Below are positions 1 through 64,000 of a stretch of 64,000 nucleotides of DNA, in pieces (position 1 is the first letter of the stretch; the number at the start of each line of letters is the position of its first letter). Source of the stretch: a virus; the UHGV virus genome UHGV-0125199. The stretch is one strand, 5' to 3'. The notes under the pieces are model-generated. The model was not told the DNA's origin. It made no database searches and worked only from the letters and a program-made list of their open reading frames with translations. A program made the translations under genes and the position numbers.

Positions 1-102
1 AACTTTACCCGTATCTATTTTTTCAAATGATTTGATTGTAAATACTCCTCCTACAACCGCTGCAGTTAAAACAATTCCTACTACTAATCCTTCTTTACTC
101 AT
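1..102 (-). CDS. small membrane protein, N-terminal part only; the gene runs off the window start
   Basis: ATG at 100-102 on the minus strand overlaps the stop of the upstream peptide (ATGAGTAA). Translation MSKEGLVVGIVLTAAVVGGVFTIKSFEKIDTGKV contains one TM helix. Confidence 0.4.
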   Translation of the reverse strand, partial: MSKEGLVVGIVLTAAVVGGVFTIKSFEKIDTGKV

Positions 103-262
103 GTTTTTCTTTCTCCTTCTCGTTTGTTTTTTCTTTATTAATATCCTTGTCCAGTTTTACATCATCTCTTTTCATTGCATTCACAACTTTATTTCCGATG
201 TAAATTACCAACAAGGTAGCAACCGCAAATCCCATTGCTGCAAGTAAAAATACTACCCACAT
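95..262 (-). CDS. 55-aa single-TM membrane peptide (holin-like?)
   Basis: Hand-translated ORF MWVVFLLAAMGFAVATLLVIYIGNKVVNAMKRDDVKLDKD... It falls below the ORF-track size cutoff and overlaps the next gene's start. Confidence 0.4.
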   Translation of the reverse strand: MWVVFLLAAMGFAVATLLVIYIGNKVVNAMKRDDVKLDKDINKEKTNEKEKEKHE

Positions 263-333
263 TTTCTATTCTCCTTTTATCTATATGTTTTATAATATAT
301 ATAACAAAAATTATTCAAAAAATAATAAGGTTA

Positions 334-747
334 TCATAATTCCGAAAAATCAAAGTGCTCACCGCAGCTACACTCAACTGTTCCAAACACTCCAATTGAT
401 GTTGGCGTAAATTTATATGTATAGCTTCCGCCAATTGTCCCACTATATCTCATCTTTTTAGAAGATTTTGTAATTCCATGAACTTTTCCTTCGTGTTCAT
501 TCTTCCATTTCTTAATTCTCTCATTTTCAATCTTTGTAATTGGAAATCCACGCCGAAGATCTTCTCTCATATTATCTAACTGTTGATTCATCTTCTGAAT
601 TTCTTCATCTTTGCTATATTCGTCCGTTAGTCTTTTATTCTCTTTTACAAGACGGTCAATGCGCATATCTTTGTTTTTACATTCATCCATAATAAAATCA
701 ACTGCGTCATGAACTGTCCTACACGTTTTCTCTGATCTCACCAGCAT
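334..747 (-). CDS. hypothetical coiled-coil protein with C-terminal Cys motif
   Basis: ORF track; Lys/Glu-rich, ends CSCGEHFDF. Confidence 0.5.
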   Translation of the reverse strand: MLVRSEKTCRTVHDAVDFIMDECKNKDMRIDRLVKENKRLTDEYSKDEEIQKMNQQLDNMREDLRRGFPITKIENERIKKWKNEHEGKVHGITKSSKKMRYSGTIGGSYTYKFTPTSIGVFGTVECSCGEHFDFSEL

Positions 748-749
748 AA

Positions 750-1094
750 TTAATCCTCTTTTTTCTTATTCTCTTCTTGATTCACTCCAACATTCGCTAT
801 TTTATAAAGAATATCGTATAACCATTCACGAAAACTACACTTTCGTGATTCAAATTTATCAGCTATGAAACAAAGTAATATAATTACAAATATAATTACA
901 GGTGAAAACCATCCGCATAAACATATACATAATAAATCTCTTACATTAAAATAGTCCTTTAAATCTTCTTTGTTATATTCACTTTTCCTTAAAGTACTAA
1001 GAAGCAAAAACAGCCATGAAAGAAAACCTACAAAAATCCACGATGCAATAATAAAAATAATTACCACCTCCGTTCTGCTACGATATAAAACCAA
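750..1094 (-). CDS. membrane protein with two TM helices (holin-like?)
   Basis: Hydrophobic stretches VVIIFIIASWIFVGFLSWLFLLL and LLCICLCGWFSPVIIFVIILLCFIA. Confidence 0.45.
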   Translation of the reverse strand: MVLYRSRTEVVIIFIIASWIFVGFLSWLFLLLSTLRKSEYNKEDLKDYFNVRDLLCICLCGWFSPVIIFVIILLCFIADKFESRKCSFREWLYDILYKIANVGVNQEENKKKED

Positions 1095-1097
1095 GAT

Positions 1098-1340
1098 TTA
1101 ATTTATATTAATAAACGATTCTCCATTTTGATTCATAATACTGATAGTATGACTTCCTTTTAATAGTCGCATGATACTAGCAATTTCTTTTTCACATTTA
1201 GGGCATAAATCTTTTTGCTTAGAATTAGTTGTTACAGTTTGAAAAGATCCAACGGATAGTTCCGGCAACACATAATCAGGCGTATGTTCACACTCTTTAC
1301 CGCATAGATCACAATAGTATTTTTCTTCAACTTTTTTCAT
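1098..1340 (-). CDS. zinc-ribbon protein
   Basis: CDLCGKEC ... CPKCEKE, two Cys pairs. Confidence 0.45.
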   Translation of the reverse strand: MKKVEEKYYCDLCGKECEHTPDYVLPELSVGSFQTVTTNSKQKDLCPKCEKEIASIMRLLKGSHTISIMNQNGESFININ

Positions 1341-1343
1341 AAT

Positions 1344-1544
1344 TTAATTCTCCATTTCTTCAAGTATTTCTCTTATCTCTTTATTTTGTTCTTGTCTTAA
1401 TTTCGATTTAAACATTCTTCGGTTTTTCTTTTTCATTTTAGACCATCCATTATGATTATTCGCCCAACATGCATACCGTTTGCTAAACCACGACTGACCA
1501 TATTCTGAAAACTGTCTTCGAGAGACTTCATTCGACTTCTTCAT
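1344..1544 (-). CDS. hypothetical small basic protein
   Basis: ORF track, co-directional packing. Confidence 0.35.
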   Translation of the reverse strand: MKKSNEVSRRQFSEYGQSWFSKRYACWANNHNGWSKMKKKNRRMFKSKLRQEQNKEIREILEEMEN

Positions 1545-1554
1545 TTATTCTCCC

Positions 1555-2310
1555 TTACAATTCAATATAATTCCATCTTTTCTTATCTTCATATTTCCAC
1601 TGGATCTGTCCTTGGTAAATTCTGGTTTCTATATTCTCTACATTATCCATACCAAGGATAAATTCTCTATAAGAATCAATATCTCTCTCGGATAAACCAT
1701 GAATTGCTTTAAAAATGTCTAAATTCTTACAAATATGCTCTACTGACCATTCATAATCCGTTAACGATAATTGTCTTTTAAACTCTTTTACATTTTTGTC
1801 TACTTCGGATTTTGCTTCTTCATATGTAAAATAGACTTTATCAGGACGAATTGAAACATGATCAATATGATGCTGCCACATAGGATATTTCTTTAAAATT
1901 CTATATCCTTCTTTAGTAATATCTTCTCCAATAACACCATGAAAAATCGTATTGTCTTTCACTAAAATTCCTTTATCGTATGCATGTTTTATATTTTCAG
2001 GATTTTCAATATCAATAAGACCAAACTCTTTTTCTTCTTCTGTTAGATCAGAATATGTCATTTCAAACAACTTCGTATTATACGCCCAGCCTTTCGGCAA
2101 CTTCTTGTATTTGGTTTCACTTTCAAATTCATCAATAGGAATTCCATTCACTAATCTTCTTTCTCTTAAAACAAGATAGTCGATAACAATTGCATCAGAA
2201 AACTGCTCGTCCACTATTCCATACCTTACTGTATACCCACCATTACCTTCACTATGACACCAATAAACAATATCTCCATTTTTAAATCTTTTCTCAAATC
2301 CCTGTTTCAT
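1555..2310 (-). CDS. hypothetical protein
   Basis: 251-aa ORF, no recognisable motif. Confidence 0.55.
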   Translation of the reverse strand: MKQGFEKRFKNGDIVYWCHSEGNGGYTVRYGIVDEQFSDAIVIDYLVLRERRLVNGIPIDEFESETKYKKLPKGWAYNTKLFEMTYSDLTEEEKEFGLIDIENPENIKHAYDKGILVKDNTIFHGVIGEDITKEGYRILKKYPMWQHHIDHVSIRPDKVYFTYEEAKSEVDKNVKEFKRQLSLTDYEWSVEHICKNLDIFKAIHGLSERDIDSYREFILGMDNVENIETRIYQGQIQWKYEDKKRWNYIEL

Positions 2311-2324
2311 ATTTTACTTTTCTC

Positions 2325-2867
2325 CTACAAAATTCTGTCCAATTCATCATCTGAAGCTACAATTCTTTCCACTTCATATCCGAGATTGTTTAGAAGCATT
2401 ATCCAATCCCAATTAGACAATCCATGTCCACATATATCGAAATCATCTCCATATCTTAAAACGCTGAAACTATCTGATTCATTTGTAATAACTCTGATCT
2501 TCTTCGATTTATCACCATATTTTTTATGATATCCTTTTAAAACATCCTTGCATTCTTGAATTACTCCTTCCATAAATTCAATATCACCTTCAACGCTTTC
2601 CATTGCTTCCGAAAGTATATAATTAAAATCGTTTGAAGAACATTTTCCAGCTAATGAATTGTCGCTGCTTCTGGTTTCCATATAATAAGAATCATCTTTT
2701 AACTTTTTAATATCAATGGTATATCCGATAAATTTTGCAATAAAATGATCATCATTTTTTAAATCTTCATTTACAAGTTTCACTTCTTCATTTTTAAACT
2801 TTGCAATGGCTTCTCTCATCTGCACACACCTACTTTCTAAAAAACTTATAAGGATCTCCAATTCCAC
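2325..2867 (-). CDS. hypothetical protein
   Basis: ORF track. Confidence 0.5.
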   Translation of the reverse strand: MELEILISFLESRCVQMREAIAKFKNEEVKLVNEDLKNDDHFIAKFIGYTIDIKKLKDDSYYMETRSSDNSLAGKCSSNDFNYILSEAMESVEGDIEFMEGVIQECKDVLKGYHKKYGDKSKKIRVITNESDSFSVLRYGDDFDICGHGLSNWDWIMLLNNLGYEVERIVASDDELDRIL

Positions 2868-3123
2868 ATGACTTTACAATCTCAATAGCAATATCAGCCG
2901 GAATATAAACAGCTTCATCAGATGAATTGTCTCCGCAAATATATTCTCCATTTAATGCTGCGTATAATCGTAATTGATCAATAACCATATCCATATCAAA
3001 AGCTACCGGCTGTTTATCAATCAAATCGTCAATGTATCCAACTCCAACTTGACCAGGAGAAAATCCTGTTTCTTTTGCAAACTGTTTTGCTAGTTTTTGC
3101 TTATCAATAAATTCTGTACTCAT
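2830..3123 (-). CDS. hypothetical protein
   Basis: ORF track; overlaps neighbour by 38 nt. Confidence 0.4.
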   Translation of the reverse strand: MSTEFIDKQKLAKQFAKETGFSPGQVGVGYIDDLIDKQPVAFDMDMVIDQLRLYAALNGEYICGDNSSDEAVYIPADIAIEIVKSCGIGDPYKFFRK

Positions 3124-3129
3124 ACTTTA

Positions 3130-3558
3130 TTATCTTTCTCTGTATTCCAAGTTATCTATTTCTAAACTGCTAATATATTCCATTAAAATATTTTTAGCAG
3201 TTGCTTCATCAAAAATAATATTTCTCGTTGGAATTTCTCCAGCAATAAAAACCGTCGGTTTAGATGATACTAGAGCATTCATTTTATAAGCAATGGGTTC
3301 AATAGGGGCTTTTCTAAATATAGAACGAAAACCCATATAGTCATTGGTATATGCTTCACAATCAAAAGCTAATCCTGTATAAACTTCGTCCCATTCAAAA
3401 TCATTTTCATTAAATAGGCATGTGTCTTCTATATATAAGTAGTCATCATCGCTTATTGCACAGTATTTTTTAGCAGCATTCAAATTTGTGAATACCCCTT
3501 CTACTGAATAATCATCTCCACCCTTAGTTCCACTTGTAACCATATACACATTCTTCAT
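3130..3558 (-). CDS. hypothetical protein
   Basis: ORF track. Confidence 0.5.
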   Translation of the reverse strand: MKNVYMVTSGTKGGDDYSVEGVFTNLNAAKKYCAISDDDYLYIEDTCLFNENDFEWDEVYTGLAFDCEAYTNDYMGFRSIFRKAPIEPIAYKMNALVSSKPTVFIAGEIPTRNIIFDEATAKNILMEYISSLEIDNLEYRER

Positions 3559-3590
3559 TTTTATTCTCCCAATGAAAGTTCTCTTTCAAA

Positions 3591-3872
3591 TTATTTCTCC
3601 ACAACTACATTATTATCTTTAGGATTATTTGCAATGTGCAATTCTGCATAAACTTCATAGACATCCGACTTAAAGAATGAGTTGCTGTAAACAAGTCCAT
3701 CTAATAAATTCACCGCACAATTTTCTCCGATATCTGAAAGTTTCATATAGTAAGTTTCTCTGAAGCAAAATACATGTCCTGATTTAATATTCATTACATT
3801 TGTCATCATTTTCTTATTCGATACAATTTTCATATAATCAGTCATCCTTCCTATTTTTATAAATGACACCAT
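3591..3872 (-). CDS. hypothetical protein
   Basis: ORF track. Confidence 0.4.
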   Translation of the reverse strand: MVSFIKIGRMTDYMKIVSNKKMMTNVMNIKSGHVFCFRETYYMKLSDIGENCAVNLLDGLVYSNSFFKSDVYEVYAELHIANNPKDNNVVVEK

Positions 3873-4001
3873 TTATTTACTAAGTCCGCCTGCTTTTCTG
3901 TGAGTTCTGTAAGAAGAATCTCATTTAATAAATCAAGCTGCAATTCAGCCATCTCTCTGCAAATCTCTCCACACTCTGGCTCTGGTTTTTCGATACAATT
4001 T

Positions 4002-4304
4002 TTACATGCTCCGGTACAAATCTTCATATTTAAATCGCTCCATTTCTTTCTTCTGTTTCTGAATCTTAATTGCCTGATCACAAATAATCTCGCGTAACAT
4101 TTCAATGTCTTGTTTATGCATATCAGTAGACGTATTAGCCATTGTATTTGTTTTTATCAATGAACAAATACACTCCATACATTCTGTCATATCATCAACA
4201 GTAATATCTGATTGACATCCGTTTTCTACCATCAAATATAATTCACTCAAATTTTTGTTATATTGTCTAATTGTATCGAAATTTTCTTCAGATAATTTTC
4301 TCAT
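4002..4304 (-). CDS. hypothetical Cys-containing protein
   Basis: ORF track. The overlapping 3857..4105 ORF probably starts at an internal Met (MKICTGACKNC...). Confidence 0.4.
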   Translation of the reverse strand: MRKLSEENFDTIRQYNKNLSELYLMVENGCQSDITVDDMTECMECICSLIKTNTMANTSTDMHKQDIEMLREIICDQAIKIQKQKKEMERFKYEDLYRSM

Positions 4305-5230
4305 TATTCACACCTCGCTTTATCACACTCATGAAATCTTAATAACATGTTATATTTTTCTTTGCCAAATATGTTTTTCCATTTATTTTTAGTTTTTTCC
4401 GTGTTCCAATTAAAAGGCATCATGTGATAATTAATTAAAAAACAACAATCTAACAAAAAATCATCGGTATTATATTCTTCAAATGGATTATGTAATGTTG
4501 TTAAAACACAATACGATCCGACGTTTTCATGTCCAAAATAATGAGCAATCCCATTTTCATCAATCGTCTGTGTGCACAATTTACCAAAATCATGTATTTT
4601 TGCACCAAGAAGAAAACCGCTTTTATATACATCATAAGGATGAGCCAAATCTGAAAACTTGTTATATGTAAAATCACAATGGTCTTCTAAATACATATTG
4701 TGGTGCGGATTTTTTTGATCAAATCCTGTCATTGATATCATAACTGCATTTGGAAGGATTTTTTCAGCATATGAATATCCCATATCATGAATAATAATTT
4801 CACTAAATCCTTCTTCTTTAAAAGGAATTTGAAATCTTCTTAACTGCTTTTCGAGTACATATTCTGGTACTGTATGTTCTCTATTCTTATTATCTTTAAC
4901 ACAATCTTTGTATTTCTTAGGTACAATATAACAAATCTTCTCAACATCCAATTTTTTCACGTGCTCAACAATCGCGCGTCGTGACTTTATCGTGATATTC
5001 GTTGCATCTGCAATTACATTTTTATTCTTATTTAATGATTCTCTTATTCTCTTATTAAAAATATTAAACACTTTTTCATTATCAGATTGATTTTGGCATG
5101 ATCCAAATAATTCTTCTCTAATTGCATCTGAAGATACAATCTCTGCATTATATTTGATAGCTAAATCTTTTGCAATGCTGGACTTTCCGCTTCCAGAAAG
5201 TCCACACATAATAAATAATTTTGGCTTCAT
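4304..5230 (-). CDS. polynucleotide-kinase-like P-loop kinase fused to an HD phosphohydrolase domain (RNA end-healing enzyme candidate)
   Basis: N-terminus MCGLSGSGKSSIAKDL is a Walker A motif with T4 Pnk-like context. C-terminus carries HD-domain His/Asp motifs (AKIHDFGK, GHENVG). The start abuts the RNA ligase stop. Confidence 0.6.
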   Translation of the reverse strand: MKPKLFIMCGLSGSGKSSIAKDLAIKYNAEIVSSDAIREELFGSCQNQSDNEKVFNIFNKRIRESLNKNKNVIADATNITIKSRRAIVEHVKKLDVEKICYIVPKKYKDCVKDNKNREHTVPEYVLEKQLRRFQIPFKEEGFSEIIIHDMGYSYAEKILPNAVMISMTGFDQKNPHHNMYLEDHCDFTYNKFSDLAHPYDVYKSGFLLGAKIHDFGKLCTQTIDENGIAHYFGHENVGSYCVLTTLHNPFEEYNTDDFLLDCCFLINYHMMPFNWNTEKTKNKWKNIFGKEKYNMLLRFHECDKARCE

Positions 5231-6535
5231 TTACATTGCTTCCTCCATCAGTTCTTCAGCCTCTTCCATATCCGGAACATCTGAAGTATCTTTAATAATT
5301 GATTCAATTACCTTAAACTCAAACACTTTGTCCTTATAAGCTGTAAATGATTCTCTATTGTCAATACGTACAACCACACCTTCAGCAATGTGCGTTCTTC
5401 CAATTTCGTCTGCCGGCATACCAGATAAATATTTATTCACTCTTTCCATTAGATCTTCTTTTGTTGTATAAATAAATTTTTCTAATTCTGGAACATATTT
5501 TACACCAAGTTTATCACACCAAATTTTAACCACTTCCCAAGGAACTTCCATTACTGTTCCATCACCGGTTGTCATAGTCATACGATAAACATACATCTCA
5601 GATTCTCCTGGCTGACAACCATAAGAAAATGTTGTCTCTTTCCCAAACTTCTTTGTAAACTCTTTATCTTTGACTTTTGAATTTGATGCAGAACCCATAA
5701 TTGGTGTAGTCTCATTTACATATCCTACAATTTCGTAAAACACTTCACATCCTTCAGGTAATTTATCCTTTAATAAATCATGATATTTTTTTCTGAATGC
5801 ATTATCAGAATAATATCCATCTGTGCTATTCAAATCTTTAATTACAACTCTTCTACTTCCAGACACAACAGAAATTTCTTTTGTCTGTTTCTGTTTCATA
5901 TGTAATAATTCTCTCAATTTATTGTTCTTCTTTGTGATTTTTAATGTCTTAGCAGTACGAGCAGAAGTTCCATGAAGCTTACGTGTAATATAGATCGTAT
6001 CGCCAGGCTTAAAAGAATTTAAATTATATGCAAGCTGCGCAGTATCTTTATGTTCTTCAAAAAATGGATAGGAAATATTTTCTTTATACTTCTCTTTCTT
6101 TTTATTAGAGTTAATATTACTCCTTTTATTTCCTCTTGGAATATACTTTTTACAAATCTCATGTCCTCCAAGAACTGTAATTTGATCTCCATCTTTCAGT
6201 TTATTAATATCAGTATATTTCGAAAGTGTATCAATTGGTAAAATCAGTCCTTCAGATTTTTCACCTCTTAATCTGATTGCGGTTACATTTCTCTTATTTG
6301 GATCCATATAACCACCAACGTTATTACCGTTTTCATCCTTTGCTCTCACAAGTTTGTTGTCATTTGCATACTCTTCAGAAAGCTGTCCATCAGACGGAAA
6401 GAATACAACCCTCTGTCCATCTTTATAACTCAAATCCACAATTACATTCTGTCCGAATACCTCTACACACTGTAAACGGTCAGCATTGCTATGTTTTCTT
6501 AATCCTTTAAGTGTTGTAATATATCCACAATACAT
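5231..6535 (-). CDS. ATP-dependent RNA ligase (KxHG nucleotidyltransferase motif, Rnl2/Rnl5-like) with N-terminal OB/tRNA-binding-like domain
   Basis: ITRKLHGTSAR matches the lysine-adenylylation motif I (KxHG) of T4 Rnl2-type ligases. EVFYEIVGY resembles motif IV. N-terminal GEKSEGLILPID resembles tRNA-binding OB folds. Confidence 0.55.
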   Translation of the reverse strand: MYCGYITTLKGLRKHSNADRLQCVEVFGQNVIVDLSYKDGQRVVFFPSDGQLSEEYANDNKLVRAKDENGNNVGGYMDPNKRNVTAIRLRGEKSEGLILPIDTLSKYTDINKLKDGDQITVLGGHEICKKYIPRGNKRSNINSNKKKEKYKENISYPFFEEHKDTAQLAYNLNSFKPGDTIYITRKLHGTSARTAKTLKITKKNNKLRELLHMKQKQTKEISVVSGSRRVVIKDLNSTDGYYSDNAFRKKYHDLLKDKLPEGCEVFYEIVGYVNETTPIMGSASNSKVKDKEFTKKFGKETTFSYGCQPGESEMYVYRMTMTTGDGTVMEVPWEVVKIWCDKLGVKYVPELEKFIYTTKEDLMERVNKYLSGMPADEIGRTHIAEGVVVRIDNRESFTAYKDKVFEFKVIESIIKDTSDVPDMEEAEELMEEAM

Positions 6536-6540
6536 AATTA

Positions 6541-7092
6541 CTATTCCTCTCTTTCATATTCGTCTACTTCTCTACATATCTCCCTATAATAATCAGATGT
6601 TCCATTTTCATATTTATCTCCATCATCTACATCTTTACAATATGGACATATATATCCTTCTCCGTTTTTAATAAGGATATCTGTTCGCATTAGCATCCCG
6701 CATTTATCACACACATCTACATCTTCAAATTCAACATCAAGTTCTCTTTTGATAATATCAATCTTATATCCTAGGATGAATTCTTTCTCAATTAAAACCC
6801 CAATTATTTCTGAATCAAAAATATCTGAATCATACCATTCCAGTGAATTTCTATAATCAAATAATTTCTTATTATCTGTGTCAATACAAGCTTTTCCAAA
6901 AGCTGCATACCACGAGCACGTTCCCGTCACATACTCAATTCCTTCGTCTGCAAAGTCATACGGTGATATTCCAGTAATTCGAATAAGTTGATATAAAAAT
7001 TCATTCAAAAAATCATCTGTGATCAAAATTTTAATATCTGATGGAATTGTATATTCAATATGTACACTATCTACACTTCTTACTATTGGCAT
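6541..7092 (-). CDS. hypothetical protein with zinc ribbon
   Basis: CDKCG...CPYCKD motifs. Confidence 0.5.
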   Translation of the reverse strand: MPIVRSVDSVHIEYTIPSDIKILITDDFLNEFLYQLIRITGISPYDFADEGIEYVTGTCSWYAAFGKACIDTDNKKLFDYRNSLEWYDSDIFDSEIIGVLIEKEFILGYKIDIIKRELDVEFEDVDVCDKCGMLMRTDILIKNGEGYICPYCKDVDDGDKYENGTSDYYREICREVDEYEREE

Positions 7093-7110
7093 AAATTGAT
7101 TCTCCTTATC

Positions 7111-7626
7111 TCAACATCTCGCATATTCATCTACAAATTTCTTCATTACTCTCGAAACATGTGGCTGAGAACATCCGGCAATTTTCATTATTTCCACTTG
7201 TTTATATCCTTGTAAAAATAATGAGATGATAGGTTTATGTTTTTCTTTCATTTTATTAAATGCATTTCGAATAGCAACTTTATGAATACAATCGTTTTCA
7301 ACATTTTGATCCGATTGAATTTTATCAATAAATTCTACCTTGTTTCCGGATTCATTCTCGTACTCTGTGTTATAATATAGAATCTCATTTTTTGGAATTG
7401 TCCTTTGACGTAACTCTTTTTTCTTTTCGCTATACACTTCATTAAACATACATTTGAATGCATATGTAGAAAATTTGGACGTTCCTTCATTAAATGTTTT
7501 CGCTGCTTTACACATTCCAATTGCAGCCAAATCATACCAATCTTCCATATTTAATTTTTCTTTTTGTAAAAATCTATAGATCAAATTATGATTGTCAGTT
7601 ACTAACTGCCTCTGATAATCTGTCAA
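7111..7626 (-). CDS. sigma-70 family (ECF-like) phage sigma factor
   Basis: FSTYAFKCMFNEV is region-2-like. The C-terminal HTH LFLQGYKQVEIMKIAGCSQPHVSRVM is region-4-like. Confidence 0.6.
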   Translation of the reverse strand: MTDYQRQLVTDNHNLIYRFLQKEKLNMEDWYDLAAIGMCKAAKTFNEGTSKFSTYAFKCMFNEVYSEKKKELRQRTIPKNEILYYNTEYENESGNKVEFIDKIQSDQNVENDCIHKVAIRNAFNKMKEKHKPIISLFLQGYKQVEIMKIAGCSQPHVSRVMKKFVDEYARC

Positions 7627-7738
7627 TTTATCACCTCATTTATAACAAAATTTTTAAATAAGATATTTATCTCCTTTTAATTCACTCATTTTCACTATAC
7701 AATCTGTAATTTTTACAATAGTAAAAAGACATTTATTC

Positions 7739-8167
7739 TCATTGGTCAGAATTAATTAAATTACATACAAGTTCGTTTAGTTCATTCTTTTTACTTTTTG
7801 GTATGTAACACACAAATTCTGTATACATATCTAAACCTTCCTTATATCTATTAATTTCATTTTCTTCTTTACAAAAATCAATATTATGTTCATTGCATAC
7901 CTTAACTAAAACGTCCCTTAAATGATACCCATCGCAACTATCCGATCCTGTTTTCTGAATATCAATATCTTTGCTTATAACATTATCAACTTCAATGTTC
8001 GTATAACAATTATTCCCTTTTCCGTCTAAATCAGTTATGCAAACCTTATTGTTAATTAGGTTATACCATATCTTTTCGAACGTTTCACTCTTGACTAGTC
8101 TATTTTCTTCATACCTTGAAAAACTATAATATCCTACGGCTCTTACCCTTAAATTAACCAAATTCAT
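7739..8167 (-). CDS. hypothetical protein
   Basis: ORF track. Confidence 0.45.
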   Translation of the reverse strand: MNLVNLRVRAVGYYSFSRYEENRLVKSETFEKIWYNLINNKVCITDLDGKGNNCYTNIEVDNVISKDIDIQKTGSDSCDGYHLRDVLVKVCNEHNIDFCKEENEINRYKEGLDMYTEFVCYIPKSKKNELNELVCNLINSDQ

Positions 8168-8193
8168 AGTCTATATTCCTCCTATTATTGTTG

Positions 8194-8439
8194 TCAATCT
8201 ACCACCACAGTTAATCCACTCTTTATATTCTCTTCTGGTTTACTCCACTCTTCATATTCCAAGACTGTATCATCTTCTTCATAGGTGTCTCCATCCATGG
8301 AAATCAGTTTCCCATTCTTACTCGCAGCGCAACCAATGAATATGGATTTTCCGTAATATTTTTCTTTATCTTTTGGAATCTTTAATCTATATGAGATGTA
8401 ATCGTAATCTTTATTTTTAATCAGATCTTTAACTGTCAA
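8194..8439 (-). CDS. hypothetical protein
   Basis: ORF track. Confidence 0.35.
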   Translation of the reverse strand: MTVKDLIKNKDYDYISYRLKIPKDKEKYYGKSIFIGCAASKNGKLISMDGDTYEEDDTVLEYEEWSKPEENIKSGLTVVVD

Positions 8440-8770
8440 AATATTCTTTCACCTCATCGAATCCTTTATAAGTTATTCCTTCTTCAATTGGTTTTAAAAA
8501 ATCGCATAAAAATTTTAAAATTTTCTTACAGTCATCAACTGTTTCCACCTTATCCAAATTCAACTTTGGAGTATAATATGTTCTTGTATTGGACAAACCT
8601 TTTATATTCTCTTCCTCTATATCTTTGCTATGATCAAATGCTCTTAATTCTTCTTTTGATAACCATTTAATCCATGCACCACAATCACTACAATACAATC
8701 CCGTATTGTTACCCTTTTGATCAGTATATAAATCTGTGCTGCCACATTTTTTACAACAATTTTGATACAT
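8429..8770 (-). CDS. zinc-ribbon protein
   Basis: CCKKCGS...CSDCG at the N-terminus. Confidence 0.4.
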   Translation of the reverse strand: MYQNCCKKCGSTDLYTDQKGNNTGLYCSDCGAWIKWLSKEELRAFDHSKDIEEENIKGLSNTRTYYTPKLNLDKVETVDDCKKILKFLCDFLKPIEEGITYKGFDEVKEYFDS

Positions 8771-8815
8771 TTATTTTCCTCTTTTTTTTATGAAACTATT
8801 CTTTCATTCATCTTA

Positions 8816-9130
8816 TTACAAAAAAATAATATCTTCGTATTCTCCTGTATAACATGGCATGATTACTGTATTAAAAAACTTTTTATCAATCCTCTCATCA
8901 CACCACATTTTCCCGGATCTAAATCCTATGAATGATTTTGATGCTTCCACCCAGATTAATTTTGTTCCGTCTGTAAATTCTGTTCGTAATTCATATTTAC
9001 TATGAAATTTTTTAGAAACAATTTTACCACATGTTTTCTCAATTCCTGACATAATATCAATCGCTCTATAATAATCAAACTCAACAACAGCCCATTTTTT
9101 TATCAAACATTTTTTTAAATCCTGGTTCAT
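8816..9130 (-). CDS. hypothetical protein
   Basis: ORF track. Confidence 0.4.
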   Translation of the reverse strand: MNQDLKKCLIKKWAVVEFDYYRAIDIMSGIEKTCGKIVSKKFHSKYELRTEFTDGTKLIWVEASKSFIGFRSGKMWCDERIDKKFFNTVIMPCYTGEYEDIIFL

Positions 9131-9148
9131 TATCTTACTACATCTCCA

Positions 9149-9547
9149 TTACTTATTTTGGAATATCTTTGTTCCAACTCCTTCGACTTCAACTTGACAA
9201 ACTGCTTGTCTTACAAAAAATTTATCGCAGCACTTATTAAACCATTTCTCAATTTCATCAAAGTTTCCATAATCTCTCAAATCGCCAAATACTGACACAG
9301 TTGTTGAAGCCATACATGATTTATCAGGATTATGCCATATGCTCATCTCCAACGTTCCTTCTGATCCCATTGGAAGATATTTATGTTTGTCTTTTACCTC
9401 ATAATTCTCATCATATTCAATATTGCTCATACCTCTGTAATCAACTTGTTTTCCAAAGATATCAATAATTTCTTCATCTGGTATTTCGCCAATACTATTT
9501 AATCGGAAACTTGCATTCACATGTGTCCACTGACTCATAATTTTCAC
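9149..9547 (-). CDS. hypothetical protein
   Basis: ORF track. Confidence 0.45.
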   Translation of the reverse strand: MKIMSQWTHVNASFRLNSIGEIPDEEIIDIFGKQVDYRGMSNIEYDENYEVKDKHKYLPMGSEGTLEMSIWHNPDKSCMASTTVSVFGDLRDYGNFDEIEKWFNKCCDKFFVRQAVCQVEVEGVGTKIFQNK

Positions 9548-9824
9548 CTCTTAAAATTAACCTTTCATATATTTGCTCAAACAACAAGTGTCTTTTCCAA
9601 TATTTTTGTCATCATTCTGATATATAATTTTTTCCACCACGTAAGCTTTATACCCAAATAATCTTCTACAAAATCTTCTGTTCTCATGTTTCTAAATTTC
9701 AATATTAGTGAAACTTTTTCATCATTTACATTCAATCTCAATTCACCATAGTAGCTGCGCAGCTTTACTCACATGTGAACGTTTGTCCTTCCTTTTGTTT
9801 TATAATTACTGTTTAAATATTCTC

Positions 9825-10166
9825 TTACAAATTAAAAAGTTTATAGTCTTCCCACTGATATCCACTTCCACACGGAACAATATTCAAATACAATTGAGAA
9901 ATAGTCGTGTTATTCGCATCAATCCACGCTTTTCTCCATCTATATCCTCTTGCTCCGGCATTAGGATTAATTATGATCCACTCTTCGCCGTCACTAAATC
10001 TTATTTCTGAACGGATATAGTCTGATTTTGAAATACGTTTAAATACAGTTTCAATCCCAGATTCGTTTTTCTCGTTTTCAATTTCTAATAATTTATTTAT
10101 TCCAACTTCTATATCACTCGTATAGATAATACATTTTACGATTTGATTACTACATGCTCCTTTCAC
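9825..10166 (-). CDS. hypothetical protein (GTG start)
   Basis: ORF track; start codon is GTG. Confidence 0.4.
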   Translation of the reverse strand: MKGACSNQIVKCIIYTSDIEVGINKLLEIENEKNESGIETVFKRISKSDYIRSEIRFSDGEEWIIINPNAGARGYRWRKAWIDANNTTISQLYLNIVPCGSGYQWEDYKLFNL

Positions 10167-10542
10167 TTAATTTATCCTCCACTCCTTCCCATGTAAATTG
10201 ACTTGTAATAAACTCATGGGTATATTTTTCCCCCAAGTTGTTTTATAATCAGTACGCATAAATTTGCCCATTTCGATTAAAGCATCGACAACTTTATTGA
10301 TATTAATTTCTATCATTTTCTTCTCCATTTGAAACGTGAGTTTCAATCAAATATCTCTGCAATATAATTATCTTTTTGAACTGTTGTTATTGTATTGCTA
10401 CATCCGTCTGTCCTAAATGTATATTCTCTCATATTGCATCTGCGCTCTTTTATTATTCCGGATTCGTATTCTTTTCGTATCTTCTTTGCATATTCTGTTC
10501 TTTGATATTTAAGACAGAAATATTCTTTCCCACAAACAGATT

Positions 10543-12237
10543 TTACTCTGTCTGTGGATTTATAAAATTTCCGGAATTAATATCCTCATATAACCTATCA
10601 AGTGCAATCTCAAATGCGCCAACACCTGAGAAAAAACTACTCAATTTCAAATTATCAAACAAATAAGGCATAGCTTTATAAAGCTCTACATATATGTAAT
10701 AAAGAACATCTACCACAATTGAATTGCCTGCCTGCTTATACAATTGACTATTTGAAACTCCTACTTTGTGTGCTGCGTCAAAATCTTTATCAGAAAATCC
10801 CATAAGTCTGAAGCACTCCTTTGGAGTTAGTTTGCGAATACGGATTGGAGATTCAATCTTACAAATACCAGTTTCTGTCGCAGTAATAGTTGGACTAATA
10901 TTCCCATCATCCTGGACTCTACCTCTTCTCGTTTTGCTATCTGGATAAGACAAATCTGCAACACCACCAATTTCACATTCGATATATCCCTGTTTTGTTG
11001 CTTGTTTGATTGCAACTTTGTTTCCTTCTCCTTTATTCGTAGTTAATGTTGGAGACAATCCATTTTCCGAATAAACAGACCCATTCATACCATTACCAGA
11101 TGGGTTGATATTCCCAATTTTTAGAACAGCAGTTCCTTCAGATTTTCTGTTGCTAATTCCTCTATCCTCTCTCGCTGCAATGCAATTTGCATATTCGATT
11201 AACTCTGGTTTATTATATGATTTATCAATTCCACATAATACATGTGGCTGTCTTCCACCACCTTGCATAGTCGTTAAAGTAGGACTAATATGACTATCAT
11301 CCCACACGCCTCCGGCATATCCTGTTCCGAAATCTTCTCGATTTACATTTCCAATAAATTTAGGTTGGTCAATTTCTACAACTCTTTTATCACCACATGA
11401 ATCAATTGTTCTTAATGCACCACATACATCATTTTTATAAGTTCGAAGCCCCTCATCTTCTCTTTCTTCACACACAAATTTATCATTTTGACTTTTCTCA
11501 TATTTACTTTCAATACTCGATATAAATTTTTGGGTTTTCTCATCAGAAATATAGAACTTCTCATCGACTTCATCTTCCAATAAATCCTTCAATCTTAATC
11601 CATTATCAAAAGGTTCTGGAAATTCAAACTTACCATTATCCAAATCCTTTTTAATAAATAACAGATACACACGTTCTCTGTTCTGTGGAATTCCATAATT
11701 TTTAGCATTCAGAACCTTCCAATATACGTTATATCCATATTCTTCTAATTCATCAGTAAATAATTTAAATGTTGTGTCTTTAAACTGTTTTCCAACGATA
11801 TTCTTTACATTTTCATAAATTCCAAAATTAGGTCTATTTGATCTAACTACTCGTAAATATTCAACAAGAAGAGATGATCTTGTCTTTTCAATATTTTTAC
11901 TTCCACAATTCGGACAACAATCTCTTTTACTCCAATGAACTGTTAATGGATTATATTCAAAATGCTTTCCATTATCATCCACACAATCTTTACAAGTCCA
12001 CACAGAGCCTTTTTGTTTACCAGCCACACTGAAATCCTGGCACGGTGATCCTCCACAAATCATATTAAAATTATCTAACTCAGTTTCATCAACCTTTGTA
12101 ATATCGCCAAGATTTTTACTTTCATCAACATTATGAATAGCACAATAACTTTTTGTTGCATATTTATCAAATTCACAAAAATTTACAAGTTCCCACTGTT
12201 TATCTGAATTATATTTTTTATCCTTATTTTCTACCAT
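10543..12237 (-). CDS. C5 cytosine-specific DNA methyltransferase with motif I at the C-terminus (apparent circular permutation)
   Basis: GGSPCQDFSVAG (motif IV PCQ), ENV (VI), QNRERV (VIII), RKLTPKECFRLMGF (IX), SNSQLYKQAGNSIVVDVL (X), then LKLSSFFSGVGAFEIALDRL (motif I FxGxG) as the last ~45 aa. The N-terminus begins with the post-motif-I segment EFDKYATKSYCAIHN. The C-terminal translation was re-checked by hand. Confidence 0.8.
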   Translation of the reverse strand: MVENKDKKYNSDKQWELVNFCEFDKYATKSYCAIHNVDESKNLGDITKVDETELDNFNMICGGSPCQDFSVAGKQKGSVWTCKDCVDDNGKHFEYNPLTVHWSKRDCCPNCGSKNIEKTRSSLLVEYLRVVRSNRPNFGIYENVKNIVGKQFKDTTFKLFTDELEEYGYNVYWKVLNAKNYGIPQNRERVYLLFIKKDLDNGKFEFPEPFDNGLRLKDLLEDEVDEKFYISDEKTQKFISSIESKYEKSQNDKFVCEEREDEGLRTYKNDVCGALRTIDSCGDKRVVEIDQPKFIGNVNREDFGTGYAGGVWDDSHISPTLTTMQGGGRQPHVLCGIDKSYNKPELIEYANCIAAREDRGISNRKSEGTAVLKIGNINPSGNGMNGSVYSENGLSPTLTTNKGEGNKVAIKQATKQGYIECEIGGVADLSYPDSKTRRGRVQDDGNISPTITATETGICKIESPIRIRKLTPKECFRLMGFSDKDFDAAHKVGVSNSQLYKQAGNSIVVDVLYYIYVELYKAMPYLFDNLKLSSFFSGVGAFEIALDRLYEDINSGNFINPQTE

Positions 12238-12384
12238 TTACCTCTATATAAGAGGTGTGTACACACATTTTACCTAGGATTACTCATTTGTCCTTTCTTA
12301 AATATCTATGTAATAAGACCATTTGCAACTGATCTGATTCAAATGAAAAATATATTTCAAATGACGTTCGCGACCGTCAATATA

Positions 12385-12762
12385 TTATTCTCTGTTGCTA
12401 TTTATTTTTTTCAGAATTTTATTTAACAATTCTGTAACTTCATCAAAATCACCACTTAATGATTCACCTGTTGTTTTAATTTGATAATTCCATTCATCCT
12501 TACGAGCCAATTCAATAGGTCTTCCATAATATAAAACAGTTCCTTGAGCCACTGTTACATCTTCATACTTTGAATAATAATCTTCTTTCAGAATCTTTAA
12601 CTGTTTCTGGCATCCTTTGTTGTATGATTTAACTTTTGGATCAAACAATGAAACATACTTATCTTTCCCATAATTAATTGGTTTGAATTTGTTTACAACA
12701 AGTAGAACTCCATCTGTTATTCTATATAAATCTTGATATTCTGTTTCTGCTAATACCTGCAA
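12385..12762 (-). CDS. hypothetical protein
   Basis: ORF track. Confidence 0.45.
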   Translation of the reverse strand: MQVLAETEYQDLYRITDGVLLVVNKFKPINYGKDKYVSLFDPKVKSYNKGCQKQLKILKEDYYSKYEDVTVAQGTVLYYGRPIELARKDEWNYQIKTTGESLSGDFDEVTELLNKILKKINSNRE

Positions 12763-12840
12763 ATTTTATACGACCAAATCTCGCAATTTAATTCCCACTT
12801 ATTTAATTCAAATTCTGTTGTCTTTGAAACCATGAAAAAA

Positions 12841-13035
12841 TTATTCATCTACTTTTCTTCCACAAATAGGGCAATAATTGATTTCAAGCTGCTTATTTCT
12901 CCATGGTTCTGGAATCATCCCCAATGGTCTTTCTATATCCAAAGCGTAATATTTCCTGTTGTCTATATCTTCACATTCATACATGTTAATTTCCTTTAAT
13001 TTTGGACTTATACGATTGCAAAATTCACAACACAT
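12841..13035 (-). CDS. small zinc-ribbon protein
   Basis: CEFCN...CPICG. Confidence 0.35.
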   Translation of the reverse strand: MCCEFCNRISPKLKEINMYECEDIDNRKYYALDIERPLGMIPEPWRNKQLEINYCPICGRKVDE

Positions 13036-13055
13036 TATTTACATCACCACCCTTT

Positions 13056-13745
13056 CTAAAATCCAGTTTGATAAGTTTCAAAATTTATATTTCCTTTTCC
13101 AACAACACTTACAGAATTATCTTCCCATTTTTCACCTTTACTGTAAAACTTCGTGTCATCTTCATACACACCTTCTGTATGGATAACTTCAAAATCAATT
13201 TCTCCATCAAAGTCTTTAATCAATGTGGTTGTCCATGGACGCTCAATATGATAATTAAAGTCTGGATTATACTTCAAAACTTCATCTAGTAAAAATACTC
13301 CAACCATCCCAGCATCTGCACAGAACTCTCCAAGCTTTTCATGCGTATCAGAATTATAAGTTGTGCAAGACCAATCACCATACAACGTATCTCTACAGAT
13401 ATAGTTTTTAATCCCTAACTCTTCCATGTCTTCTCCATAGTTGCATAGTTTCCAATCATCAACATTATTTTTTCTATATTCCTGAATGGCTGCTTCATAT
13501 TTTTTATTCTCTTCTTCATACTGTTCAGATTTATGAACCCATTCTTCTAATAAAAACTCTTTTGGAAAACCAGTATCTTCTTCTAACGCTTTAATTTCGT
13601 TTTCATCCATTTTTCTGTAATCTGGATAATATTTCTCTCTACTATGAGAAAAATAATCTTTTGCTTTAGGATATTCTCCTACCTCTTTCTTTTCTTTGCA
13701 GATATAACATGGATCTGTGATAATAATATTTCCTTTAAATCTCAT
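13056..13745 (-). CDS. hypothetical protein
   Basis: 229-aa ORF. Confidence 0.5.
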   Translation of the reverse strand: MRFKGNIIITDPCYICKEKKEVGEYPKAKDYFSHSREKYYPDYRKMDENEIKALEEDTGFPKEFLLEEWVHKSEQYEEENKKYEAAIQEYRKNNVDDWKLCNYGEDMEELGIKNYICRDTLYGDWSCTTYNSDTHEKLGEFCADAGMVGVFLLDEVLKYNPDFNYHIERPWTTTLIKDFDGEIDFEVIHTEGVYEDDTKFYSKGEKWEDNSVSVVGKGNINFETYQTGF

Positions 13746-14020
13746 CTTCTCTCCTTCTCACACCATTCAAAAAAGTCATACATACCGTGATTTCTAATAC
13801 CATCTGATTTTCTTTTCAAAAACGGTATTAACTCATGCATAAAACTATTTACCCCACCAATATTCAATTCATAAACATAATTTGAGAGCGCATAAAAGAT
13901 ATACTCTGCAACATCTTTTCTACCGGCTGCTCTTGATTCCGCTTTCATTTCATCAAGTTCTTCTTCTGATAGCTCGTAAAACACCTTAGAACTAACAACA
14001 TTTTTCTCTATCTTTTTCAA
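13742..14020 (-). CDS. hypothetical protein
   Basis: 4-nt overlap with the downstream gene (operon-like). Confidence 0.4.
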   Translation of the reverse strand: MKKIEKNVVSSKVFYELSEEELDEMKAESRAAGRKDVAEYIFYALSNYVYELNIGGVNSFMHELIPFLKRKSDGIRNHGMYDFFEWCEKERR

Positions 14021-14071
14021 AACAAAAATTACCTCAACATACTATTTGAAAATTGTATTTTATCAGTCATG

Positions 14072-14659
14072 TTATTCTTCTTTCAGTTTACTAATCTGTT
14101 CTTCCAATTCTTTAATTTGCATCTGTTTTCTTCTGGTGGCATAATTTTTAAAAAACTTATCATATGTATTTTTATAATGAACATATGCCTCATCTCCATT
14201 ATCCACTGAATAATACAATGCGTGATTCAACACATCTTCGTATTTAGGTTTTACATTATGTAGCTCTTTATAAAACTCTTCAAAATATTCAACATCATAA
14301 TAATCGCCAAAAATATAACCTCCAGTTGGGAAAGATATTTTTAATAATTCTTCCTCGTCAATATCACCATAATTTGTAATATTTTTAAAACTGAAAATTC
14401 CTATTCCATATTCAATTTCTTTAAAACCTTTATACGCCATAACATTTTTATCAATGTTCCATTTTTTGTATTTATATGCAATACTCAATAACTTCTTCGT
14501 TAGAGCATATAAGTCTGACAAGTCACTGTTATATATCCCTTTATTAAATCCATTTTCTTCTAAAATCTGCTGTACTTCTATCAGTACGTCTAATACTTTT
14601 AAATACTCTTCTTTGTAACTTTTCATTTTATTTTTCACCTCATGAAGCAGACATTTCAT
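14072..14659 (-). CDS. hypothetical protein
   Basis: ORF track. Confidence 0.5.
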   Translation of the reverse strand: MKCLLHEVKNKMKSYKEEYLKVLDVLIEVQQILEENGFNKGIYNSDLSDLYALTKKLLSIAYKYKKWNIDKNVMAYKGFKEIEYGIGIFSFKNITNYGDIDEEELLKISFPTGGYIFGDYYDVEYFEEFYKELHNVKPKYEDVLNHALYYSVDNGDEAYVHYKNTYDKFFKNYATRRKQMQIKELEEQISKLKEE

Positions 14660-14750
14660 CTACAGCAGTATCCATTCCATATTTAACGCCTGGTTTTAAA
14701 TCTGGTCGCACTCTGACTTGATTACCAACTTTATATTTCATGCGTCTCTC

Positions 14751-15590
14751 CTATTCTTCAAACTCTGTTTCTTCTGTTACCGTTGAATTGTCACAAATTG
14801 TTACCATTGTATTTTCATTTGGAATAATGGTCACTTCTTCATCTTTCAAATTCCAAAACGAAATCTGGTGCCCTTCTCCATGCAACAATTCACCATCCCA
14901 CTGAAGAATGTCTGTTGACAATTCAACTTTTCCAGGAAGAAGTGTCATTAACTTTGCTCTCTTGCCTGTATAATCAATATTCTCTACCAATGACCTGATT
15001 TCCGGATAAATTTCACACACTCTTGTATACATATCAGGCATAAATCTTTTAAGTTGATCACAGAACTTTGGGATATATTCTTTCTGATAAGAAGATATTT
15101 CTCCGCCCATGAGTGCATATGGTCTATATTTAATAAGTTCCACAATAAATTCAGGTGTAAAATCTTCTTTCTTAATCATGTCATTATCTACAAAGAAATC
15201 ACTATTTCGAATCGGATTATTATATCCATTAAGATGTGGCAATCCAAGATAAACATAATCTCCAATTTCGCATACAAAATTTAATGGTTTTAACGCATAT
15301 TCAACATCTCCGTATTTTCCTTTATATTCCATTACTAAACATCCACATTTCCGCGCTGCTTTTGTAAACCCTTCTTTCTTTTCAATTGTGCCGTAAGGAC
15401 ACTTATGCCGCCATAATCCATTCAGCATCACACAACATTTGCGCTTATAAGCATCGCAATTTTCGCAATTATTACACTTATAAACAGAAATACGTTCTCT
15501 GTCACTTTTTCCAGATTTAAAAATGCTGGTTCTCGGATTATAATATGTAAAATTAATTGGCTTGTACTCTTCTATAATAATCACTCCCAC
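14751..15590 (-). CDS. hypothetical Cys-rich protein
   Basis: CNNCENCDAYKRKCC...CPYG...CGC cluster at the N-terminus. Confidence 0.5.
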   Translation of the reverse strand: MGVIIIEEYKPINFTYYNPRTSIFKSGKSDRERISVYKCNNCENCDAYKRKCCVMLNGLWRHKCPYGTIEKKEGFTKAARKCGCLVMEYKGKYGDVEYALKPLNFVCEIGDYVYLGLPHLNGYNNPIRNSDFFVDNDMIKKEDFTPEFIVELIKYRPYALMGGEISSYQKEYIPKFCDQLKRFMPDMYTRVCEIYPEIRSLVENIDYTGKRAKLMTLLPGKVELSTDILQWDGELLHGEGHQISFWNLKDEEVTIIPNENTMVTICDNSTVTEETEFEE

Positions 15591-15694
15591 CTATATTTAA
15601 TTTTGTAAATTTGGAATCCATGCTTGACTAAACATGTAAAGATATGTAATATATTAGTTGCGTTGGATTCCTAATTGTCCAATGTATTGTGTTT

Positions 15695-16057
15695 TCAGAC
15701 ACCCATCAAAGTTTGGTCGCGGAGATGAGTGTCTGTTTTATTATTCACTTGTCTTCTATGTTTCATTATGTATCTTCTTCTGGATACTTCTCTCAGAGCA
15801 TATCCATCATGCAATCTTCTGTAATTATTTGTAATACCATATAACATTTGATAGAGTTTCTTTGTATTCAAATACTTAAGTTCAAATGTGAAAGTTGTGT
15901 CTTCAAATTCTAATCTTCTAAAATTTGATTTATCATTATTACAGTCTTCTTTTTCATATTCAATTGATATAGAAGCGTTTTCTATATTTATTTTCTTACC
16001 AGTTTCCAGATTGATGAAACTTGCATCTCCAATTTTATACGTGTTAATATTTTCCAC
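15695..16057 (-). CDS. hypothetical protein
   Basis: ORF track. Confidence 0.4.
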   Translation of the reverse strand: MENINTYKIGDASFINLETGKKINIENASISIEYEKEDCNNDKSNFRRLEFEDTTFTFELKYLNTKKLYQMLYGITNNYRRLHDGYALREVSRRRYIMKHRRQVNNKTDTHLRDQTLMGV

Positions 16058-16059
16058 CT

Positions 16060-16470
16060 CTATTCTTCCGGAAATATCAATGTTCTTCCGACAAATCGTT
16101 TCAGTCGCTCATTAATGTCTTTAGAAAAGCAATTATTCTTCGACATAGCATAAGCGTCAATGCAACACTCTACAATTACATTTCTATCATCAAATTTAAT
16201 ACATCCAATTGTTGATCCTGGCATACGAATTACAATTGTGTTGCCCCAAATGCTTCTTGAGTCATATATGTAACATAAAGAATATGGATGAACATCTCCA
16301 AAATTATATCTAACATTGTTGTTAAGATATTCTGTAATTTCGCATACACATTCTTCAGCAATTATGTTTGGTTTTCTTTTAGTTAAAATAATTTCATCAC
16401 CGATGTTACCACCTCCAAAAATTGAAATCACGGTTTCATATTTTAAACTTACGAATATCATGAATACCAT
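16060..16470 (-). CDS. hypothetical protein
   Basis: ORF track; last gene of the NAD operon direction. Confidence 0.4.
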   Translation of the reverse strand: MVFMIFVSLKYETVISIFGGGNIGDEIILTKRKPNIIAEECVCEITEYLNNNVRYNFGDVHPYSLCYIYDSRSIWGNTIVIRMPGSTIGCIKFDDRNVIVECCIDAYAMSKNNCFSKDINERLKRFVGRTLIFPEE

Positions 16471-16940
16471 TTAGGAACTTCTCTGTATGCTTTTACAACA
16501 TCTGCATATCCTAAATCAGATAATAATTTTAATAGTGTATTATCCGCGTGTTCCTGATATTTTATTGATCTACATTCTTTTAATATCTCTATATATTTAT
16601 CAGATAGTCCTTTTATAAAAGTAGATTTTTCATTTTTACTAAAATGCTCTGTTTCATGATCAAAAATCCATTCACCGACTTCATCAATATCACAATATGA
16701 ATAAAACCCGAAGTAGTCTGCGCCATATTGTAAATCAGATAATTCTTCTTCTGAATGAAGAATAATTCTTTCACAATTATCATATGCATCTTCATCCAAG
16801 AGATCTGTTATTTTTTCTCCGTCTTTATTGTAGGCTTCAATTGTTTGAAGATGTGGATGTTTCAACTCAAATTCATGATGTTCGCATTCATACTCATCTT
16901 CAAACTGTTTTCCATCGTCTGCAATATATACTGTTCTCAT
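16458..16940 (-). CDS. hypothetical acidic protein
   Basis: ORF track. Confidence 0.45.
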   Translation of the reverse strand: MRTVYIADDGKQFEDEYECEHHEFELKHPHLQTIEAYNKDGEKITDLLDEDAYDNCERIILHSEEELSDLQYGADYFGFYSYCDIDEVGEWIFDHETEHFSKNEKSTFIKGLSDKYIEILKECRSIKYQEHADNTLLKLLSDLGYADVVKAYREVPKWYS

Positions 16941-16972
16941 ATTTAATCTACTCCATTATTTTATTTTTGTTA

Positions 16973-17725
16973 TCAACTTTTATCACTCTCGTGTTTAAAA
17001 CTAAACGACGGCATCATTTGCAATTTAAACAAATTCTTTTCGTGCATCTGGTCAATTTTCTTCTTTAATTGTTTATCATCAATTAGACCTGTTCTGATAT
17101 ATTTATCGAGAACATCATATGTAAATCCCAAGTTATCTTCATCTGTTTTATCACAAAGACCATCGGATGGAATTTTCTCAATGAACTCTTTCGGAAGTCC
17201 TAATGCATATCCGACTTCCTTAACTTCCGTAACAGTCAGATTAGACAATGGACTGAAATCACCAACACTATCTCCCCACCTTGTACTATATCCAATCCAA
17301 TCTTCAGATAAATTACATGTATTCGCAACTCTTCCATTTACAGTCTGAGACACAGCATATAATGTAGCCATTCTAATTCGCGCCGGCAGATTGATAGAAG
17401 ACTGTCTGCTCCAGTGATCGTCCAATTCAGACTTCACTTCATGTTTAATATCTCTTACTGCATTGAAAATATTCACCTCAATATTTTCAATTCCAAGATG
17501 ATCAACCACCTTCTTTGCAACATCAATATCTTTTTGTTTACCGTTTGGCATTAGGACTCCAAGCACTCTTTCTTTTCCTAGAGCTTCAACGCAGAGTGCA
17601 GCAACAATCGTCGAATCCTTCCCTCCTGAAATACCAACAACTGCTTTACAACCACTTCCGTTCTCTTTAAAGAAGTTCTGGATCCATTCAATAATTTCAG
17701 TTTTAATTTCATTTGCATTAAACAT
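16973..17725 (-). CDS. nadE: NH3-dependent NAD+ synthetase (NadE, PP-loop ATP pyrophosphatase)
   Basis: GISGGKDST PP-loop (SGGxDS). Colinear matches to NadE blocks (PARIRMATLYAVS; STRWGDSVGDFSPLSNLT; DEDNLGFTYDVLDKY). Confidence 0.75.
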   Translation of the reverse strand: MFNANEIKTEIIEWIQNFFKENGSGCKAVVGISGGKDSTIVAALCVEALGKERVLGVLMPNGKQKDIDVAKKVVDHLGIENIEVNIFNAVRDIKHEVKSELDDHWSRQSSINLPARIRMATLYAVSQTVNGRVANTCNLSEDWIGYSTRWGDSVGDFSPLSNLTVTEVKEVGYALGLPKEFIEKIPSDGLCDKTDEDNLGFTYDVLDKYIRTGLIDDKQLKKKIDQMHEKNLFKLQMMPSFSFKHESDKS

Positions 17726-19215
17726 TAAAATTCTCCTCCATGTAGTCTATCTCTAATTTCTTTTAACGATTGTTCTTTTAATAATTCTCCATCTTTAAAG
17801 ACTGTAATTAACATATTTCCACGTTTTTCATAATCAGTAGCCTGTTTCCATGTAAGCTCATCCTCGTAATAAATACTTCCATCATATCGTGTATATACTC
17901 TGCAGCATCCTTTCTGTGATTTCTTAAAACCACCGTCCTTAGGATTTTTAAAAATTGGAGTAGCTTTTCCATCAATCTCACAATATGTTGCTTTAATACA
18001 AGAACTAAAAGTGTCTCTTGTAAATGGTTTTAATACTCCGTCTTCTTCGATGCACTGAAATGAAAACGACCCAACTCCTAATGCTACATTTGAACACGCA
18101 AATCCATTTTTCATAAGAATTCTGTAAATTTCTTCACATCTCTGTACTGTAATTGAGTCACCGTAAATTGCTTTTACATGTGGATCTAACACTTTATACC
18201 CCTTGCTATTAACTGTCCCACCAAATTCTTCCCATAATTTAAATACAGTTTTTGTTACAACTTCTACACAATCTCCAGAATCTCCACGCATCAACATGCA
18301 TCCGTTATGATTCATGATTTCTGTTTTTAATTGAGGAAGAATATTATCGATGATATTCCAATAATCATAAGAGTCAAGAACTGCTGAAAAACTTGTGTTT
18401 GGATAGATTTCAGTAAGTAATCTTCTTAATAATGTAATCTCGTCTCCATCTACCGCATAATTACTGCACATTACAGAATGTTCTGTGCTAGGACTTCCAT
18501 ATGCAACAGGTTCTTTTGTACAATCACAAAAATAATTCTTTTCAAGATAAGGAATAGTTGGAACGGTTGCTGTATTCAAAAATGATAAACACCACCCAGC
18601 GCCTGCTTTTACCGCTGATTCCAAACACTCTTCTCCCCGGAAGTCAAAGGCACCAAGAGCTTTTGATCTTGGAATATAGTCATCACAAGTTAGACCATAA
18701 TAGTGATTAACGATGCTACGATAGGTCATTCCTACTGTTGCTGCTAACATTGGATGCCACATTTCTGCCGAGATAAGACTTTCTAAACTCTGAGGTAACC
18801 ATGCAAAATCTTTATGTGTATTTGTAATACCAAACATAGGCACATGCATTGGAACAATTGTACCTTCTGGCAATGAAACAATCTCAATTGGCAAATATCC
18901 CAATTTATGTAGACTTTCAATCTTGTCAATTTTATACGCATCCTTACCAAGTGATGCATCCATAATTCTTTTATATTCATAAATAATTTCTTCAAAAGGT
19001 TTGTCAAAAAATTCTTCATTGAAATAATCAATCAGATACGTTTTAATAAACCCCTGTAATCCAAACATTACTACTTTATCCCATCGTTTTACACGACTCA
19101 TTCTAGGAGTAAAATAGGAAACTGATTTTGTAATATTTTCAGGTAGCATTTCTGCATGAACCGCTTTATAAAAGTCAATTAATAACATTGGATTTGTCTT
19201 ATTCGTCATATTCAA
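17725..19215 (-). CDS. nadV: nicotinamide phosphoribosyltransferase family enzyme (NadV/NAMPT; possibly a Namat-type nicotinamide ADP-ribose transferase)
   Basis: LLIDFYKAVH...SYFTPR...VVMFGLQ...LPEGTIVPMHVPMF...FDFRGEE are NAMPT-family blocks. 496 aa. Start overlaps the nadE stop. Confidence 0.8.
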   Translation of the reverse strand: MNMTNKTNPMLLIDFYKAVHAEMLPENITKSVSYFTPRMSRVKRWDKVVMFGLQGFIKTYLIDYFNEEFFDKPFEEIIYEYKRIMDASLGKDAYKIDKIESLHKLGYLPIEIVSLPEGTIVPMHVPMFGITNTHKDFAWLPQSLESLISAEMWHPMLAATVGMTYRSIVNHYYGLTCDDYIPRSKALGAFDFRGEECLESAVKAGAGWCLSFLNTATVPTIPYLEKNYFCDCTKEPVAYGSPSTEHSVMCSNYAVDGDEITLLRRLLTEIYPNTSFSAVLDSYDYWNIIDNILPQLKTEIMNHNGCMLMRGDSGDCVEVVTKTVFKLWEEFGGTVNSKGYKVLDPHVKAIYGDSITVQRCEEIYRILMKNGFACSNVALGVGSFSFQCIEEDGVLKPFTRDTFSSCIKATYCEIDGKATPIFKNPKDGGFKKSQKGCCRVYTRYDGSIYYEDELTWKQATDYEKRGNMLITVFKDGELLKEQSLKEIRDRLHGGEF

Positions 19216-20029
19216 ATACCTCTACTTTCTCATGTTCTTTTGTAAAAATACTATTTGTCGTGAACACTCTGTCAATCAATCCACTACTCAATACTTCTCC
19301 TTCGAGGATTGTATTTTCACAATGAGATACATATAGATAAATCTCCTTTGCTCCCAGTTCCTTTAACTTAATAGCTGAATGATAAAATGTTCCGCCACGA
19401 CTTGAAATATCATCTACAATTAAAATTTTTCTTCCTTTAATCAGATTTGTCATGCCTGAAACATCTAGTCCTTTAATCTCCCCTGTTTCCCAATCGCGCT
19501 TTTTAATACCAAAAGCATAAGGAAGATCAAACATTGTAGAATAACGTTTCATAGCTCCTTCGTCCGGATAGAACATTGTAAGATTATTTGTGCCACCAAT
19601 GTATTCACTTTCAATCGCTTTCCACACATATTTGTCTGGATATTTAATTAAAACTCTATCAATAAGAGCTTCGCTTACAGATGAATGTGGATCTAATACT
19701 GTTACAGAATCAAAATTCAGCCAATTAATAACTTCTGCAAAATACTTTAATGTAAATACATCTTCTGTTGTTTTAACACGATCTTGACGACTGTTTGGAA
19801 TATATGGCATATTCAAGTACAAATTTGTAATACCATGAGAATTAAGGTGTTTGACAATATAAATCAATGTCACCAATTCTTCATTATCTTCAAACAACCA
19901 GGTAATAGTTGCTTCTCTGTAATTTTTAAAATCATAAGAAACATCCTCTTTAAGCAAGAGAGTTCCATCTGGAAATTTCTTTGTATTTACTACTTCTCCA
20001 TTAATTTTAATCATAAGACTTTTCTCCAA
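19199..20029 (-). CDS. ribose-phosphate pyrophosphokinase-like enzyme (Prs homologue; candidate ADPR-PP synthetase Adps)
   Basis: ILIVDDISSRGGTF phosphoribosyltransferase-type PRPP/nucleotide-binding loop. Prs-like size; overlaps the nadV start. Confidence 0.7.
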   Translation of the reverse strand: MEKSLMIKINGEVVNTKKFPDGTLLLKEDVSYDFKNYREATITWLFEDNEELVTLIYIVKHLNSHGITNLYLNMPYIPNSRQDRVKTTEDVFTLKYFAEVINWLNFDSVTVLDPHSSVSEALIDRVLIKYPDKYVWKAIESEYIGGTNNLTMFYPDEGAMKRYSTMFDLPYAFGIKKRDWETGEIKGLDVSGMTNLIKGRKILIVDDISSRGGTFYHSAIKLKELGAKEIYLYVSHCENTILEGEVLSSGLIDRVFTTNSIFTKEHEKVEVFEYDE

Positions 20030-20579
20030 TCACATTAATTTGACAAGATTTCATCACTTCTAACGCAGCTCTATGCTTTTCAGGAGTGACACCAGCGCAG
20101 CACGACGCATCGACTGTAATTTCCATTTCTGGCACCCATGCTTTAATTAATAGAGCATTCGACACTACACAAATATCAGTACATACACCAACAAGTTCAA
20201 CGCTATCATAATCATTACTAGCAAAACCGCCATGGATACATTCTGCAAGGTAATTACTTCCAAATCTATTTTTATTAATTACGTGTTTTGCGTAAGATTT
20301 TAATTCGTCTACAATTTCCCATCCATTTGTTCCAATAACACAATGCTCTACAGGCAATTTTTTACCTTCCTGAGTATCTAAATAACCATCCAAATGTGTG
20401 TCTTTTGTGAAGAAAACTACATCACCGTTATTGTAATATTCTTCAATTTTTTTCTTTACATCCGGAACAATTGCAACTGCTTCTTTTGTTCCCAAATTTC
20501 CACTCACAAAATCGTTTTGCATATCTACTACAACTAAAACCTTCATATTCCCTATTCTCCTTCTACCAATTCCAAGCAT
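20007..20579 (-). CDS. isochorismatase-family hydrolase, nicotinamidase (PncA)-like
   Basis: MKVLVVVDMQNDFV N-terminus typical of PncA/isochorismatase; conserved Asp/Lys/Cys positions (D..K..C in VGVCTDICV). Confidence 0.65.
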   Translation of the reverse strand: MLGIGRRRIGNMKVLVVVDMQNDFVSGNLGTKEAVAIVPDVKKKIEEYYNNGDVVFFTKDTHLDGYLDTQEGKKLPVEHCVIGTNGWEIVDELKSYAKHVINKNRFGSNYLAECIHGGFASNDYDSVELVGVCTDICVVSNALLIKAWVPEMEITVDASCCAGVTPEKHRAALEVMKSCQINVIGEKSYD

Positions 20580-20833
20580 TCTTTCAGAAAGTTTCTTACT
20601 CTATCACGCCCACTTTCGCAATATATACCTGTATAACATACCGGCTTATTCCAGAACGCCATCCATGCTCTTTTAAATCTTCCAATAATTCCTTTAAAAT
20701 CTCCACCGCAATATGAATCCTCAAAAGAGATTTCAAAATCAGTTGAATTTTCCGTTGTATATTTAGAAAACACAACTGCTTCTGCATTATCATCACATCT
20801 GATGGTGGCTGTTTTTACATTGTTTTTCTTCAT
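20552..20833 (-). CDS. hypothetical protein (first gene of NAD operon)
   Basis: ORF track; overlaps the pncA-like start. Confidence 0.4.
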   Translation of the reverse strand: MKKNNVKTATIRCDDNAEAVVFSKYTTENSTDFEISFEDSYCGGDFKGIIGRFKRAWMAFWNKPVCYTGIYCESGRDRVRNFLKECLELVEGE

Positions 20834-20873
20834 ATATTAGCTCTCTCTTTCTCCGTTTGAATTTCTGCTTTCA

Positions 20874-21056
20874 TTATTTAACTAAGCTATCAATATTTAC
20901 AGAAAATCCATCAAACTTTCCTGTTGATAAATATTTTTCTGTATCAAAAAACATTATTTTCTTTCCTGATATCCCCATAGAAACACCATTATCTATCAAT
21001 GATTTTCTCAATAATTCAAGAATAATTTCTATTTGTTCTTTCGCAGCTTCTGACAT
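20874..21056 (-). CDS. hypothetical small protein
   Basis: ORF track. Confidence 0.3.
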   Translation of the reverse strand: MSEAAKEQIEIILELLRKSLIDNGVSMGISGKKIMFFDTEKYLSTGKFDGFSVNIDSLVK

Positions 21057-21508
21057 TATTTATTCTCCTTCATTTTGTATGGTTCTGGAAGTGGCTGCCA
21101 TGCAAATATTACTCCGTCATAAATCCCATGTTCGTCATACCAAAGACCGTACTCGTCTTCCTTTTTAAACCTCATTCTCTTTACCGGATATTCTTCATCG
21201 TCACACGTTACAAGATATACACCTTCTTTCTTAGGCATATTTTGTTCTGTGTAAGGAATCCAGTCATTGTCTTTCTTTCCGTCCTCGTATCCTTTTTGAT
21301 ACCATTTTCTTCGGCTGCAATCTCCACAATTTGGAATATCATCCATGTGAGAACGTATGGTGTCAACTACATATTCCATTGCTCTTGCATATCCTTTTAC
21401 TTCATCAAATTGCAAAGGATTTCCTCTTACACATCTTCGCATTTCTTCATGCGCTAATTGTGATTCATTCTCCATCTCTTCCAAAATCTTTTCTAATACG
21501 TTCATCAC
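21056..21508 (-). CDS. DUF551-like phage protein
   Basis: C-terminal FAWQPLPEPY resembles the DUF551 signature (W-x-PLPEPP). Confidence 0.45.
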   Translation of the reverse strand: MMNVLEKILEEMENESQLAHEEMRRCVRGNPLQFDEVKGYARAMEYVVDTIRSHMDDIPNCGDCSRRKWYQKGYEDGKKDNDWIPYTEQNMPKKEGVYLVTCDDEEYPVKRMRFKKEDEYGLWYDEHGIYDGVIFAWQPLPEPYKMKENK

Positions 21509-21690
21509 TCCACCTCCAAATCACCTTTTATTAATCTGTTATACGTCCAATCAAGCAGCATCAATAAATCATCTTTCGTAGTTCTGTCGTGTGTTTCAAG
21601 TGCTAATTCTTCCTTTACAATTCGCAACTTTTCTTTGTCGCTACAATCGCAAAACTTTTGTCTGTTATACTTCAGCCTGTTATACTTCAT
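21505..21690 (-). CDS. hypothetical small protein
   Basis: ORF track, 4-nt overlap. Confidence 0.3.
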   Translation of the reverse strand: MKYNRLKYNRQKFCDCSDKEKLRIVKEELALETHDRTTKDDLLMLLDWTYNRLIKGDLEVE

Positions 21691-21905
21691 TACTCTTCTC
21701 CCAACAAGCGGACTCCCAAAATACTTTCCTGTGTCTCAACATATTCCTTCGCTTTTCTCAATACGTATTCTGGAATTTTTCTCTGCATTGCTCTCTTGCC
21801 ATTTAAAATATCACATACATCTAATATTGATCTTACACCTGCACGAAGAATATAATTGTAAGTCATAGTGTCCACTCCTAAATATTCCATTTTTAGATCC
21901 ATCAC
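21690..21905 (-). CDS. hypothetical small protein
   Basis: ORF track. Confidence 0.3.
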   Translation of the reverse strand: MMDLKMEYLGVDTMTYNYILRAGVRSILDVCDILNGKRAMQRKIPEYVLRKAKEYVETQESILGVRLLGEE

Positions 21906-22309
21906 TCCACCTCCAACAACTCTGAATTATCAAAAAAATTCCCACAAACTTCATAATTCCTTTGATTTACTGCACCTATTCCATATCTTGCACCGGATTT
22001 TGTTTCAAGCATCCATGCAGATTCTTCTAAATCAAATACAACACGATATTTTACAGTGACAATACCTTTGTGTTTTTCTACAACAATATCATCCTCCCAA
22101 ATCTTCTTACCATTCTTGTCGGTAAGTCCGGTGTACTGGCAGAGGGTGTCGGGGTCAATCAAGTCATTAAATATATTAGTTCCGTTACAAATCAGATGTT
22201 TTATCGGCTTACCATCTTCTGTTAGCGGATTGGTAATATATGCATATTGACCTTCCCCCCATTCACCATTATCTATTCTCTTCGCTTTAAAAAGGATTTC
22301 TCTACTCAT
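21902..22309 (-). CDS. YopX-family phage protein
   Basis: C-terminal YEVCGNFFDNSELLE matches the YopX signature (I/VGNI-x-N/D-PELL). Confidence 0.55.
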   Translation of the reverse strand: MSREILFKAKRIDNGEWGEGQYAYITNPLTEDGKPIKHLICNGTNIFNDLIDPDTLCQYTGLTDKNGKKIWEDDIVVEKHKGIVTVKYRVVFDLEESAWMLETKSGARYGIGAVNQRNYEVCGNFFDNSELLEVE

Positions 22310-22465
22310 TTTCCTTTCCTCCGTTCTGTCGCATCTGCTCTATGTAAATATTTGTGGCGCATCTTACAATCTCTGGTTTCATTCCATCGTAAACAGTTCC
22401 TTGTGTAAAATGTTTGTCACACGATCTTTTAATCATGTATAGGATATCTTCAAATGCCTGTTCTT

Positions 22466-22693
22466 TCATTCTTCCACTCTCCTATTCCACATTCCCCTAG
22501 CCGTAGCTTCTAAAGCACAATTTCGTGTTGCAACTCCGCATTCTTTGCAGTACACAAAAGCTGATATAACTTTTCCATCAAATCCGTAATTGATTTTCAG
22601 CATTGCTTCTCCACCACAAAATGGACATTTCTTCAATTCTTCCATGCTATTCACTCCAATCCAATCTCTGACCGCAATGATTGCAGCAATCAA
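22466..22693 (-). CDS. zinc-ribbon protein
   Basis: CPFCGG...CKECG. Confidence 0.35.
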   Translation of the reverse strand: MIAAIIAVRDWIGVNSMEELKKCPFCGGEAMLKINYGFDGKVISAFVYCKECGVATRNCALEATARGMWNRRVEE

Positions 22694-22940
22694 AATCCCA
22701 ATAACGAAGCATTTTTATATCTGCCATATTTCCAAACAGTTTTTTGCATCCAGGACACGATGCTTGTCCATTCCAGTTTTCTACTTTCTTCGGCAACTGC
22801 TTTTCCAGTGCTTCGATTGCGATATCTAATGATTCTCGCAACATATAATATCCGCTTGTAGGATAATTCGCTTTTATTACTTCTATCGCTTCTCTAACTT
22901 TCTTTTCGTCCACTTTCTGTACCCTTTCTAACCCTAACAA
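22647..22940 (-). CDS. zinc-ribbon protein
   Basis: CPGCKK...CCNHCGQ. Confidence 0.35.
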   Translation of the reverse strand: MLGLERVQKVDEKKVREAIEVIKANYPTSGYYMLRESLDIAIEALEKQLPKKVENWNGQASCPGCKKLFGNMADIKMLRYWDFDCCNHCGQRLDWSE

Positions 22941-23091
22941 CCTCTTTGTCTGTCTCTTTTACTACTCTTCCACTTGCACATTTCACGCATTTTATTCTCC
23001 AACCGCCATTGTGTCTTTCAAAGTGTCCAAATCCAGGTTCTATACATTGACCACAACAATAACAACGCCCTGCATATTTATTTCTTGCCAT
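22894..23091 (-). CDS. zinc-ribbon protein
   Basis: CYCCGQC...CVKC. Confidence 0.35.
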   Translation of the reverse strand: MARNKYAGRCYCCGQCIEPGFGHFERHNGGWRIKCVKCASGRVVKETDKEVVRVRKGTESGRKES

Positions 23092-23476
23092 CTTCCATCA
23101 CCAAAATCCCTTCATCAATCAAATTATTTACTGTTTTCAACAAGTCTTCCTGTACTTTTAAATCATTTTCGTGCTCGATATCTTCAGATCTAAAAAACTT
23201 GTTAAATTTATAAGTACTCATTCCTCCCAAACAATTACAATAAACACGAATTCTACTATTGTAATATGGCTTATCATATATACCTATCCAAAACTCGTTA
23301 TCAGTGCCGTACTGTATATCTTTATCAGTCCCAACCGTTCCACTAATACACCATGCATTGATAACATTATTTCTCCAAAATAAAGGTTCCTTAATTTGGG
23401 ACTCATCACCAACTTTGAGTTTTTTAATTTTCTTCATTGTTAAGTTGTATTTATTTTCTACTTTAGTTTTCCTCAT
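23078..23476 (-). CDS. hypothetical protein
   Basis: ORF track. Confidence 0.45.
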   Translation of the reverse strand: MRKTKVENKYNLTMKKIKKLKVGDESQIKEPLFWRNNVINAWCISGTVGTDKDIQYGTDNEFWIGIYDKPYYNSRIRVYCNCLGGMSTYKFNKFFRSEDIEHENDLKVQEDLLKTVNNLIDEGILVMEDGKK

Positions 23477-24024
23477 TGCTTTTCCCTATTCGTAGGTTTC
23501 CCACCTAACAAATTTCCTTCTTCGTCTCTGTCATATTTCCACATCAAATAATCACACCAATTATCATTGTTAAAATCACTCATGTTGTAAAACGGATCAG
23601 GATCATCTATAACATATTGCTTGTCAAATCCTTTAATTTTCACATTTACATCATCTACAATAACTCTTTTTGATAATCTACAAATCCATTTCATAAATTC
23701 CTGAAATGTATCTTCAAATTCTCTATCACGTAATGCACCATCAACAACAAGAATATATTCGTCTTGTGTATGTAACCAACCACGTTTATAACTTCTTCTT
23801 CCTCTTGAATCTCTTAAGTTATTTGTTCCCTCAAAAAATTCATCGCTACTGCTTGAGCTGTTATATCCTCTTTTTTGAATCACATATACTTCCATATCTC
23901 TTTCTGATCCGGTAACAACCGGAAGATGATCAAGTACTGTTTCGAGAATATATCTCTTTTCATGTTCTGTCCTACCTAGAGGAGAAACAACAATTGTCCC
24001 ATGTACATATGTCCAACTACTCAT
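23473..24024 (-). CDS. hypothetical protein
   Basis: ORF track. Confidence 0.5.
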   Translation of the reverse strand: MSSWTYVHGTIVVSPLGRTEHEKRYILETVLDHLPVVTGSERDMEVYVIQKRGYNSSSSSDEFFEGTNNLRDSRGRRSYKRGWLHTQDEYILVVDGALRDREFEDTFQEFMKWICRLSKRVIVDDVNVKIKGFDKQYVIDDPDPFYNMSDFNNDNWCDYLMWKYDRDEEGNLLGGKPTNREKQ

Positions 24025-24270
24025 TTTATTTACCTCTTTTGATATTAATCACATCGGTATTTACAATCTTATATCACATGCAGCTCACAAACATTTTCAA
24101 ATAGCGACAAATGAAATAGTTTGTTGAATCAACGTTTACAGTTTCTAAATATTCGATTTACTGTAGGTGATATTTGATTATAAACACCGATGAAAATCAT
24201 ATGCAGAACTTTATGTATCTTATTTTATTGGAGGTATGAAACATGTATAGAAATTTATTCCGCATATGAA

Positions 24271-24342
24271 TTGTAGATAAAGGATTTGAACCTTTTCTTA
24301 TGCGCCACACTACATCGTGCTACCATTTACACTAATCTACAA
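24271..24342 (-). tRNA. tRNA-like element / probable pseudo-tRNA (intact acceptor, D and T arms, but the anticodon stem cannot be paired)
   Basis: Minus-strand reading 5' TTGTAGAT TA GTGT AAATGGTA GCAC ... AAAGG TTCAAAT CCTTT ATCTACAA has the canonical GGTTCAAATCC T-arm and a 7-8 bp acceptor. The middle segment GATGTAGTGTGGCGCATAAG does not fold. Confidence 0.3.
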
Positions 24343-24465
24343 CTTTTAGGATATTATTATGAAAACTAGATCATTACTATTTAAGGAGAGCAATATTACT
24401 ATGAGAACCAAAAAAACAATAAAAAATATTATTTAAAATCCAATACAAAATAGTAATAACCTAAA

Positions 24466-24538
24466 TGGATCATTCGGGACTCGAACCCGAAACCGATCGG
24501 TTATGAGCCGATTGCGCTCACCATTGCGCCAATGATCC
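24466..24538 (-). tRNA. tRNA-Met (anticodon CAT; could also be tRNA-Ile2/initiator class, not distinguishable here)
   Basis: 73-nt cloverleaf folded by hand: acceptor GGATCAT/ATGATCC; D-stem GCGC/GCGC; anticodon stem ATCGG/CCGAT with loop CTCATAA; T-stem TCGGG/CCCGA with loop TTCGAGT. No CCA is encoded. Confidence 0.9.
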
Positions 24539-24570
24539 TTATTCTGTGCCGCTCGTAGCAGCACATTTTT

Positions 24571-24753
24571 TTAATTGAAACTTCTATAAAAATCTCCTGT
24601 TTTATCAATGCTTCTGCAAACCATAGATTCAATTTCTCGTTTCATTTCTTCGCCACATTCAGGACACATATGTCCATCTCCTGTATACTCTTTCATCGAC
24701 ATCGTGATAATTTTTTTGTGTCCACATTTTGGACATTGAAATGGATAATTCAT
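24571..24753 (-). CDS. zinc-ribbon protein
   Basis: CPKCGH...CPECGEE. Confidence 0.4.
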   Translation of the reverse strand: MNYPFQCPKCGHKKIITMSMKEYTGDGHMCPECGEEMKREIESMVCRSIDKTGDFYRSFN

Positions 24754-24772
24754 ATTATTTATTTCTCTCCTT

Positions 24773-25144
24773 TTAGCCTTCTAATTTTCTTAGTTCTGTC
24801 ATTAAATTCACTAACTCTCTATTGTTCTTATTAATTAAACGATTGATTTCTTTGATTCTATCAATACGTTCTTCTTCCTCTTTACGTTTTGAATATGCCT
24901 CCATATTAACAACGCCGACTACCTGAGCTGTAGGATTTTCGCCATATACACTCACAGGTAAAATTACTTTTACCTTTCCTAATACTCTCCTATCTTTGTT
25001 TCTTGCATTTACAACCACAAGTGTATTATTCAAATTTGCTGTTCTAAGTAATTCATATTCTTCCTTATATAATGCAAATCCATAATCTTTTTTGTTATGG
25101 TCTTCTAGTAAGTTCACAATTGCAACTAAATCACATACTGTCAT
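24773..25144 (-). CDS. hypothetical protein
   Basis: ORF track. Confidence 0.45.
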   Translation of the reverse strand: MTVCDLVAIVNLLEDHNKKDYGFALYKEEYELLRTANLNNTLVVVNARNKDRRVLGKVKVILPVSVYGENPTAQVVGVVNMEAYSKRKEEEERIDRIKEINRLINKNNRELVNLMTELRKLEG

Positions 25145-25193
25145 AGTTTTATTCTCCTTTTTAATCTAATAATTCTTTATCGATAATCTGTTT

Positions 25194-25555
25194 CCATCCT
25201 TATATTTGTATAAATTACATCTTCTTTTTCTATTTTTTATAATGCAGCTTTTCGCTCGCATTTCAATCATCATACTAATGTAAATTACATCCATTTCGTG
25301 ACGTATCTCTGATACAAAACATATAATTTCAATCCTCATACTTATGTAAACTACATCTTTATAAAAGTCTTTGGTGTTACTATTGTCTTTTATTTCAATC
25401 CTCATACTTATGTAAACTACATCGAGGTATTGAAATGGTTGACTTTGGTATCACATTATTTCAATCCTCATACTTATGTAAACTACATCCTCTCTTACAA
25501 AAATCTGCATTTTAAGCATTTCAATTTCAATCCTCATACTTATGTAAACTACATC
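25194..25555 (-). CRISPR. mini CRISPR-like array with 32-bp repeats and 34-bp spacers, periodic at 66 bp. Four identical repeats plus degenerate copies at the distal (low-coordinate) end. The crRNA-sense repeat GATGTAGTTTACATAAGTATGAGGATTGAAAT ends in a type I-B-like ATTGAAAT handle.
   Basis: Perfect repeats at 25326-25357, 25392-25423, 25458-25489 and 25524-25555. A 3-mismatch copy lies at 25260-25291 and a degenerate copy at about 25197-25221. The three internal spacers are unique. Confidence 0.75.
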
Positions 25556-25762
25556 ATCAAAAATACACAAATATGACATATCTATTTTATGTAACTTACA
25601 CAATTCTAAGGTTACAAAAGCGTTATCCGTTTTCGTATATGTAAATAAATGATTACTACTCACTGATTTCTTTTATCTACTTTAGTGCGAATAAACCGTA
25701 TAACTTATGTTCACTTCATATTCGCACATGGCGGCGTTGAACCTGCAACCATGTATATGTAT

Positions 25763-27167
25763 TTAAGCTATTTGCTTCTTATATTCTTTCTCTTTAGCCA
25801 TGTTCAAAATATTAATTGCAGCATTAATGTCTCTATCATGAATCGCTCCACATTCAGGACAAATCCAGCCTCTTATTTTTGTATCTTTTGTATTTACGTT
25901 CACAAAACCACATTTACTGCATGTTTGTGTTGATTTTTTATATTGTCCAATTGCAACAACCGGTACACCATATTCTTCACCTTTTCTTTTTAACAAAGTA
26001 AGAATTTCTCCCATCGCTGCATCAGATAAATTATCATTTCTCACTCTTGTTTTTCTTGACATACATATCTTTAACCGACAAAGTTTCTATTCCAATAAAG
26101 TCTGATCTTTTTATAACTTCTAACACCATATTCTCCATATGATATTTTCTTTGTCGTGTTACCTTTCTTTCTAATTTTGCTTTTTTAAATTTTGTTTCTA
26201 TGTATCTTTTAGAAGGCTTTAATTCAACATTTTCTTTTCTTAATTCACTTAATCTTTTCCTAAACTCAATATTGCTATACCCTTGTCTTCTGGATAATTG
26301 CCTATTTAACATCTCACGATGTTGACGAACACTTCCGTCTCTACCATTTTTGAATCTAGGATTATCATATTTTGTTCCGTCTGATAAAGTCATCAAAGTT
26401 GAAATTCCAACGTCAATTCCTATTTCTCTTTTCTCTTCTTCTACTTTCACAATCCTATAAATATCTTTCATACATAGCTGTAAAAAGTAATCGCCACAAT
26501 TATCTTTTTTTACAGTTGTTAATATTTGTTGTTTCTTATGTAAATTCACATATTCTTCAAAATTCATCATGCATGATGAATCAAACCAGACATTTTTTAG
26601 ATATCCTTTAATCCCCCTAATCTTTACCTTTCCGATTTTAGCTAAATTAAAATATGCTACATTTTTATTCTCCTCATTAAAGCTCATTTTTCTCAGAAAT
26701 TCTTGATATGTATAACTTGTTCTCGGATGTTTCTTTGAATAATATGGAGGTTTACTGTTCTCAATCGGTCTTTTAACTCCCTTTCCATTTGTTTTCTTAT
26801 TAGAATTTTCTCCACTCACTTGAGCATCCAATCGCTTCGACAAATCACACAAGAAAACTCCATTCTCACCAGACAAAGCACCCGCTGGAATCAATTTAAT
26901 GTCTTCTCTCCTACTTCTTAACACATCCAAATACTGTTTCTTTGCAATAGACTTTACATCCGGAAAATGAACAGTTTGTCCTGCATTCTTTTGGTCTGGT
27001 CTTTCAATTGTATTAACTTTATTTTCAAACATATCGTAAACAGCCATATTACACGCCTTATGTAAAGCCAAAATAATTCTATCTATTAATTCACTCTGCT
27101 CTTTATTCGGATACATTCTAAAATTGAAAGTATATACCGGTATTTTTATAACTTTTTCAACTAGCAT
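25763..27167 (-). pseudogene. tnpB: IS200/IS605-family TnpB (OrfB; RuvC-like nuclease with C-terminal zinc finger), split by a -1 frameshift in an A5 run at about 26051-26055
   Basis: N-terminal ORF has RuvC-I (IGIDVGISTLM) and RuvC-II (IGIETLSVKDM) blocks. The overlapping C-terminal ORF has LSDAAMGEI, CSKCGFV...[19 protein letters not shown]. Deleting one A of AAGAAAAACAAG restores a continuous TnpB. A structured GC-rich region 25650-25760 downstream resembles an omegaRNA/right end. Confidence 0.8.
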
Positions 27168-27274
27168 TTAACCAGACCTCCTTTTGCTACATTTCATACC
27201 ATATACTGTATTTTTATATCAACTAACGCACTATATAATGTGTCAAATTCCAAATGAAATCGAGATTTAATTAT

Positions 27275-28039
27275 TTAAGATTCGGTGATAAAAAACGGAC
27301 GAACACCATAATCGCCCCAAACGCAACCGCCGTAGCACACGTTACCACCACCGTAAACAACCTGAACACAGGAAGCATCTTTTCTTGATTTCGTCTGATT
27401 TGGAGTTGACAGCCAGTATGGATAATTGATTAGTGGAAGTTTTTCACCACATTTTCTGAATAAATCAAAAGTCGGAATAGACAATACATCATCTTTTACA
27501 ACACCATAATCATTAAATCCATCCATACTAAGCAAGTTATTTTCAACTGGAGTAATACTATTTCCATATTTACATTTAATGTCTTTTGCAAGCTTGCACT
27601 CTTTAAGATACTTTCTTACAGAAGATTCTGCGTAGTTATTATTGCTGCCAAAACTCATATTCGTAAGAACTCCATACATAAAATGATATATCTTTCCATA
27701 CATTCGAATGTTTGTCCAATAATATCCAAATTCCTCTTTAAAGTGCTTGTTCATAAAATCTTTAACGGATTCTCTAAATTCATCTTCATATCTCTCTGGA
27801 TCGTTACTATACCATTCTGGTACAATATCCTGATCGACTTTATAAGTCCACTTTGAAATATCGGAAGTGATAATATATTTCTCTGGCGGAATTAATTCTG
27901 CTCTCACAAATTTCTTAGAAGCATTAAATTCATTATCTTCTACATCCAATTTTTCAAGCAAACTTGAATGACTTTCATTTCCTAACGGAGCAAGTTCCAC
28001 CCTATTCTTAAAAATAATTCCACTTTTAAACTCACACAT
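27275..28039 (-). CDS. hypothetical protein
   Basis: ORF track. Confidence 0.5.
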   Translation of the reverse strand: MCEFKSGIIFKNRVELAPLGNESHSSLLEKLDVEDNEFNASKKFVRAELIPPEKYIITSDISKWTYKVDQDIVPEWYSNDPERYEDEFRESVKDFMNKHFKEEFGYYWTNIRMYGKIYHFMYGVLTNMSFGSNNNYAESSVRKYLKECKLAKDIKCKYGNSITPVENNLLSMDGFNDYGVVKDDVLSIPTFDLFRKCGEKLPLINYPYWLSTPNQTKSRKDASCVQVVYGGGNVCYGGCVWGDYGVRPFFITES

Positions 28040-28071
28040 AATTTATTTCTCCTATTTTTTACTTGTTCCAT

Positions 28072-28656
28072 CTAAACAATCTCGATCTGTTCTCCTGTTA
28101 GCTCTTCCAACTTCTTCCGCATTTCCTCCACGGTCATTTTCTTCGATTCGGCGCGTTCCCAAATGAGTTCGAGGTTGTCATCGTCTAATATGCTCTCTAA
28201 AATTGCTCTTCGGCAAATCTTAAATACCTTCATGATAGTCAATCTAGGATATTCGTTTTCCAAGTTTTCGTTGTATGCACTTAATTCATAATGAGAATCC
28301 TTCCCGACCAAACATTCATCAATTACTAATCTTCTATCTCCGTCTCTGTATTCCACTACCATCCCATCTCTCAAATCTGCCTTTTTAAATTCTTTCTGCA
28401 TGTAATCACCCCATTCCAGGATTTTATACCCTTTGATTTTGTAGTACTCATTGCGTGAGTACTCACCATATCCTGTATAGCATGGTTCACTGAGATGTTT
28501 TCCATATTCTGTACATTCTAAATAACTCTCTCCATTTCTCCACTTCATCCCGTGCTCATGCATTCTCTTGCAAAAGTCTTTCGCCTCTTTCTCGGTCTTG
28601 CAGTGCACCGCAATCTTATTGTCTGTATCCTTAAATTCGTCCCAGTTAAATCTCAT
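28072..28656 (-). CDS. hypothetical protein
   Basis: ORF track. Confidence 0.5.
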   Translation of the reverse strand: MRFNWDEFKDTDNKIAVHCKTEKEAKDFCKRMHEHGMKWRNGESYLECTEYGKHLSEPCYTGYGEYSRNEYYKIKGYKILEWGDYMQKEFKKADLRDGMVVEYRDGDRRLVIDECLVGKDSHYELSAYNENLENEYPRLTIMKVFKICRRAILESILDDDNLELIWERAESKKMTVEEMRKKLEELTGEQIEIV

Positions 28657-28846
28657 CTTTCTTACCTCATTCTTCCTCTTTTATATATTTTGCTACAAAC
28701 ATCAATGCTCCAACTCCTAGTACAAACCCGTAGAAAAATGCCTCTTCTCCAAGTTCATATAATCTGGCACCGGCTAAACAGGATGTAATCAACCCACCAA
28801 TTGACATTATGTTCCAAAAAGTTTTCTCCATATGTAATTCACCACC

Positions 28847-30328
28847 TTATCCTACAAGTTCATACTTGTTCCTTAAAAATTCACCAATATCATTTACCAT
28901 GTATGTATAATTTTCTTTTTGATCTTTAATATATGTAGAATTTCTGTTAAAGAAACTTCCCATCCACTCAGGAATTTCTAAATCTATGTTTGTTTCAAAG
29001 CTGTACGCAACAACAGCAAGTAAAGAATTCATGTTTTCAGGCTCAAGAAGCTTAGATGAACCGTCAATTTTTTTGTCCTTCCGTAGTTTTTTTACCCAAT
29101 CATTTAAAGAAATCTTGTAAATTTCAACATCTTCACCAATCACATCTTCTTTAACATTTTCTTTGATAAATTCAAGAGCGTTCTGGTCTGAAGAAGCATT
29201 ATCTATTACATTATTCTCTCCCACTTCGACAAGACTTTCTTCATCTTCTTTAATATGTAAATACTCTTTCATAAGAGCAGTTAAGATGTTAATTTTCTCT
29301 TTTAAAATAGCCTTACCTTTTGTATGACGATCCTCATTTAATTTGTCAAATGTTGCTCCATTTACATCTTTTTTATATAAAGACTTTTCAAATTCTTCTA
29401 CAAAATCCTTAAACTTAATATCATCTAATCCAAATTTAGCAAACTCTTTAAACACAGGGATCCAAACAATAACATTTTTTGGCACAAACACTTCTGTGAA
29501 ATTATCTTTGCACACAGATTCAATCCTGCTAAAATATTCATTTACAGTATCAAAGTGTTCTTCCGTTGCGTTCTCATTTAGATATTTGCTCATGTTCTTT
29601 ATTGCACTTTTCCAGTTATCAAAGAAAAACGTTGTCATGACAGATTCACATACAAGTCTTTCTCTAATACCTTTCGATTGCTGCTTACCGGAACAAGACA
29701 TACAATTTTTAAAGAATTTATTTTTCTCAGATATTGTCCTTATTTTTCTTGCATGTAAATCAATATAAGTAAATGCTTTCTGAGATGTATTCATTCCCAA
29801 ATGATTGTTGTATCTTCTCACCAATTTACTAATCTGTGACATCGTACAATGCTGATGTATTGTAATGTCAATCTGATAATCATCAAACATTTTTTTCAAT
29901 TCTGGCGGTAACATTTCATATGTTTTTCTTCTCAAATCATATTCAACAGATTCCCAAATAACTTTTCCGTATTCATCTTTACAGATTTTATTATTTTCAT
30001 CTTTCTTTTTTCTCTGATATTGGATAATTGGATCTTCTAAAGCAGCTGTAATTTTATAGTTTTCATGCTTAAATTTAATCAACGCAGAACTTCTTTGCAT
30101 TCCATCAACAATGTATTGCTGCACAACGTCTTCGTCCAAATCTTCTTCTCCTAAGATAATTGGGGGAATATAATCATCAGTTAATACAGTTTTGATTAAC
30201 TCATTCACCATTCCATTTTCCCAACAAAACAGTCTTTGAACGTCCTGATTATCACTAATATCTTCTTCCACAATCTTTTCTAAATAAGAATCTAGCGATA
30301 ATGTCTTTTTTCTAATTTTCTTTGCCAT
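28847..30328 (-). CDS. DUF262 (ParB-like nuclease superfamily, GmrSD N-terminal-type) domain protein
   Basis: DVQRLFCWENGM and IVDGMQRSSAL match the DUF262 QR-x-x-W and DGQQR motifs. No C-terminal DUF1524/HNH motif was seen. Confidence 0.5.
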   Translation of the reverse strand: MAKKIRKKTLSLDSYLEKIVEEDISDNQDVQRLFCWENGMVNELIKTVLTDDYIPPIILGEEDLDEDVVQQYIVDGMQRSSALIKFKHENYKITAALEDPIIQYQRKKKDENNKICKDEYGKVIWESVEYDLRRKTYEMLPPELKKMFDDYQIDITIHQHCTMSQISKLVRRYNNHLGMNTSQKAFTYIDLHARKIRTISEKNKFFKNCMSCSGKQQSKGIRERLVCESVMTTFFFDNWKSAIKNMSKYLNENATEEHFDTVNEYFSRIESVCKDNFTEVFVPKNVIVWIPVFKEFAKFGLDDIKFKDFVEEFEKSLYKKDVNGATFDKLNEDRHTKGKAILKEKINILTALMKEYLHIKEDEESLVEVGENNVIDNASSDQNALEFIKENVKEDVIGEDVEIYKISLNDWVKKLRKDKKIDGSSKLLEPENMNSLLAVVAYSFETNIDLEIPEWMGSFFNRNSTYIKDQKENYTYMVNDIGEFLRNKYELVG

Positions 30329-30348
30329 GATTATATTCCTCCAATTTT

Positions 30349-30975
30349 TTATTCACACAATAACACTTTTACATTTTCATAAAGACGCATAGTCCCAAGT
30401 ATATTGTCTTTATATTCTCTTTCTGTTATGTTTAATTCTTCAATAATTTCATCTTGAGTGTATCCATCGCATATGAGATCGACCGCCTTTTGTTGCTTAT
30501 AAGATAAATTGCTCTTATACATTTCAATTTTATCTGTTGTGGGGTGAAGTCTATTTATAATTTCCCCTTCTAAATTAAAACCAGAAGAAATGCCTTCTTC
30601 CAACGTGTAATCTTCATCTGGATCAACTTTCATATGTATGGATATATCTGGAATAACTATAGGATTTCCGTCCTTATCTCTCATAATTTTTCCTTTACTA
30701 TCTGTTACAAGATTACATCTTTTAAACCTTATACAATCTCTTTTCCACGTTTCTTTTCTTCTTACAAGGTTTCCATAGAAATATGTACTAAATTTACAAT
30801 TTTTCGACTCATCATATGTATCCATACTCTTCAGAAGAATATCGACAGCTTTATCATAATAATCATCCCAATACATTTTCGGGATATTTGTTTTGGAAAT
30901 GATTTTGTCGCATATTTTACGAATTTTTTTCATGTCATTTCCGATATAATCTTCGAGAATTTTATTCTTGTCCAT
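30349..30975 (-). CDS. sigma-70 family (ECF-like) sigma factor
   Basis: KFSTYFYGNLVRRKETWKRD is region-2-like. C-terminal HTH YKQQKAVDLICDGYTQDEIIEELNITEREY is region-4-like. Confidence 0.55.
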   Translation of the reverse strand: MDKNKILEDYIGNDMKKIRKICDKIISKTNIPKMYWDDYYDKAVDILLKSMDTYDESKNCKFSTYFYGNLVRRKETWKRDCIRFKRCNLVTDSKGKIMRDKDGNPIVIPDISIHMKVDPDEDYTLEEGISSGFNLEGEIINRLHPTTDKIEMYKSNLSYKQQKAVDLICDGYTQDEIIEELNITEREYKDNILGTMRLYENVKVLLCE

Positions 30976-31005
30976 CTTTATAAACCTCTCACAATGTCAC
31001 AATAT

Positions 31006-31704
31006 TTATGTATGTTCCTCATCAAAGAAGTCATCGTCTTCAATGATTCTTATCTCAAATCTTCTAGTACCAAGACGATTAAAAGTTTTTTCGATGTTCT
31101 TAATCCCAATCGTACATTTTGTATTATCCAGGACGGATTGAATAATTACCAACTCATCTTTAATCTGTCTTCGTTTTTCAAGAATTTCTTTTTCCAACTT
31201 ATATAATTTGTATCCATCACAGCCTGACTTCCACTTTTCTAATTCAATCTGATGCATACAGTTTGACAATTCACGATCAACATTTGCCAATTTTTTATGT
31301 AATACTGTTCTTCTTCTCGTAGCGCCTTCCACAAATTCGCTACACTGTCTTGATTTTTCGATCCACTGTACAACCTCATCGCACGGTATGTACGAATCTT
31401 TTCTTATGTATTTCTTCTCTTCTGATTGCACATTATCTGTTTTTGTTTTGTCCTGAAGAACTTCCTGTTCAGATTGTGGAGCAGGTTTTACTTTAAAATG
31501 AAAGTTCTTCAATACTTTTGGAAGATTCTTTAGAATATTATCAGCTTTATCCTTTTCAAATACTTGAGCGTTGCGTTTAGAACAAGTTACCGGAGAACCT
31601 TCAGGACTTAACCTGATGTACAATTTGTCGTTTGTCACGACATAATTCATTTCAACCACCCTTCCTTTTTTACTTTTCATTGCGTTATTCACTACATTTG
31701 ACAT
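31006..31704 (-). CDS. hypothetical protein
   Basis: ORF track. Confidence 0.5.
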   Translation of the reverse strand: MSNVVNNAMKSKKGRVVEMNYVVTNDKLYIRLSPEGSPVTCSKRNAQVFEKDKADNILKNLPKVLKNFHFKVKPAPQSEQEVLQDKTKTDNVQSEEKKYIRKDSYIPCDEVVQWIEKSRQCSEFVEGATRRRTVLHKKLANVDRELSNCMHQIELEKWKSGCDGYKLYKLEKEILEKRRQIKDELVIIQSVLDNTKCTIGIKNIEKTFNRLGTRRFEIRIIEDDDFFDEEHT

Positions 31705-31709
31705 GATTT

Positions 31710-33215
31710 TCTAAAAAATTGCATCAGAAATAAGCGTTTAGAAACTTGTCCACACGATTGAACTTCTCATGGCTAAAGCCACGAGATTCTTGGGAACTCT
31801 TTTCTATTGAAAAGATATTTACCAAGCTAACTCGATAGTTCCTACCGTTATTATTTATTTCGTTACGCTACTTCTAATATCCTTAATCCTTCATTTAGAA
31901 TATTTATCGCAGCATTTATATCTCTATCGTGATGAGTATGGCAACAAGGACAATCCCATTCTCTAACATTAAGATTTTTAGTTTCTTTATTCACATATCC
32001 GCATACACTACAAATTTGAGAACTCGCAAAGAATTTATCTACTTTAATAACCTCTCTACCATACCAATTAGATTTATATTCTAGTTGTCTGACAAACTCA
32101 GACTATGATACGTCCACAATAGATTGAGCAAGTTTATGATTTTTAATAATATTTTTTACTTGTAAATCTTCAATACATATCACATCATTACCCCTAACAA
32201 TCTTAGTAGATAATTTCTGCAAGAAGTCTTTTCTCTGATTTGCGATATGTTCCTGAAGTCTTGCAACCTTAATTCTTGCTTTATTACGATTTGAACTACC
32301 TTTTGATTTTCGAGATAATTCTCTTTGTAATTTTGCAAGTTTATCTAAAGACTTCTTTAAATACTTTGGGTTTGGAATTATTTCTCCTTCAGATGTTATA
32401 CAAAATTCTTTTATTCCAAGATCAATACCAACTGCATTTTTTGTTTTAGGTAATGGTTGAATTTCAATATCAGTACAACAAAGCGACACAAAATATTTTC
32501 CACTTGGTTCTTGTGATATAGTGGCATTAAGTATTCTACCTTGTGGTATTAGCTTATTTTTCGTTTTTACCATTCCCAACTTTGGAAGTTTAATGTATTT
32601 ATTGCAATATTGAATATTACCGTTTACACATTTTGACTTATAGGAATATCTATGTGTTTTCTTTGATTTGAATTTTGGATAACCTGTGTGTTCTTTAAAG
32701 AACTTCTGATATGCTGAATCTAAATCCCTAAGAGAAGATTGAAGAGCAGTGGAATCAACTTCTTTAAGCCATTCGAGTTCCAATTTCAGTGTCTTCATAT
32801 CATTTGCACATTGTACATATGAAAATGTTTCTTTATTTTTCTCATACATTTCGATGCGTTTTGCAAGGTATTTATTATATACAAATCTACAAGAACCAAA
32901 AGTTTTAGTAATTATTTCTTTTTGCTTCTTATTTGGATATATTCGATATTTATAAGCTTTTTCCACCGATTTCACCTCGCTTCCGCTTTTGATTTTTAAT
33001 ATACTTTCTAATTTGTTCTTCTGTGTTTTACACACAATACAATATGATATTGAATTGAATATACATAACCCCTACCATGTGTTACTTCCATGATTTGTCC
33101 CCTCATATGTATATTCTCCATTTGGCGATTCATCTCATCACTAAAGTGACGAGTGTTCTCGCCTAATCTAATAAAAAGTAAATTTCAATATTCAGTTTTC
33201 CAATATTTGGAATTT
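31710..33215 (-). mobile_element. IS605-family (IS1341-like, tnpB-only) insertion sequence; approximate boundaries
   Basis: tnpB flanked by subterminal hairpins: ctcatggctaaagccacgag at about 31768, and ggcga...cactaaagtga...tcgcc at about 33128-33165. Confidence 0.4.
31863..33035 (-). pseudogene. tnpB: IS200/IS605-family TnpB, second and divergent copy, with an in-frame TAG at 32103-32105 replacing the conserved Trp codon
   Basis: N-terminal part has RuvC-I AVGIDLGIKEF and RuvC-II VICIEDLQVKN. The same frame continues after TAG as [37 protein letters not shown]...[19 protein letters not shown] (zinc finger, RuvC-III). Canonical TnpB has W at the stop position (DxxWxEF). Confidence 0.8.
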
Positions 33216-33228
33216 TTAGCTGATACGC

Positions 33229-33257
33229 TTGACTACTTTGGAAAAAATATGTATTAT
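33229..33257 (+). promoter_or_regulatory. sigma-A-like promoter (TTGACT-17-TATTAT) driving the candidate sRNA
   Basis: -35 TTGACT at 33229-33234, 17-nt spacer, -10 TATTAT at 33252-33257. Confidence 0.4.
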
Positions 33258-33264
33258 ACTAGTA

Positions 33265-33384
33265 GGGATAGCGCAAGCTGTTCTTAGCACTCCCATTTTG
33301 GGAAATGCGTTTTTTGGTTTTAGAAGAGCCGGAACCGGAGGTGTTGGCGCACCTGTGATGGATCTCCGTCTCTTCTTTTTTATT
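33265..33384 (+). ncRNA. candidate structured small RNA (about 120 nt), GC-enriched, ending in an intrinsic terminator
   Basis: Promoter immediately upstream. Locally GC-rich segment in an AT-rich genome. Terminator hairpin cggaggtgttggcgcacctgtgatggatctccg followed by tctcttctttttt. The overlapping ORFs have implausible composition. Confidence 0.35.
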
Positions 33385-33424
33385 ATGTTTACAAAAGGTA
33401 TATTAACACGAACACTTGTTCTTG

Positions 33425-33763
33425 TCAATAGTTGCCAGAACGTTTGTTCGATTTTTTGTTCTTTTTCTGTTCTTCTGTATCCGGGAAAGGATCATGAACT
33501 AATATTGTACTCATAGTCCCGATAGGACGAATGTTTATTACGTCTTCTTGCTTTTCAGAAAAAACTCTTAATTGATTAAGAAAGTCATCACATATCTTTG
33601 CAATAGTTTCAGATCTTTCTATGATTTCCTTGCATTCCTGAAAAGTTTTTCTTTCAAATCCTATTACTTCATTTTCACTTTCTAAGTCCTGTTCCGCAAC
33701 TAAGACTTTTTTTCCTTTACAATATTTCACTGCTTCATCAATATCCATTAATACATATCTCAT
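33425..33763 (-). CDS. hypothetical acidic protein downstream of mazF-like gene (candidate antitoxin in reversed order)
   Basis: 4-nt overlap with the MazF stop; acidic composition. Confidence 0.4.
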   Translation of the reverse strand: MRYVLMDIDEAVKYCKGKKVLVAEQDLESENEVIGFERKTFQECKEIIERSETIAKICDDFLNQLRVFSEKQEDVINIRPIGTMSTILVHDPFPDTEEQKKNKKSNKRSGNY

Positions 33764-34125
33764 TTTAAATCATCTCCCCACATTGGATTTGCTTCATAAA
33801 CCCTTCTAATTTCTCGCTTGTCTTTTATATCTGTCAATTTGCCGAGGTATTTTATAATTCTTAACTCTGAAATTTGTTTTAAACATTCTGCCAAAACAAT
33901 AGAATCTTTTACCAAACCAGTTCCTCTACCTCTTTTTATCAGAGTATGCGTAGGCTGGTTTGGATTTTTTAATTTTGTACTTATTGGCATAACTAACGTA
34001 GTTGCTGCATGATGATTGCCAATATCATTCTGAATCACAACTGCTGGTCTTTTACCACCTTGCTCATGACCTATCGGATTATCTCCGAAGTCAACCATAA
34101 CAATATCAAACTGCTTTACATTCAT
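33760..34125 (-). CDS. mazF: MazF/PemK-family endoribonuclease toxin
   Basis: FDIVMVDFGDNPIGHEQGGKRPAVVIQND matches the PemK/MazF core. Own RBS AAAGGAGGA. Confidence 0.75.
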   Translation of the reverse strand: MNVKQFDIVMVDFGDNPIGHEQGGKRPAVVIQNDIGNHHAATTLVMPISTKLKNPNQPTHTLIKRGRGTGLVKDSIVLAECLKQISELRIIKYLGKLTDIKDKREIRRVYEANPMWGDDLK

Positions 34126-34177
34126 TACGCATCCTCCTTTCTTTTGAATCTATGTACTTCTCTCTTTCGTTGTTATA

Positions 34178-34217
34178 AGTATATACTCTTTACAGTATAT
34201 TGTCAAGAGTATATTCT
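34178..34217. promoter_or_regulatory. imperfect inverted repeat / operator in the divergent mazF-XRE intergenic region
   Basis: agtatatactctt ... aagagtatattct, separated by 14 bp. Confidence 0.3.
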
Positions 34218-34296
34218 ATAAAATATATTTATTTTCTCAAGAATATATGCTAAACTATATACTGTAAACAATATACGAAGGACAGGAGATGGATAC

Positions 34297-34563
34297 ATGC
34301 GCTTAGATATTAAAGATTTAGTGGATAAAAAATTCCAAAATAAAAATCAATTTGCAAAAGCAATCGGTGTTGGATATCCTGCTGCTTGTAAACTTTACGA
34401 TGGAGATACAAGCAAAATAAATTTTGACACACTAGAAAGAATATGTATCGCGCTAGAATGTACTCCAACTGATTTATTCAAATCTGACGATCCAGCGTTA
34501 AATAGACTTCTTTTATATTATTGCAAGTTACATGAATCTATTGAAAAAGACGATACCAAATAA
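34297..34563 (+). CDS. XRE-family helix-turn-helix transcriptional regulator
   Basis: NQFAKAIGVGYPAACKLYDG...LERICIALECTPTDLF is a typical Cro/CI-type HTH. Confidence 0.7.
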   Translation: MRLDIKDLVDKKFQNKNQFAKAIGVGYPAACKLYDGDTSKINFDTLERICIALECTPTDLFKSDDPALNRLLLYYCKLHESIEKDDTK

Positions 34564-34588
34564 GTATCGTCTTTACATATATCTTCAA

Positions 34589-34981
34589 TTATTCATCTGT
34601 AAGATTTTCAAAGATTTTAATAAAATCCGGTTTACTCAACTCTTTGAGCTTCGCAACAAGTTTCTTATCAGCAAACTCATGAGTCCATGTTGATTCACCA
34701 AGTAATTTATTTGCATACTTCTGTGCGTAATCAAAATTGCAGCAAACCGTATCTGTATGTATAGTTATAACTGCTGCCTCTTCTGAGCTTAAATTATCAC
34801 ATGTCGCAACAAAATCTGGCTTAATGAATTCCTTCAATGACTCAATAATATTCTCGTTTTCATAATCTTGTTTCGTAATTTTTCTGCCGGTAACTTCATC
34901 CACGTACTTTTGTACATCCTTAAAATCACAGCATAATTCTCCTGTGTATGCGCTTATCACTACTGCATCTCTTTTCTTCAT
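34589..34981 (-). CDS. hypothetical protein made of two ~50-aa internal repeats
   Basis: CCDFKDVQKY...LKEFIKPDF...NLSSEE repeats as CCNFDYAQKY...LKELSKPDF...NLTDE. Confidence 0.45.
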   Translation of the reverse strand: MKKRDAVVISAYTGELCCDFKDVQKYVDEVTGRKITKQDYENENIIESLKEFIKPDFVATCDNLSSEEAAVITIHTDTVCCNFDYAQKYANKLLGESTWTHEFADKKLVAKLKELSKPDFIKIFENLTDE

Positions 34982-35212
34982 ACATTACACCTCTTCTTTC
35001 TTTGAAATTATCTTTGAATTGTATCCTTTGCTTTTCTAACTGCTATGTCCCAACTTACTTCTATTCCGGAACCAATACTGTACCATGTATCTTGTTTTTC
35101 ACTGTATTGCAAAACGTTCCAGCACCATAAATTTGTCTTTTCTTTATGAGGTTCCAGGATAACTTTTCTTTGATTATACATAATTTTACACCTCTAAATT
35201 TAAAAATGAAAG

Positions 35213-35425
35213 TTAAATTTCATCTAAAATATCACTTTCAATATACCGAATCATCCCATAAATAGAAATATCCTTCAACTCTCCATTTTCAATAATTACT
35301 TCATCGGGATATTCTTTCTTGCAATACAGTGCCGCAGATACTCTAATTCCGTCTAAAAATCCTGCCATTTCTACAGCACTATCAATACTTTTAATTTCTT
35401 CCTTTATCTTTTCTATTACTTTCAT
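35213..35425 (-). CDS. hypothetical small protein
   Basis: ORF track. Confidence 0.35.
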   Translation of the reverse strand: MKVIEKIKEEIKSIDSAVEMAGFLDGIRVSAALYCKKEYPDEVIIENGELKDISIYGMIRYIESDILDEI

Positions 35426-35473
35426 TTTATCTCCTTATAAAATTCAGACTTTACTTTATTTTATATTTCCTGA

Positions 35474-35848
35474 TTATCCACTAATTGCAGATTTCAAACC
35501 TCTCAAAAGATTAGGGGTAACTGGTGTCAAATATGGATTGTCAATTCTATCTTTTACACCATCAATACTATCGTACCAATAATCACATTCAAGATACGGC
35601 ATATATTTTCCATCTACACAATAAATTTTGTTTCCTTTATATTCTTCCACAAAATATTGCTCTTCACTTTTTCTTTTACACTCTTCAGAACATACCGGAG
35701 CATTGACTCTTCTATTAAATGTTATGATGTTCCCATTGATATCTTTCTTTTTAAAATTTCCAAACAGTGTTGTCTTTGAACACATAGCAAAATCTTTAAG
35801 ACCAAATTGCTCATACTCTTTTCCACATACTGGACATTTCCATTTCAT
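35474..35848 (-). CDS. Cys-rich zinc-binding protein
   Basis: CPVCGK...CSEECKRK. Confidence 0.45.
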   Translation of the reverse strand: MKWKCPVCGKEYEQFGLKDFAMCSKTTLFGNFKKKDINGNIITFNRRVNAPVCSEECKRKSEEQYFVEEYKGNKIYCVDGKYMPYLECDYWYDSIDGVKDRIDNPYLTPVTPNLLRGLKSAISG

Positions 35849-35859
35849 AATACTCGCCC

Positions 35860-36165
35860 CTATTCTTCCATATACGGATTATCTTTCAGCCTGTAATCAC
35901 AACCCTTCGCCAAAAGAAACTGTCTCCATTTCAGCAGCTCTTTTTCATTCAATTCAAAATCATGAGTCTCTATTCCTTCTAGTGATAAATCCAATGTATC
36001 TGGAATATCCGGATATTCTTCCAATATATAAATACTACAAGACATTTGATTCGATTCTTTATCTCTTTGAATATCGTTTACACATCTTGTATAGGGAAAT
36101 ATATCTTTGATAATGAATTCAATTTCTTCATCCGTTAAATCTAGAAACTCTCTATATTTTAACAT
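35860..36165 (-). CDS. hypothetical protein
   Basis: ORF track. Confidence 0.4.
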   Translation of the reverse strand: MLKYREFLDLTDEEIEFIIKDIFPYTRCVNDIQRDKESNQMSCSIYILEEYPDIPDTLDLSLEGIETHDFELNEKELLKWRQFLLAKGCDYRLKDNPYMEE

Positions 36166-36194
36166 TATACCTGCCTCCTCAATTCACACTTTCA

Positions 36195-36437
36195 TTAACA
36201 AATCTGTCTTTTCCAACCTCTTTTCTTGAGTTCTGAATAATAGTCCACTTTTTCTAAGCATCTACATTTCTCATAGGATATCAAATCCATTGTTGGTTTA
36301 TTCAAACATCTTTTACATTTTACATCTTCTTTTGATAGCCATACCTGATGTAATCTACACCAATATTCCGGATCAATACATATTTTATTATCTATTCCCA
36401 TTCTAGGATTGTTGGCATCTGCTATTTTATACTGCAA
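36195..36437 (-). CDS. hypothetical Cys-containing protein
   Basis: ORF track. Confidence 0.35.
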   Translation of the reverse strand: MQYKIADANNPRMGIDNKICIDPEYWCRLHQVWLSKEDVKCKRCLNKPTMDLISYEKCRCLEKVDYYSELKKRGWKRQIC

Positions 36438-36461
36438 TTATACACCTCCAAGAAAACATAA

Positions 36462-36731
36462 CTATTCTATGCTGCAATATCCAATACATTGAGGTATGTC
36501 ATATTTATTTTCTCCAAATCTATTAGTACATACATATCTTAGTTCTTTCCAATCGGTTCTATCATCTTTACCATAGTCTTTTGTAACAAACAAATCCGAT
36601 CTTTCAAAAATTGCACCCCAATAATTCCAGTATTCTAAAATATAATCGTACATCTGATCAATGGTGTCGAATTCCATTTCATCTTTTAATGATTCGCTCA
36701 ACATTCCTTTATCTGGTCTATATTTAACCAT
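36462..36731 (-). CDS. hypothetical protein
   Basis: ORF track. Confidence 0.35.
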   Translation of the reverse strand: MVKYRPDKGMLSESLKDEMEFDTIDQMYDYILEYWNYWGAIFERSDLFVTKDYGKDDRTDWKELRYVCTNRFGENKYDIPQCIGYCSIE

Positions 36732-36851
36732 ACATCCTCCTGAATGAAACTTAGATTTCTTCAGCTTCTCTGTTCATCTTCATCAGATATCTTACAAGTG
36801 TATACCTGAACACAATCAACTTCTATCTCAAACATATATTATTCCATTCAA

Positions 36852-37253
36852 TCAATCGTTTAAGCTAATTTGATAAATATCTTCTACCCAATCTGCTATT
36901 TTATTTCCATATCCAATTAATCCGTTCCATGTGCATACTGCGTTAAAAATTTCTTTTCTGCTCATCGAATAGATTTCCATATCTCTACTCACATCTATTT
37001 CGTCTAAGTCTAAATTCTTCCTCACACACCTCATAATATATTCAGGGTATTTCATGTTATTAGAATCAATATGCTCTTCATATCTCTTTATTTTTTTTAC
37101 AATATCCTTTGCACCTGCAATTAACTGTAACTCTGATACTTTGTCAAACTGTTTAATATTCAAAGTGCAAACAGGCAAATCGTTTTCTTCCAAAATCTGT
37201 TTTACAATATTAAATCTTTCTTGTGTAGTCATATTATCCTCACTTTCTGTCAT
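36852..37253 (-). CDS. hypothetical protein
   Basis: ORF track. Confidence 0.45.
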   Translation of the reverse strand: MTESEDNMTTQERFNIVKQILEENDLPVCTLNIKQFDKVSELQLIAGAKDIVKKIKRYEEHIDSNNMKYPEYIMRCVRKNLDLDEIDVSRDMEIYSMSRKEIFNAVCTWNGLIGYGNKIADWVEDIYQISLND

Positions 37254-37270
37254 CTAAACCGGCATGAAAC

Positions 37271-37507
37271 CTACATTTCTTTTACTTTAATAAACATCTT
37301 TTTCGGGAGTATTTTATTGCAGTTTATACACCTTCGTCTTCTACTACAAAATTCTGTAATATCTTCAGAAGCTCCACATGGCTCATCATTGTAATCAAAA
37401 AGCAAATCTCTAATTACTCTTTCTGTTATATAGTATCCTTTCCCTGAACCACAAAACGGGCATATTTTTTGTTCCTCCATAATTCCCCTTCGCTTGAAAT
37501 CAATCAT
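37271..37507 (-). CDS. zinc-ribbon protein
   Basis: CPFCGSG...CINCNK. Confidence 0.35.
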   Translation of the reverse strand: MIDFKRRGIMEEQKICPFCGSGKGYYITERVIRDLLFDYNDEPCGASEDITEFCSRRRRCINCNKILPKKMFIKVKEM

Positions 37508-37553
37508 TCAATTTTCGCTGTTTACTATACTTCTTATCAATCCTTCATGACTT

Positions 37554-38339
37554 CTACGCATTTTTAATTTCCTCAATTTTCTTTTTGTATTCTTCTTTTA
37601 ATTCCAAATAATTTTTAATTTCTTCTGCTTGTTCATCCGTGATTGATGTTTTCTCTCCATTCAGATATATAGAATAATTCCCTGTTTTCCCGTAAATTTT
37701 TTGATTCCATTTGCAACCTTTCAAGACTTCCGGAACAATAGGTTTCTCTATTGCGTTAATTTTGTCTTTCTTTTCCATCCACTTCTTTTGCTGATCTAAG
37801 GCGATTTGATAATGAGCCATAGCAAACAATCCTTTGTCGGAAACTGTATGATCTGCTCCGATAGACACAGCTTTTGTAATTTCATCTTGCAAATCGTTTA
37901 ACTTTATAACCTTGTTCCAACACATCATAGGCGCAGATAAAGAATACCAGTCATTTGCTGATTCTCTTCCGCTCCAACTATAGCCTCCTAAAGACTTAAT
38001 ATCATCTTTATAAGGTTTTGTATTACCACTAAACCATACAGATAGCATAATGCTCCCGTCATCATCGTTAATATACGGTAAGACAGAAGCATTAAAAATA
38101 AATCCTTCTTTCTGAGCCGCTTCTTCCATTTTCTTTTTATAGCACTCTTTGCACAACCCGCTTGATTTAAAATATTCTATTTTTCTATCTCTTTCTTTTT
38201 CTTTACCAAATAACTCTACAGTATCTTCGTGCCCGCAGCCCATTGTTATTGTATATTTAGCCATAATATCACTCCTTATAAAGAACTCTTCTATCTTATT
38301 TTTTCCGGCGCTAAAATCGCCCATGCTATACATTTGCAA
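37554..38339 (-). CDS. hypothetical protein
   Basis: 261-aa ORF. Confidence 0.5.
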   Translation of the reverse strand: MQMYSMGDFSAGKNKIEEFFIRSDIMAKYTITMGCGHEDTVELFGKEKERDRKIEYFKSSGLCKECYKKKMEEAAQKEGFIFNASVLPYINDDDGSIMLSVWFSGNTKPYKDDIKSLGGYSWSGRESANDWYSLSAPMMCWNKVIKLNDLQDEITKAVSIGADHTVSDKGLFAMAHYQIALDQQKKWMEKKDKINAIEKPIVPEVLKGCKWNQKIYGKTGNYSIYLNGEKTSITDEQAEEIKNYLELKEEYKKKIEEIKNA

Positions 38340-38743
38340 AAATCACCAGTCCAATATGATACTTCTGGATTAAAAATAGAAGACGGTAATAAAATATCAA
38401 CACAAAAAGGAGTAATCGGAACTACTTTAGATTCCTCCTTGTAAATAGTCTTATAAAAATTATTCGCTTCTTTTATTATTTTTGCTGCATCTTTCCCGTC
38501 TCTGCATCCAAATGTAATAAGCAACGGAATTTTTTCTTCTATATTATTAAATAATGTAATAACATATCCACTGTCTTCTATTGTTAATTTCATCACAGTT
38601 CCGTCCACAACATCTGCAAATTCGTGTTTCTTTGCATCCTGGATCATCCGTTTTAATATAAAGTACATATCTTTATTTACTTCTTCCGGATAACTTTTCC
38701 TGTTGTGTCCTGTGTTTAATGTATAATGGTTTAAATATTCCAT
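38291..38743 (-). CDS. hypothetical protein
   Basis: ORF track. Confidence 0.45.
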   Translation of the reverse strand: MEYLNHYTLNTGHNRKSYPEEVNKDMYFILKRMIQDAKKHEFADVVDGTVMKLTIEDSGYVITLFNNIEEKIPLLITFGCRDGKDAAKIIKEANNFYKTIYKEESKVVPITPFCVDILLPSSIFNPEVSYWTGDFCKCIAWAILAPEKIR

Positions 38744-38759
38744 ATTTATCTCCCTATAT

Positions 38760-39290
38760 TTAATACCGTCTGTCTAAACTGTATTGTATCATTTTGATAT
38801 AATCTTCATCATATTTTTCTTCGTTGAATAAGATTTCGCCAATATTGTCTGATTGCCAAAAAATATGATAAACTCCTTCTTTATCATATCCATCTGATTC
38901 TATTCTTTCCAACACTCTTTCTTCCAGAATTTCGGAAACAATTTTTGCAACTCGTGGAATCGTTTTCTCATGAAGCTCTTCTACAGTGTAATCGGATTCC
39001 AGTTCATCGTCATCAACTTTATATAATTCCATTACACGCTCTCCATCTACTTTATCTCGCTCTGAATTAAAACATCCACGAATTCTGCTACCTTCTACGA
39101 CGCGCCATGTTGTACATGTCGCAACAGCATGTTTTATGCTATAAGTTGCATGGCTAAGATTATTTGCAATATACAGATTTATATCATTATTATTTGTAAT
39201 TTCCATGTATACAGCAATATCAATCTCCATATGTTGTATTTTATTTATTTTATCAACAAGTTCTTCAAATCTTTTGTTATACAAAATCAT
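38760..39290 (-). CDS. hypothetical protein
   Basis: ORF track. Confidence 0.45.
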   Translation of the reverse strand: MILYNKRFEELVDKINKIQHMEIDIAVYMEITNNNDINLYIANNLSHATYSIKHAVATCTTWRVVEGSRIRGCFNSERDKVDGERVMELYKVDDDELESDYTVEELHEKTIPRVAKIVSEILEERVLERIESDGYDKEGVYHIFWQSDNIGEILFNEEKYDEDYIKMIQYSLDRRY

Positions 39291-39292
39291 AA

Positions 39293-39622
39293 TTATTCCT
39301 CACTTTCTTGATACTCTTTAACAACATCAGTCACTTTGGAGCGTCTGTCTGTAATAATATAGGCTTCTAAAAGATTGTCATAGTATCCGAGACTTCTTTC
39401 TGTTTTTAATTCTCGATTTTTGTATCTCCGGAACTTAAGATATGATCTGTCGTGCATAATATTTTCATTCTCATCTTTCTTAACCCAATTATTACATTTC
39501 CATCCTTCGTACCATCCGTTTCCATATGTGCTATCAGGATATAAAGTATCCAACATTTTTTCTAATTCATCCCACGGGATCTTATATCCTGTCCTATTGT
39601 CAAATTCCTCCAGATTGTACAT
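39293..39622 (-). CDS. hypothetical protein
   Basis: ORF track. Confidence 0.45.
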   Translation of the reverse strand: MYNLEEFDNRTGYKIPWDELEKMLDTLYPDSTYGNGWYEGWKCNNWVKKDENENIMHDRSYLKFRRYKNRELKTERSLGYYDNLLEAYIITDRRSKVTDVVKEYQESEE

Positions 39623-39775
39623 ACGATCATTTCCTTTTTAAAATTTCTGTTACCTGCTGCGTAGTAATTCCATATATTTTCGCAACTTTTTTCTTGTCTT
39701 TGTATTTTTCATATTCTTCTATAATGTCATTCTCTGTCCAGTTCTGTTCAACCGGCTCATTCATAAACTTTTCCA

Positions 39776-39973
39776 TCATGGTTTCTCCAATTTCCAATCT
39801 TCCAAAATACTTTCTACGGAATCATACGGACAAAACAACTTCCCACTTCTCAACATAATTACATCAATTTTTTTCTTATTCTTATAGATCTTTGTAAGTT
39901 CTGTGTTTATTTCATATGTTTGTCCGGTTCTAAACCCCATACTTCCGTCTCTCCCTATATACACACCTCTCAA
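39776..39973 (-). CDS. hypothetical small protein
   Basis: ORF track. Confidence 0.3.
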   Translation of the reverse strand: MRGVYIGRDGSMGFRTGQTYEINTELTKIYKNKKKIDVIMLRSGKLFCPYDSVESILEDWKLEKP

Positions 39974-39998
39974 TACTATCCCTCCATTATATACTATT

Positions 39999-41114
39999 TT
40001 ACCATGATAACCTTTTTTCTTCTACTTTTTGCATTAAATCACTCAAAATTTTCATACCTGTTTCTGTATTACATTCAGAATTAACTCTTCCTGTACTAAA
40101 TGCTTCAAGAATGATATCTCTTAAATCATTTGTTTTCAAGGCAATTACAGGAATGTTATCAATTACTGGAGAAATACCAGCGTCAATTTCTTCAATATAT
40201 TTTCCAACATCGTTGAACGCCTTTGCTCCTTTCTGTGCAAAAATTCCAGAGTACCGTTTTGTTGTTTCTTTATTAGCATGACCTAAGATTGTTTGAAGAA
40301 CATCCAAACAATCTGGATCAAATTGATTAATTTCATGCATAATATATCCAAACGTTTTTCTCATACTGTGTGTACTGATGTCTTTTAACCCATTGAAATC
40401 TGCTGCTTTCTTTAATTCATATCTGAATGACGCAGCTTGTTTTTTTATAGCCTTTTCATACTCTTCTTTTGTTCTAGCATCAATTTTCAAATCTGTATTC
40501 AAAATATCTTCTTTTAAGTGTTCCATAGGATTGATTTTTTCTGTATCACAATACCATTCCAAGTATTTCCAAACAGTCTGACTTACTGTGATTTTAATAA
40601 CTTTATCTGTCTTTTGCTCAATCAGGGTGTCCAAGATGTCCTTTTTCTTTCCATTTTCGTAATAGAAATCAGACCACTTTAAAGATAATGTGTCTCCAAT
40701 ACGTCTAGCCAACAAAATTCCAAGCATAAAGACAAGGAATTCTTTATTCTTGCTATTATCTCTAAAATAATCCATCATGTCCTTAATCTCAGATGTTTTA
40801 TAAAATGGTCTTACCAGTGTTGTTCCAGATTTTTTGGTACTACGAACCACCTTAAATGGAATGTAACATTCTCCATCAAAAATACTTTTAATCCAAATTT
40901 CTGACTTCCCGTTTGTAAATTTTAAAATATTTTCAGTAGAATCTGAATCTTTAATATCATTTTCGTCATCTTCTGTTTCAACAGGATAAAATTTTTCTTT
41001 TTCCATAATCTGATCAAGTTCTTCATTTGTATATACGTTTCCATTCATTTTCTTTTCTAATTTGTCTACTAATTTCATTATAATATACCTCCTAAAATCC
41101 CAATGCTTCTGCAA
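39999..41114 (-). CDS. int: tyrosine site-specific recombinase / phage integrase
   Basis: Catalytic signature RIGDTLSL (Arg I), HSMRKTFGY (H-x-x-R), LGHANKETTKRY (Tyr). Confidence 0.8.
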   Translation of the reverse strand: MQKHWDFRRYIIMKLVDKLEKKMNGNVYTNEELDQIMEKEKFYPVETEDDENDIKDSDSTENILKFTNGKSEIWIKSIFDGECYIPFKVVRSTKKSGTTLVRPFYKTSEIKDMMDYFRDNSKNKEFLVFMLGILLARRIGDTLSLKWSDFYYENGKKKDILDTLIEQKTDKVIKITVSQTVWKYLEWYCDTEKINPMEHLKEDILNTDLKIDARTKEEYEKAIKKQAASFRYELKKAADFNGLKDISTHSMRKTFGYIMHEINQFDPDCLDVLQTILGHANKETTKRYSGIFAQKGAKAFNDVGKYIEEIDAGISPVIDNIPVIALKTNDLRDIILEAFSTGRVNSECNTETGMKILSDLMQKVEEKRLSW

Positions 41115-41355
41115 TATCTATTTTCTTTTGTAAATATTCTAATGCAGACAATCGTTCTGCAAATTCTTTTGATTCTTTTCCATGAAAATAACTAATTTCC
41201 CATAACTCTCCATCCTCGGTTCTGTAATATTTCTGTTCCTGTGGCTTATTATTCCGTGTAAGATATTCATACACATTCCGACAATACAATTTTTCGTATT
41301 CTCCTAATGGGATATCTTCTTTTTCAAGTTCTTGCACTTTACAGCATCCTTTCAT
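41092..41355 (-). CDS. hypothetical protein upstream of integrase (excisionase-position gene)
   Basis: Overlaps the integrase start by 23 nt. Confidence 0.4.
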   Translation of the reverse strand: MKGCCKVQELEKEDIPLGEYEKLYCRNVYEYLTRNNKPQEQKYYRTEDGELWEISYFHGKESKEFAERLSALEYLQKKIDIAEALGF

Positions 41356-41920
41356 AATTTATATTCTTCGTCCATGTAACAGTCCATCTACCCTTGTTTC
41401 TGCGTAAAATTCAAAATCCATGCAGCAAATGTTATGACTATTATGCACAGAATTTTCTTCTCTTCTTATTCTCTCTTTGATTCCTCTACTTTGTTTCTTA
41501 AATAAATACTCCATGTTGTTCTTTTCTCTTCTCATAATATCCCTCCTATTTTTGCAATAAAAAAACAATCAGATATTTCCGATTGCTTTAATTGATTCAT
41601 ATTTTTTCTTATATACACTACAAAAGTCACCAGGATAATCTGATGACTTCTAACTATACACACATTATCTTCCTTTTTTTGCTTTCTTCCATTCATATTC
41701 CCATCGTTCTTGATCTGACATTTTACTTGTCTTATGATCTTCTGCCAATGCAAACAAACCTCCAATAACAAGAACAATTGTTCCAAAAATAATTCCACCC
41801 ATAATAATCCTCCAAATATTTTTTTTATTTTAAACTATCACTAAGATTTTCCAAAAAAGCACATAACATCAATAAGAAAATTCCTCCAATTAACGCTCCC
41901 ATATATATATCCCTCCTTCA

Positions 41921-42472
41921 TTATCCATTATATATGTAAGCACACTTATGTGCGACACCACTCTGTGTTCTTCCTAACTCTTTTGCAACTTCTCTATAAG
42001 ACATTCCTCTGCGTAACATGGATTTTGCATATTTTATTTCCATATCTGTCCAGTATTTTCCTTTGTTTGGTCTGTCATATGAGAATTTTTCACACCTTAC
42101 CCACGCCGGTTCCAAAGCCAATGTCGTACAATTATACCTAGACCAGTTGATAATATCCTTATGCTGTTCAGCCCATTTCCAAAAATTTTCAAGATCAATC
42201 ATATATTTTGTGCAGCACGAACATTTAAATTTACGACATGGAAGATCATATTGATTTATCCACTTCATGACTACCTTATGAGTAACATTGAAACACTCAG
42301 CAAGTTTATTCACGCTTAAAACATCATGCACCTTGCTCAAGCCTATATCCAAAGCCTTTTTAACAACTGCACGTTCTGTTCTATTAAGTCTTTTTGCTGT
42401 AATTGACACAGCCTGATTCAAATATTTCGATTCCAAATACCTAATCTCTCTGTCCGTCCATCTTTGAGCCAT
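41921..42472 (-). CDS. tandem HTH DNA-binding protein (regulator or small-terminase-like)
   Basis: Two repeats of W-T-D-x-E-I-x-Y...G/S...IA..LGRT..AV (sigma-70 region-4-like HTH). Confidence 0.5.
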   Translation of the reverse strand: MAQRWTDREIRYLESKYLNQAVSITAKRLNRTERAVVKKALDIGLSKVHDVLSVNKLAECFNVTHKVVMKWINQYDLPCRKFKCSCCTKYMIDLENFWKWAEQHKDIINWSRYNCTTLALEPAWVRCEKFSYDRPNKGKYWTDMEIKYAKSMLRRGMSYREVAKELGRTQSGVAHKCAYIYNG

Positions 42473-42474
42473 AC

Positions 42475-42783
42475 TTACACAATCTCCCTAGGAATATAAT
42501 CTGCAAGATAATCTTCTTGTCTCTCTTTGAAACGTATTTTTAAATATCCAACATAGTGGAATTTAATTCCATTCTCTTCGAGCAATCCCTTAAAAATATC
42601 TCCAATAGGTTCACATACATCTGTACATGAATTAAACTTTCTAGTTGCTTCTCCGGCAAGACTCTCCACCTCTCTCTGTCTATCTAATGGAATCTGATAT
42701 ACTTCTGGTCTTGCTCCGTAACCTTCTTTGTATTCATTGTTATAGGTTCCATCAAAATCCAATACAAATAATGTCCACATCAT
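42475..42783 (-). CDS. hypothetical protein
   Basis: ORF track. Confidence 0.4.
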   Translation of the reverse strand: MMWTLFVLDFDGTYNNEYKEGYGARPEVYQIPLDRQREVESLAGEATRKFNSCTDVCEPIGDIFKGLLEENGIKFHYVGYLKIRFKERQEDYLADYIPREIV

Positions 42784-42863
42784 AATTTCTTACTCCTTTA
42801 TTTCCTGCTGCCAATTCTTTTAATATTGTCATTTCTCTCTCAAAAGAAATGATACTTTCATTG

Positions 42864-43232
42864 CTATTCGCACAACTCTTTTGCTAATGCCAACATCAAT
42901 TCTTCTGCGTTGTCAAAAGTAATAACAGTTCCGTTTCCAATACCTGTGTAAATTTCCTTTGATGCATCATAATCTTCTAAATGTTTTACATCATATCCTT
43001 CTAACCAAGGTCTTTCTTCTTCCTCTGTTAAGTCAATCATTTCTTTTGTAGGCACTTGCAACTCAATCATTACACAGTTTCCATTTTCATCATCATAGAA
43101 TAATCTAGCTGCTTGTTCATAATTCACACCAGTTTCTTCATTTTTCATATCCTCAACAAACTGTTCAAAACTTTTTCCGTCATTAATTCCTTCAAAATTC
43201 CATTCAAATCTATACATAATATCTACCATCAT
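42864..43232 (-). CDS. hypothetical acidic protein
   Basis: ORF track. Confidence 0.45.
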   Translation of the reverse strand: MMVDIMYRFEWNFEGINDGKSFEQFVEDMKNEETGVNYEQAARLFYDDENGNCVMIELQVPTKEMIDLTEEEERPWLEGYDVKHLEDYDASKEIYTGIGNGTVITFDNAEELMLALAKELCE

Positions 43233-43255
43233 TTCTTTAAAATACGAGTTTCAAC

Positions 43256-43480
43256 TTAATCTTCTAAAAATTTGAAACTAAACGGTTTTGAATGACTAAT
43301 AAAAATTTTATCACCTATTTTGTATGAACTATTATAGTCTTCTTGCATATCTGTTATTCTAATTGTCCATCCTAAATCATCTACATTTTCAATGATTCCC
43401 CATTTTTTATACGAATCTCCGGGATACAACTGAATTTCTTTTCCAATATAAATTTCTCTGTTATATTTCATAATTTCCAC
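43256..43480 (-). CDS. hypothetical small protein
   Basis: ORF track. Confidence 0.35.
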   Translation of the reverse strand: MEIMKYNREIYIGKEIQLYPGDSYKKWGIIENVDDLGWTIRITDMQEDYNSSYKIGDKIFISHSKPFSFKFLED

Positions 43481-43512
43481 GCCCCTTTACACAATCAAAT
43501 TCCGACTTCATC

Positions 43513-43713
43513 TCATTTTATATCCCGATGATGATATGTGTTTCCATCATCACATTCAACTAAAATAACCTTCCTGACAATATCATTTAGCGGTCTTGGT
43601 TGATAAGCTCGCAACACCGTTAGTATTTCATTTGTTTCCTTGATGACTATCTCGTCTCCATTATGTAATTTTTTTGCATCATTATATTTCATAATCTTTA
43701 TTTTTCCTATCAA
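43513..43713 (-). CDS. hypothetical small protein
   Basis: ORF track. Confidence 0.35.
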   Translation of the reverse strand: MIGKIKIMKYNDAKKLHNGDEIVIKETNEILTVLRAYQPRPLNDIVRKVILVECDDGNTYHHRDIK

Positions 43714-43914
43714 TGTTTTCGCTTAACAAAATCCTGATTTCAATTACTCAAAATCATCATCTACAATTTGTGCATCATCGAAATCTGACCAGTCAAAATC
43801 TCCGTCATCCATATCATTTATTAATTCAATTGCTTCACTTTCTGTATCAGCTTCTAAAACTGCATAACCATATTTAACTACCATAACTCTCATTTTTGCC
43901 ATAATCATTTCCTC

Positions 43915-44310
43915 CTATAATCCCATCAAATCTTTTGCAACACTAACACCATAAGTTTCTTCAAACCACGACCAAATTTCCTCTCTGTGTGTTCCTGCTG
44001 CAAATTCGCTCCATTCCTCTTCAATACATTCTGTATCAGGATTCATGGGAATATCTCCAAATTCTAACCACAAATCCTCGATATATTCTGCACGTCTATA
44101 TTCAAAGCTATCGTTCAGACCACGATTAACGATACATGCTAAATCATCATCTGTGATTAAGAATTTCCGTTCTTTACAATAGTTCATGATCACATCATAT
44201 TCCTTGCCACAAAATTCTGTATCATCTTCAATTTGATCAATTTTCAGTTCTTTTAGATATTCTCTTAATGACATACTATTTTCCCTCTTTCCAATGTTCC
44301 ATATCTTCAT
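43915..44310 (-). CDS. hypothetical acidic protein
   Basis: ORF track. Confidence 0.45.
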   Translation of the reverse strand: MKIWNIGKRENSMSLREYLKELKIDQIEDDTEFCGKEYDVIMNYCKERKFLITDDDLACIVNRGLNDSFEYRRAEYIEDLWLEFGDIPMNPDTECIEEEWSEFAAGTHREEIWSWFEETYGVSVAKDLMGL

Positions 44311-44485
44311 TTTTCAATGCGATCATTTCCAACATTTGCAGCGTACTGAAACATTCATTTTGTTTTAAAATTTCCAGTTCTTCTGTGATACACTTTACTT
44401 CTTCATCTTTGTATTCTAAAGAGTCCGCATAATCCATATCTAAAGACAGATTATATAATATTTTCGCAATTTTCTGTGTGTCCAT
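44276..44485 (-). CDS. hypothetical small protein
   Basis: ORF track. Confidence 0.3.
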   Translation of the reverse strand: MDTQKIAKILYNLSLDMDYADSLEYKDEEVKCITEELEILKQNECFSTLQMLEMIALKNEDMEHWKEGK

Positions 44486-44754
44486 GTTATTTCCTTCTCT
44501 AAAAATCTGTATTTCAATTAGAATCGCTTATTGCACACGAATCAGCTATGAAAAGTTTCCCATTATATATACTTACATTTGTATCACTGTCTTGATACAT
44601 TCTTTCATTTTGAAAATCGTAATTGCTATATCCCTGACAACAAACAAAAACTTGCGTATCGTCTGAAATATCTTTAATAAATTCTCTTAATTCCCCCTGC
44701 TGTCACTATTTTCTTATTTTCGTTCATAACCTTTCCATCCTATCATGTAAATTT

Positions 44755-45318
44755 TTATAAAAATTCATTCCCGGTAATCACAAGCAGCACATTATACAAC
44801 ACTCTGAAGCAATCCTTATTATATTCTTTCTGTGCCATTACTTGTAAAAGACATAAACCATCTTCCAATTCTTGTTTCAATTCTTCTGATCGTTCCAGAT
44901 TAGATAGTTCAATCAACTGTTCTGCAATATCTTCAGTGTTATAACAAGAATTCTCCTTGTACTGTTTTAGTTCTTCCAGATTTTCTTTATTATTTTCATC
45001 TTTTGCCAATGTATCCGCTAATTCATTAAGCATTTCTTGTATTTCTTCCGCATCTTCTATGAGTTCTCTAATACTATCAGGGACTCCATTTACCTTTTCT
45101 CTTGCCTCAATCCACATTTCCGCATGTTCATTTGCATCAAAATCATTTGCGTATTCTCTTACTGATTCAGGGAAATTTTCCACTTCTACAATAATAGAAA
45201 AATCTTCTCCTGCTGGCGAATACGTTTCAAGCTCCACTCTCCCATCTTCTGTATAAGAAGAAACATTCCAATCATTTTCTTTTAAAATGTCTATGTATCT
45301 TTGTTCTAACTCTTTCAT
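44755..45318 (-). CDS. hypothetical highly acidic protein
   Basis: ORF track; Glu/Asp-rich. Confidence 0.45.
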   Translation of the reverse strand: MKELEQRYIDILKENDWNVSSYTEDGRVELETYSPAGEDFSIIVEVENFPESVREYANDFDANEHAEMWIEAREKVNGVPDSIRELIEDAEEIQEMLNELADTLAKDENNKENLEELKQYKENSCYNTEDIAEQLIELSNLERSEELKQELEDGLCLLQVMAQKEYNKDCFRVLYNVLLVITGNEFL

Positions 45319-45347
45319 ATTTACTTCTTCTCCTTACAAAAAATTTT

Positions 45348-45560
45348 CTATTCAACTTCAATGATTAACCAACTTTCTCCATTTTCTTCGACAGAGTATA
45401 TATATTTAATTTCCATATCCATAAAATCTCCATAATGTTTTTGGCTAAAACATGTAGTACTATGTAATATTTTGTGTATATCTGATTTATAGTCATATTG
45501 TCTAACTGTAACTTTTCCTTCAATTTCAATACCATTTTCTAATAATTGTTTAATTGTCAT
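45348..45560 (-). CDS. hypothetical small protein
   Basis: ORF track. Confidence 0.35.
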   Translation of the reverse strand: MTIKQLLENGIEIEGKVTVRQYDYKSDIHKILHSTTCFSQKHYGDFMDMEIKYIYSVEENGESWLIIEVE

Positions 45561-45611
45561 GTTTTCCTCCTATGAAAGCGTTCTTTTATTAAATAAACGA
45601 TAAAGCAGCCG

Positions 45612-46781
45612 TTAAGCTGCTCTATCAAGTTGTGTTCTAAAATTTATAATATAATTTTCTCCGGCAATATTGATCGGAAGAATCAAGAAATTGTACTCGT
45701 TTCCATCAATGTACATTGGAGCATTTCTTTGGCTTCCTCTGAATACCGGATTCTCTGAATCAATAACTGATAATGCATCCACAAGATAATGTGAATTGAA
45801 TCCAATAAATAAGTCCTCGTCCATTACAAGATTTTTCGTTTCAATCTCGTCAAAAGTTTGATATCTGGAAGTCTGCAAATATGTGTAAAGTTTTCCGTTC
45901 TCACTATGAAAGATAGTAGGCTCCTTTTCTTCTTTTACCATATCTGCATTATACTTCATAATTTTTAACATTTCTTCTCTATCAGCATTGAATACAAAAT
46001 CTCTGCTATCGCACAACATCTGTTCAATATTGAAATATTGTCCATCAATTCTTCTGATAACGTATGTAAAATCTTTTCCGGAAATTCTGATATATTTCTG
46101 ATCCTGATATACTTTGACTCCCGCATCTGATCTTTTATCCATGATTTTCTTGAATACTGGCAAGCATTTCACATGGAGTTTTACAGTGTCAAATGGATTT
46201 TCCGTCACTGTTATAATCTCCTGGCTATCAAGTGATCTTAATGCAATTCTGTGATTGTCCAACGCCTCTATACGTTTCCGCTTTGTGTTAAAGTTAAATA
46301 CATTCAGCATTTTATTAACGTCATCTCCTGCCACAAATAAAGAAAGATTAGCGATTGTTTTCAATAACCAACTCTCCGTTGTTGTAATAATATGTGCTTC
46401 TGTATCATCCATTGCTGGAAGAAAAATATCTGTATTCGCATACCGTGGAATAGTAACAATCTTTTTTCCGCACTTTATGTTTATTCTCTGCTGCGTTTTC
46501 GTACTGACATCTTCCAGTGTTACTTCTCCGCTCATTTTGGAAATGATCTTGATATCGTCAATGTCAATCCCCAAAACGCCTGGACTTGTGTCAAATGCAT
46601 TATTTGTTCTTATTTCTGCAAAATGTTCCATATCGGTACCCCACATTTTCACCGTTCCATCTTCTTCGACCTGCATATATAACTTTTTCAAGCTGTCAAG
46701 TGTTACTTTCTTATCAATGGCTGCCAATCCTTTTCTCATAATTTCTTTTAAATCTTTTGCATTCATTGTAAATTTTAACAT
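45612..46781 (-). CDS. dnaN: DNA polymerase III beta sliding clamp (DnaN)-like
   Basis: N-terminal MLKFTMNAKDL...GTDMEH and C-terminal IGFNSHYLVDAL...PMYI...NFLILPINI match beta-clamp blocks. 389 aa. Confidence 0.7.
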   Translation of the reverse strand: MLKFTMNAKDLKEIMRKGLAAIDKKVTLDSLKKLYMQVEEDGTVKMWGTDMEHFAEIRTNNAFDTSPGVLGIDIDDIKIISKMSGEVTLEDVSTKTQQRINIKCGKKIVTIPRYANTDIFLPAMDDTEAHIITTTESWLLKTIANLSLFVAGDDVNKMLNVFNFNTKRKRIEALDNHRIALRSLDSQEIITVTENPFDTVKLHVKCLPVFKKIMDKRSDAGVKVYQDQKYIRISGKDFTYVIRRIDGQYFNIEQMLCDSRDFVFNADREEMLKIMKYNADMVKEEKEPTIFHSENGKLYTYLQTSRYQTFDEIETKNLVMDEDLFIGFNSHYLVDALSVIDSENPVFRGSQRNAPMYIDGNEYNFLILPINIAGENYIINFRTQLDRAA

Positions 46782-46820
46782 TATTACCTCTCCTGTTCCT
46801 TATATAAAACATCACTTTCC

Positions 46821-47108
46821 TTATTGCACGAATTCGATTTCCCACACATTAGACTGTTTGCAAACACCATCTTCAAATTTCCAGTCGGATGCTTTTCCAT
46901 ATTCAATCCAACTTCCTTTCCCATTGTTGGCTAATGTAATTTTGCTATCTGGTTTTTCATCTTCGATACTGTAAAACCCGTTTGTCTGTACTACATTCGG
47001 CTTTCTAATCTGTCCCTCATATTCTGATCTGATATAGTGTTTTCTAATAATAAATTTACGTCCCTCTTTGATTACTCTTTTTAACTGTGCTAAATTTTTA
47101 ATTTCCAT
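46821..47108 (-). CDS. hypothetical protein
   Basis: ORF track. Confidence 0.4.
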   Translation of the reverse strand: MEIKNLAQLKRVIKEGRKFIIRKHYIRSEYEGQIRKPNVVQTNGFYSIEDEKPDSKITLANNGKGSWIEYGKASDWKFEDGVCKQSNVWEIEFVQ

Positions 47109-47343
47109 GTTTATTTCCTCCCAATAACTAATCCCTGTTACAATAATCTAAAAAAGCGCCTATTGTTTCTTCTGCTTCGCACCTAGTCAAATATCTTCGC
47201 TTTTTACTTTTCTTTCTATGTAATGGTAACCCACACATCTTGCGTTCATTATTTCTTAATAACATTTTGTCCGTTTTTTGTTTCTTCCTGGTATTTATGT
47301 CCATACTTATTTCACCTCACAAAATCGTGCTTTCGTCTGTTCT

Positions 47344-47610
47344 TTAAATTTTTTCTACTTCTTTAAAATCATTGTCTTTTAAATATTTTATGTAATCTAC
47401 AATATCAGATTTTCTTTTAACTTCTATATCATCTGCTTTATAATACCCATAAAAGGGATCGACAAACTGTTTATATGTTTTATTTTCCATATCAATAATA
47501 AGGTTATAGTTATTTGCCGCTCCTCCTGTTTTTCTCCAATTATTATCAATCCAAAACAAATGAATTTTCATATCTACACCTCTTCTTCTATAATTTCCAC
47601 CACACCACAA
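47344..47610 (-). CDS. hypothetical protein
   Basis: ORF track. Confidence 0.35.
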   Translation of the reverse strand: MWCGGNYRRRGVDMKIHLFWIDNNWRKTGGAANNYNLIIDMENKTYKQFVDPFYGYYKADDIEVKRKSDIVDYIKYLKDNDFKEVEKI

Positions 47611-47915
47611 GGCTTATCTGCATTGCTGTGATATTTCCCGCCGGCGAAATAAGCATAACAATCATTCAAAACTACACCTTTTTCATATCCGTTTAAATCG
47701 TTGATACTGATTCTATTTCCGTCATAGTCTGTCAATTCGTATCTATTCACATTATTACCTTCTCCGTATAATGTGTAAATCGATTTAAAACTCTTTACAG
47801 AATTTAGAATTTCTTCTTTTATATCATTCGGCACATTTTCTTTTTCAAGTTCTCTTCTGAAATATTCTTTATCATCAATTTTAAAAATTACTTTTCTCAT
47901 ACCTATTTCCTCCAC
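47574..47915 (-). CDS. hypothetical protein
   Basis: ORF track. Confidence 0.4.
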   Translation of the reverse strand: MEEIGMRKVIFKIDDKEYFRRELEKENVPNDIKEEILNSVKSFKSIYTLYGEGNNVNRYELTDYDGNRISINDLNGYEKGVVLNDCYAYFAGGKYHSNADKPCGVVEIIEEEV

Positions 47916-47937
47916 TTGAAATTATCTTTTCATGTAA

Positions 47938-48192
47938 TTATTTTAAAGAAATTTTCCACCCTATTCCATTTTCTTCAATCTTAAATCCATGTTTTTCAAA
48001 GATATTCTTGACATCACCACAAATTGATACTGTGCTATGTGTAATATCTCTAATAATAGAGTTGTAACAATGTACTAATTCCTCTGCCGAATATGGTACG
48101 AGATTATATTTTCTTAATTTTCCATTGTCATAAACTTCTTCCAATATTCTTCTTATTTTTAATAATTTATTCTGTTCTGTTTTAGTAAACAT
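47938..48192 (-). CDS. hypothetical protein
   Basis: ORF track. Confidence 0.35.
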   Translation of the reverse strand: MFTKTEQNKLLKIRRILEEVYDNGKLRKYNLVPYSAEELVHCYNSIIRDITHSTVSICGDVKNIFEKHGFKIEENGIGWKISLK

Positions 48193-48225
48193 AACTATTT
48201 CCTTCCGATAAAATCATTTCATATT

Positions 48226-48408
48226 TCATGTGTTTTCTCTACACATAATATCTATCATATCCGCATGTTCATAATTCCATTGTTCCTGTTCTTGTGTTCT
48301 GTCTTGATATTCACAATCAAATTTATAATAATCAAGTTCACAAGTAGGTTTATCGCTCCAACCATCATTTCCTTGATGTTCACAATGTTCTTTTTTATTA
48401 CATAGCAT
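48226..48408 (-). CDS. hypothetical small protein
   Basis: ORF track. Confidence 0.3.
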   Translation of the reverse strand: MLCNKKEHCEHQGNDGWSDKPTCELDYYKFDCEYQDRTQEQEQWNYEHADMIDIMCRENT

Positions 48409-48410
48409 TT

Positions 48411-48623
48411 TTATTTCTCCACAATTTCATCATATACTTGTTTTGCATATCTAATAGCTTCACCAATAGTAACAAAAGCTATCAAATACTCTGCTCTAAT
48501 ATTTCCATCATAAGATACCTTACGATATACTTTGTATTTCGCTCCCATATCAAATTGATTATAAAAAACAAACACATTTTCCTTTTCGCTTTTCCACATT
48601 TCCTTATAGTCTTTTACTTTCAT
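48411..48623 (-). CDS. hypothetical small protein
   Basis: ORF track. Confidence 0.35.
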   Translation of the reverse strand: MKVKDYKEMWKSEKENVFVFYNQFDMGAKYKVYRKVSYDGNIRAEYLIAFVTIGEAIRYAKQVYDEIVEK

Positions 48624-48669
48624 TTCTATTTCCTCCCGATAAAATCATTATTCAATTCAATTCCATACA

Positions 48670-48918
48670 CTACTTACAAAACGGTTTCCAGTATGCGATC
48701 AGTGCCACACCTAATACAGTAATATATACTTTTGCATCCGTTTCTGTCATAAACAACGCGATCAGAAGCAAAATCAATCCAGAAAACTTTTGAAAGTTCA
48801 GTCTACGCTTCCACCGTTTAAACTTCTGGCTCGTAGCAGCTATAACATATCCTTCTAACCATTCTTTATTATGTTTCTTCCATTCTTTTTCCGTCGTAAC
48901 AGTTTCAATCACGTTCAT
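48670..48918 (-). CDS. small membrane protein
   Basis: Hydrophobic segments LILLLIALFMTE and VYITVLGVALIAYW. Confidence 0.4.
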   Translation of the reverse strand: MNVIETVTTEKEWKKHNKEWLEGYVIAATSQKFKRWKRRLNFQKFSGLILLLIALFMTETDAKVYITVLGVALIAYWKPFCK

Positions 48919-49124
48919 TTCATTCTACCTCCGTTCTTCATATACCTGTTCACTGCGTTGTTATACTCCCATTTTTCCACCACTGATACACCGCCTTTTG
49001 TTCTGACTGTACAATATTTCTTTCCATCAATTGTAAATTCGTTTAAAAGTTTCATTATTTTATTCTCCCTTTTGTTGTTGTGTTTATTTGTTGTATTTTT
49101 TATTTCCCTGAAATCATTCTGCAA
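48915..49124 (-). CDS. hypothetical small basic protein
   Basis: ORF track. Confidence 0.3.
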   Translation of the reverse strand: MQNDFREIKNTTNKHNNKRENKIMKLLNEFTIDGKKYCTVRTKGGVSVVEKWEYNNAVNRYMKNGGRMK

Positions 49125-49161
49125 GCTGTGATACTCACAGAACGTAATATGTAAGTTTTTC

Positions 49162-50106
49162 TTATGCAGTCTTTGCTACTGCTTTTCTTGATGTTCTTTT
49201 TCGTGTTGTCTTAGACTCAATTGCCGGAATATCAATATTCCTTTCGATCACACCGGAAAGGAAATCGAATAATGAATCTTGCCACTTCTCTGATAAATTA
49301 TCATTAAAATATTTACTTCCTTTACAGTTATTCAACAGAACCCTTTCCATGTCTGTCTCTCTTCCAGCATAATAAGAATATAGTTTCCTAAACACTCTTA
49401 ATGTTTTCGCACTAAACGCCTTTCCTTCTCTATAACTTTTCCCACCGTTCCATTGAAGTTTTACAATAAGTTTCAAAATTCTATCTAATAAATCCGGACA
49501 AAATTTAGACATTTTTACACCATCAGAGATAGGAGTTAAAACACCAATAGGATTTTCTACCGGGTTTCTATCTCCTTTAACAGCTACATGGTTTCTATCA
49601 CAGATAGCTTTTAATCTAATGTATTCCTCTTTCTTTGCCACAAGTGCAGCACTATAAGTATCAACTGGCGTCATATTTTTCCTATCGTCTTGTTGAGATA
49701 AGAACAGATCAACTGCTTCCGCTTCTGTGATTCCTATTAGCACTTCAACCTGAATCAATTTCATATTACCAAAATAAGCACCTATAACACGATGCATTCC
49801 GTCAACGACATAGAATTTATTATCTTTGTACATGATTTTTGGTAAATCCCATTTATATGGACTAAATTCGGAACCGATTTTCTTCGCTGTATTAACTGTT
49901 AAATCTCTTTGCCAATCTGGAACATGAATAAGCAACGGATTGATGCTGATAATTGCCTTTTCTCTTCCGTCATGTTTCGATCTTGCCTCTTCCATCTTGT
50001 CAGATACAACCATTCTTTCTCCAGCTTCAATAATGTTATTTAACATTCTTGCCTCATCCATCATTGTTTCCACTTCCATAGGTTCAAGTTTTCCGTTTCT
50101 ACTCAT
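49162..50106 (-). CDS. ParB/sulfiredoxin-like nuclease-domain protein
   Basis: KFYVVDGMHRVIGAYFG matches the ParB/Srx N-terminal domain core (DG-x-HR). Confidence 0.55.
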   Translation of the reverse strand: MSRNGKLEPMEVETMMDEARMLNNIIEAGERMVVSDKMEEARSKHDGREKAIISINPLLIHVPDWQRDLTVNTAKKIGSEFSPYKWDLPKIMYKDNKFYVVDGMHRVIGAYFGNMKLIQVEVLIGITEAEAVDLFLSQQDDRKNMTPVDTYSAALVAKKEEYIRLKAICDRNHVAVKGDRNPVENPIGVLTPISDGVKMSKFCPDLLDRILKLIVKLQWNGGKSYREGKAFSAKTLRVFRKLYSYYAGRETDMERVLLNNCKGSKYFNDNLSEKWQDSLFDFLSGVIERNIDIPAIESKTTRKRTSRKAVAKTA

Positions 50107-50173
50107 TTTTCTAATCTCCTTTAATATGTAAAATTTTCTATAATAAAAGCACCTGTATAATTACAAGTGCTTT

Positions 50174-50434
50174 CTATACGTATACATCTATGTTACATTG
50201 TCTTTCTTCATTTTCGATATGAACATCTATCCATGTTCTACCGCGCCTATATGAACTGCTTCCCAAAATATCCAGTGTTACGAGAGGATTTTCCCGAATC
50301 TGCTCATACTCTTCATTCGTTAGTATATTCTTATCCAAGGCTTCCAATTCATCAAACGTATAATCTGCTAAAGATTTTCCTACTGTTATCATAATCATGG
50401 CTCCTTTCCTTCTGCTTCGTTCCACTTCTTTCAA
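50174..50434 (-). CDS. hypothetical protein
   Basis: ORF track. Confidence 0.35.
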   Translation of the reverse strand: MKEVERSRRKGAMIMITVGKSLADYTFDELEALDKNILTNEEYEQIRENPLVTLDILGSSSYRRGRTWIDVHIENEERQCNIDVYV

Positions 50435-50524
50435 CCGAGATCAGCTCAATCTGGCGTTTTCTCTGTGTAATATTGATTAACTGTATCTGATGTTTGTTAT
50501 AAAAATTTTCCATCATGTCTCTTC

Positions 50525-50899
50525 CTATTCCATTCTTTCCGCTTTCGTATTTGTTGTATATGGCTCTTTGCTGATTATCCAATCACCTACAGATAGATAT
50601 ACTTTTTCATTATCGTTCCAGGTTTCCCAACCTTTTATATCATTTACATTGATATATCCGCTATCCGGTGTAACGTCTGTTTCGATATAATAGCCAGTTC
50701 CGTCCGAAAAGTTTAACTCAAGCCCCTCTGTTCCTATAGTAACGCTTTCGATTTCTTCTGTATCGACATATGTTTCCGGCATTTCTGCGACTGTTCCCTG
50801 AGCTTGTTTCGGTACGGTTTCAACCGTGTTTCTTCCTATTATAAATATGGTAAAAGAAATAATTGCAACAACACCGATATATAATATTTTCCGCTTCAT
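50525..50899 (-). CDS. secreted or membrane-anchored protein (N-terminal signal/TM)
   Basis: MKRKILYIGVVAIISFTIFIIG hydrophobic N-terminus. Confidence 0.45.
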   Translation of the reverse strand: MKRKILYIGVVAIISFTIFIIGRNTVETVPKQAQGTVAEMPETYVDTEEIESVTIGTEGLELNFSDGTGYYIETDVTPDSGYINVNDIKGWETWNDNEKVYLSVGDWIISKEPYTTNTKAERME

Positions 50900-51101
50900 A
50901 ATTCAAACCTCTTTCTATAAATCCCTTACGTTTCCGACTATTTCCCAATCTGTTAAAGCATAAGTTGTATTTAGCTTTTCCAGTGGTAAACGTTCAATAT
51001 TTCCATTTCCTGTATTGTATATGTATCTGTGCATCTTTGTATCAACGATCGATTCAGTGATAACACGTTTTAAAAACTGTTTTGTCATGGTTTATTTCTC
51101 C

Positions 51102-51467
51102 TTATTTGCACAAGATCAATCCACTTTTTAACATATCCGAAAACCATTCATGGAAGTCGTGATACTCTGTCTTGTCAATAATATCCCGATAAATTTCTTT
51201 TAGCTGATTTTTTGAAAATGTTTTATCCATAGCGTCTGGGAGTGATTCTCGATTATCTTCTGAAAAGTAATATCTGTTTTCAGCTTCTTCATAATTTTCA
51301 ACAAATTCTTTCAGTTCCTCCAGCGTGTCAAAACGTTTATAAAAATCTGTTTCAATCCATTTACCATTTTTATTGATATATTTTGTAGCTGTCCATTTGT
51401 GTTTACAACAGTCACAATATACAGCAGAAAATGCAATGTTTTCATTTAATGTTTTAAAAGTATACAT
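51102..51467 (-). CDS. hypothetical protein
   Basis: ORF track. Confidence 0.45.
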   Translation of the reverse strand: MYTFKTLNENIAFSAVYCDCCKHKWTATKYINKNGKWIETDFYKRFDTLEELKEFVENYEEAENRYYFSEDNRESLPDAMDKTFSKNQLKEIYRDIIDKTEYHDFHEWFSDMLKSGLILCK

Positions 51468-52595
51468 TTTTACTACCTCTCTTTCTTAATATCCAAAAAC
51501 TACCCAGTAACCAACCATGCTGACTGTTAATACAATCGGCATTAACAGAGTCGTGATCTCGTTAATTCTGTTTTTCAGATTTCTTTTCTTTCTTCTCATT
51601 TTGATTACCTCTCATTCTTATCTGATTGTTTATTCTCTCTTTTATTCTCAGCTACGCAAGCCATCTGCGGAAACATTAGAAGTAAAGTCGTTTCTACTAC
51701 TCACTGCCACGGGTCTTATGCTTTTGCCCGAAACGTATCTTTCTTTGCTTGTTTTCTATGCCTTGCATAGTCAAAATAAAATAAAAACAGATTCACAAGT
51801 GATTCACAGCCTCGTTATCTAAACCTTGCTTTTCAGATTCTAAAATCCTATCTGTGATTGACTCCGCTTTTCTGCTAGTTGTTTCTGTCGTGGTATCCTC
51901 TACACGTCTGAATTATTGTTATCCTGTATTCTTCAGCCTTTTTCAGCCTTACATAAAGCCACTTCGATTCTTTATGCGGATAGTTTTATTATACGGTGTC
52001 TACCTTTTCACCCGTCCGTTGTACTCATATTTCTGGCAACGTCAACGCTCATTCTTTTTTTATATCCTTTACGAGTCGGATATATTTTTTTGTTATTCCG
52101 TATTATTATTTAAAGGACTTGCCGACTTGACAAGTCCTGATTTACAAGTTACAATAATTTATGAGTTGTCGTGTATATATTCTTTTGCTTCTTGTTCCGT
52201 TGGACACTTTACAAGTTGCATATGGTCTGAATTGTACACGACTGTTTCATTGTCGTATGTTATATAGTACATACGTTTTCACCTCCCTTCTGTTGGAAGT
52301 GAAAGTTATACGTGCTTATTTCTTTTTAGTTCCACCGCATTGCACAATTTAAAAATGTGTTGTATAACATTTTTTAGCGGTTTTTATGTGTCTACTCTGT
52401 TTTTTTCGCCTATCATCTTATCTCATGTCCTTTACATCCAATTAACAAGCTAGATGCTATATGCTCAAGTTTATACAGATACGGCTTGTTATTGTAATGC
52501 TATCCCGAATTATCGTCAGCGATACTTAACTTTTCGATTTTTCAATGTACAAAATTTTTAAAAGGAATTTTTCACAAGAACTTGTGAAACACGAC

Positions 52596-52624
52596 TTGAA
52601 AAGCGAATACTAAAATGTTAGAAT
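52596..52624 (+). promoter_or_regulatory. near-consensus promoter TTGAAA-17-TAGAAT embedded in an inverted repeat
   Basis: -35 at 52596-52601, -10 at 52619-52624. Flanked by cttgaaaag / cttttcaag arms. Confidence 0.35.
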
Positions 52625-52631
52625 ATATATA

Positions 52632-52706
52632 ATCACTTTTCAAGAAGTGTTTGGAAAGAGCAGTCATTGTTTGGTTGGTAGCCTTGCGACTGCTCTTTTG
52701 TTTTCC
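52632..52706 (+). ncRNA. candidate ~75-nt sRNA (promoter to intrinsic terminator), convergent with the HTH gene
   Basis: Terminator stem aaagagcagtc...gactgctcttt (52655-52698) followed by a T-tract. Confidence 0.3.
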
Positions 52707-52765
52707 TTTTGTGATTATATAATATCATATGTTTTTATGTTTGTCAATCATTTTTGATTATTTTT

Positions 52766-52987
52766 TTAATCTTTTTCGATTATTATTTTTGCTTTATATC
52801 CTAATGGGTTTATAATCTCATTTGTTTCATCGAGTGATAAATTCTTTTTATTTATTTTACGATTCAAATTTTGATTTACAATTCCCATTTTTTCAGCAAG
52901 TACTATTTTTTTTATGCCCGACTCTTTTATAATGTTATTGATCGTACTTGATAATTCAGCGTTGTTATTTATGTCCACTCTGATCAC
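52766..52987 (-). CDS. small HTH DNA-binding protein (repressor-like)
   Basis: KKIVLAEKMGIVNQNLNRKIN is a helix-turn-helix. Confidence 0.5.
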   Translation of the reverse strand: MIRVDINNNAELSSTINNIIKESGIKKIVLAEKMGIVNQNLNRKINKKNLSLDETNEIINPLGYKAKIIIEKD

Positions 52988-53198
52988 CTCCTATTATAAT
53001 AAGGAAAGTATACCATAAAAACAGAAGTTAGTCTAACATTTCACTATTCACTTTTCAAGGTGCATTCCTTTTGTAATTGGGTATCGCTTAGCCAGAATTG
53101 ACTTTGCTTTTCAGATATGCTACACTTTAGTTGTTTAATTATTATGTATCGTGCAGTAAATCTGTACACCCTATAACAAAAACTTAGTAACCCGTGTA

Positions 53199-53248
53199 GA
53201 CTTATTGACTCTGCTTTACGGTGTGCATCATGGACTTATTGACTCTGC
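53199..53248. repeat. two direct copies of gacttattgactctgc, 34 bp apart, in the divergent regulatory region
   Basis: Copies at 53199-53214 and 53233-53248; each contains TTGACT. Confidence 0.5.
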
Positions 53249-53398
53249 CGTGATTGCGTTGCTTTGTTTTGATGTACTTATGGTATCATAGGTTCAACCT
53301 ATAGTCAATAGGTTTTACCTATTTTGCCACTTTTACTAAATAATGAGTGTTTTTTGTTTATTGTTGTTGTGTATTTTAAATAAGAAAGTGGTGATATT

Positions 53399-53590
53399 TT
53401 GGCATATAATGCAAAAGCAGATGAGAACTATAGAAAAAAATGTAAAACAATCGGGCTCAAATTTACTTTGAATGAATTAGCTTTTTATGAAAATATTGTT
53501 AAACATTGCGAAAGCAACAACTTATCTTTACAAGGATATATAAAAGACCTGGTGCGAAAAGATCTTAATAATGATAAGGGTATAAAATGA
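53399..53590 (+). CDS. small ribbon-helix-helix/MobC-like DNA-binding protein
   Basis: KTIGLKFTLNELAFYENIVKH...LQGYIKDLVRKDL resembles a MobC/RHH layout. Weak. Confidence 0.4.
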   Translation: MAYNAKADENYRKKCKTIGLKFTLNELAFYENIVKHCESNNLSLQGYIKDLVRKDLNNDKGIK

Positions 53591-53853
53591 AAAATAAACA
53601 CAAGAAAAATAATAATAACCCTATAGATATACCTGTACAATCTGGCATCCATGATATTTATAAAAGTGGGTTGAGTCGTAATATAGGGACTGCTGTACAC
53701 GTTGGATATTTACACTCGAATGACGACAGGCGGCACAAGTCACGTTGTATTTATTATGATAAATCAGATAAATTATGTCATTGCGGGAAAAGTGGCTGCT
53801 ATATGATGCGATGCTGTGGCAGCTCTCATTGCACAGGTTATCGAGAGTATTAG
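53587..53853 (+). CDS. Cys/His-rich small protein
   Basis: Overlapping start (ATGA); CHCGKSGCYMMRCCGSSHC. Confidence 0.35.
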   Translation: MKNKHKKNNNNPIDIPVQSGIHDIYKSGLSRNIGTAVHVGYLHSNDDRRHKSRCIYYDKSDKLCHCGKSGCYMMRCCGSSHCTGYREY

Positions 53854-55026
53854 CTGTATATAATAAGTAGTAATGCGTTTTATGAGTGCGTAACTATAGA
53901 TTACGTGTAGTGACATGTATTGTAGGTAATATGTGTGTATGGTAGTTTTTTGATAAGTAGATATGATTGTGTTTAGTGTGATATGATGTGATTTATTGCA
54001 TGATTTATGCATGGCTGCCAGGGCATATTTTAATAAATTAGGAATCATTACTGTTATTAGTGTGGTATTGTTTTTTTGTGATGTATATTTATGTATATTG
54101 TTGATAAGTTTACACGTAGTATTAAAAACTACGTGTAGTTATATGTAATACTATATCATATAGTCGTACGAGCTATATCATGTAATTTGAACATTGTTGT
54201 TGTTAGTAATAATTACTATTTTTTATTATTAAAATTTTTCACTAAAATTCCGAACTCTATAGAATCTCTTAGAAGTCCATAGATTTTACCGCTAAAATCC
54301 CGCCCGCAAAAGAGCTGTCGTTGCTACGCAAAAAAACGTCTTTTCAAAACTTATATTGTCCATAAAATCCCTATATACCGCCCCCTGTTTTCAGATCTTT
54401 ACAATCAAAACTTTTGCACTTTTCATCAATGTGTAAAAGTCCATAAAATAGCATAATAGTGTAGTATTACACCAGTCCATAATAGGGGCGGTATTAAACA
54501 TTTTTAGCGTCTGTTGTACATCAAATATAGCAGGTATGGGTTCTATCCACACCTCACTACCAAAATTTCGACCTCCGATTTCAACACCAAAATTTTCATC
54601 TTCCACTTCAAAAATCCCCAAAATTACCCAAAAATACTTCGGGAACTCTCTCGACCAACAAAGCATAAACACTGCGTTTCTACCATTCTAAACAGTCCAA
54701 AAATAACCAAAATCCACCACAATATCCATTCAAACCCCAAGCAAACTCTTACCGTTACTGCATTTTCCCGAACTCAACTTATATTCCAAAAAATTACATA
54801 TAAAACACACTATCAAAATCCATAAAACCACGCCACCTTATCCCTCAGTGTGCCCACATAAATACTGGCATCTCCCGGTATAAAAACATCACACAAAATT
54901 ACCTCTCTACCGAAGTACCATATTTTCAAATTTATTAACGCAAAAAAATAAGCAGCCAATTCCTAAGATAAGTCCTTAAGAACCAACTGCTATTATTTAT
55001 AATCACCCTATAATCATAAAATACCT

Positions 55027-55455
55027 TCAATAATATTTATTAAATATATCCCCATCTATATCACTAATATCATGAACCGGTACCTCAGTTCCATTTTCAA
55101 ATATTACAACATTTCTGTATTCGTGTACCTTCTTCACTCTCCCACTCATTGTAATATACTTTCCACCATCTTTCTTTAAATCTTTTTCAAAATATGTGAT
55201 TCTGACATCCGGATCAACATCACCGTCATCTAAACATTTTCTTAAAATACTCAATCTCTCATTCAGCCTATCCAAAACATCCTCATCAAATTCAATCCTT
55301 TTATCTGTTAATCTTGCAGTCTCTTTAATTTCTGCATCATAACCTGTCAATGCAGCAAATGGAGAAAATTGAGCAGCTCTATCTCGCATACTCATTTGAG
55401 GATATTTTTTAGAGACAAAATGTGGCAGATCAATAATATCATCGTATTTACCCAT
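55027..55455 (-). CDS. YolD-like protein (accessory partner of Y-family polymerase)
   Basis: 142 aa immediately downstream of the umuC-like gene, matching the SPbeta yolD-uvrX arrangement. Sequence fits the YolD family's general character. Confidence 0.55.
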   Translation of the reverse strand: MGKYDDIIDLPHFVSKKYPQMSMRDRAAQFSPFAALTGYDAEIKETARLTDKRIEFDEDVLDRLNERLSILRKCLDDGDVDPDVRITYFEKDLKKDGGKYITMSGRVKKVHEYRNVVIFENGTEVPVHDISDIDGDIFNKYY

Positions 55456-55464
55456 AACACACCC

Positions 55465-56988
55465 CTATGCTTTATGTCCACCAATTTGATTATTCCTATC
55501 TATTGCAGTAGCTCCTTCTTGTAGACTCATGCCTTTTAAAATTGCATTTTTCCCAAATTTTTTCTTGATATCCAAGACAGCTTTCTGAATATCTTTTTCT
55601 TTTTTAAGTTGTTCCTGGTCTACTGCATTTTCCTTTTCAGCAATCATATCAAATAAATTAAGCTGTTCATATCTATCCTTTTTCGCTTCCTTTTCGCTGA
55701 TCACATGATTTGCAGACATATTGATTCTTCTGACAAGTAAATTTTCGTCTACAATTCTACTGAATAAATCAAGCACAGCTCTTACAATCACGCTAGTAGA
55801 AGACGTATAACTATCTAAATTTACTGTTCCATGAGCATGTTTTGGAATCTTTCTCCCATATTGATCAAAAGAGAACTCACCTTTATACTTACTCATTCTG
55901 GAAGAATCTAATAGATTTTCTCTATCGTAGCCAATCGTTAATACAATCTGATCCGTTACAAGATTCTTACTAACCAAATCTAAGACCAGCATCTCAGTCA
56001 TTTCACGTACAATAATTTTCGTTTTATCAAAATCAGTTCCACAGTGTAAAACCTGTCCGCTTCCAATACTATTGCTCTCCGGCTTATATGCTTTTATATC
56101 TGAAATTGTAACCGGTTCATAACCCCATGCATGGTCAATCAAAAGCTCTGTATTTTTACCAAACATTCTACGCAGCAAGTCTTCATTATAATAATCTGAC
56201 TCTTTTCCAAGAGAACATCTTGCGATATCGCCCATTGTATATAGTCCTACAGATTCTAATTTTTTAATATACCCTCTACCTACTCGCCAAAAATCAGTCA
56301 ATGGTTTATGTTCCCATAGCTTCTCTCGATATGACTTTTCATCCAATTCTGCAATTCTCACACCATTTTCATCTGCAGGTATATGTTTGGCAACAATATC
56401 CATTGCTATTTTACAAAGATACAAATTAGTTCCTATTCCTGCGGTTGCAGTAATTCCAGTTGTATTCAAGACATCCAATATCATCTTCTGTGCAAGTTCT
56501 TTTGCGGATAATCCATACGTATTCAAATAAGAAGTCACATCCATAAATACTTCATCAATAGAATATACATGGATATCTTCAGGAGCAACATATTTCAAAT
56601 AGATATTATAAATCCTTGTGCTATATTTCATATAAAAAGCCATACGTGGTGGAGCCACAATATAATCAACTTTTAAATCCGGATTTGTATCAAGAATTTT
56701 TTTACTATATGACTGTCCGGGAAACTCATTCTTTTTCAATCGATATAATCTTGTTGCATTAATTTCTTGCACCCGCTGCACAACCTCAAATAATCTTGGT
56801 CTTCCAGATATACCATATGATTTCAAAGACGGCGTTACTGCAAGACAAATTGTTTTCTCTGTACGACTGTTGTCTGCAACAACTAAATTCGTATCCATTG
56901 GATCCAAGCCACGTTCTATACACTCTACTGATGCGTAAAAACTTTTTAGATCAATCGCAATATATGACTTATTATTCATGCAGCACAC
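55465..56988 (-). CDS. Y-family translesion DNA polymerase (UmuC/ImpB/UvrX-like)
   Basis: N-terminal IAIDLKSFYASVE is the Y-family palm catalytic motif. Another characteristic block is SIDEVFMDV. 507 aa. Confidence 0.85.
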   Translation of the reverse strand: MCCMNNKSYIAIDLKSFYASVECIERGLDPMDTNLVVADNSRTEKTICLAVTPSLKSYGISGRPRLFEVVQRVQEINATRLYRLKKNEFPGQSYSKKILDTNPDLKVDYIVAPPRMAFYMKYSTRIYNIYLKYVAPEDIHVYSIDEVFMDVTSYLNTYGLSAKELAQKMILDVLNTTGITATAGIGTNLYLCKIAMDIVAKHIPADENGVRIAELDEKSYREKLWEHKPLTDFWRVGRGYIKKLESVGLYTMGDIARCSLGKESDYYNEDLLRRMFGKNTELLIDHAWGYEPVTISDIKAYKPESNSIGSGQVLHCGTDFDKTKIIVREMTEMLVLDLVSKNLVTDQIVLTIGYDRENLLDSSRMSKYKGEFSFDQYGRKIPKHAHGTVNLDSYTSSTSVIVRAVLDLFSRIVDENLLVRRINMSANHVISEKEAKKDRYEQLNLFDMIAEKENAVDQEQLKKEKDIQKAVLDIKKKFGKNAILKGMSLQEGATAIDRNNQIGGHKA

Positions 56989-57085
56989 CTCCTACTATAT
57001 GTATCATAACAAAAAATTTAAAATTTATCCATATAAAATCGAAAGTATGTTTGCTTTGTTATGTGTCTGTATCAAATAAAACAAA

Positions 57086-57130
57086 AAGAGCAGATTAGAA
57101 TTCTAATGAACTCTTCTGCTCTTTCTGTTT
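57086..57130. terminator. bidirectional intrinsic terminator
   Basis: 9-bp stem aagagcaga/tctgctctt with T-tracts on both strands. Confidence 0.5.
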
Positions 57131-57305
57131 TTAGCAACTATAAAATAAATTATAATTACTATTTATTACTACTCTAAAACACCTACAATTTACAATTATA
57201 ATACTATACTTTCATATTTTTATCAAGATATTTTTACATATTTCGACAAAATCCCCTTTTTTTCTAAAAACACATCAAATTAATTAGATTGTACTACCGC
57301 TATAT

Positions 57306-57803
57306 TTAAAACTCAATTCTACAATGCAACATTATCTTTAATGGTTTATACATTTTTGAATGAAAAATTTGCGGATCAGGAAGATCAAATTCTTGATCCA
57401 CTCCTAAATCTGTTTCTCTAAGTACAGTCCCTACAACCTTCATTGACATTCCATTTTCTTCAGCTAATTTATTTATATGATGAACATAGCCATCATAATA
57501 TCCGATTCCTTCAAATTTAAATTGTACTTTTGTTTCTATCATTCTGTTTTCAGAAAATGACAAATCCTCTACAATAGGACGAGAAAATTTATTTAAATAA
57601 CATTCCTCATAGAAAGAAATAATCCTTTTGCCATCTTCTGTAATATACTTACCCTCTTTTGCCTTTTCTTTTATATCGCTTTTAACTTCCATGAAATCAT
57701 ATTCAGCAAACTTCATACCATATTGATAATCATCTTGATACTTTTCTGTAGCAGCTTCCTCCGGTGTTTTTGATATTTCATTTAATTCATCCAAAAAACT
57801 CAT
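57306..57803 (-). CDS. hypothetical protein
   Basis: ORF track; last minus-strand gene before the strand switch. Confidence 0.5.
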   Translation of the reverse strand: MSFLDELNEISKTPEEAATEKYQDDYQYGMKFAEYDFMEVKSDIKEKAKEGKYITEDGKRIISFYEECYLNKFSRPIVEDLSFSENRMIETKVQFKFEGIGYYDGYVHHINKLAEENGMSMKVVGTVLRETDLGVDQEFDLPDPQIFHSKMYKPLKIMLHCRIEF

Positions 57804-58360
57804 AGTACTACTCTCCTATTCCTTTTGATATTTACATAGTAGCACAATACTATGAATTTTTATAGAAATTTTTAAATCGTTAAGAGAATTAAAGTATGAA
57901 ACAAAGAAACCGTTCAAATATTTTTAATAATAAAGGGAGAAATGATATGAGCAAATTGTAAATAATGATTTAAGAAAATAAGGATTTAATGAAGAAGCAT
58001 AAAAGAAATTATAAAAAATTTTTCTATTTCAATTTAAATTGTATCTTTGCGTCAGCAAAGACTTTGCGAAGCAAAGTGAAACGGAGACACGAAGAAAGGG
58101 TCGCCTGCGGCTCTTTCTGAAGTGGATCCAACATTACCTAGATCTCTCTATATATAAGGAATTACGAATTTATATCAAAAAAATTATTTATAAAGAGAGA
58201 ATTATTAACTGGGGGAAGGAAGACCAAATTCATAAGTCTTACTACGCACCTTGTTCGCCAAGGCTCACAATCTGCTAGTGCGACTAAATGAATTATGCTC
58301 TTTTTTGCACTTCCCCCAGACCCCCTTCGCGCACTATAAAATGGATAAAAAATTCAATTA

Positions 58361-58490
58361 AAATCTCTCTAAACCCTTATAAACACTGGGTTTTTGTCGA
58401 AAAACATCCTTTAAAGTCTCCCTATATTATATATATATTAGGGAGAAATGAAAGGATGCGAAATCTCTCTAAACCCTTATAAACACTGGG
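58361..58490. repeat. two identical 30-bp direct repeats (aaatctctctaaacccttataaacactggg) exactly 100 bp apart, flanking an AT-rich hairpin (58418-58445); iteron/origin-like
   Basis: Copies at 58361-58390 and 58461-58490. Hairpin ctcccta-N14-tagggag between them. Confidence 0.6.
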
Positions 58491-58548
58491 AAAATTGGCA
58501 TTTTAGGTGTGCAAAAAACGATAAAAAACTAATTTAAGGAGAAAACAC

Positions 58549-59652
58549 GTGAACAAATTAAATATCAAAAAAGGGAAAATTACAGAAAAAAAATTAGTAG
58601 AGCTATATGGGAGTGATGCGCAGAAAAAATCATATAAAGAAAATGGACGTTTTATAAGTAACTATAAAAAGACTTTACTTACAAAAATGTCTCGATATTG
58701 TAACATTGAAGATTTAGGTGGCAGAACATATAGAATCAAAAAAGTATATGACTATCCTCTTCCATCAAATTTCAATAAGATGACAAAATCATTATATCAA
58801 TATATTGTTCCTCTTCTACTTACTAACTTAATTAATGGTCACGACGAAAATAACAAAATAGATATAACAGTTGGAAAATGGGCGAGAGAAATTAATATGG
58901 TAAATAAAAATTATAATCTTGTTAAATACAACAGAGAAGATACGAGTAAAGAAACGCAGTGTTCTTTAGATACTATAAATGAATTTTATGACAAAGCTGA
59001 TGACATGATTGAATGGTACATAACAAATGCACTTGATTATTTAAAATCTGCAGGATTAGTTATCTGGAGAGAGGTTTATAGAGTAAACGAAGAAATATCA
59101 AGCGGCAAAAATATTATTGATGAAAACGGGAATATACACGTTGATATTTCTATTGATAGTCATCAAGCATCTGAAGATGAAATGAACTACTACTCTCATT
59201 GTGTTTCAATTGCTGATAAAGCAGCAAAAATAGAAAATGCTGGAGAACGATATTATAGTAAAAAATCAAAATTATTTGGAGAAGTATTAAAGAAAGAACT
59301 ATATAAAAAGAAAATCAAATGTGTTTTCAAAACATATGAAGCATATTATGTAGATCTTGACAAATGCAATTTTATATTAAAACAGTTTGGTAAATTCAAA
59401 ATGAATAATTTAATAAGTGAATTCAATAAAGAGTTTACAGATTTATTGGTTGGAAATGCGGAAAAAAGGTTTGATAAAAATCCGGATAAATATTTTTCTT
59501 ATGCAGAAAAGGATGATTACAGCTTATGTTTTCAAAATTTATGCGAAATAACAATTGATAAAAATACAGAATATCTTGGAAACAGAATAAGAGAAAAAAC
59601 AATTAATGATGATTATACTCTAAAAATCACATCATCAAGGAAAGGAAAATAG
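58549..59652 (+). CDS. hypothetical protein (candidate replication initiator by position downstream of iterons; GTG start)
   Basis: RBS AAGGAGA; 367 aa; no recognisable catalytic motif. Confidence 0.5.
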   Translation: MNKLNIKKGKITEKKLVELYGSDAQKKSYKENGRFISNYKKTLLTKMSRYCNIEDLGGRTYRIKKVYDYPLPSNFNKMTKSLYQYIVPLLLTNLINGHDENNKIDITVGKWAREINMVNKNYNLVKYNREDTSKETQCSLDTINEFYDKADDMIEWYITNALDYLKSAGLVIWREVYRVNEEISSGKNIIDENGNIHVDISIDSHQASEDEMNYYSHCVSIADKAAKIENAGERYYSKKSKLFGEVLKKELYKKKIKCVFKTYEAYYVDLDKCNFILKQFGKFKMNNLISEFNKEFTDLLVGNAEKRFDKNPDKYFSYAEKDDYSLCFQNLCEITIDKNTEYLGNRIREKTINDDYTLKITSSRKGK

Positions 59653-59656
59653 ACAT

Positions 59657-61534
59657 ATGAATTTTAATAAACAACAAGAAGAAACTATTAATACAATAGA
59701 AGGAAACGTGGCGGTTATTGCCACAGCAGGTTCCGGTAAAACAACTGTTCTTACCCATAGAATTAAAAAAATGGTTGAAGAACATAATATATTACCATCT
59801 TCTATCCTGGCAATTACTTTTAGCAAAAAAGCAAAAGAAAATATAAACGAAAAACTAATGGAACTTAATATATCGAATGTATCTGTAGAGACTTTTCATT
59901 CATTTGCTTTGAAGATTATCTCCTCTGTGTATGGAATCAAAAAATTTAAAATATGGACAACACCATGGGAAAAAGAAAAAACAATAAAATGGATTTGTAG
60001 TGACTCTTTATTACTTTGCGATTCTGATAATGTCCCATACAACGAAATTACATCGTTTATTGCGTTGCAGAAAAATAACATGAAAACCCCAAATGATGAT
60101 TTAATTTACACTCCGGATCCCCCATTTAAAGAAGAGGATATGAAACAAATATATAAAACTTATGAAGAGTATAAAGAAATCAATTCACTTATTGAGTTTG
60201 ATGATTTTTTGAACATGGCAAATAAAATTTTTGATACTGATTATTATACTTTAGAAAAGTATCGAAATATTTTTCAGTATATATTAGTTGATGAATTTCA
60301 GGATATTTCAATTTCTCAAGCATTACTTTTAAGAAAATTAAACACAAAAAACACAATGATCGTCGGAGATCCTCTTCAGGCTATTTATTCATTTAGAGGT
60401 GGTGATAGCAGATTTATTCTAAATTTTGATACTGATTATAAAGATGTAAAAGTTATTAATCTAAATACAAATTATAGATGTAGCAAAGATATTGTATTTA
60501 CAGCAAATAAACTTGCGTTAAGTATTCCTGATTCTCAACACAAAAATTATGTAGAGAGTATTTCAAATAAAGAAAATTTTCAAATTCCTGAGTTAAGACA
60601 TTTCCCTGATGATTATGAAGAATGTTTATGGGTTGCATCAAAAATAGGAGAATTAAAATTTAAAGGATACGATTACAACGACATTGCCATCCTCGCCAGA
60701 ACAAATGCTCAATTACAAAAACTAGAGTCAACGCTGCATGATGAAGATATAGCATTTGAAATTGTTGATGGTAAAACTTTTACAGAATTACCAGAGATCA
60801 AATTGATAATTTCTTACTTTAAACTTGCGTTAAACACAAATGATAATGAATCGTTTTCTTATCTATACAATAAACCAAATCGATGGTTAGATAAAAAATT
60901 TTTAAAAGAAGTAACAGATAACAGTTTTAAAAGAAATATATCATTATACAATTCAATGTTCACGATTGACAGGAGAAATTGGAGATTCAAAAAAGGTATC
61001 GATGAAATCATTGAAGTAATAAATTATTTACAAAACAATCAGAATTCCAACATTTCAGATTTGGTAAGATTTTTGAGAAACAGATTAGACATTGATAAAT
61101 TTGTTACAAAAGGAAAGCAATCAGATGATGGAAGTTATATTGAACAAATCGACAACCTTAACAGTTTTGAAAATATTTGTTCCAAATACTCTTCCATTAA
61201 AGAATTTGTTTCATACATAGATGAGTTAAATACAGAAATGGAGAATAAAGATAATGATAAAGTCAAATTACTTACAATTCATAAGTCAAAAGGTATGGAA
61301 TATCCTGTCGTGTTTATCATTGGATGCAATGAAGAAATCCTGCCACACTATAAGAATGAAAATGTTGATGATGAACGTAGGTTATTCTATGTCGCAATTA
61401 CAAGAGCCGAAAAAGAATTATATCTATCATATGTTGATTTATATAATGGTCAAACAAAATTGATAAGCTCTTTTATTAAAGATGTTGAAAATACAATTAA
61501 AATTATAAAAAACGAAAAAATAAGTGGTGAATAA
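59657..61534 (+). CDS. UvrD/PcrA-like superfamily 1 DNA helicase
   Basis: AVIATAGSGKTTVLTHRI (Walker A/motif I), LVDEFQDIS (motif II), TNYRCSK, LLTIHKSKGMEYPVVFII and RRLFYVAITRAE (motifs V/VI). Confidence 0.8.
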   Translation: MNFNKQQEETINTIEGNVAVIATAGSGKTTVLTHRIKKMVEEHNILPSSILAITFSKKAKENINEKLMELNISNVSVETFHSFALKIISSVYGIKKFKIWTTPWEKEKTIKWICSDSLLLCDSDNVPYNEITSFIALQKNNMKTPNDDLIYTPDPPFKEEDMKQIYKTYEEYKEINSLIEFDDFLNMANKIFDTDYYTLEKYRNIFQYILVDEFQDISISQALLLRKLNTKNTMIVGDPLQAIYSFRGGDSRFILNFDTDYKDVKVINLNTNYRCSKDIVFTANKLALSIPDSQHKNYVESISNKENFQIPELRHFPDDYEECLWVASKIGELKFKGYDYNDIAILARTNAQLQKLESTLHDEDIAFEIVDGKTFTELPEIKLIISYFKLALNTNDNESFSYLYNKPNRWLDKKFLKEVTDNSFKRNISLYNSMFTIDRRNWRFKKGIDEIIEVINYLQNNQNSNISDLVRFLRNRLDIDKFVTKGKQSDDGSYIEQIDNLNSFENICSKYSSIKEFVSYIDELNTEMENKDNDKVKLLTIHKSKGMEYPVVFIIGCNEEILPHYKNENVDDERRLFYVAITRAEKELYLSYVDLYNGQTKLISSFIKDVENTIKIIKNEKISGE

Positions 61535-61961
61535 TAAGTAATCCTACTTTATGTATTTTGTTTCTAAATGGTGAATTAAAATATGTCCCACATTCAATAA
61601 ACATCATTTAGGAATTTGTAACTTGAAAATCAAATTTCATTTCATTTAAAGAAAGGAGTTATGTGAATGAAAACATAATTATATTTTCTATCACATTAGA
61701 ATTGCAGCGAAGATATCCCTAGAAAATATCTTCCATCGCACAAGTTTTTGTGGATGTTTCATCCACGGTTGGTTTGGATTATTGCGGTAAGTCAGAATCT
61801 AACGTTCCAGACTGCTGCTCTGATCCAAAAGAAATGATGCAATTAGTTAATAGTCAAATTTAAATAAAGAGAATAAATATATGAAACTTATAGTCATCAC
61901 TCAATTAAAGGAGCGAGTCCAATGACAAACAAAAATTATGAAAACAGAGGAGATTTAATTT

Positions 61962-62189
61962 ATGAAAACAAGTACATATGTAACACCAGGAAGCCATAAT
62001 CTTCAGATTCCAAATCGGAGCGAATTTCACAAGTATCTAATTGAAAACATTACAGTTGGTGATTTTAGTACAGGTGGTTGTGCAGATGGTGGAACAAAAA
62101 TTAAGAAAATTGCACACGCAATCAATTGGTCAAAGGCTATGCATAATAAATACTATATTAAGAAATTTTCAGAAGAAAATAGAAAATAA
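61962..62189 (+). CDS. hypothetical small protein
   Basis: RBS AGGAG upstream. Confidence 0.4.
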   Translation: MKTSTYVTPGSHNLQIPNRSEFHKYLIENITVGDFSTGGCADGGTKIKKIAHAINWSKAMHNKYYIKKFSEENRK

Positions 62190-62261
62190 GTTTAACTACA
62201 TAAGAATGAGGTGAGTAAAATTAGTAAATACGGAATTAAGATTAAAAATATAAAAGCAGGT

Positions 62262-64000
62262 ATGATTTATGATGTAAATATTGGAGTGAGAGACTATTTC
62301 ACTTACACTGAAGCGATGTTAAATAATAGTTTGTTTAGCTATCACCTTAAGAAAAATGGTATAAAAATTTATAAAAAACCAAAGTCTGATAAAGAATCTA
62401 CGCGTGATATAATATGTTTAGACTTTGATTTTGGAAGTCGTTCTTACGAAGAAGAGAAAAAAAGACTCGAAAAATTAGAAAACAATGCAACGACAATAGA
62501 TGATAAAAATAAAATAAAATATTTACTAAAAGAAATAGGGAAAAAAGAAAAACTATACAATGGTAAAAATAGAGATAAAATCAGAGAAGATTTTTATCAG
62601 AATGGAGTAGATATTTCATATAGACACACCGATAAAAAAACAAAAAAAGAAGTTGTTGAAACAATACATTATCTTATGCTATTTAGAACGAGTGCAAAAG
62701 CTAAAGTTGGACAAGTTATTTTTATAAATGAAAACTTATATGATGATGCATACGATTGGCTTACAATCGGATTAGGAAAAAAAATGTCTTATGATAACGC
62801 AAAAATAGTTGAGATGTCTGCTTATGCACCACTTACCACATCTACTATTGTTGGAACATTAAAAATTCCGGTAGAAGACATTTTAATATTAAAAGATCAG
62901 GATTCATTTTTTTCTACATTTACGAGTGTAGTAAAAGCTGAAGAGTATATTGATAGTTCTGGAAACAAAAAGAAAAAATGTATTGTTGAATCAGAAGAAA
63001 GAGAAGTTAAAAACACACTATGGGATGGTATGGGTATTATTGAATCATCAATTTTGCCGGGATGGATAAATGGGATGGCTTTATTACGAAATCATTTATT
63101 TAAGATGTGCGGTTTTAAAGGACATGTACAATTATTCTTTAAAGATTGGTGCAAAAAAAATAATCATGACTATAATACATATCAAGTTGAAGATATGTTT
63201 GGATGTAAACATTATTTAAAAGACATCAAGATTATCACAACAGATAATTCTATAAAGTGGAAAAAATTTATTGATATTATGGGCGGAACATTATCTTCTG
63301 CTTATGAATATTGGTGTGATAAAATTCGCGAAGATGGCAACATATGGGGAGTTGTAAAAACAGATCATCAAAGTAAATTTGAAAACTCGCAGCAGTTAAG
63401 TTATCAAATGATAAACACTCTTCCGTGCACTAAAGAAGACGTGTATGACATCGCATCAGATACAGTTAAATATATCGAAACATTGAAAACAGATAATGTT
63501 GAATTTGAAAAGTTTTTACGAAAATATGCAAATGAAATAAACCATTATCAAATGTTGGCTGATTTATACAGACATAATCCTGATTTCGCCAATTGTGGAT
63601 GGTTCAGAAATGAAAAGAAAAAAATTATTTTTGAATATGTTAACAGAATGAGAAAAGGCAAAATATTAGTAAATGGAGATAATTTGACTGTCTGTGGAAA
63701 TCCTTATGCTCTTCTACTCTATTCAGTAGGTGAAAATTGGGAAGAAGATCCTACATTTTCAAAAGAAGAAAATAGTATTCAATGTTATACAAGAAGATTT
63801 AGTAACGATGAATATCTATGCGGTTTTAGGAATCCACATAATTCACCGAATAATGTATGTCACTTTCATAATGTATATAGTCAGGAAATGTCTAGATATT
63901 TTGATTTTAGCAAAAATATTATGGCTGTAAATTGTATAGGAACTGATGTCCAAGATAGAATGAACGGGGAAGATTTCGATTCAGATTTTAATCTAGTCAC
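62262..64000 (+). CDS. large hypothetical protein, C-terminally truncated by the window end (over 579 aa in window)
   Basis: Open frame traced by hand from ATG 62262 (alternative GTG at 62211) to the window end. Not in the ORF track because no stop lies in the window. Contains LCGFRNPHNSPNN and NGEDFDSDFN motifs. Confidence 0.5.
   Translation, partial: MIYDVNIGVRDYFTYTEAMLNNSLFSYHLKKNGIKIYKKPKSDKESTRDIICLDFDFGSRSYEEEKKRLEKLENNATTIDDKNKIKYLLKEIGKKEKLYNGKNRDKIREDFYQNGVDISYRHTDKKTKKEVVETIHYLMLFRTSAKAKVGQVIFINENLYDDAYDWLTIGLGKKMSYDNAKIVEMSAYAPLTTSTIVGTLKIPVEDILILKDQDSFFSTFTSVVKAEEYIDSSGNKKKKCIVESEEREVKNTLWDGMGIIESSILPGWINGMALLRNHLFKMCGFKGHVQLFFKDWCKKNNHDYNTYQVEDMFGCKHYLKDIKIITTDNSIKWKKFIDIMGGTLSSAYEYWCDKIREDGNIWGVVKTDHQSKFENSQQLSYQMINTLPCTKEDVYDIASDTVKYIETLKTDNVEFEKFLRKYANEINHYQMLADLYRHNPDFANCGWFRNEKKKIIFEYVNRMRKGKILVNGDNLTVCGNPYALLLYSVGENWEEDPTFSKEENSIQCYTRRFSNDEYLCGFRNPHNSPNNVCHFHNVYSQEMSRYFDFSKNIMAVNCIGTDVQDRMNGEDFDSDFNLV

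What the first reader, a model, noticed from the sequence alone, without database searches (positions are those of the whole stretch)
10543..12237. C5-cytosine methyltransferase with motif I relocated to the C-terminus (circular permutation)
Motifs IV, VI, VIII, IX and X follow in normal order. The protein ends with a textbook motif I (LSSFFSGVGAFEIALDRL) that resembles a normal MTase N-terminus, including a Met just upstream (AMPYLFDNLKLSSFFSGVG). The actual N-terminus begins with the segment that normally follows motif I (EFDKYATKSYCAIHN). This is the footprint of a tandem duplication followed by terminal truncations. The enzyme is an orphan MTase (no nearby REase), likely anti-restriction. 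The known permuted C5-MTases (such as M.BssHII) show a different permutation; this arrangement appears unusual.
Basis: seen in the sequence. Interest (0 to 1): 0.7.

Follow-up and report, generated by a model that had tools for sequence, protein, structure and literature searches.

The report
Phage cytosine methyltransferase with relocated motif I
A gut-phage DNA cytosine methyltransferase gene really does carry its first cofactor-binding segment at the far end of the protein; this rearranged layout is shared by a large phage and prophage family and has so far been reported only for laboratory-engineered enzymes.

Summary
ORF 10543-12237 (-) encodes a 564-aa C5-cytosine DNA methyltransferase. 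It starts at motif II, runs through motifs IV-VIII, a multi-module TRD array and motifs IX-X, and ends with motif I plus helix A.

It is not an assembly artefact. The same ends occur in more than 100 near relatives, 479 clusters at 50% identity, 76 of 80 IMG/VR loci and 43 of 80 GTDB species genomes. The hosts are gut Clostridia.

After moving the C-terminal segment to the front, the protein aligns colinearly with the multispecific Bacillus phage enzymes M.SPRI and M.H2I.

The cut lies in the helix A/strand 2 loop. This is the topology of the engineered, in vivo active cp35M.MpeI and cp33M.SssI. A 2018 REBASE survey found natural permutants only in the variable region.

Verdict: a functional, probably multispecific, self-protective phage methyltransferase that represents a third natural permutation class. 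It is a new variant of a known kind. Activity and specificities are untested.

The parts
10543..12237 (-). Complete CDS of the circularly permuted C5-cytosine DNA methyltransferase (564 aa plus stop)
   Evidence: ORF list; PF00145 at E 2.5e-60; identical 564-aa protein in a 93-member cluster, P0002.
12196..12237 (-). New N-terminal leader, residues 1-14. Variable in length among relatives (0-14 aa) and predicted disordered.
   Evidence: Alignment A2; pLDDT 33 for residues 1-10.
12130..12195 (-). Strand beta2 (motif II, WELVNFCEFD, invariant Glu22) and helix B. This is the segment that follows motif I in canonical enzymes.
   Evidence: Aligns to HhaI 35 onwards and to SPR YELVGFSEIDKYAVKSFCAIHNVDE. 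AF2 strand 16-21 and helix 25-35 with pLDDT 80-96.
12022..12054 (-). Motif IV, GGSPCQDFSVA, with catalytic Cys66
   Evidence: Pro65 and Cys66 are invariant in A2.
11899..12006 (-). Insertion of about 36 aa with four Cys (C82, C85, C108, C111; zinc-ribbon-like) inside the catalytic loop between motifs IV and V
   Evidence: Gap between HhaI 92 and 91/93; weak zf-ChsH2 and HypA hits; the four Cys are invariant in A1; AF2 beta hairpins with pLDDT 85-90.
11800..11826 (-). Motif VI (ENV, residues 142-144)
11665..11691 (-). Motif VIII (IPQNRERVY, residues 183-191)
10843..11532 (-). Variable region with a tandem array of TRD-like modules. Three carry the SPT(L/I)T signature (residues 318-323, 395-400, 448-453). 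Two further module types are present (CGALRT near residue 275, NCIAAREDRG near residue 355).
   Evidence: Sequence. Module 366-412 is 63-65% identical to a TRD module of M.SPRI, M.H2I and M.Rho11sI. Modules are gained, lost and swapped among close relatives.
10792..10842 (-). Motif IX (RIRKLTPKECFRLMGF)
10672..10746 (-). Motif X (QLYKQAGNSIVVDVLYYIYVELYKA), the C-terminal helix of canonical enzymes
   Evidence: Aligns to HhaI 288-318; AF2 helix 509-522 with pLDDT above 94; pN/pS 0.14.
10648..10671 (-). X-to-I linker, MPYLFDNL (residues 523-530). This is the join of the ancestral C- and N-termini and includes the conserved Met523.
   Evidence: Pro524 is invariant and Met523 is conserved in at least 90% of sequences in A2/A3; pN/pS 0.11.
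10573..10647 (-). Relocated motif I: strand beta1 (KLSSF), glycine loop (FSGVGAFE) and helix A (residues 531-555)
   Evidence: BLASTP to SPR residues 4-20 at E 1e-5. Ser537, Gly538, Gly540, Ala541 and Glu543 are invariant across 128 sequences. AF2 strand 531-535 and helix 541-555 with pLDDT 94-98. pN/pS 0.10.
10543..10572 (-). C-terminal tail (NSGNFINPQTE) and stop codon. Semi-conserved and dispensable in some relatives. Possibly a remnant of the helix A/strand 2 loop (compare GGNYQLVNF in P0282).
   Evidence: pN/pS 0.27; pLDDT 46-76.

Best explanation
The gene encodes a functional, circularly permuted C5-cytosine DNA methyltransferase of a large uncultivated phage of gut Clostridia.

Anatomy. 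The polypeptide starts at strand beta2 (motif II). It then runs through the catalytic motifs IV-VIII, an array of target-recognition modules, and motifs IX-X. An 8-residue linker follows, and the protein ends with strand beta1, the glycine loop and helix A (motif I).

Folding (inferred). In canonical enzymes the N- and C-termini lie side by side. The C-terminal strand can therefore insert in cis into the centre of the Rossmann-type sheet next to beta2. Together with motif X and motif II (and motif III where recognisable) it would rebuild the AdoMet pocket, giving the same 3-D enzyme as M.HhaI or M.SPRI.

Function (inferred). Like its closest characterised relatives, the multispecific MTases of Bacillus phages SPR, phi3T, rho11s and H2, it most likely methylates several different target sequences on the phage genome. 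That would protect the phage from host restriction enzymes.

Origin (inferred). The topology most probably arose once, by in-frame fusion of tandem gene copies followed by trimming of both ends.

What is shown: gene integrity, motif order, family-wide conservation, purifying selection, and a confident HhaI-like model.

What is inferred: cis insertion of beta1, catalytic activity, multispecificity, the anti-restriction role, and the duplication route.
For: Motif order and boundaries:
- establish them.
- No N-terminal extension is possible, because stops lie directly upstream.

Not an artefact:
- More than 100 clusters at 74-100% identity share both termini, including Mediterraneibacter gnavus and Coprococcus isolate genomes.
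- 479 clusters at 50% identity match the X-to-I fragment. Among the 150 best listed, nearly all do so in a single stretch, mostly at the protein's C-terminal end.
- 76 of 80 IMG/VR loci and 43 of 80 GTDB species genomes have an ORF that ends no more than 45 aa after motif I.

Constraint on the relocated segment:
- The motif I residues S537, G538, G540, A541 and E543 are invariant across 128 sequences.
- In the 13-sequence set of relatives 42-58% identical, they are invariant alongside PC, ENV, QxRxR and GN.
- pN/pS is 0.10 for beta1/G-loop/helix A at pS 0.76, against 41 distinct relatives.

Structure:
- The AF2 model has pTM 0.71 and a core pLDDT above 90.
- The C-terminal strand 531-535 and helix 541-555 have pLDDT 94-98.

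X-to-I joining is feasible in a solved structure:
- Plant DRM (4onj, 7l4c) aligns to the X-to-I fragment in one stretch.

Ancestry and function:
- The de-permuted sequence aligns colinearly with M.SPRI and M.H2I.
- It is 30-34% identical to the four Bacillus phage multispecific MTases and shares a TRD module with three of them.

Same topology works in the laboratory:
- cp35M.MpeI and cp33M.SssI start at motif II and end with motif I plus helix A. Both protect plasmids in vivo (PMC5944983).

Phage context without a nuclease partner.
Against: - No biochemical or methylome evidence exists for activity or specificity.
- The model coordinates could not be inspected. Placement of beta1 between beta2 and beta4 is therefore inferred from DSSP strand assignment, high pLDDT and the HhaI-like core. 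It was not seen directly.
- The first AF2 run, with a shallow alignment, failed (pLDDT 36).
- The engineered analogues were poorly soluble or less active than wild type.
- Many relatives have disrupted TRD arrays. Part of the family may therefore be decaying, although the window gene is intact.
- The pN/pS comparisons are all against the window sequence and are not phylogenetically independent.
Confidence: 0.8

Rival explanations
1. Domain-swapped oligomer. The C-terminal beta1/helix A of one protomer completes the Rossmann fold of a second protomer in trans, so the active enzyme is an obligate dimer rather than a cis-folded permutant.
For: The X-to-I linker is short, 8 residues. Some relatives appear split into two ORFs, so assembly in trans may be tolerated.
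Against: The AF2 monomer model packs the segment with pLDDT 94-98. Direct fusion of native termini without a linker did not impair engineered M.MpeI and M.SssI permutants, and the termini are adjacent in solved structures (PMC5944983).
Confidence: 0.1
2. The C-terminal motif I is a vestige of a partly deleted downstream tandem copy. The enzyme lacks a functional AdoMet site and is either inactive or repurposed as a DNA-binding protein.
For: The segment looks like the start of a second gene, with Met523 just upstream. Relatives carry decayed TRD fragments and extra modules after motif I.
Against: pN/pS is 0.10 on the segment, as low as for motif X. The G-loop residues are invariant across relatives 42-58% identical. 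All catalytic and AdoMet-binding motifs elsewhere are intact. The segment is retained in hundreds of lineages, whereas the tail after it is variable.
Confidence: 0.05
3. Motif I is supplied by a missed N-terminal exon or a separate small subunit, and the C-terminal copy is redundant.
For: Natural split C5-MTases such as M.AquI exist (my own knowledge; PMC5944983 refers to naturally bisected C5-MTases without naming them).
Against: In-frame stops lie directly upstream of the ATG. No motif-I-like peptide occurs in any of the six frames of the 64-kb window apart from residues 535-543. Relatives start 0-14 residues before beta2.
Confidence: 0.02
4. Assembly artefact: two tandem MTase genes collapsed or mis-joined.
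Against: An identical 564-aa protein forms a 93-member cluster. The same architecture occurs in isolate genomes, including a 3.56-Mb M. gnavus contig, and in dozens of IMG/VR contigs of 60-160 kb from unrelated samples.
Confidence: 0.01

Closest known systems
Multispecific C5-MTases of Bacillus phages (M.SPRI, M.Phi3TI, M.Rho11sI, M.H2I)
   Same: Phage-borne and without a cognate nuclease. The same subfamily signatures are present (FSG[IV]GAFE motif I, ELV.F.E.DKYA motif II). Identity is 30-34% over residues 14-519. Both have a tandem array of TRD modules in the variable region, and one module is 63-65% identical. The de-permuted sequence is colinear with them.
   Different: Those enzymes have the canonical order I-X. 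They lack the Cys4 insertion in the catalytic loop. Their specificities are experimentally known, whereas those of the window enzyme are not.
Engineered permutants cp35M.MpeI and cp33M.SssI (PMC5944983)
   Same: Identical topology. The N-terminus lies at the start of strand beta2/motif II, the native C- and N-termini are fused, and the C-terminus falls after motif I plus helix A. Both are active in vivo.
   Different: They are man-made from CG-specific monospecific enzymes, and cp35M.MpeI is poorly soluble. The window enzyme is natural, under purifying selection, and has a conserved 8-residue linker.
Natural permuted bacterial C5-MTases of the M.BssHII type (M.BssHII, M.Alw26I, M2.Eco31I, M.Esp3I, M2.BsaI and others)
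   Same: Circular permutation of the C5-MTase fold with a covalent X-to-I junction. The presumed origin is duplication followed by truncation.
   Different: Their cut is in the variable region, so the order is IX-X-I-...-VIII and both structural domains are left intact. Here the cut is between motif I and motif II, inside the AdoMet-binding subdomain. Rare relatives of the window protein (P0282, P0182, P0276) do have the BssHII-like order.
Plant DRM (domains rearranged) methyltransferases, PDB 4onj and 7l4c
   Same: An X-to-I junction of similar length. phmmer aligns query 467-554 in one stretch to DRM 174-255. This shows that such a junction folds.

Membership tests
C5-cytosine DNA methyltransferase (Pfam PF00145, HhaI fold) | Catalytic and cofactor motifs present: I (FxGxG), II (E), IV (PC), VI (ENV), VIII (QxRxR), IX, X (GN) | tested here: met
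   PF00145 at E 2.5e-60. The HhaI alignments cover motifs II-X. Motif I lies at residues 535-543. All are invariant in relatives.
C5-cytosine DNA methyltransferase (Pfam PF00145, HhaI fold) | HhaI-like two-domain three-dimensional fold | tested here: met
C5-cytosine DNA methyltransferase (Pfam PF00145, HhaI fold) | Canonical linear order of motifs I to X | tested here: not met
   The order is II-IV-VI-VIII-TRD-IX-X-I.
C5-cytosine DNA methyltransferase (Pfam PF00145, HhaI fold) | AdoMet-dependent transfer of a methyl group to cytosine C5 in DNA | not testable with these tools
   Requires expression plus bisulfite or EM-seq, or a restriction-protection assay.
Multispecific phage C5-MTases (SPR type) | Encoded by a phage or prophage, with no cognate restriction enzyme | tested here: met
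   The window carries phage replication and nucleotide-metabolism genes. The ten neighbouring ORFs have no nuclease domain. Homologous loci are IMG/VR viral contigs.
Multispecific phage C5-MTases (SPR type) | Several TRD modules in tandem between motifs VIII and IX | tested here: met
   Three SPT(L/I)T modules plus two other module types lie in residues 236-465. One is 63-65% identical to a module of SPR, H2 and rho11s. Relatives differ by insertion or loss of whole modules.
Multispecific phage C5-MTases (SPR type) | Methylation of more than one target sequence by one polypeptide | not testable with these tools
   Module-to-specificity assignment failed. The best-matching module is absent from phi3T, so it is not the shared GGCC module as I had first assumed.
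BssHII-type natural circular permutants | New termini in the variable region; motifs IX-X precede I-VIII | tested here: not met
   The N-terminus is at motif II and the C-terminus follows motif I. The family definition comes from PMC5944983.
DRM-type permutants | Order VI-X followed by I-V | tested here: not met
   Motifs II-V precede VI here. Only the X-to-I junction is shared.
I/II-cut permutation topology (cut between motifs I and II; the class of the engineered cp35M.MpeI and cp33M.SssI, presumably 'Type A' in PMC5944983) | N-terminus at the start of motif II; native termini fused; C-terminus after motif I plus helix A | tested here: met
   Direct comparison with the published cp35M.MpeI and cp33M.SssI sequences.

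The most novel reading that the evidence does not exclude
The permutation may be an adaptive re-packaging rather than a neutral curiosity. It puts both halves of the AdoMet pocket (motifs X and I) on one contiguous C-terminal cassette next to the TRD array.

The gene then becomes three exchangeable blocks:
- the catalytic block, motifs II-VIII;
- the TRD array;
- the cofactor block, motifs IX-X-I.

On this reading, three groups of relatives would be working two-subunit, recoded or cassette-shuffling versions of a modular anti-restriction system, not pseudogenes:
- those whose TRD arrays are interrupted by frame changes or by a single in-frame stop (26 loci);
- those with TRD modules after motif I;
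- those with the alternative IX-X-I-II...VIII order.
Probability: 0.15. Interest if true: 0.75.

Novelty: new variant of a known kind. Interest (0 to 1): 0.58.

Why it matters
Circular permutation is a textbook route to new protein topologies, and DNA methyltransferases are its classic example. For C5-MTases, though, only two natural topologies are documented: the BssHII type and the plant DRM type.

The only systematic survey I found covered 20,677 REBASE entries (PMC5944983). It concluded that all natural bacterial permutants are cut in the variable region and that evolution favours routes that keep the two domains intact.

This locus, and the large gut-phage family behind it, show that nature also uses a cut inside the AdoMet-binding subdomain. 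That is the same topology the survey's authors built by hand and found active.

- It offers a natural, abundant test case for the permutation-by-duplication model, with candidate intermediates in hand.
- It warns that motif-order-based annotation or REBASE-style screens can miss or mis-parse such enzymes.
- It adds a widespread, probably multispecific anti-restriction methyltransferase to the biology of phages of human-gut Lachnospiraceae and Oscillospiraceae.

Tried and rejected
- AF2 with a 27-sequence alignment of sequences at least 81% identical gave a useless model (pLDDT 36). It was repeated with a 128-sequence diverse alignment.
- I first assumed that the TRD module at residues 375-405, nearly identical in SPR and H2, was the GGCC module. 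Comparing all four Bacillus phage enzymes showed it is absent from phi3T, so I withdrew the specificity prediction.
- The profile search meant to collect distant homologues returned mostly the same clade.
- I searched for P0182-like arrangements in IMG/VR. All 80 loci were the ordinary permuted type or split variants.
- The EMBO J 1999 paper on M.(phi)BssHII, which reports TRDs at separated locations, could not be read.
- There is no near match of the window to any GenBank phage.
- Literature searches for a described natural permutant cut between motifs I and II found none.
- The upstream palindromes and promoter-like sites are no more frequent than in shuffled sequence.
Full report
**Observation**

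The ORF at 10543..12237 on the minus strand is exactly as described: 564 aa with an ATG start. An AGAGG ribosome-binding sequence lies just upstream, and in-frame stops directly precede the start, so no N-terminal extension is possible.

Pfam DNA_methylase (PF00145) matches at E 2.5e-60 in three stretches. phmmer against PDB sequences aligns the protein to M.HhaI in three blocks:
- residues 17-77 to HhaI 35-92 (motifs II-IV);
- residues 114-235 to HhaI 91-211 (V-VIII);
- residues 466-519 to HhaI 270-318 (IX-X).

Nothing at the N-terminus corresponds to HhaI 1-34, which holds motif I and helix A.

The last 44 residues align to residues 4-20 of the phage SPR methyltransferase, its N-terminal motif I. 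The match is LKLSSFFSGVGAFEIAL against LRVMSLFSGIGAFEAAL, 65% identity, pairwise E 1e-5. They also align weakly to HhaI 11-30.

A scan of all six frames of the 64-kb window finds no other motif-I-like peptide and no other C5-MTase motif.

**Is it real?**

The identical 564-aa protein represents a 93-member cluster. More than 100 clusters at 74-100% identity share both the N-terminus (MVENKDKKYNSDKQWELVNFCEFDKYA) and the C-terminus (...FFSG[VI]GAFEIALD...NPQTE). They include proteins from Mediterraneibacter gnavus and Coprococcus isolate genomes, annotated only as 'DNA (cytosine-5-)-methyltransferase'.

I searched the 79-residue fragment spanning motif X to the C-terminus against 1.84 billion representatives at 50% identity. 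This gave 479 hits at E <= 1e-3 and 186 at E <= 1e-10. Among the 150 best hits listed, nearly all match in a single stretch, mostly at the end of the protein.

Full-length representatives of 390-885 aa start 0-14 residues before motif II and stop shortly after helix A.

Among fetched loci, 76 of 80 IMG/VR viral contigs (mostly 60-160 kb) contain an ORF with the X-to-I junction that ends within 45 residues of motif I. So do 43 of 80 GTDB species-representative genomes. The genomes include:
- Lachnospiraceae: Dorea, Blautia, Coprococcus, Faecalimonas, Lacrimispora, Enterocloster and Robinsoniella;
- Dysosmobacter, Angelakisella and Ruminococcus;
- Coprobacillaceae.

An assembly artefact and a missing exon are therefore excluded.

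**Is the relocated motif used?**

In an alignment of 13 members 42-58% identical to the window protein, the invariant residues are:
- Glu22 (motif II);
- Pro65-Cys66 (IV);
- Glu142-Asn143-Val144 (VI);
- Gln185, Arg187 and Arg189 (VIII);
- Gly504-Asn505 (X);
- Ser537, Gly538, Gly540, Ala541 and Glu543 of the C-terminal motif I.

The last five, with Asn505 and Pro524, are the only invariant columns in a 128-sequence alignment.

I made codon-level comparisons of the window gene with 41 distinct relatives whose length from motif X to the stop codon is the same.

| Segment | pN/pS |
|---|---|
| Strand 1, glycine loop and helix A | 0.10 (pS 0.76) |
| Linker | 0.11 |
| Motif X helix | 0.14 |
| Last 13 residues (tail) | 0.27 |

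These comparisons share one reference sequence and are not independent. Even so, the signal is that of a translated, constrained segment and not a relic.

**Structure**

A first AlphaFold2 run on a shallow alignment failed (pLDDT 36).

With a diverse 128-sequence alignment the model reached pTM 0.71 and mean pLDDT 71.5. The catalytic core is above 90, and most TRD modules have low confidence.

The secondary-structure string reproduces the HhaI elements in permuted order:
- strand 16-21 (beta2), then helix 25-35;
- helix 509-522 (motif X), then a short turn;
- strand 531-535 (beta1) and helix 541-555 (helix A).

The C-terminal elements score pLDDT 94-98.

I could not inspect coordinates. That beta1 sits between beta2 and beta4 is therefore an inference from the DSSP strand assignment, the confidence values and the otherwise complete HhaI-like sheet.

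There is independent support that an X-to-I covalent junction folds. The permuted plant DRM enzymes with solved structures (4onj, 7l4c) align to the window's X-to-I fragment in a single stretch, whereas HhaI aligns in two separate pieces.

**What kind of enzyme is it?**

The closest characterised relatives are the multispecific methyltransferases of Bacillus phages H2, rho11s, phi3T and SPR. They are 30-34% identical over residues 14-519, with E down to 1e-82.

Moving residues 521-564 to the front makes the protein colinear with M.SPRI and M.H2I. It also raises the global alignment score, from 580 to 622 against M.SPRI and from 717 to 750 against M.H2I. In that alignment:
- the C-terminal segment matches their N-terminal motif I;
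- WELVNFCEFDKYATKSYCAIHNVDE matches YELVGFSEIDKYAVKSFCAIHNVDE.

The cut therefore lies in the helix A/strand 2 loop. A 14-residue leader and a 9-residue tail form the new ends. Both are variable or absent in relatives and are modelled as disordered.

The variable region (residues 236-465) holds three modules with the SPT(L/I)T signature and two further module types. Module 366-412 is 63-65% identical to a module of SPR, H2 and rho11s. Close relatives differ by gain, loss or exchange of whole modules. This is the hallmark of the multispecific phage enzymes.

I could not assign specificities. The best-matching module is absent from phi3T, so it is not the shared GGCC module as I had first assumed.

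**Genomic context**

The window belongs to a large AT-rich phage (32% G+C). It carries RNA ligase, polynucleotide kinase, NAMPT, PRPP synthase, DNA polymerase, a clamp and a helicase.

The ten ORFs flanking the gene have no nuclease domain. There is no near match in GenBank phages.

A self-protective, anti-restriction role is thus the best-supported function. It rests on analogy.

**Comparison with what is known**

A 2018 study from the Kiss laboratory (PMC5944983) engineered permutants of M.MpeI and M.SssI and found ten active topologies.

Its supplementary sequences show that:
- cp35M.MpeI starts at NWEIQHSGMVEW and ends at ...FEAFAGIGSQFKALKNIARSK;
- cp33M.SssI starts at DEYEIVGLAEW and ends at ...FEAFAGIGAQRKALEKVRK.

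These have exactly the topology of the window protein. Both protected plasmids in vivo, and cp35M.MpeI was poorly soluble.

The same paper scanned 20,677 REBASE entries for natural enzymes in which motif X precedes motif I. It found 27, all cut in the variable region like M.BssHII, and concluded that nature favours pathways that leave the two domains intact.

Four further full-text searches found no description of a natural permutant cut between motifs I and II.

The window gene is thus a member of a third natural permutation class, beside the BssHII type and the plant DRM type. It is a new variant of a known kind, not a new kind.

**Origin**

The X-to-I linker (ELYKA-MPYLFDDLKL-SSFFSGIGAFE) is conserved throughout the family, which argues for a single origin. 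Its conserved Met523 sits where the start codon of a downstream copy would be.

Three rare relatives carry the same linker followed by an uninterrupted, canonical I-to-II connection (ALDKLYADIGGNYQLVNFCEFD):
- P0282, 401 aa, a complete gene in an 80-kb contig;
- P0182;
- P0276.

Their order is (TRD piece)-IX-X-I-II-...-VIII, that is, BssHII-like. The window's tail (LYEDINSGNF...) resembles that connection, suggesting a few redundant residues left at the trimmed end.

Other relatives keep TRD-like modules after motif I.

In a different clade, Romboutsia faecis NSJ-18 encodes a 772-aa in-frame dimer of two complete C5-MTases whose halves are 51% identical. This is the kind of intermediate the permutation-by-duplication model requires.

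**Verdict**

- The thing is a real, conserved, almost certainly functional circularly permuted phage C5-methyltransferase, probably multispecific.
- The main uncertainty is experimental: activity, specificities, and cis versus swapped folding.
- Interest is moderate to high for methyltransferase and protein-evolution specialists, and lower for others.

Noticed in passing
window 11899-12006 (-), residues 78-113: A Cys4 insertion of about 36 aa (C82, C85, C108, C111; zinc-ribbon-like) sits inside the mobile catalytic loop between motifs IV and V, at HhaI position 92/93. It is invariant in close relatives, modelled with pLDDT 85-90, and replaced by a short loop in some permuted relatives (P0142, P0215, P0246). 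I know of no described C5-MTase with a zinc ribbon at this position.
   Followed up: partly
relatives P0051, P0158, P0253: Inteins (PF14890, PF13403) are inserted at the catalytic cysteine of the PCQ motif (GGSP-[CF...HN]-CQDFS) in several family members.
   Followed up: no
relative P0159, residues about 388-612: An insertion that looks like an HNH plus AP2 homing endonuclease (my reading of the sequence; no domain search was run). It lies in frame between helix A and the conserved C-terminal tail, with a short LYE repeat at both borders.
   Followed up: no
L005 6900-7400; L083 6190-6960; L085 1273-2045; L119, L122 and L135: In 26 related loci the TRD array is interrupted. A II-VIII ORF and a TRD-IX-X-I ORF are separated by 150-1750 nt carrying TRD modules in other reading frames, or by a single in-frame stop. 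These could be pseudogenes, two-subunit enzymes or recoding; this is unexplained.
   Followed up: partly
L083 4950-6206 (P0282); L085 204-1292 (P0182); P0276: Rare relatives share the window's X-to-I linker but have the order IX-X-I-II-...-VIII with a canonical I-to-II loop. This is a BssHII-like permutation within the same clade.
   Followed up: partly
L153 from nt 1996 (Romboutsia faecis NSJ-18, NZ_JACRWE010000001.1): A 772-aa in-frame tandem fusion of two complete C5-MTase units (I-X)(I-X), with halves 51% identical. It is a natural example of the intermediate postulated by the permutation-by-duplication model.
   Followed up: partly
L091, L034; P0253, P0266, P0196, P0153, P0214: Some permuted relatives carry one or more TRD-like modules after motif I and helix A, in one case between helix A and the conserved NFTKP tail. 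This location should be far from the DNA cleft.
   Followed up: no
window 4304-6535 (-): Adjacent polynucleotide kinase-like (308 aa) and RNA ligase (434 aa) genes, the pair that T4-like phages use to repair cleaved tRNAs.
   Followed up: no
window 17725-20029 (-): Nicotinamide phosphoribosyltransferase (496 aa, phrog_448, E 1e-157) overlaps a ribose-phosphate pyrophosphokinase gene (276 aa). This is a phage NAD-salvage module.
   Followed up: no
window 24270-24342 and 24466-24538 (-): Two tRNA genes: tRNA-Met(CAT), and a second that ARAGORN calls with an undetermined, two-base anticodon.
   Followed up: no
window 26034-27167 (-) and 39999-41114 (-): A transposase-like ORF (phrog_506) and a tyrosine-integrase-like ORF (phrog_216) lie inside what otherwise looks like a large lytic-type phage genome.
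   Followed up: no
window 8429-8770 (-): A 113-aa ORF 1.8 kb downstream of the methyltransferase has weak, sub-threshold hits to a TFIIB-type zinc ribbon and to the restriction-alleviation protein Lar (E 0.005).
   Followed up: no

What the first reader, a model, noticed from the sequence alone, without database searches (positions are those of the whole stretch)
16973..20833. Phage NAD+ reconstitution operon with a possible deamidated (nicotinic-acid) route: PncA-like, Prs/Adps-like, NadV/Namat-like, NadE
Four consecutive overlapping genes encode an isochorismatase-family nicotinamidase, a PRPP-synthetase homologue, a NAMPT-family transferase and NH3-dependent NAD synthetase. Phage NAD reconstitution pathways that counter NAD-depleting defences (Thoeris, DSR, Sir2 systems) pair a Prs-like ADPR-PP synthetase with a NAMPT-like transferase (NARP1), or pair NadV with an NMNAT (NARP2). 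No NMNAT is visible here. NadE and PncA would be superfluous if nicotinamide were used directly. A parsimonious reading is: Nam to nicotinic acid (PncA), ADPR to ADPR-PP (Adps), nicotinic acid plus ADPR-PP to NaAD (transferase), NaAD to NAD (NadE). That would be a complete four-enzyme variant. It could evade inhibitors or sensors of the amidated route.
Basis: partly seen in the sequence, partly recalled or inferred. Interest (0 to 1): 0.8.

Follow-up and report, generated by a model that had tools for sequence, protein, structure and literature searches.

The report
Nicotinic-acid variant of phage NAD rebuilding
A large gut phage carries a tightly packed four-gene operon that most likely rebuilds NAD+ from the fragments left by bacterial NAD-destroying defences by going through nicotinic acid rather than nicotinamide; this variant of a known phage counter-defence pathway is common in gut phages and was not found described in the literature searched.

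Summary
Four translationally coupled minus-strand genes (16973-20546) encode a nicotinamidase (PncA), an Adps-type PRPP-synthetase homologue, a Namat-type NAMPT-family transferase and an NH3-dependent NAD synthetase (NadE). The window has no NMNAT.

The transferase is closest to crystallised SPbetaL1 Namat. However, the Asp that hydrogen-bonds the nicotinamide amide (Asp215, human NAMPT Asp219) is Ala, and pocket residue Ala242 is Ser.

Among 150 family representatives these two positions covary almost perfectly, and they are the two best class-discriminating columns in the protein. The switched class has a single origin.

Among 182 unique loci with full flanks, 153 of 159 switched-pocket loci have NadE and 158 have PncA. 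None of 23 canonical Namat loci has either. Adps is kept in both classes.

Early-branching switched members keep the canonical adenine clamp. In addition, 35% of switched cassettes carry an Adpp-like Macro gene. Both observations point to ADPR-PP as the donor.

Predicted route: Nam to Na, ADPR to ADPR-PP, Na plus ADPR-PP to NaAD, NaAD to NAD. No enzymatic step has been tested. No description of this variant was found in the searchable literature.

The parts
20007..20546 (-). PncA-like nicotinamidase, 179 aa from ATG 20546 (the ORF is open back to 20579). Catalytic Asp8, Lys92 and Cys126. Metal site Asp49, His51 and His68.
   Evidence: Pfam Isochorismatase 4.5e-27. PDB nicotinamidase matches. 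The triad and metal ligands are invariant in 182 unique cassette homologues. Coordinates.
19199..20014 (-). Adps-type PRPP-synthetase homologue (predicted ADP-ribose pyrophosphokinase), 271 aa from ATG 20014 (the ORF is open back to TTG 20029). PP loop DDISSRGGT at 19388-19414.
   Evidence: phrog_619 1e-68. Below all curated Prs cut-offs. 43.6% identical to SPbetaL1 Adps, 23.5% to E. coli Prs. All ICP1 Adps catalytic and ADPR-contact residues are kept, and the C-terminal PRPS module is absent. 265 bits against the canonical-Adps HMM, versus 117 for E. coli Prs.
17725..19209 (-). Namat-clade NAMPT-family transferase with a switched pyridine pocket, 494 aa. Predicted nicotinate ADP-ribose transferase (Na + ADPR-PP -> NaAD).
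   Evidence: Best PDB sequence and fold match is SPbetaL1 Namat. Pocket residues.
18568..18570 (-). Codon for Ala214, equivalent to SPbetaL1 Namat Asp215 and human NAMPT Asp219. This is the residue that hydrogen-bonds the nicotinamide amide.
   Evidence: Alignment. This is the top-ranked class-discriminating column, MI 0.903, the maximum possible. Role of the Asp from PMC12774641 and PMC7096376.
18487..18489 (-). Codon for Ser241, equivalent to Namat Ala242 and human NAMPT Ala244, a second residue lining the nicotinamide pocket.
   Evidence: Second-ranked discriminating column, MI 0.884. It covaries with position 215 in 150 representatives.
18025..18054 (-). Insertion of about 9-10 residues (CIEEDGVLKP) inside the Namat adenine-clamp motif GSxΦxΦxΦTRD. 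The clamp Tyr396 position is Cys.
   Evidence: Alignment. Predicted as an ordered beta-hairpin with pLDDT above 90. The insertion is absent from early-branching members of the switched class.
16973..17725 (-). NH3-dependent NAD synthetase NadE, 250 aa, with no glutaminase domain. P-loop SGGKDS at 17612-17629.
   Evidence: TIGR00552 184.9 bits against a cut-off of 63.65, Pfam NAD_synthase 5.6e-55. Best PDB match is 2E18, an NH3-dependent NAD synthetase, at 1.3e-39.
20552..20833 (-). Upstream 93-aa ORF of unknown function.
   Evidence: No hit in Pfam, NCBIfam or PHROGs. Present only in the six closest contigs, absent from all others.

Best explanation
The operon is a deamidated, four-enzyme variant of the phage NAD+ reconstitution pathway NARP1. 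A host NADase defence cleaves NAD+ into ADP-ribose and nicotinamide. The predicted steps are then:

1. PncA hydrolyses nicotinamide to nicotinic acid and ammonia.
2. The Adps homologue pyrophosphorylates ADP-ribose with ATP to give ADPR-PP.
3. The Namat-derived transferase has a pyridine pocket remodelled to accept a carboxylate instead of an amide. The changes are Asp215 to Ala, Ala242 to Ser, Gly213 to Asn/Lys and His187 to Gly/Ser. It joins nicotinic acid to ADPR-PP and forms nicotinic acid adenine dinucleotide (NaAD) directly.
4. NadE amidates NaAD to NAD+ using ATP and ammonia. The ammonia released in step 1 balances the ammonia used here.

No NMNAT is needed, which is why none is encoded.

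Shown here: gene identities, operon structure, the pocket substitutions, and their strict genomic coupling to NadE and PncA.

Inferred: every enzymatic activity, the identity of the ribosyl donor, and the counter-defence role, which rests on analogy with NARP1.
For: (a) The transferase belongs to the Namat clade by sequence and by fold. It keeps the catalytic His, Arg306, Asp308, Phe189, Arg192, Asp13 and Tyr15, the phosphate-binding residues, and the clamp residues Arg40, Phe392, Thr398, Arg399 and Asp400.

(b) Asp215 is Ala in all 74 members of the window's clade. In Namat, D215A lowers NAD synthesis from nicotinamide 8.1-fold (PMC12774641). [quoted passage not shown]

(c) In 150 representatives of clusters at 50% identity, positions 215 and 242 are Asp/Ala in 96 and Ala, Ser or Val with Ser in 48. 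An unbiased scan of about 490 columns ranks 215 and 242 first and second. Positions 187, 185, 213, 239, 240 and 304 follow, and all flank pocket residues. The adenine-clamp position 396 ranks 17th.

(d) Genomic coupling in 182 unique loci with at least 5 kb of flank on both sides. The 159 switched loci include NadE in 153, PncA in 158, Adps in 158 and all three in 151. The 23 canonical loci have Adps in 23, NadE in 0 and PncA in 0. Fourteen further canonical loci also have neither. Three different gene orders preserve the set. Partner proteins have diverged to below 50% identity.

(e) Evidence that the donor is ADPR-PP:
- The Prs-like protein is an Adps by identity, HMM score, conserved catalytic residues and the missing C-terminal module. 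SPbetaL1 Adps made no product when tested for PRPP synthesis.
- Early-branching switched members keep the intact Namat clamp GSYTYQY[NV]TRD together with all four genes.
- A Poa1p/Adpp-like Macro gene sits inside 70 of 201 switched cassettes, including a phage whose transferase is 96% identical to the window's. Such Macro proteins are ADPR-1''-phosphate phosphatases that feed ADPR to NARP1.
- One bacterial-looking copy is preceded by a protein with an NrtR DNA-binding domain.

(f) The PncA catalytic triad and metal site are invariant in 182 homologues. NadE is a standard single-domain NH3-dependent enzyme.

(g) No NMNAT is found in the window.
Against: No activity has been measured for any of the four proteins.

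In the window's own subclade the Namat adenine clamp is changed. Tyr396 is Cys, and a 9-10 residue hairpin is inserted in the motif. Adenine recognition, and therefore the preference for ADPR-PP over PRPP, could be weakened. Double clamp mutants of Namat lose ADPR-PP-driven activity but keep PRPP activity.

D219A in human NAMPT is listed as inactive rather than switched. The argument for nicotinate use therefore relies on the accompanying substitutions and on gene context.

The switched class arose once. The co-occurrence statistics therefore describe retention within one clade, not repeated independent events.

About 4% of switched loci with full flanks lack NadE within 6 kb, and one early-branching member (L284) has none of the partners nearby.

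Only 64 kb of a roughly 160-kb genome was seen, so an NMNAT elsewhere in the genome cannot be excluded.

The second-best structural relative of NadE is 3FIU. From my memory this is the Francisella enzyme that prefers NaMN.
Confidence: 0.62

Rival explanations
1. A PRPP-based Preiss-Handler salvage that depends on a host enzyme. The Prs-like protein makes PRPP, or the host supplies it. The transferase acts as a nicotinate phosphoribosyltransferase and makes NaMN. Host NadD adenylates NaMN to NaAD, and phage NadE finishes NAD+. PncA supplies the nicotinic acid.
For: Namat retains PRPP-dependent activity in vitro, and clamp mutants keep it. In the window's subclade the clamp has lost Tyr396 and gained an insertion. 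NadD is near-universal in bacteria (general knowledge), so its absence from the phage is not decisive. The pocket switch and the NadE/PncA coupling are explained equally well by this model.
Against: The Prs-like protein groups with validated Adps and fails the curated Prs thresholds. SPbetaL1 Adps gave no PRPP-synthase product. Adps is retained in 158 of 159 switched loci. Early-branching switched members keep the full adenine clamp. Adpp-like Macro genes, which make ADPR, are embedded in 35% of cassettes.
Confidence: 0.17
2. Two independent modules that merely share an operon. One is an ordinary NARP1 pair (Adps plus Namat using nicotinamide). The other is PncA and NadE, which boost the host's own Preiss-Handler route through host PncB and NadD.
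For: All four genes have plausible stand-alone functions. NadE occurs in some phages without this cassette, such as cyanophages, Bacillus phage G and Pelagibacter phage HTVC008M.
Against: The nicotinamide-binding Asp is lost in every member that has NadE and PncA, and kept in every member that lacks them. D215A cuts nicotinamide-dependent activity 8-fold. PncA would also destroy the substrate of a nicotinamide-using Namat encoded in the same operon.
Confidence: 0.07
3. NadE acts as an NMN synthetase, as I recall for Francisella NadE. The route would be Na plus PRPP to NaMN, NaMN to NMN by NadE, then NMN to NAD+ by an NMNAT encoded elsewhere or by the host.
For: The second-best solved relative of this NadE is 3FIU at 3e-28. 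It belongs to the same short form of about 250 aa.
Against: The best relative is 2E18 at 1e-39. No NMNAT is in the window or in any of the cassettes examined. This route needs more enzymes than are encoded, and it ignores the Adps and Macro associations.
Confidence: 0.03
4. The chemistry is as predicted, but the role is general NAD+ or ADP-ribose housekeeping during infection or lysogeny rather than counter-defence.
For: One copy sits in a bacterial-looking contig, behind an NrtR-type regulator and next to a chemotaxis receptor gene. Bacterial NARP1 homologues of unknown role are already reported. No defence system was examined here.
Against: Canonical NARP1 and its Macro extension are experimentally established counter-defences. 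The window's operon sits in a phage region that also carries an RNA ligase plus kinase pair and a DNA methylase, which I read as possible counter-defence genes. This rival concerns biological role and overlaps with the best explanation on mechanism.
Confidence: 0.1

Closest known systems
NARP1 (Adps + Namat), Osterman et al., bioRxiv 10.1101/2024.02.11.579819; Namat structures 9W5W/9W5X (PMC12774641); Adps structures (PMC13586617)
   Same: Both have an adjacent Adps-type and Namat-type gene pair. The transferase is 44% identical to SPbetaL1 Namat, with TM 0.92. The Adps is 43.6% identical to SPbetaL1 Adps. The catalytic core is the same, and ADP-ribose is the predicted source of the ADP-ribosyl moiety.
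   Different: The nicotinamide-binding Asp215 is Ala and Ala242 is Ser. The clamp motif carries an insertion in this subclade. Two further enzymes, PncA and NadE, are obligatorily linked. The predicted transferase product is NaAD rather than NAD+, and the predicted pyridine substrate is nicotinic acid.
NARP1-AP (NARP1 with the Macro-domain ADPR-1''-phosphate phosphatase Adpp), bioRxiv 10.64898/2026.01.28.702374
   Same: It shows that NARP1 operons acquire accessory enzymes. A homologous Macro gene sits inside 35% of the switched cassettes, including near-identical relatives of this phage.
   Different: Adpp extends the pathway on the ADP-ribose input side. Here the extension is on the pyridine side and at the final amidation step. 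The window's own operon has no Macro gene.
Preiss-Handler / PncA-PncB-NadD-NadE salvage of bacteria (textbook pathway)
   Same: Nicotinamide is deamidated by PncA. The pathway passes through a nicotinic-acid dinucleotide that NadE amidates.
   Different: There is no PncB-family NAPRT (PRK12484 scores 15 bits against a cut-off of 330) and no NadD. A Namat-derived enzyme is predicted to replace both by using ADPR-PP.
NARP2 (NadV/Nampt + Nmnat, Vibrio phage KVP40) and NARP3 (PnuC + NadR, PMC13464706)
   Same: All are phage-encoded routes that restore NAD+ under NAD-depleting immunity.
   Different: NARP2 and NARP3 need an NMN adenylyltransferase and keep the amide throughout. No NMNAT, NadR or PnuC is present here.
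Human NAMPT Asp219 mutants (Khan et al. 2006, as cited in PMC4919578 and PMC7096376)
   Same: The same position of the same fold is involved. Replacing the Asp changes pyridine specificity towards nicotinic acid (D219S).
   Different: Those are engineered point mutants of a PRPP-using enzyme. Here a natural clade combines Ala or Ser at that position with several other pocket changes.

Membership tests
NARP1 (Adps-Namat operon) | An Adps-subfamily Prs-like gene lies next to a NAMPT-family gene | tested here: met
   The genes are adjacent and overlap by 11 nt. Adps is found in 158 of 159 related loci.
Namat | Closer to Namat than to Nampt/NadV in sequence and fold | tested here: met
   399 bits to 9W5W, 309 to 9KE8 NadV and about 160 to Xcc or human Nampt. 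TM 0.92, 0.89 and 0.86 respectively.
Namat | Conserved catalytic core: catalytic His, Arg306, Asp308, Phe189, Arg192, Asp13', Tyr15' | tested here: met
   All are identical in the alignment.
Namat | Asp215, which hydrogen-bonds the nicotinamide amide | tested here: not met
   It is Ala in the window and in all 74 clade members, and Ala, Ser or Val in 48 of 150 representatives.
Namat | [quoted passage not shown] | tested here: not met
   The window reads GSFSFQ-CIEEDGVLKPF-TRD. Position 3 is still Phe, position 7 is Cys, and 9-10 residues are inserted. The motif is intact in early-branching members of the same class.
Namat | Selectivity-clamp loop with a stacking Arg, Lys or Tyr (Arg40) | tested here: met
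   TPRMSRV aligns with TPRTSRV, so Arg40 is conserved.
Namat | Catalyses ADPR-PP + nicotinamide -> NAD+ | not testable with these tools
   This needs an enzyme assay. The prediction here is that nicotinic acid replaces nicotinamide.
Adps | ICP1 Adps catalytic and ADPR-contact residues Phe18, Arg87, His121, Asp161, Lys185, Asp212, Asp213 | tested here: met
   All are conserved in the window protein and in 198 class members. Most are also conserved in E. coli Prs, so this test does not discriminate on its own.
Adps | Loss of the PRPS C-terminal alpha11-alpha12 module; groups with validated Adps rather than with Prs | tested here: met
   The protein is 271-276 aa against 315 for E. coli Prs, and the alignment ends before the module. 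It scores 265 bits against the canonical-Adps HMM, versus 117 for Prs.
Bona fide PRPP synthetase (Prs) | Reaches the curated NCBIfam Prs thresholds | tested here: not met
   The best score is TIGR01251 at 99.2 bits against a cut-off of 113. The equivalog models score 40-93 bits against cut-offs of 296-536.
Adps | Pyrophosphorylates ADP-ribose and not ribose 5-phosphate | not testable with these tools
   This needs an enzyme assay.
Nicotinamidase (PncA) | Isochorismatase fold with an Asp-Lys-Cys triad and an Asp-His-His metal site | tested here: met
   Pfam 95.7 bits. Asp8, Lys92, Cys126 and Asp49, His51, His68 align with 1ILW and are invariant in 182 homologues.
Nicotinamidase (PncA) | Reaches the curated NCBIfam PncA equivalog threshold | tested here: not met
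   NF008623 scores 24.6 bits against a cut-off of 174. The protein is a divergent member, so nicotinamidase activity is inferred from the motifs and the context.
NH3-dependent NAD synthetase (NadE) | NadE domain above the curated cut-off, SGGxDS P-loop, no glutaminase domain | tested here: met
   TIGR00552 scores 184.9 bits against 63.65. SGGKDS lies at residues 33-38. The protein is a single domain of 250 aa.
NH3-dependent NAD synthetase (NadE) | Prefers NaAD over NaMN | not tested
   No discriminating residues were analysed. The best PDB relatives are 2E18 and then 3FIU.
NARP2 | An NMN adenylyltransferase is encoded together with the Nampt | tested here: not met
   No NMNAT family or motif was found in the 64-kb window or among ORFs inside 190 cassettes.
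NARP1-AP | A Macro-domain Adpp gene lies in the operon | tested here: not met
   The window has no Macro homologue. One is present in 70 of 201 related cassettes, for example L002:7491-8006.
PncB-type nicotinate phosphoribosyltransferase | Membership of the PncB/NAPRT family proper | tested here: not met
   NF009131 scores 15.1 bits against a cut-off of 330. The 'nicotinate phosphoribosyltransferase' name attached to NF006629 and to many database entries is a family label, not evidence of substrate.

The most novel reading that the evidence does not exclude
The switched transferase catalyses a reaction that I found no description of: nicotinic acid plus ADPR-PP gives NaAD. The deamidated detour would also be an adaptive answer to the arms race and not just a reflection of host metabolism. 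Two examples of how this could work follow. NaAD might be a poor substrate for SIR2, TIR or DSR NADases, so that the ADP-ribosyl and pyridine moieties are held in a protected pool. Alternatively, some hosts might defeat canonical NARP1 by removing or sequestering nicotinamide, in the way that aRES defeats it on the ADP-ribose side.
Probability: 0.15. Interest if true: 0.9.

Novelty: new variant of a known kind. Interest (0 to 1): 0.78.

Why it matters
NAD+ depletion is one of the most common outcomes of bacterial antiviral immunity. The described phage answers are NARP1, NARP2 and NARP3. The two accessory extensions of NARP1 found in the literature searched, Adpp and RyDEP, both act on the ADP-ribose side.

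This operon predicts a further route, and with it a new enzyme activity: a nicotinate ADP-ribose transferase that bypasses both NAPRT and NadD.

The variant comes with a simple sequence signature for annotation. Ala or Ser replaces the Asp215/Asp219-equivalent, and Ser replaces the Ala242/Ala244-equivalent. Current tools would call these genes NARP1, Nampt or 'nicotinate phosphoribosyltransferase' without distinction.

The variant is not rare. About a third of the 150 nearest family representatives carry the signature. It dominates large uncultured phages of gut Lachnospiraceae and Ruminococcus, and it also occurs in a recoded (genetic code 15) gut phage.

It also offers a natural experiment on how pyridine specificity is set in the NAMPT fold, which is a drug target. 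Four soluble enzymes and commercially available substrates would be enough to test it.

Tried and rejected
1. A megablast of the operon against deposited phage genomes found nothing. The closest cultured-phage transferases are only about 45% identical.

2. I looked for prior descriptions and found no paper linking Namat or Adps with NadE, PncA or NaAD. Searches covered NARP1/2/3/4, Namat with NadE or nicotinamidase, Adps with NaAD, the 2022 survey of viral NAD systems, the aRES and RyDEP preprints, the NARP3 paper and the Phass-1 genome paper. The library lacks most subscription-journal text, so this absence is not proof.

3. I considered that the D215A change might be an alignment artefact. 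This was rejected because phmmer, MAFFT and hmmalign all place it identically within the conserved F-x-x-T-[D/A]-T-[IV]-P block.

4. I considered that the NadE/PncA association might come from sampling one phage lineage. It is partly true that the class has a single origin. However, the association persists down to 37-50% transferase identity, through three gene orders, and in phage, recoded-phage and bacterial-looking contexts.

5. I asked whether an NMNAT might hide between the cassette genes. The intervening ORFs are instead Macro-domain proteins, a HAD-like (DxDxT) protein with no Pfam hit, small zinc-ribbon proteins and unknowns.

6. The promoter and terminator scan gave fewer promoter-like sites than shuffled sequence and no terminator. 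It was uninformative beyond being consistent with a long polycistronic unit.

7. A related-loci scan with P0151 returned nothing. Its context was recovered by an exact-protein look-up instead.

The predicted model gives no coordinates, so the geometry of the clamp insertion relative to the adenine site could not be measured.

Full report
**What is in the window.** The region 16973-20833 lies in a long run of minus-strand genes in a 31-35% GC sequence. Four consecutive ORFs have clear family assignments.
- 20007-20579 is an isochorismatase-fold protein (Pfam 4.5e-27). Its closest solved relatives are nicotinamidases/pyrazinamidases.
- 19199-20029 is a PRPP-synthetase-like protein. It matches phage family phrog_619 at 1e-68 but stays below every curated Prs cut-off of NCBIfam.
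- 17725-19215 is a NAMPT-family protein.
- 16973-17725 is a single-domain NH3-dependent NAD synthetase (TIGR00552, 184.9 bits against a cut-off of 63.65).

Reading the junctions gives the likely starts at 20546, 20014, 19209 and 17725. The stop/start overlaps are 8 nt, 11 nt and 1 nt, and each start has a GGAG-type ribosome-binding site, so the four genes are translationally coupled. No terminator-like site occurs between 16000 and 21800. It is not part of the conserved unit.

The window as a whole looks like a large temperate phage of Firmicutes. It carries YopX, an integrase, a Y-family polymerase, a UvrD helicase, a sliding clamp, a C5 methylase, an RNA ligase plus kinase pair and two TnpB-like genes. 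No NMNAT family or motif is present in it.

**Where it comes from.** No deposited phage genome matches at the DNA level. Relatives with 73-97% identical transferases occur on 74 uncultured viral contigs, many of 120-170 kb. They also occur on 70 contigs of bacterial genome bins and isolates, mostly Lachnospiraceae and Ruminococcus, and including Pseudoruminococcus massiliensis, Filifactor villosus and 'Bacterium 0.1xD8-71'. One 96%-identical protein cluster is named from [Ruminococcus] gnavus.

**The transferase is a Namat, not a NadV.** Against all PDB sequences, the best hits are 9W5W/9W5X (2e-118, 399 bits), which PMC12774641 identifies as SPbetaL1 Namat. Next come 9KE8 (4e-91), then Xanthomonas and human Nampt (about 1e-45 to 1e-48). 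A high-confidence model (pLDDT 94.4, pTM 0.93) superposes best on Namat (TM 0.92, rmsd 1.7 A). Haemophilus NadV (TM 0.89) and human NAMPT (TM 0.86-0.87, rmsd about 2.8 A) follow. The catalytic His, Arg306, Asp308, Phe189, Arg192, Asp13, Tyr15, the phosphate-binding Gly-Ser, and the clamp residues Arg40, Phe392, Thr398, Arg399 and Asp400 are all conserved.

**The pocket switch.** Two residues that line the nicotinamide pocket in the Namat crystal structure differ. Asp215, which hydrogen-bonds nicotinamide, is Ala, and Ala242 is Ser.
- In Namat, D215A lowers NAD+ synthesis from nicotinamide 8.1-fold.
- The equivalent Asp219 of human NAMPT is described as fundamental in defining substrate specificity. 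D219S is listed as switching substrate affinity and D219A as losing activity (citing Khan et al. 2006).
- A third difference is an insertion of 9-10 residues inside the Namat clamp motif GSxΦxΦxΦTRD, where the clamp Tyr396 position is Cys. The model predicts an ordered beta-hairpin there.

**How general the switch is.** I searched 1.84 billion cluster representatives and aligned the best 150. Positions 215 and 242 are Asp/Ala in 96 of them. In 48 they are Ala, Ser or Val together with Ser. Only a handful show other combinations.

A mutual-information scan of about 490 aligned columns ranks 215 first (0.903, the maximum possible) and 242 second (0.884). Positions 187, 185, 271, 213, 240, 239 and 304 follow. 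Most of these flank Phe189, Asp215, Ala242 and Arg306 in sequence. They correspond to human His191, Gly217, Ser241 and Val242, and one search lists H191R, G217R and A244M as mutations that prevent inhibitor binding. Gly213 becomes Lys or Asn. The adenine-clamp position 396 ranks only 17th. The functional divergence is therefore centred on the part of the pocket that faces the amide or carboxylate, not on the donor site.

On a midpoint-rooted neighbour-joining tree the switched class needs a single state change. Because human and bacterial Nampt have Asp/Ala, the switched state is the derived one. Its early-branching members (P0142, P0145, P0151, P0165, P0162, Phass-1) still have the canonical clamp GSYTYQY[NV]TRD. 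The pocket changed first, and the clamp insertion arose later in a subclade that includes this window.

**Coupling to NadE and PncA.** I fetched 286 loci around relatives spanning 37-97% identity. I scored their ORFs with HMMs built from the cassette proteins. Among 182 unique loci with at least 5 kb on both sides:
- The 159 switched-pocket loci contain NadE in 153, PncA in 158, Adps in 158 and all three in 151.
- The 23 canonical loci contain Adps in all, and NadE or PncA in none. Fisher's test gives 5e-24, but it is not corrected for shared ancestry.
- Fourteen more canonical loci with 8-kb flanks behave the same way.

Most apparent exceptions are contigs that end near the gene. Six loci lack NadE within 6 kb, with no remnant detectable. 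One early-branching member, L284, has no partner nearby.

Three gene orders occur: PncA-Adps-Tr-NadE in 154 loci, Adps-Tr-NadE-PncA in 31, and PncA-Tr-NadE-Adps in 5. The partner proteins have diverged to 38-60% identity. The set has therefore been kept together through rearrangement and long divergence.

Five of six early-branching members that were looked up individually have the full set. One is a compact operon of NrtR-domain regulator, Adps, PncA, transferase and NadE, next to a chemotaxis receptor gene, which looks bacterial. The published metagenome-assembled gut phage Phass-1 (genetic code 15) carries the same cassette. It is annotated gene by gene, and its paper offers no pathway interpretation.

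**Which ribosyl donor.** The data cannot prove ADPR-PP, but several lines point to it.
- The Prs-like protein is 43.6% identical to SPbetaL1 Adps and 30.4% to ICP1 Adps. These two validated enzymes are themselves 30.4% identical to each other. It is only 23.5% identical to E. coli Prs.
- It scores 265 bits against an HMM built only from canonical NARP1 Adps, where E. coli Prs scores 117.
- It keeps Phe18, Arg87, His121, Asp161, Lys185, Asp212 and Asp213 of ICP1 Adps. It lacks the C-terminal alpha11-alpha12 module of PRPS. Its PP loop, DDISSRGGT, resembles that of SPbetaL1 Adps (DDLSSFGGT) and not that of E. coli Prs (DDMIDTGGT).
- SPbetaL1 Adps gave no product in the PRPP-synthase test.
- The early-branching switched enzymes keep the complete adenine clamp.
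- A Macro-domain gene lies inside the cassette, usually directly after the transferase, in 70 of 201 unique switched loci and in 4 of 30 canonical ones. One example is L002, whose transferase is 96% identical to the window's.
- This Macro protein is 35-42% identical to phage proteins annotated as ADP-ribose 1''-phosphate phosphatase-related. The Macro protein Adpp found in 15% of NARP1 operons has been shown to convert ADPR-1''-phosphate to ADPR for NARP1.

A cassette that recruits an ADPR-producing enzyme is unlikely to run on ribose 5-phosphate.

**The other two enzymes.** In the PncA-like protein, the Asp-Lys-Cys triad (Asp8, Lys92, Cys126) and the Asp-His-His metal site (Asp49, His51, His68) align with Pyrococcus nicotinamidase 1ILW. 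They are invariant in 182 unique homologues. The protein is too divergent to reach the curated PncA equivalog score. NadE has the SGGKDS P-loop and is closest to the Pyrococcus NH3-dependent enzyme 2E18. Its preference for NaAD over NaMN was not examined.

**Mechanism proposed.** Nicotinamide is converted to nicotinic acid plus NH3 by PncA. ADPR plus ATP gives ADPR-PP through Adps. Nicotinic acid plus ADPR-PP gives NaAD plus PPi through the switched Namat. NaAD plus NH3 plus ATP gives NAD+ through NadE.

This uses exactly the enzymes encoded and needs no NMNAT. It explains why PncA, which would destroy the substrate of a normal Namat, is tolerated in the same operon. It is also balanced for ammonia.

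I put about 0.8 on the pyridine switch to nicotinic acid, about 0.75 on ADPR-PP as the donor, and 0.62 on the whole scheme.

The main rival is a PRPP-based route that makes NaMN and uses host NadD (0.17). It is favoured only by the altered clamp in this subclade and by the known residual PRPP activity of Namat. Two independent modules (0.07) and an NMN-synthetase role for NadE (0.03) fit the data poorly.

The counter-defence role rests on analogy with NARP1. The reason for preferring a deamidated route is unknown. Host salvage habits of Clostridia, an extra ATP-driven irreversible step, and an NADase-resistant NaAD pool are all speculation.

**Comparison with what is known, and novelty.** The searchable literature describes NARP1, NARP2, NARP3, NARP1-AP (Adpp) and RyDEP-assisted NARP1. 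None of these papers, nor the 2022 survey of viral NAD systems, mentions NadE, PncA, nicotinic acid or NaAD in connection with Adps or Namat.

The operon works like NARP1 but fails two of Namat's defining sequence features, Asp215 and the uninterrupted clamp motif. It should therefore not be filed as a plain NARP1. I rate it a new variant of a known kind.

It is common. NadE itself is rare in deposited phage genomes, at 52 of 50,697 records, while the transferase family appears in 2,044. Yet the switched class makes up about a third of the 150 nearest family representatives, and it dominates a large group of uncultured gut phages.

Noticed in passing
L002:7491-8006 (also L076:7555-8178 and 68 other loci): A Poa1p/Adpp-like Macro-domain gene sits between the transferase and NadE in 35% of switched cassettes. 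It gives a five-gene version in phages nearly identical to this one, but the window itself lacks it.
   Followed up: yes
L148:7479-8234 (15 loci): A 251-aa ORF with a HAD-type DFDDT motif occupies the same slot between the transferase and NadE in other relatives. It has no Pfam hit. It may be an alternative phosphatase feeding the pathway.
   Followed up: partly
L279:128-958: In a bacterial-looking contig the cassette is preceded by a 276-aa protein with an NrtR DNA-binding winged-helix domain (30.7 bits against a cut-off of 27). From my own knowledge, NrtR regulators respond to ADP-ribose.
   Followed up: partly
window 4304-6535 (-): An AAA_33/KTI12-type kinase (4304-5230) lies next to an RNA ligase (5231-6535). 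I read this as a possible RNA-repair pair. RNA ligase, AAA_33 and PolyA_pol genes also flank the NAD cassette in L280/L281.
   Followed up: no
window 26034-27167 (-) and 32103-33035 (-): Two OrfB_IS605/TnpB-like genes. A GmrSD_N-domain protein (28847-30328) lies between them.
   Followed up: no
window 10543-12237 (-): A 564-aa C5 cytosine DNA methylase with three matched stretches.
   Followed up: no
window ~57800-58500: Gene orientation and GC skew flip here. Minus-strand genes, including a Y-family polymerase at 55465-56988, give way to plus-strand genes, including a UvrD helicase at 59657-61534. An integrase lies at 39999-41114.
   Followed up: no
window, ORFs not mapped: A PemK/MazF-type toxin domain (4.4e-25), a sigma-70 region 2 domain and a DUF7736 protein are encoded somewhere in the window.
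   Followed up: no
P0122-P0262: Many transferase homologues are 570-1114 aa long and match the query in 2-4 separate stretches, often broken near query residue 320. This suggests inteins or other inserted elements in this gene.
   Followed up: no
L286 (OQ749652.1, phage Phass-1): A gut phage annotated under genetic code 15, with a large tRNA array including a suppressor tRNA, carries the same cassette with a canonical clamp. The variant is therefore not confined to phages of Clostridia.
   Followed up: partly
L284:7239-8780: One early-branching switched-pocket transferase (P0264) has no Adps, PncA or NadE within its 13-kb contig. Its neighbours include adenylosuccinate synthetase-like and RimK-like genes.
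   Followed up: partly
window 20552-20833 (-): A 93-aa ORF with a good ribosome-binding site overlaps the start region of PncA. It has no detectable homology and is present only in the six closest contigs.
   Followed up: partly

Follow-up and report, generated by a model that had tools for sequence, protein, structure and literature searches.

Does the short CRISPR array carried by virus genome UHGV-0125199 depend on the interference machinery of a host, or does it belong to a nuclease system encoded by the virus itself? The array lies within a stretch of 64,000 nucleotides of this genome (hereafter, the window), and the initial annotation described it as an orphan array that borrows a host type I-B system. 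The analysis presented here leads, with high confidence, to a different reading: a large gut phage here carries a compact and complete type V-like system that belongs to the TranC ("transposon-CRISPR intermediate") kind, with all parts encoded on the minus strand.

The repeats are present where they had originally been placed, in the region 25190-25555, and are arranged as follows.

25190-25555, minus strand: CRISPR array of six repeats (minus sense GATGTAGTTTACATAAGTATGAGGATTGAAAT), with spacers S1-S5 between them and S1 gene-proximal
25524-25555, 25458-25489, 25392-25423 and 25326-25357, minus strand: exact array repeats
25260-25291, minus strand: array repeat with 3 mismatches
25190-25221, minus strand: array repeat with 7 mismatches

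On the plus strand, the 32-nt repeat reads ATTTCAATCCTCATACTTATGTAAACTACATC, with four exact copies starting at 25326, 25392, 25458, and 25524 and a fifth copy, carrying 3 mismatches, at 25260 in the same strict 66-nt period. The five regularly spaced repeats of the initial annotation therefore stand, but a sixth, degenerate copy with 7 mismatches is found at 25190, offset from the fifth by 70 nt, and the spacers number five rather than three internal ones of 34 bp, four being 34 nt and one 38 nt long. When compared with one another, all five spacers proved to be unrelated in sequence. Within the window, five repeat matches were observed at a tolerance of up to 3 mismatches, as opposed to none in 100 dinucleotide-preserving shuffles; TRF, run on the window, did not report the array, as expected because its repeats are interspersed with unique spacers.

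In the minus sense, the 3′ end of the repeat is GGATTGAAAT. That this is the crRNA sense, and that the decayed, low-coordinate end of the array is its trailer, had both been proposed and are borne out by the spacer polarity seen among relatives (see below); independent support for the minus reading comes from a G-C to G-U change that keeps pairing solely in minus-sense RNA. The interval first assigned to the array (25194-25700) holds in its lower part, but positions 25556-25700 belong to a guide-scaffold RNA region.

The statement that no cas genes are nearby has to be abandoned, since a gene of the TnpB/Cas12 family ends 207 nt from the first repeat, as counted from its stop codon, on the same strand. 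The gene consists of two open reading frames.

26034-27167, minus strand: effector ORF1, 377 aa, with RuvC-I (IGIDVGI) and RuvC-II (IGIETL); OrfB_IS605 match at E=3.8e-13
25763-26062, minus strand: effector ORF2, 99 aa, with two CxxC pairs (zinc ribbon) and RuvC-III; Cas12f1-like_TNB match at E=8.7e-21

In the window, ORF2 lies in the +1 frame relative to ORF1 and shares 29 nt with it, and the D, E, and D residues of RuvC, as well as both CxxC pairs, are retained, spread over the two frames. On the NCBIfam guided_TnpB profile, ORF1 covers positions 2-305 and ORF2 positions 301-388, such that positions 2-388 are jointly covered. The best PDB sequence match of the reconstructed protein is LaTranC (9jfo, 9jfp, and 9jfq), over the full length and at E=1.4e-65, with ISDra2 TnpB matching at E=1e-25. 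An AlphaFold2 model of the reconstructed effector (mean pLDDT 81.5) gave TM scores of 0.85/0.83 with LaTranC (9jfq_A), 0.56/0.70 with TnpB (8h1j), and approximately 0.55 with Cas12f. Two family profiles were not passed: Cas12f2 (NCBIfam) reached 34.9 of the 450 bits required, and C2c8 reached 57.6 of 350. LaTranC itself was absent among the 120 homologs retrieved. Because identity to LaTranC is low, at approximately 30% over the N-terminal 320 aa and 45% over the C-terminal 140 aa, the effector is regarded, from sequence, as a distant member of TranC.

In the literature, TranC proteins are intermediate between TnpB and Cas12, with an omegaRNA that has come apart into tracrRNA and crRNA (PMC13565253; bioRxiv 10.64898/2026.03.27.714800). 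A tracrRNA-like scaffold of approximately 165 nt (25751-25590, minus strand), conserved across loci, begins just past the effector stop codon. Its elements, and the linker that follows, are listed below.

25729-25751, minus strand: scaffold hairpin 1, a GGUUGC/GCCGCC stem with compensatory changes and the invariant loop AGGUUCAAC
25685-25727, minus strand: scaffold stem B, GUGCGAAU ... AUUCGCAC, with a variable inner hairpin and 95% of cells paired
25614-25676, minus strand: long-range stem of AUAAAAG (25670-25676) with CUUUUGU (25614-25620), a variable hairpin inside it; from unguided RNAalifold
25590-25611, minus strand: anti-repeat, CCUU (25608-25611) facing repeat GAGG and UGUGUAAGUUACA (25590-25602) facing repeat UGUAGUUUACAUA
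25556-25589, minus strand: linker or leader between anti-repeat and repeat 1, with a conserved T-rich block, AUUUGUGUAUUUUUG, kept across diverged loci

This architecture was examined in an alignment of 25 distinct units or loci. Unguided RNAalifold returned the 5′ hairpin, the AUAAAAG/CUUUUGU stem, and both helices between scaffold and repeat (CCUU/GAGG and UGUGUAAGUUACA/UGUAGUUUACAUA). With the explicit structure, 96.8% of cells are paired, versus 34-45% when the partners are slid, and 13 pairs are changed on both sides, a count equaled in none of 500 shuffles. Compensatory changes occur at 7 of the 13 pairs of the long anti-repeat helix and at one of the four pairs of the short one, with 95-98% of cells paired; the long-range stem exchanges AU for GC in 9 of 25 sequences; and stem B has one pair changed on both sides, together with a coherent shortening of the entire stem in L014 and L015. 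For hairpin 1, the motif GGTTCAACGCCGCC is near-invariant across loci, with 2 mismatches in one unit. In a single-sequence fold, the window scaffold plus first repeat reached -63.4 kcal/mol (z = -3.4). The loop UUCAA (25737-25741) is complementary to the repeat tail AUUGAAAU, (A)UUGAA(AU), and could form a pseudoknot with its UUGAA, the pairs concerned being invariant and covariation thus uninformative about them.

The segment 25571-25602 was also considered as a degenerate extra repeat, a possibility that was rejected: the repeats of L014, L017, and L013 are non-palindromic, and in these loci the scaffold element reads as the reverse complement of the repeat instead of duplicating it, and is therefore an anti-repeat. 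Searches with Rfam at gathering and permissive thresholds returned tRNAs only and no omegaRNA, tracrRNA, or CRISPR-DR family; in the promoter and terminator scan, promoter-like sites were fewer than in shuffles, and there were no terminators. On the strength of the covariation, the guide RNA is interpreted as divided into an omegaRNA-derived scaffold, the tracrRNA, and a crRNA.

The association of gene, scaffold, and array extends well beyond the window. Homologs of the effector at 100, 89, 70, 63, 60, and 53% identity occur in unrelated neighborhoods, and all of them have a downstream array on the same strand, 155-245 nt past the gene, with 32-nt repeats at a period of approximately 66 nt. 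All of these repeats end in GGATTGAAAT, and their 5′ half varies from clade to clade in step with the protein. One linked relative resides on the chromosome of Blautia caecimuris, and in a homolog at 40% identity the array downstream of the gene is built on a different repeat. Dozens of further loci with the linked layout emerged from scans of viral and metagenome collections; the repeat of the window was found in IMG/VR viral contigs and a variant of it in viral contigs of 157-164 kb. A chance neighbor would not be expected to show such linkage, whereas an effector that has an array of its own would.

These observations bear directly on the proposal of an orphan I-B-like mini-array, according to which the crRNAs would be processed and put to use by the Cas6 and Cascade of the host, the neighboring TnpB-like gene being an unrelated insertion sequence. 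The 34-nt spacers and repeats of approximately 30 nt are compatible with type I-B, host-dependent phage mini-arrays are known, and there are no adaptation genes among the matches listed for the window. The repeat tail AUUGAAAU is, moreover, similar to the 8-nt handle (AUUGAAAC/G) of Cas6-processed type I-B/III crRNAs, so that processing by host Cas6 is conceivable. GGATTGAAAT is, however, invariant in every array of the effector subfamily, down to 53% identity, and for this reason constraints imposed by the RNA scaffold probably explain the tail better than does a Cas6 handle. Likewise, gene, scaffold, and array keep a constant distance and orientation in all examined contexts down to 53% identity, and covariation between anti-repeat and repeat has no role in a Cas6 system. 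Rfam CRISPR-DR models gave no significant match. A scan of 185,579 species-representative genomes, one per species, for two exact copies of the 14-nt 3′ end of the repeat recovered only GC-rich arrays of Rhodothermales, which are not plausible hosts; no array with this repeat tail was found in a plausible host by this exact-match scan. Nor does the gene bear the marks of an insertion sequence: it is the one copy of its type in the window and is under strong purifying selection, and no Y1 transposase is among the Pfam matches listed. With the array coupled both physically and evolutionarily to the adjacent TnpB-derived effector and tracrRNA-like scaffold, dependence on host I-B machinery for interference appears extremely improbable, and a system with its own effector is the preferred reading.

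Spacer content differs among phages with near-identical effectors in a polar manner: the trailer spacers and the degenerate last repeat are held in common, and the gene-proximal spacers differ. For instance, the window carries S1-S2-S3-S4-S5 and L033 carries S2-S4-S5, whereas L038, L040, and L042 share the last spacer only. This polarity is taken to be that of active spacer acquisition, with a leader adjoining the scaffold.

The suggestion that the array is aimed at competing phages is well supported. Spacers S1 (34/34), S2 (34/34), and S4 (32/34) match one temperate-phage contig of approximately 41 kb, along with its relatives, in IMG/VR, and three spacers of L001/L002 match the same temperate-phage family of approximately 40 kb at 32-35 of 34-35 positions. 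The target is classed as temperate because it encodes an integrase, a CI-like regulator, and an anti-restriction protein. BLAST of the spacers against INPHARED phages and PLSDB plasmids gave no match. In IMG/VR, S3 and S10 of sister phages had no exact target, and spacer searches yielded no target for the ancestral S5. A comparison of all 108 family spacers with all fetched loci revealed shared flanks only and no cross-targeting. On the spacer-sense strand, the 5′ flank of the protospacer is TTC in five of six cases and TTT in the sixth, against a TTC background of 2.5% (binomial P about 6e-8). A PAM in the 5′ position would be compatible with type I as well, but its sequence is that of the PAM reported for LaTranC/TranC11a, 5′-TTC (bioRxiv 10.1101/2025.09.28.678669), which further disfavors the use of host I-B machinery.

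An alternative is that the ribonucleoprotein binds its targets without cutting, as a guided repressor resembling Cas12m/TldR that might, for example, silence the lysogeny control of a target prophage. Judging from its sequences, a sister clade (P0009, P0010, and P0013) provides a precedent for a binding-only function in this lineage, having lost RuvC-I, RuvC-III, and the zinc finger and yet kept its arrays, often two or three per locus. In addition, the gene for the CI-like regulator has its 5′ end covered by the S2 protospacer. In the window effector, however, the three acidic residues of RuvC persist under purifying selection, as do both CxxC pairs, and the remaining protospacers are scattered over the target genome, some of them inside ORFs. 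A purely repressive role is accordingly considered quite improbable for this locus, and cleavage of target DNA is the favored function.

The carrier is a phage. The window aligns with IMG/VR viral contigs of 90-164 kb, and its gene content is of phage type, including replication, methylase, and NAD-salvage genes. Across the 86 larger ORFs of the window, Cas1, Cas2, Cas4, and Cas6 are absent from the PADLOC and Pfam matches listed, which comprise the 25 strongest families per library, so that spacer acquisition would have to be provided by the rest of the phage genome or by the host. It is possible, even likely, that host Cas1-Cas2 is borrowed for acquisition; the idea of borrowing from the host may therefore survive, for adaptation and not for interference. 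A related system is present in a Blautia chromosome, and LaTranC comes from Lachnospiraceae (bioRxiv 10.1101/2025.09.28.678669). As a separate observation, the window contains a single other TnpB gene, of IS type and 32% identical, which has an in-frame TAG and looks inactivated. Reading of this TAG by a suppressor tRNA was considered and rejected, as the odd tRNA in question lacks a CUA anticodon.

The division of the effector between RuvC-II and RuvC-III, into 377 and 99 aa, calls for explanation. A frameshift due to sequencing error was ruled out, the same interruption being present in independent contigs and in distant relatives. Approximately 35 of the 47 nearest 90%-identity protein clusters are split, stopping just past RuvC-II; they span 47-100% identity and comprise at least eight tail types, with GIDVG kept in all. 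Two junction designs were observed, namely, the 29-nt overlap in the +1 frame (window, L004, L011, L024, and L027) and a 4-nt ATGA overlap in the other frame, -1 (L017 and L028); despite this, the start Met of ORF2 is constant in all split relatives. Relative to homologs, dN/dS ranges from 0.07 to 0.20 for ORF1 and from 0.04 to 0.18 for ORF2 (dS 0.6-1.7), indicating that both ORFs are under purifying selection. In the structural model, the junction coincides with the least confident segment (residues 364-380), which forms a loop between the RuvC-II strand and the next helix.

In principle, an interrupted coding sequence could be that of a decaying relic, a frameshifted nuclease pseudogene with an array out of use. 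Dropping one A from an A5 run (26052-26056) would join the two frames of the window, and the second TnpB gene of the window does appear to be inactivated. Decay is nevertheless very improbable as an account of this locus: the interruption is kept in most of the nearest clusters with several junction types, both frames remain open under the selection noted above, the catalytic residues are retained, and new spacers have appeared at the leader end among near-identical phages, the newest matching their targets perfectly. The system is thus read as an active one.

A more serious alternative is that programmed ribosomal frameshifting yields a single polypeptide, the system being otherwise as described. 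In the window, the 29 nt shared by the two frames are A-rich and end AAA-UGA-U, where slow decoding of the stop codon could conceivably permit a +1 slip of the kind known from prfB, and the Shine-Dalgarno sequence ahead of the ORF2 ATG is weak. Against this, the frame relation varies by lineage between +1 and -1, the candidate slip site differs between them (AAA-TGA as opposed to ACA-TAA), the ATG of ORF2 is present in every case, and ATGA overlaps are typical of translational coupling. The two frame relations and the non-conserved slip sites make a conserved programmed frameshift unlikely, and production of a single polypeptide by this route is considered a credible but unlikely explanation.

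Most likely, then, the two polypeptides assemble into one RuvC nuclease. Its active site would be built from two translation products, with ORF1 supplying RuvC-I and RuvC-II and ORF2 supplying RuvC-III and the zinc ribbon. The broader proposition, that a naturally two-subunit RNA-guided nuclease has been kept by selection across a subfamily of phage- and prophage-borne TranC systems, is favored with modest confidence. The literature searched yielded no account of a Cas12/TnpB-class effector that is naturally split. Regulation might also be exerted through the split, for instance if nuclease activity depended on when, or in what stoichiometry, ORF2 is translated.

The following mechanism is proposed for the locus. 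The scaffold RNA (tracrRNA) would descend from the omegaRNA (reRNA) of a TnpB, and each repeat, once expressed, would pair with the anti-repeat through helices of 13 bp and 4 bp. After any processing of the RNA, the invariant tail AUUGAAAU would stay beside the spacer, which would serve as a 3′ guide. Scaffold, linker, and repeat 1 are contiguous, such that the first unit may fold like an intact omegaRNA, with later units presumably needing the scaffold in trans. The products of ORF1 and ORF2 would assemble on the scaffold and crRNA into one RuvC nuclease that reads 5′-TTC beside a guide match and cuts the DNA of competing temperate phages of approximately 40 kb, or of resident prophages. New spacers would join at the gene-proximal end, with Cas1-Cas2 presumably acting in trans, from the host or from elsewhere in the phage.

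What appeared to be an orphan array thus becomes a complete RNA-guided nuclease system of about 2 kb for conflict between phages. TranC systems are of interest both as recent evolutionary intermediates on the path from TnpB to Cas12 and, in practical terms, as compact genome editors. If the two-subunit reading is correct, the selected, naturally occurring break between RuvC-II and RuvC-III would mark a place at which these enzymes can be divided, useful for split-delivery or inducible editors, and would prompt one to ask why the two-piece form persists in phages. The set of tracrRNAs and repeats from 25 loci, the TTC-flanked targets, and the nuclease-dead sister clade provide material on the emergence and diversification of type V systems and on their gain of spacers in trans. 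The locus also carries a warning for annotation: in gut phages, the combination of a "frameshifted transposase" with an "orphan CRISPR" can in fact function as a unit.

Comparison with known systems helps to place the locus. IS200/IS605 TnpB with its omegaRNA (ISDra2; 8h1j, 8bf8, and 8exa) shares with it the protein family and fold, a guide RNA encoded 3′ of the gene and carrying the guide at its own 3′ end, a 5′ target-adjacent motif, and the colinearity of the first scaffold-repeat-spacer unit, which is omegaRNA-like. In contrast to such elements, no multicopy signature is seen here, no TnpA (Y1) is among the Pfam matches listed, the window array has several exchangeable spacers between repeats, the scaffold begins past the stop codon and not within the ORF, and a short TTC PAM takes the place of a 5-nt TAM. 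Miniature systems of the type V-U/Cas12f-like kind, which have had many independent origins, similarly combine a TnpB-derived effector with a short downstream array and no other cas genes (Altae-Tran et al. 2023, PMC10691335), but the window effector scores far under the Cas12f2 and C2c8 cut-offs, and its TM score of about 0.55 to Cas12f is much below that to LaTranC. Virus-borne mini-CRISPR arrays are likewise short, phage-encoded, and equipped with spacers against competing viruses; unlike the present array, which is adjoined by an effector and a tracrRNA, they lack an effector and copy the repeat of the host. Likeness to Cas12m/TldR is limited to the sister clade P0009, P0010, and P0013, in which RuvC residues are lost and guide arrays kept, whereas the window effector keeps its catalytic residues.

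The closest counterpart is LaTranC/TranC11a, and the TranC kind as such is already known from the literature of 2025-2026. For TranC clade 11, the LaTranC lineage, the reported features are a repeat length of 32-36 bp, a median number of five repeats, and the absence of associated cas genes (bioRxiv 10.64898/2026.03.27.714800). The two systems are alike in having a TnpB-like RuvC effector of approximately 470 aa with the array downstream of the gene, an omegaRNA-derived tracrRNA that pairs with the repeat, small arrays with repeats of 32-36 nt, no adaptation genes, a 5′-TTC PAM, and an association with Lachnospiraceae-type gut organisms; LaTranC is also the best match of the window effector in both sequence (E=1e-65) and fold (TM 0.85). 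They differ in that effector identity is about 30-45%, the effector here is encoded by two ORFs, and the system resides on a phage lineage of 90-164 kb and is directed against temperate phages. Relative to what has been described, the conserved two-ORF effector, the natural targets and PAM for the lineage, and the nuclease-dead, multi-array sister clade appear to be new.

The sister clade of the split TranC (the TnpB-derived nuclease of the window) comprises effector protein clusters P0009, P0010 and P0013, which are encoded at the following loci:

L014:2796-5900, L015, L016, L043-L047 and L054: sister clade loci

These effectors are unsplit (identity of about 60%) and have lost the catalytic-motif Asp of both RuvC-I (GVRIG/GVHIG) and RuvC-III (HDKAVN), as well as the zinc finger. 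Arrays with varying spacers are retained, and each locus often holds two or three scaffold and array modules. The clade is a candidate nuclease-dead guided binder. The element carrying these effectors also has DarA_C/ArdC-like and resolvase genes.

Two other relatives carry units with internal deletions:

L041:4416-4602: unit lacking scaffold stem B
L042:1605-1825: unit whose first repeat carries an internal deletion, GATGTAATTGAGGATTGAAAT

Either these deletions reveal dispensable parts or the copies are in decay. A short element of the window is kept at equivalent positions of diverged loci:

25556-25589, minus strand: linker from the anti-repeat to the first repeat, containing the T-rich block AUUUGUGUAUUUUUG

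This conserved block may act in spacer integration as a leader element, or it may be a signal for transcription. The window also has two tRNA features:

24270-24342, minus strand: tRNA-like gene (Rfam tRNA, 47 bits)
24466-24538: normal tRNA-Met

The anticodon stem-loop of the tRNA-like gene has 16 nt rather than 17, and therefore no anticodon was assignable by ARAGORN; a role as a CUA suppressor was considered and rejected, as the gene lacks a CUA anticodon.

In the close relatives L001 and L002, a diversity-generating retroelement separates the TranC gene from a 254-aa gene:

L001:6249-8488, minus strand: diversity-generating retroelement
L002:7070-9309: diversity-generating retroelement

The cassette encodes a reverse transcriptase (RVT_1, E=2.9e-12; YMDD present), an Avd-like 134-aa ORF and an Asn-rich template ORF, VQIVNSNGNVNYNDCNWNDYGVRPF. 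In L001, the reverse transcriptase ORF extends into the start of TranC and looks truncated. In the window (27214-28039), this ~1.4 kb cassette is absent and the target gene (27275-28039) is retained; the C-terminal variable region of that gene differs from that of L001 exactly at template Asn positions.

Pfam/PHROG family matches in the window include an NAD-salvage set (nicotinamide/nicotinate phosphoribosyltransferase, NAD synthase, PRPP synthetase and isochorismatase), a PemK/MazF-type toxin, a C5 DNA methylase and:

28847-30328: GmrSD_N-like protein
59657-61534: UvrD helicase

Together, these genes suggest that the CRISPR locus surroundings are rich in counter-defence and conflict functions. 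The TranC locus of L013 adjoins similar NAD genes.

The window contains a second TnpB gene:

31866-33035, minus strand: IS-type TnpB (HTH_OrfB_IS605 and OrfB_IS605)

Its in-frame TAG (32103-32105) is probably a TGG-to-TAG nonsense mutation, since the family has a conserved Trp at that position. The 3′ flank is omegaRNA-like. This gene, which lacks an array, is matched by PADLOC Cas12f models (4e-44), and its product shares 32% identity with the window's TranC protein.
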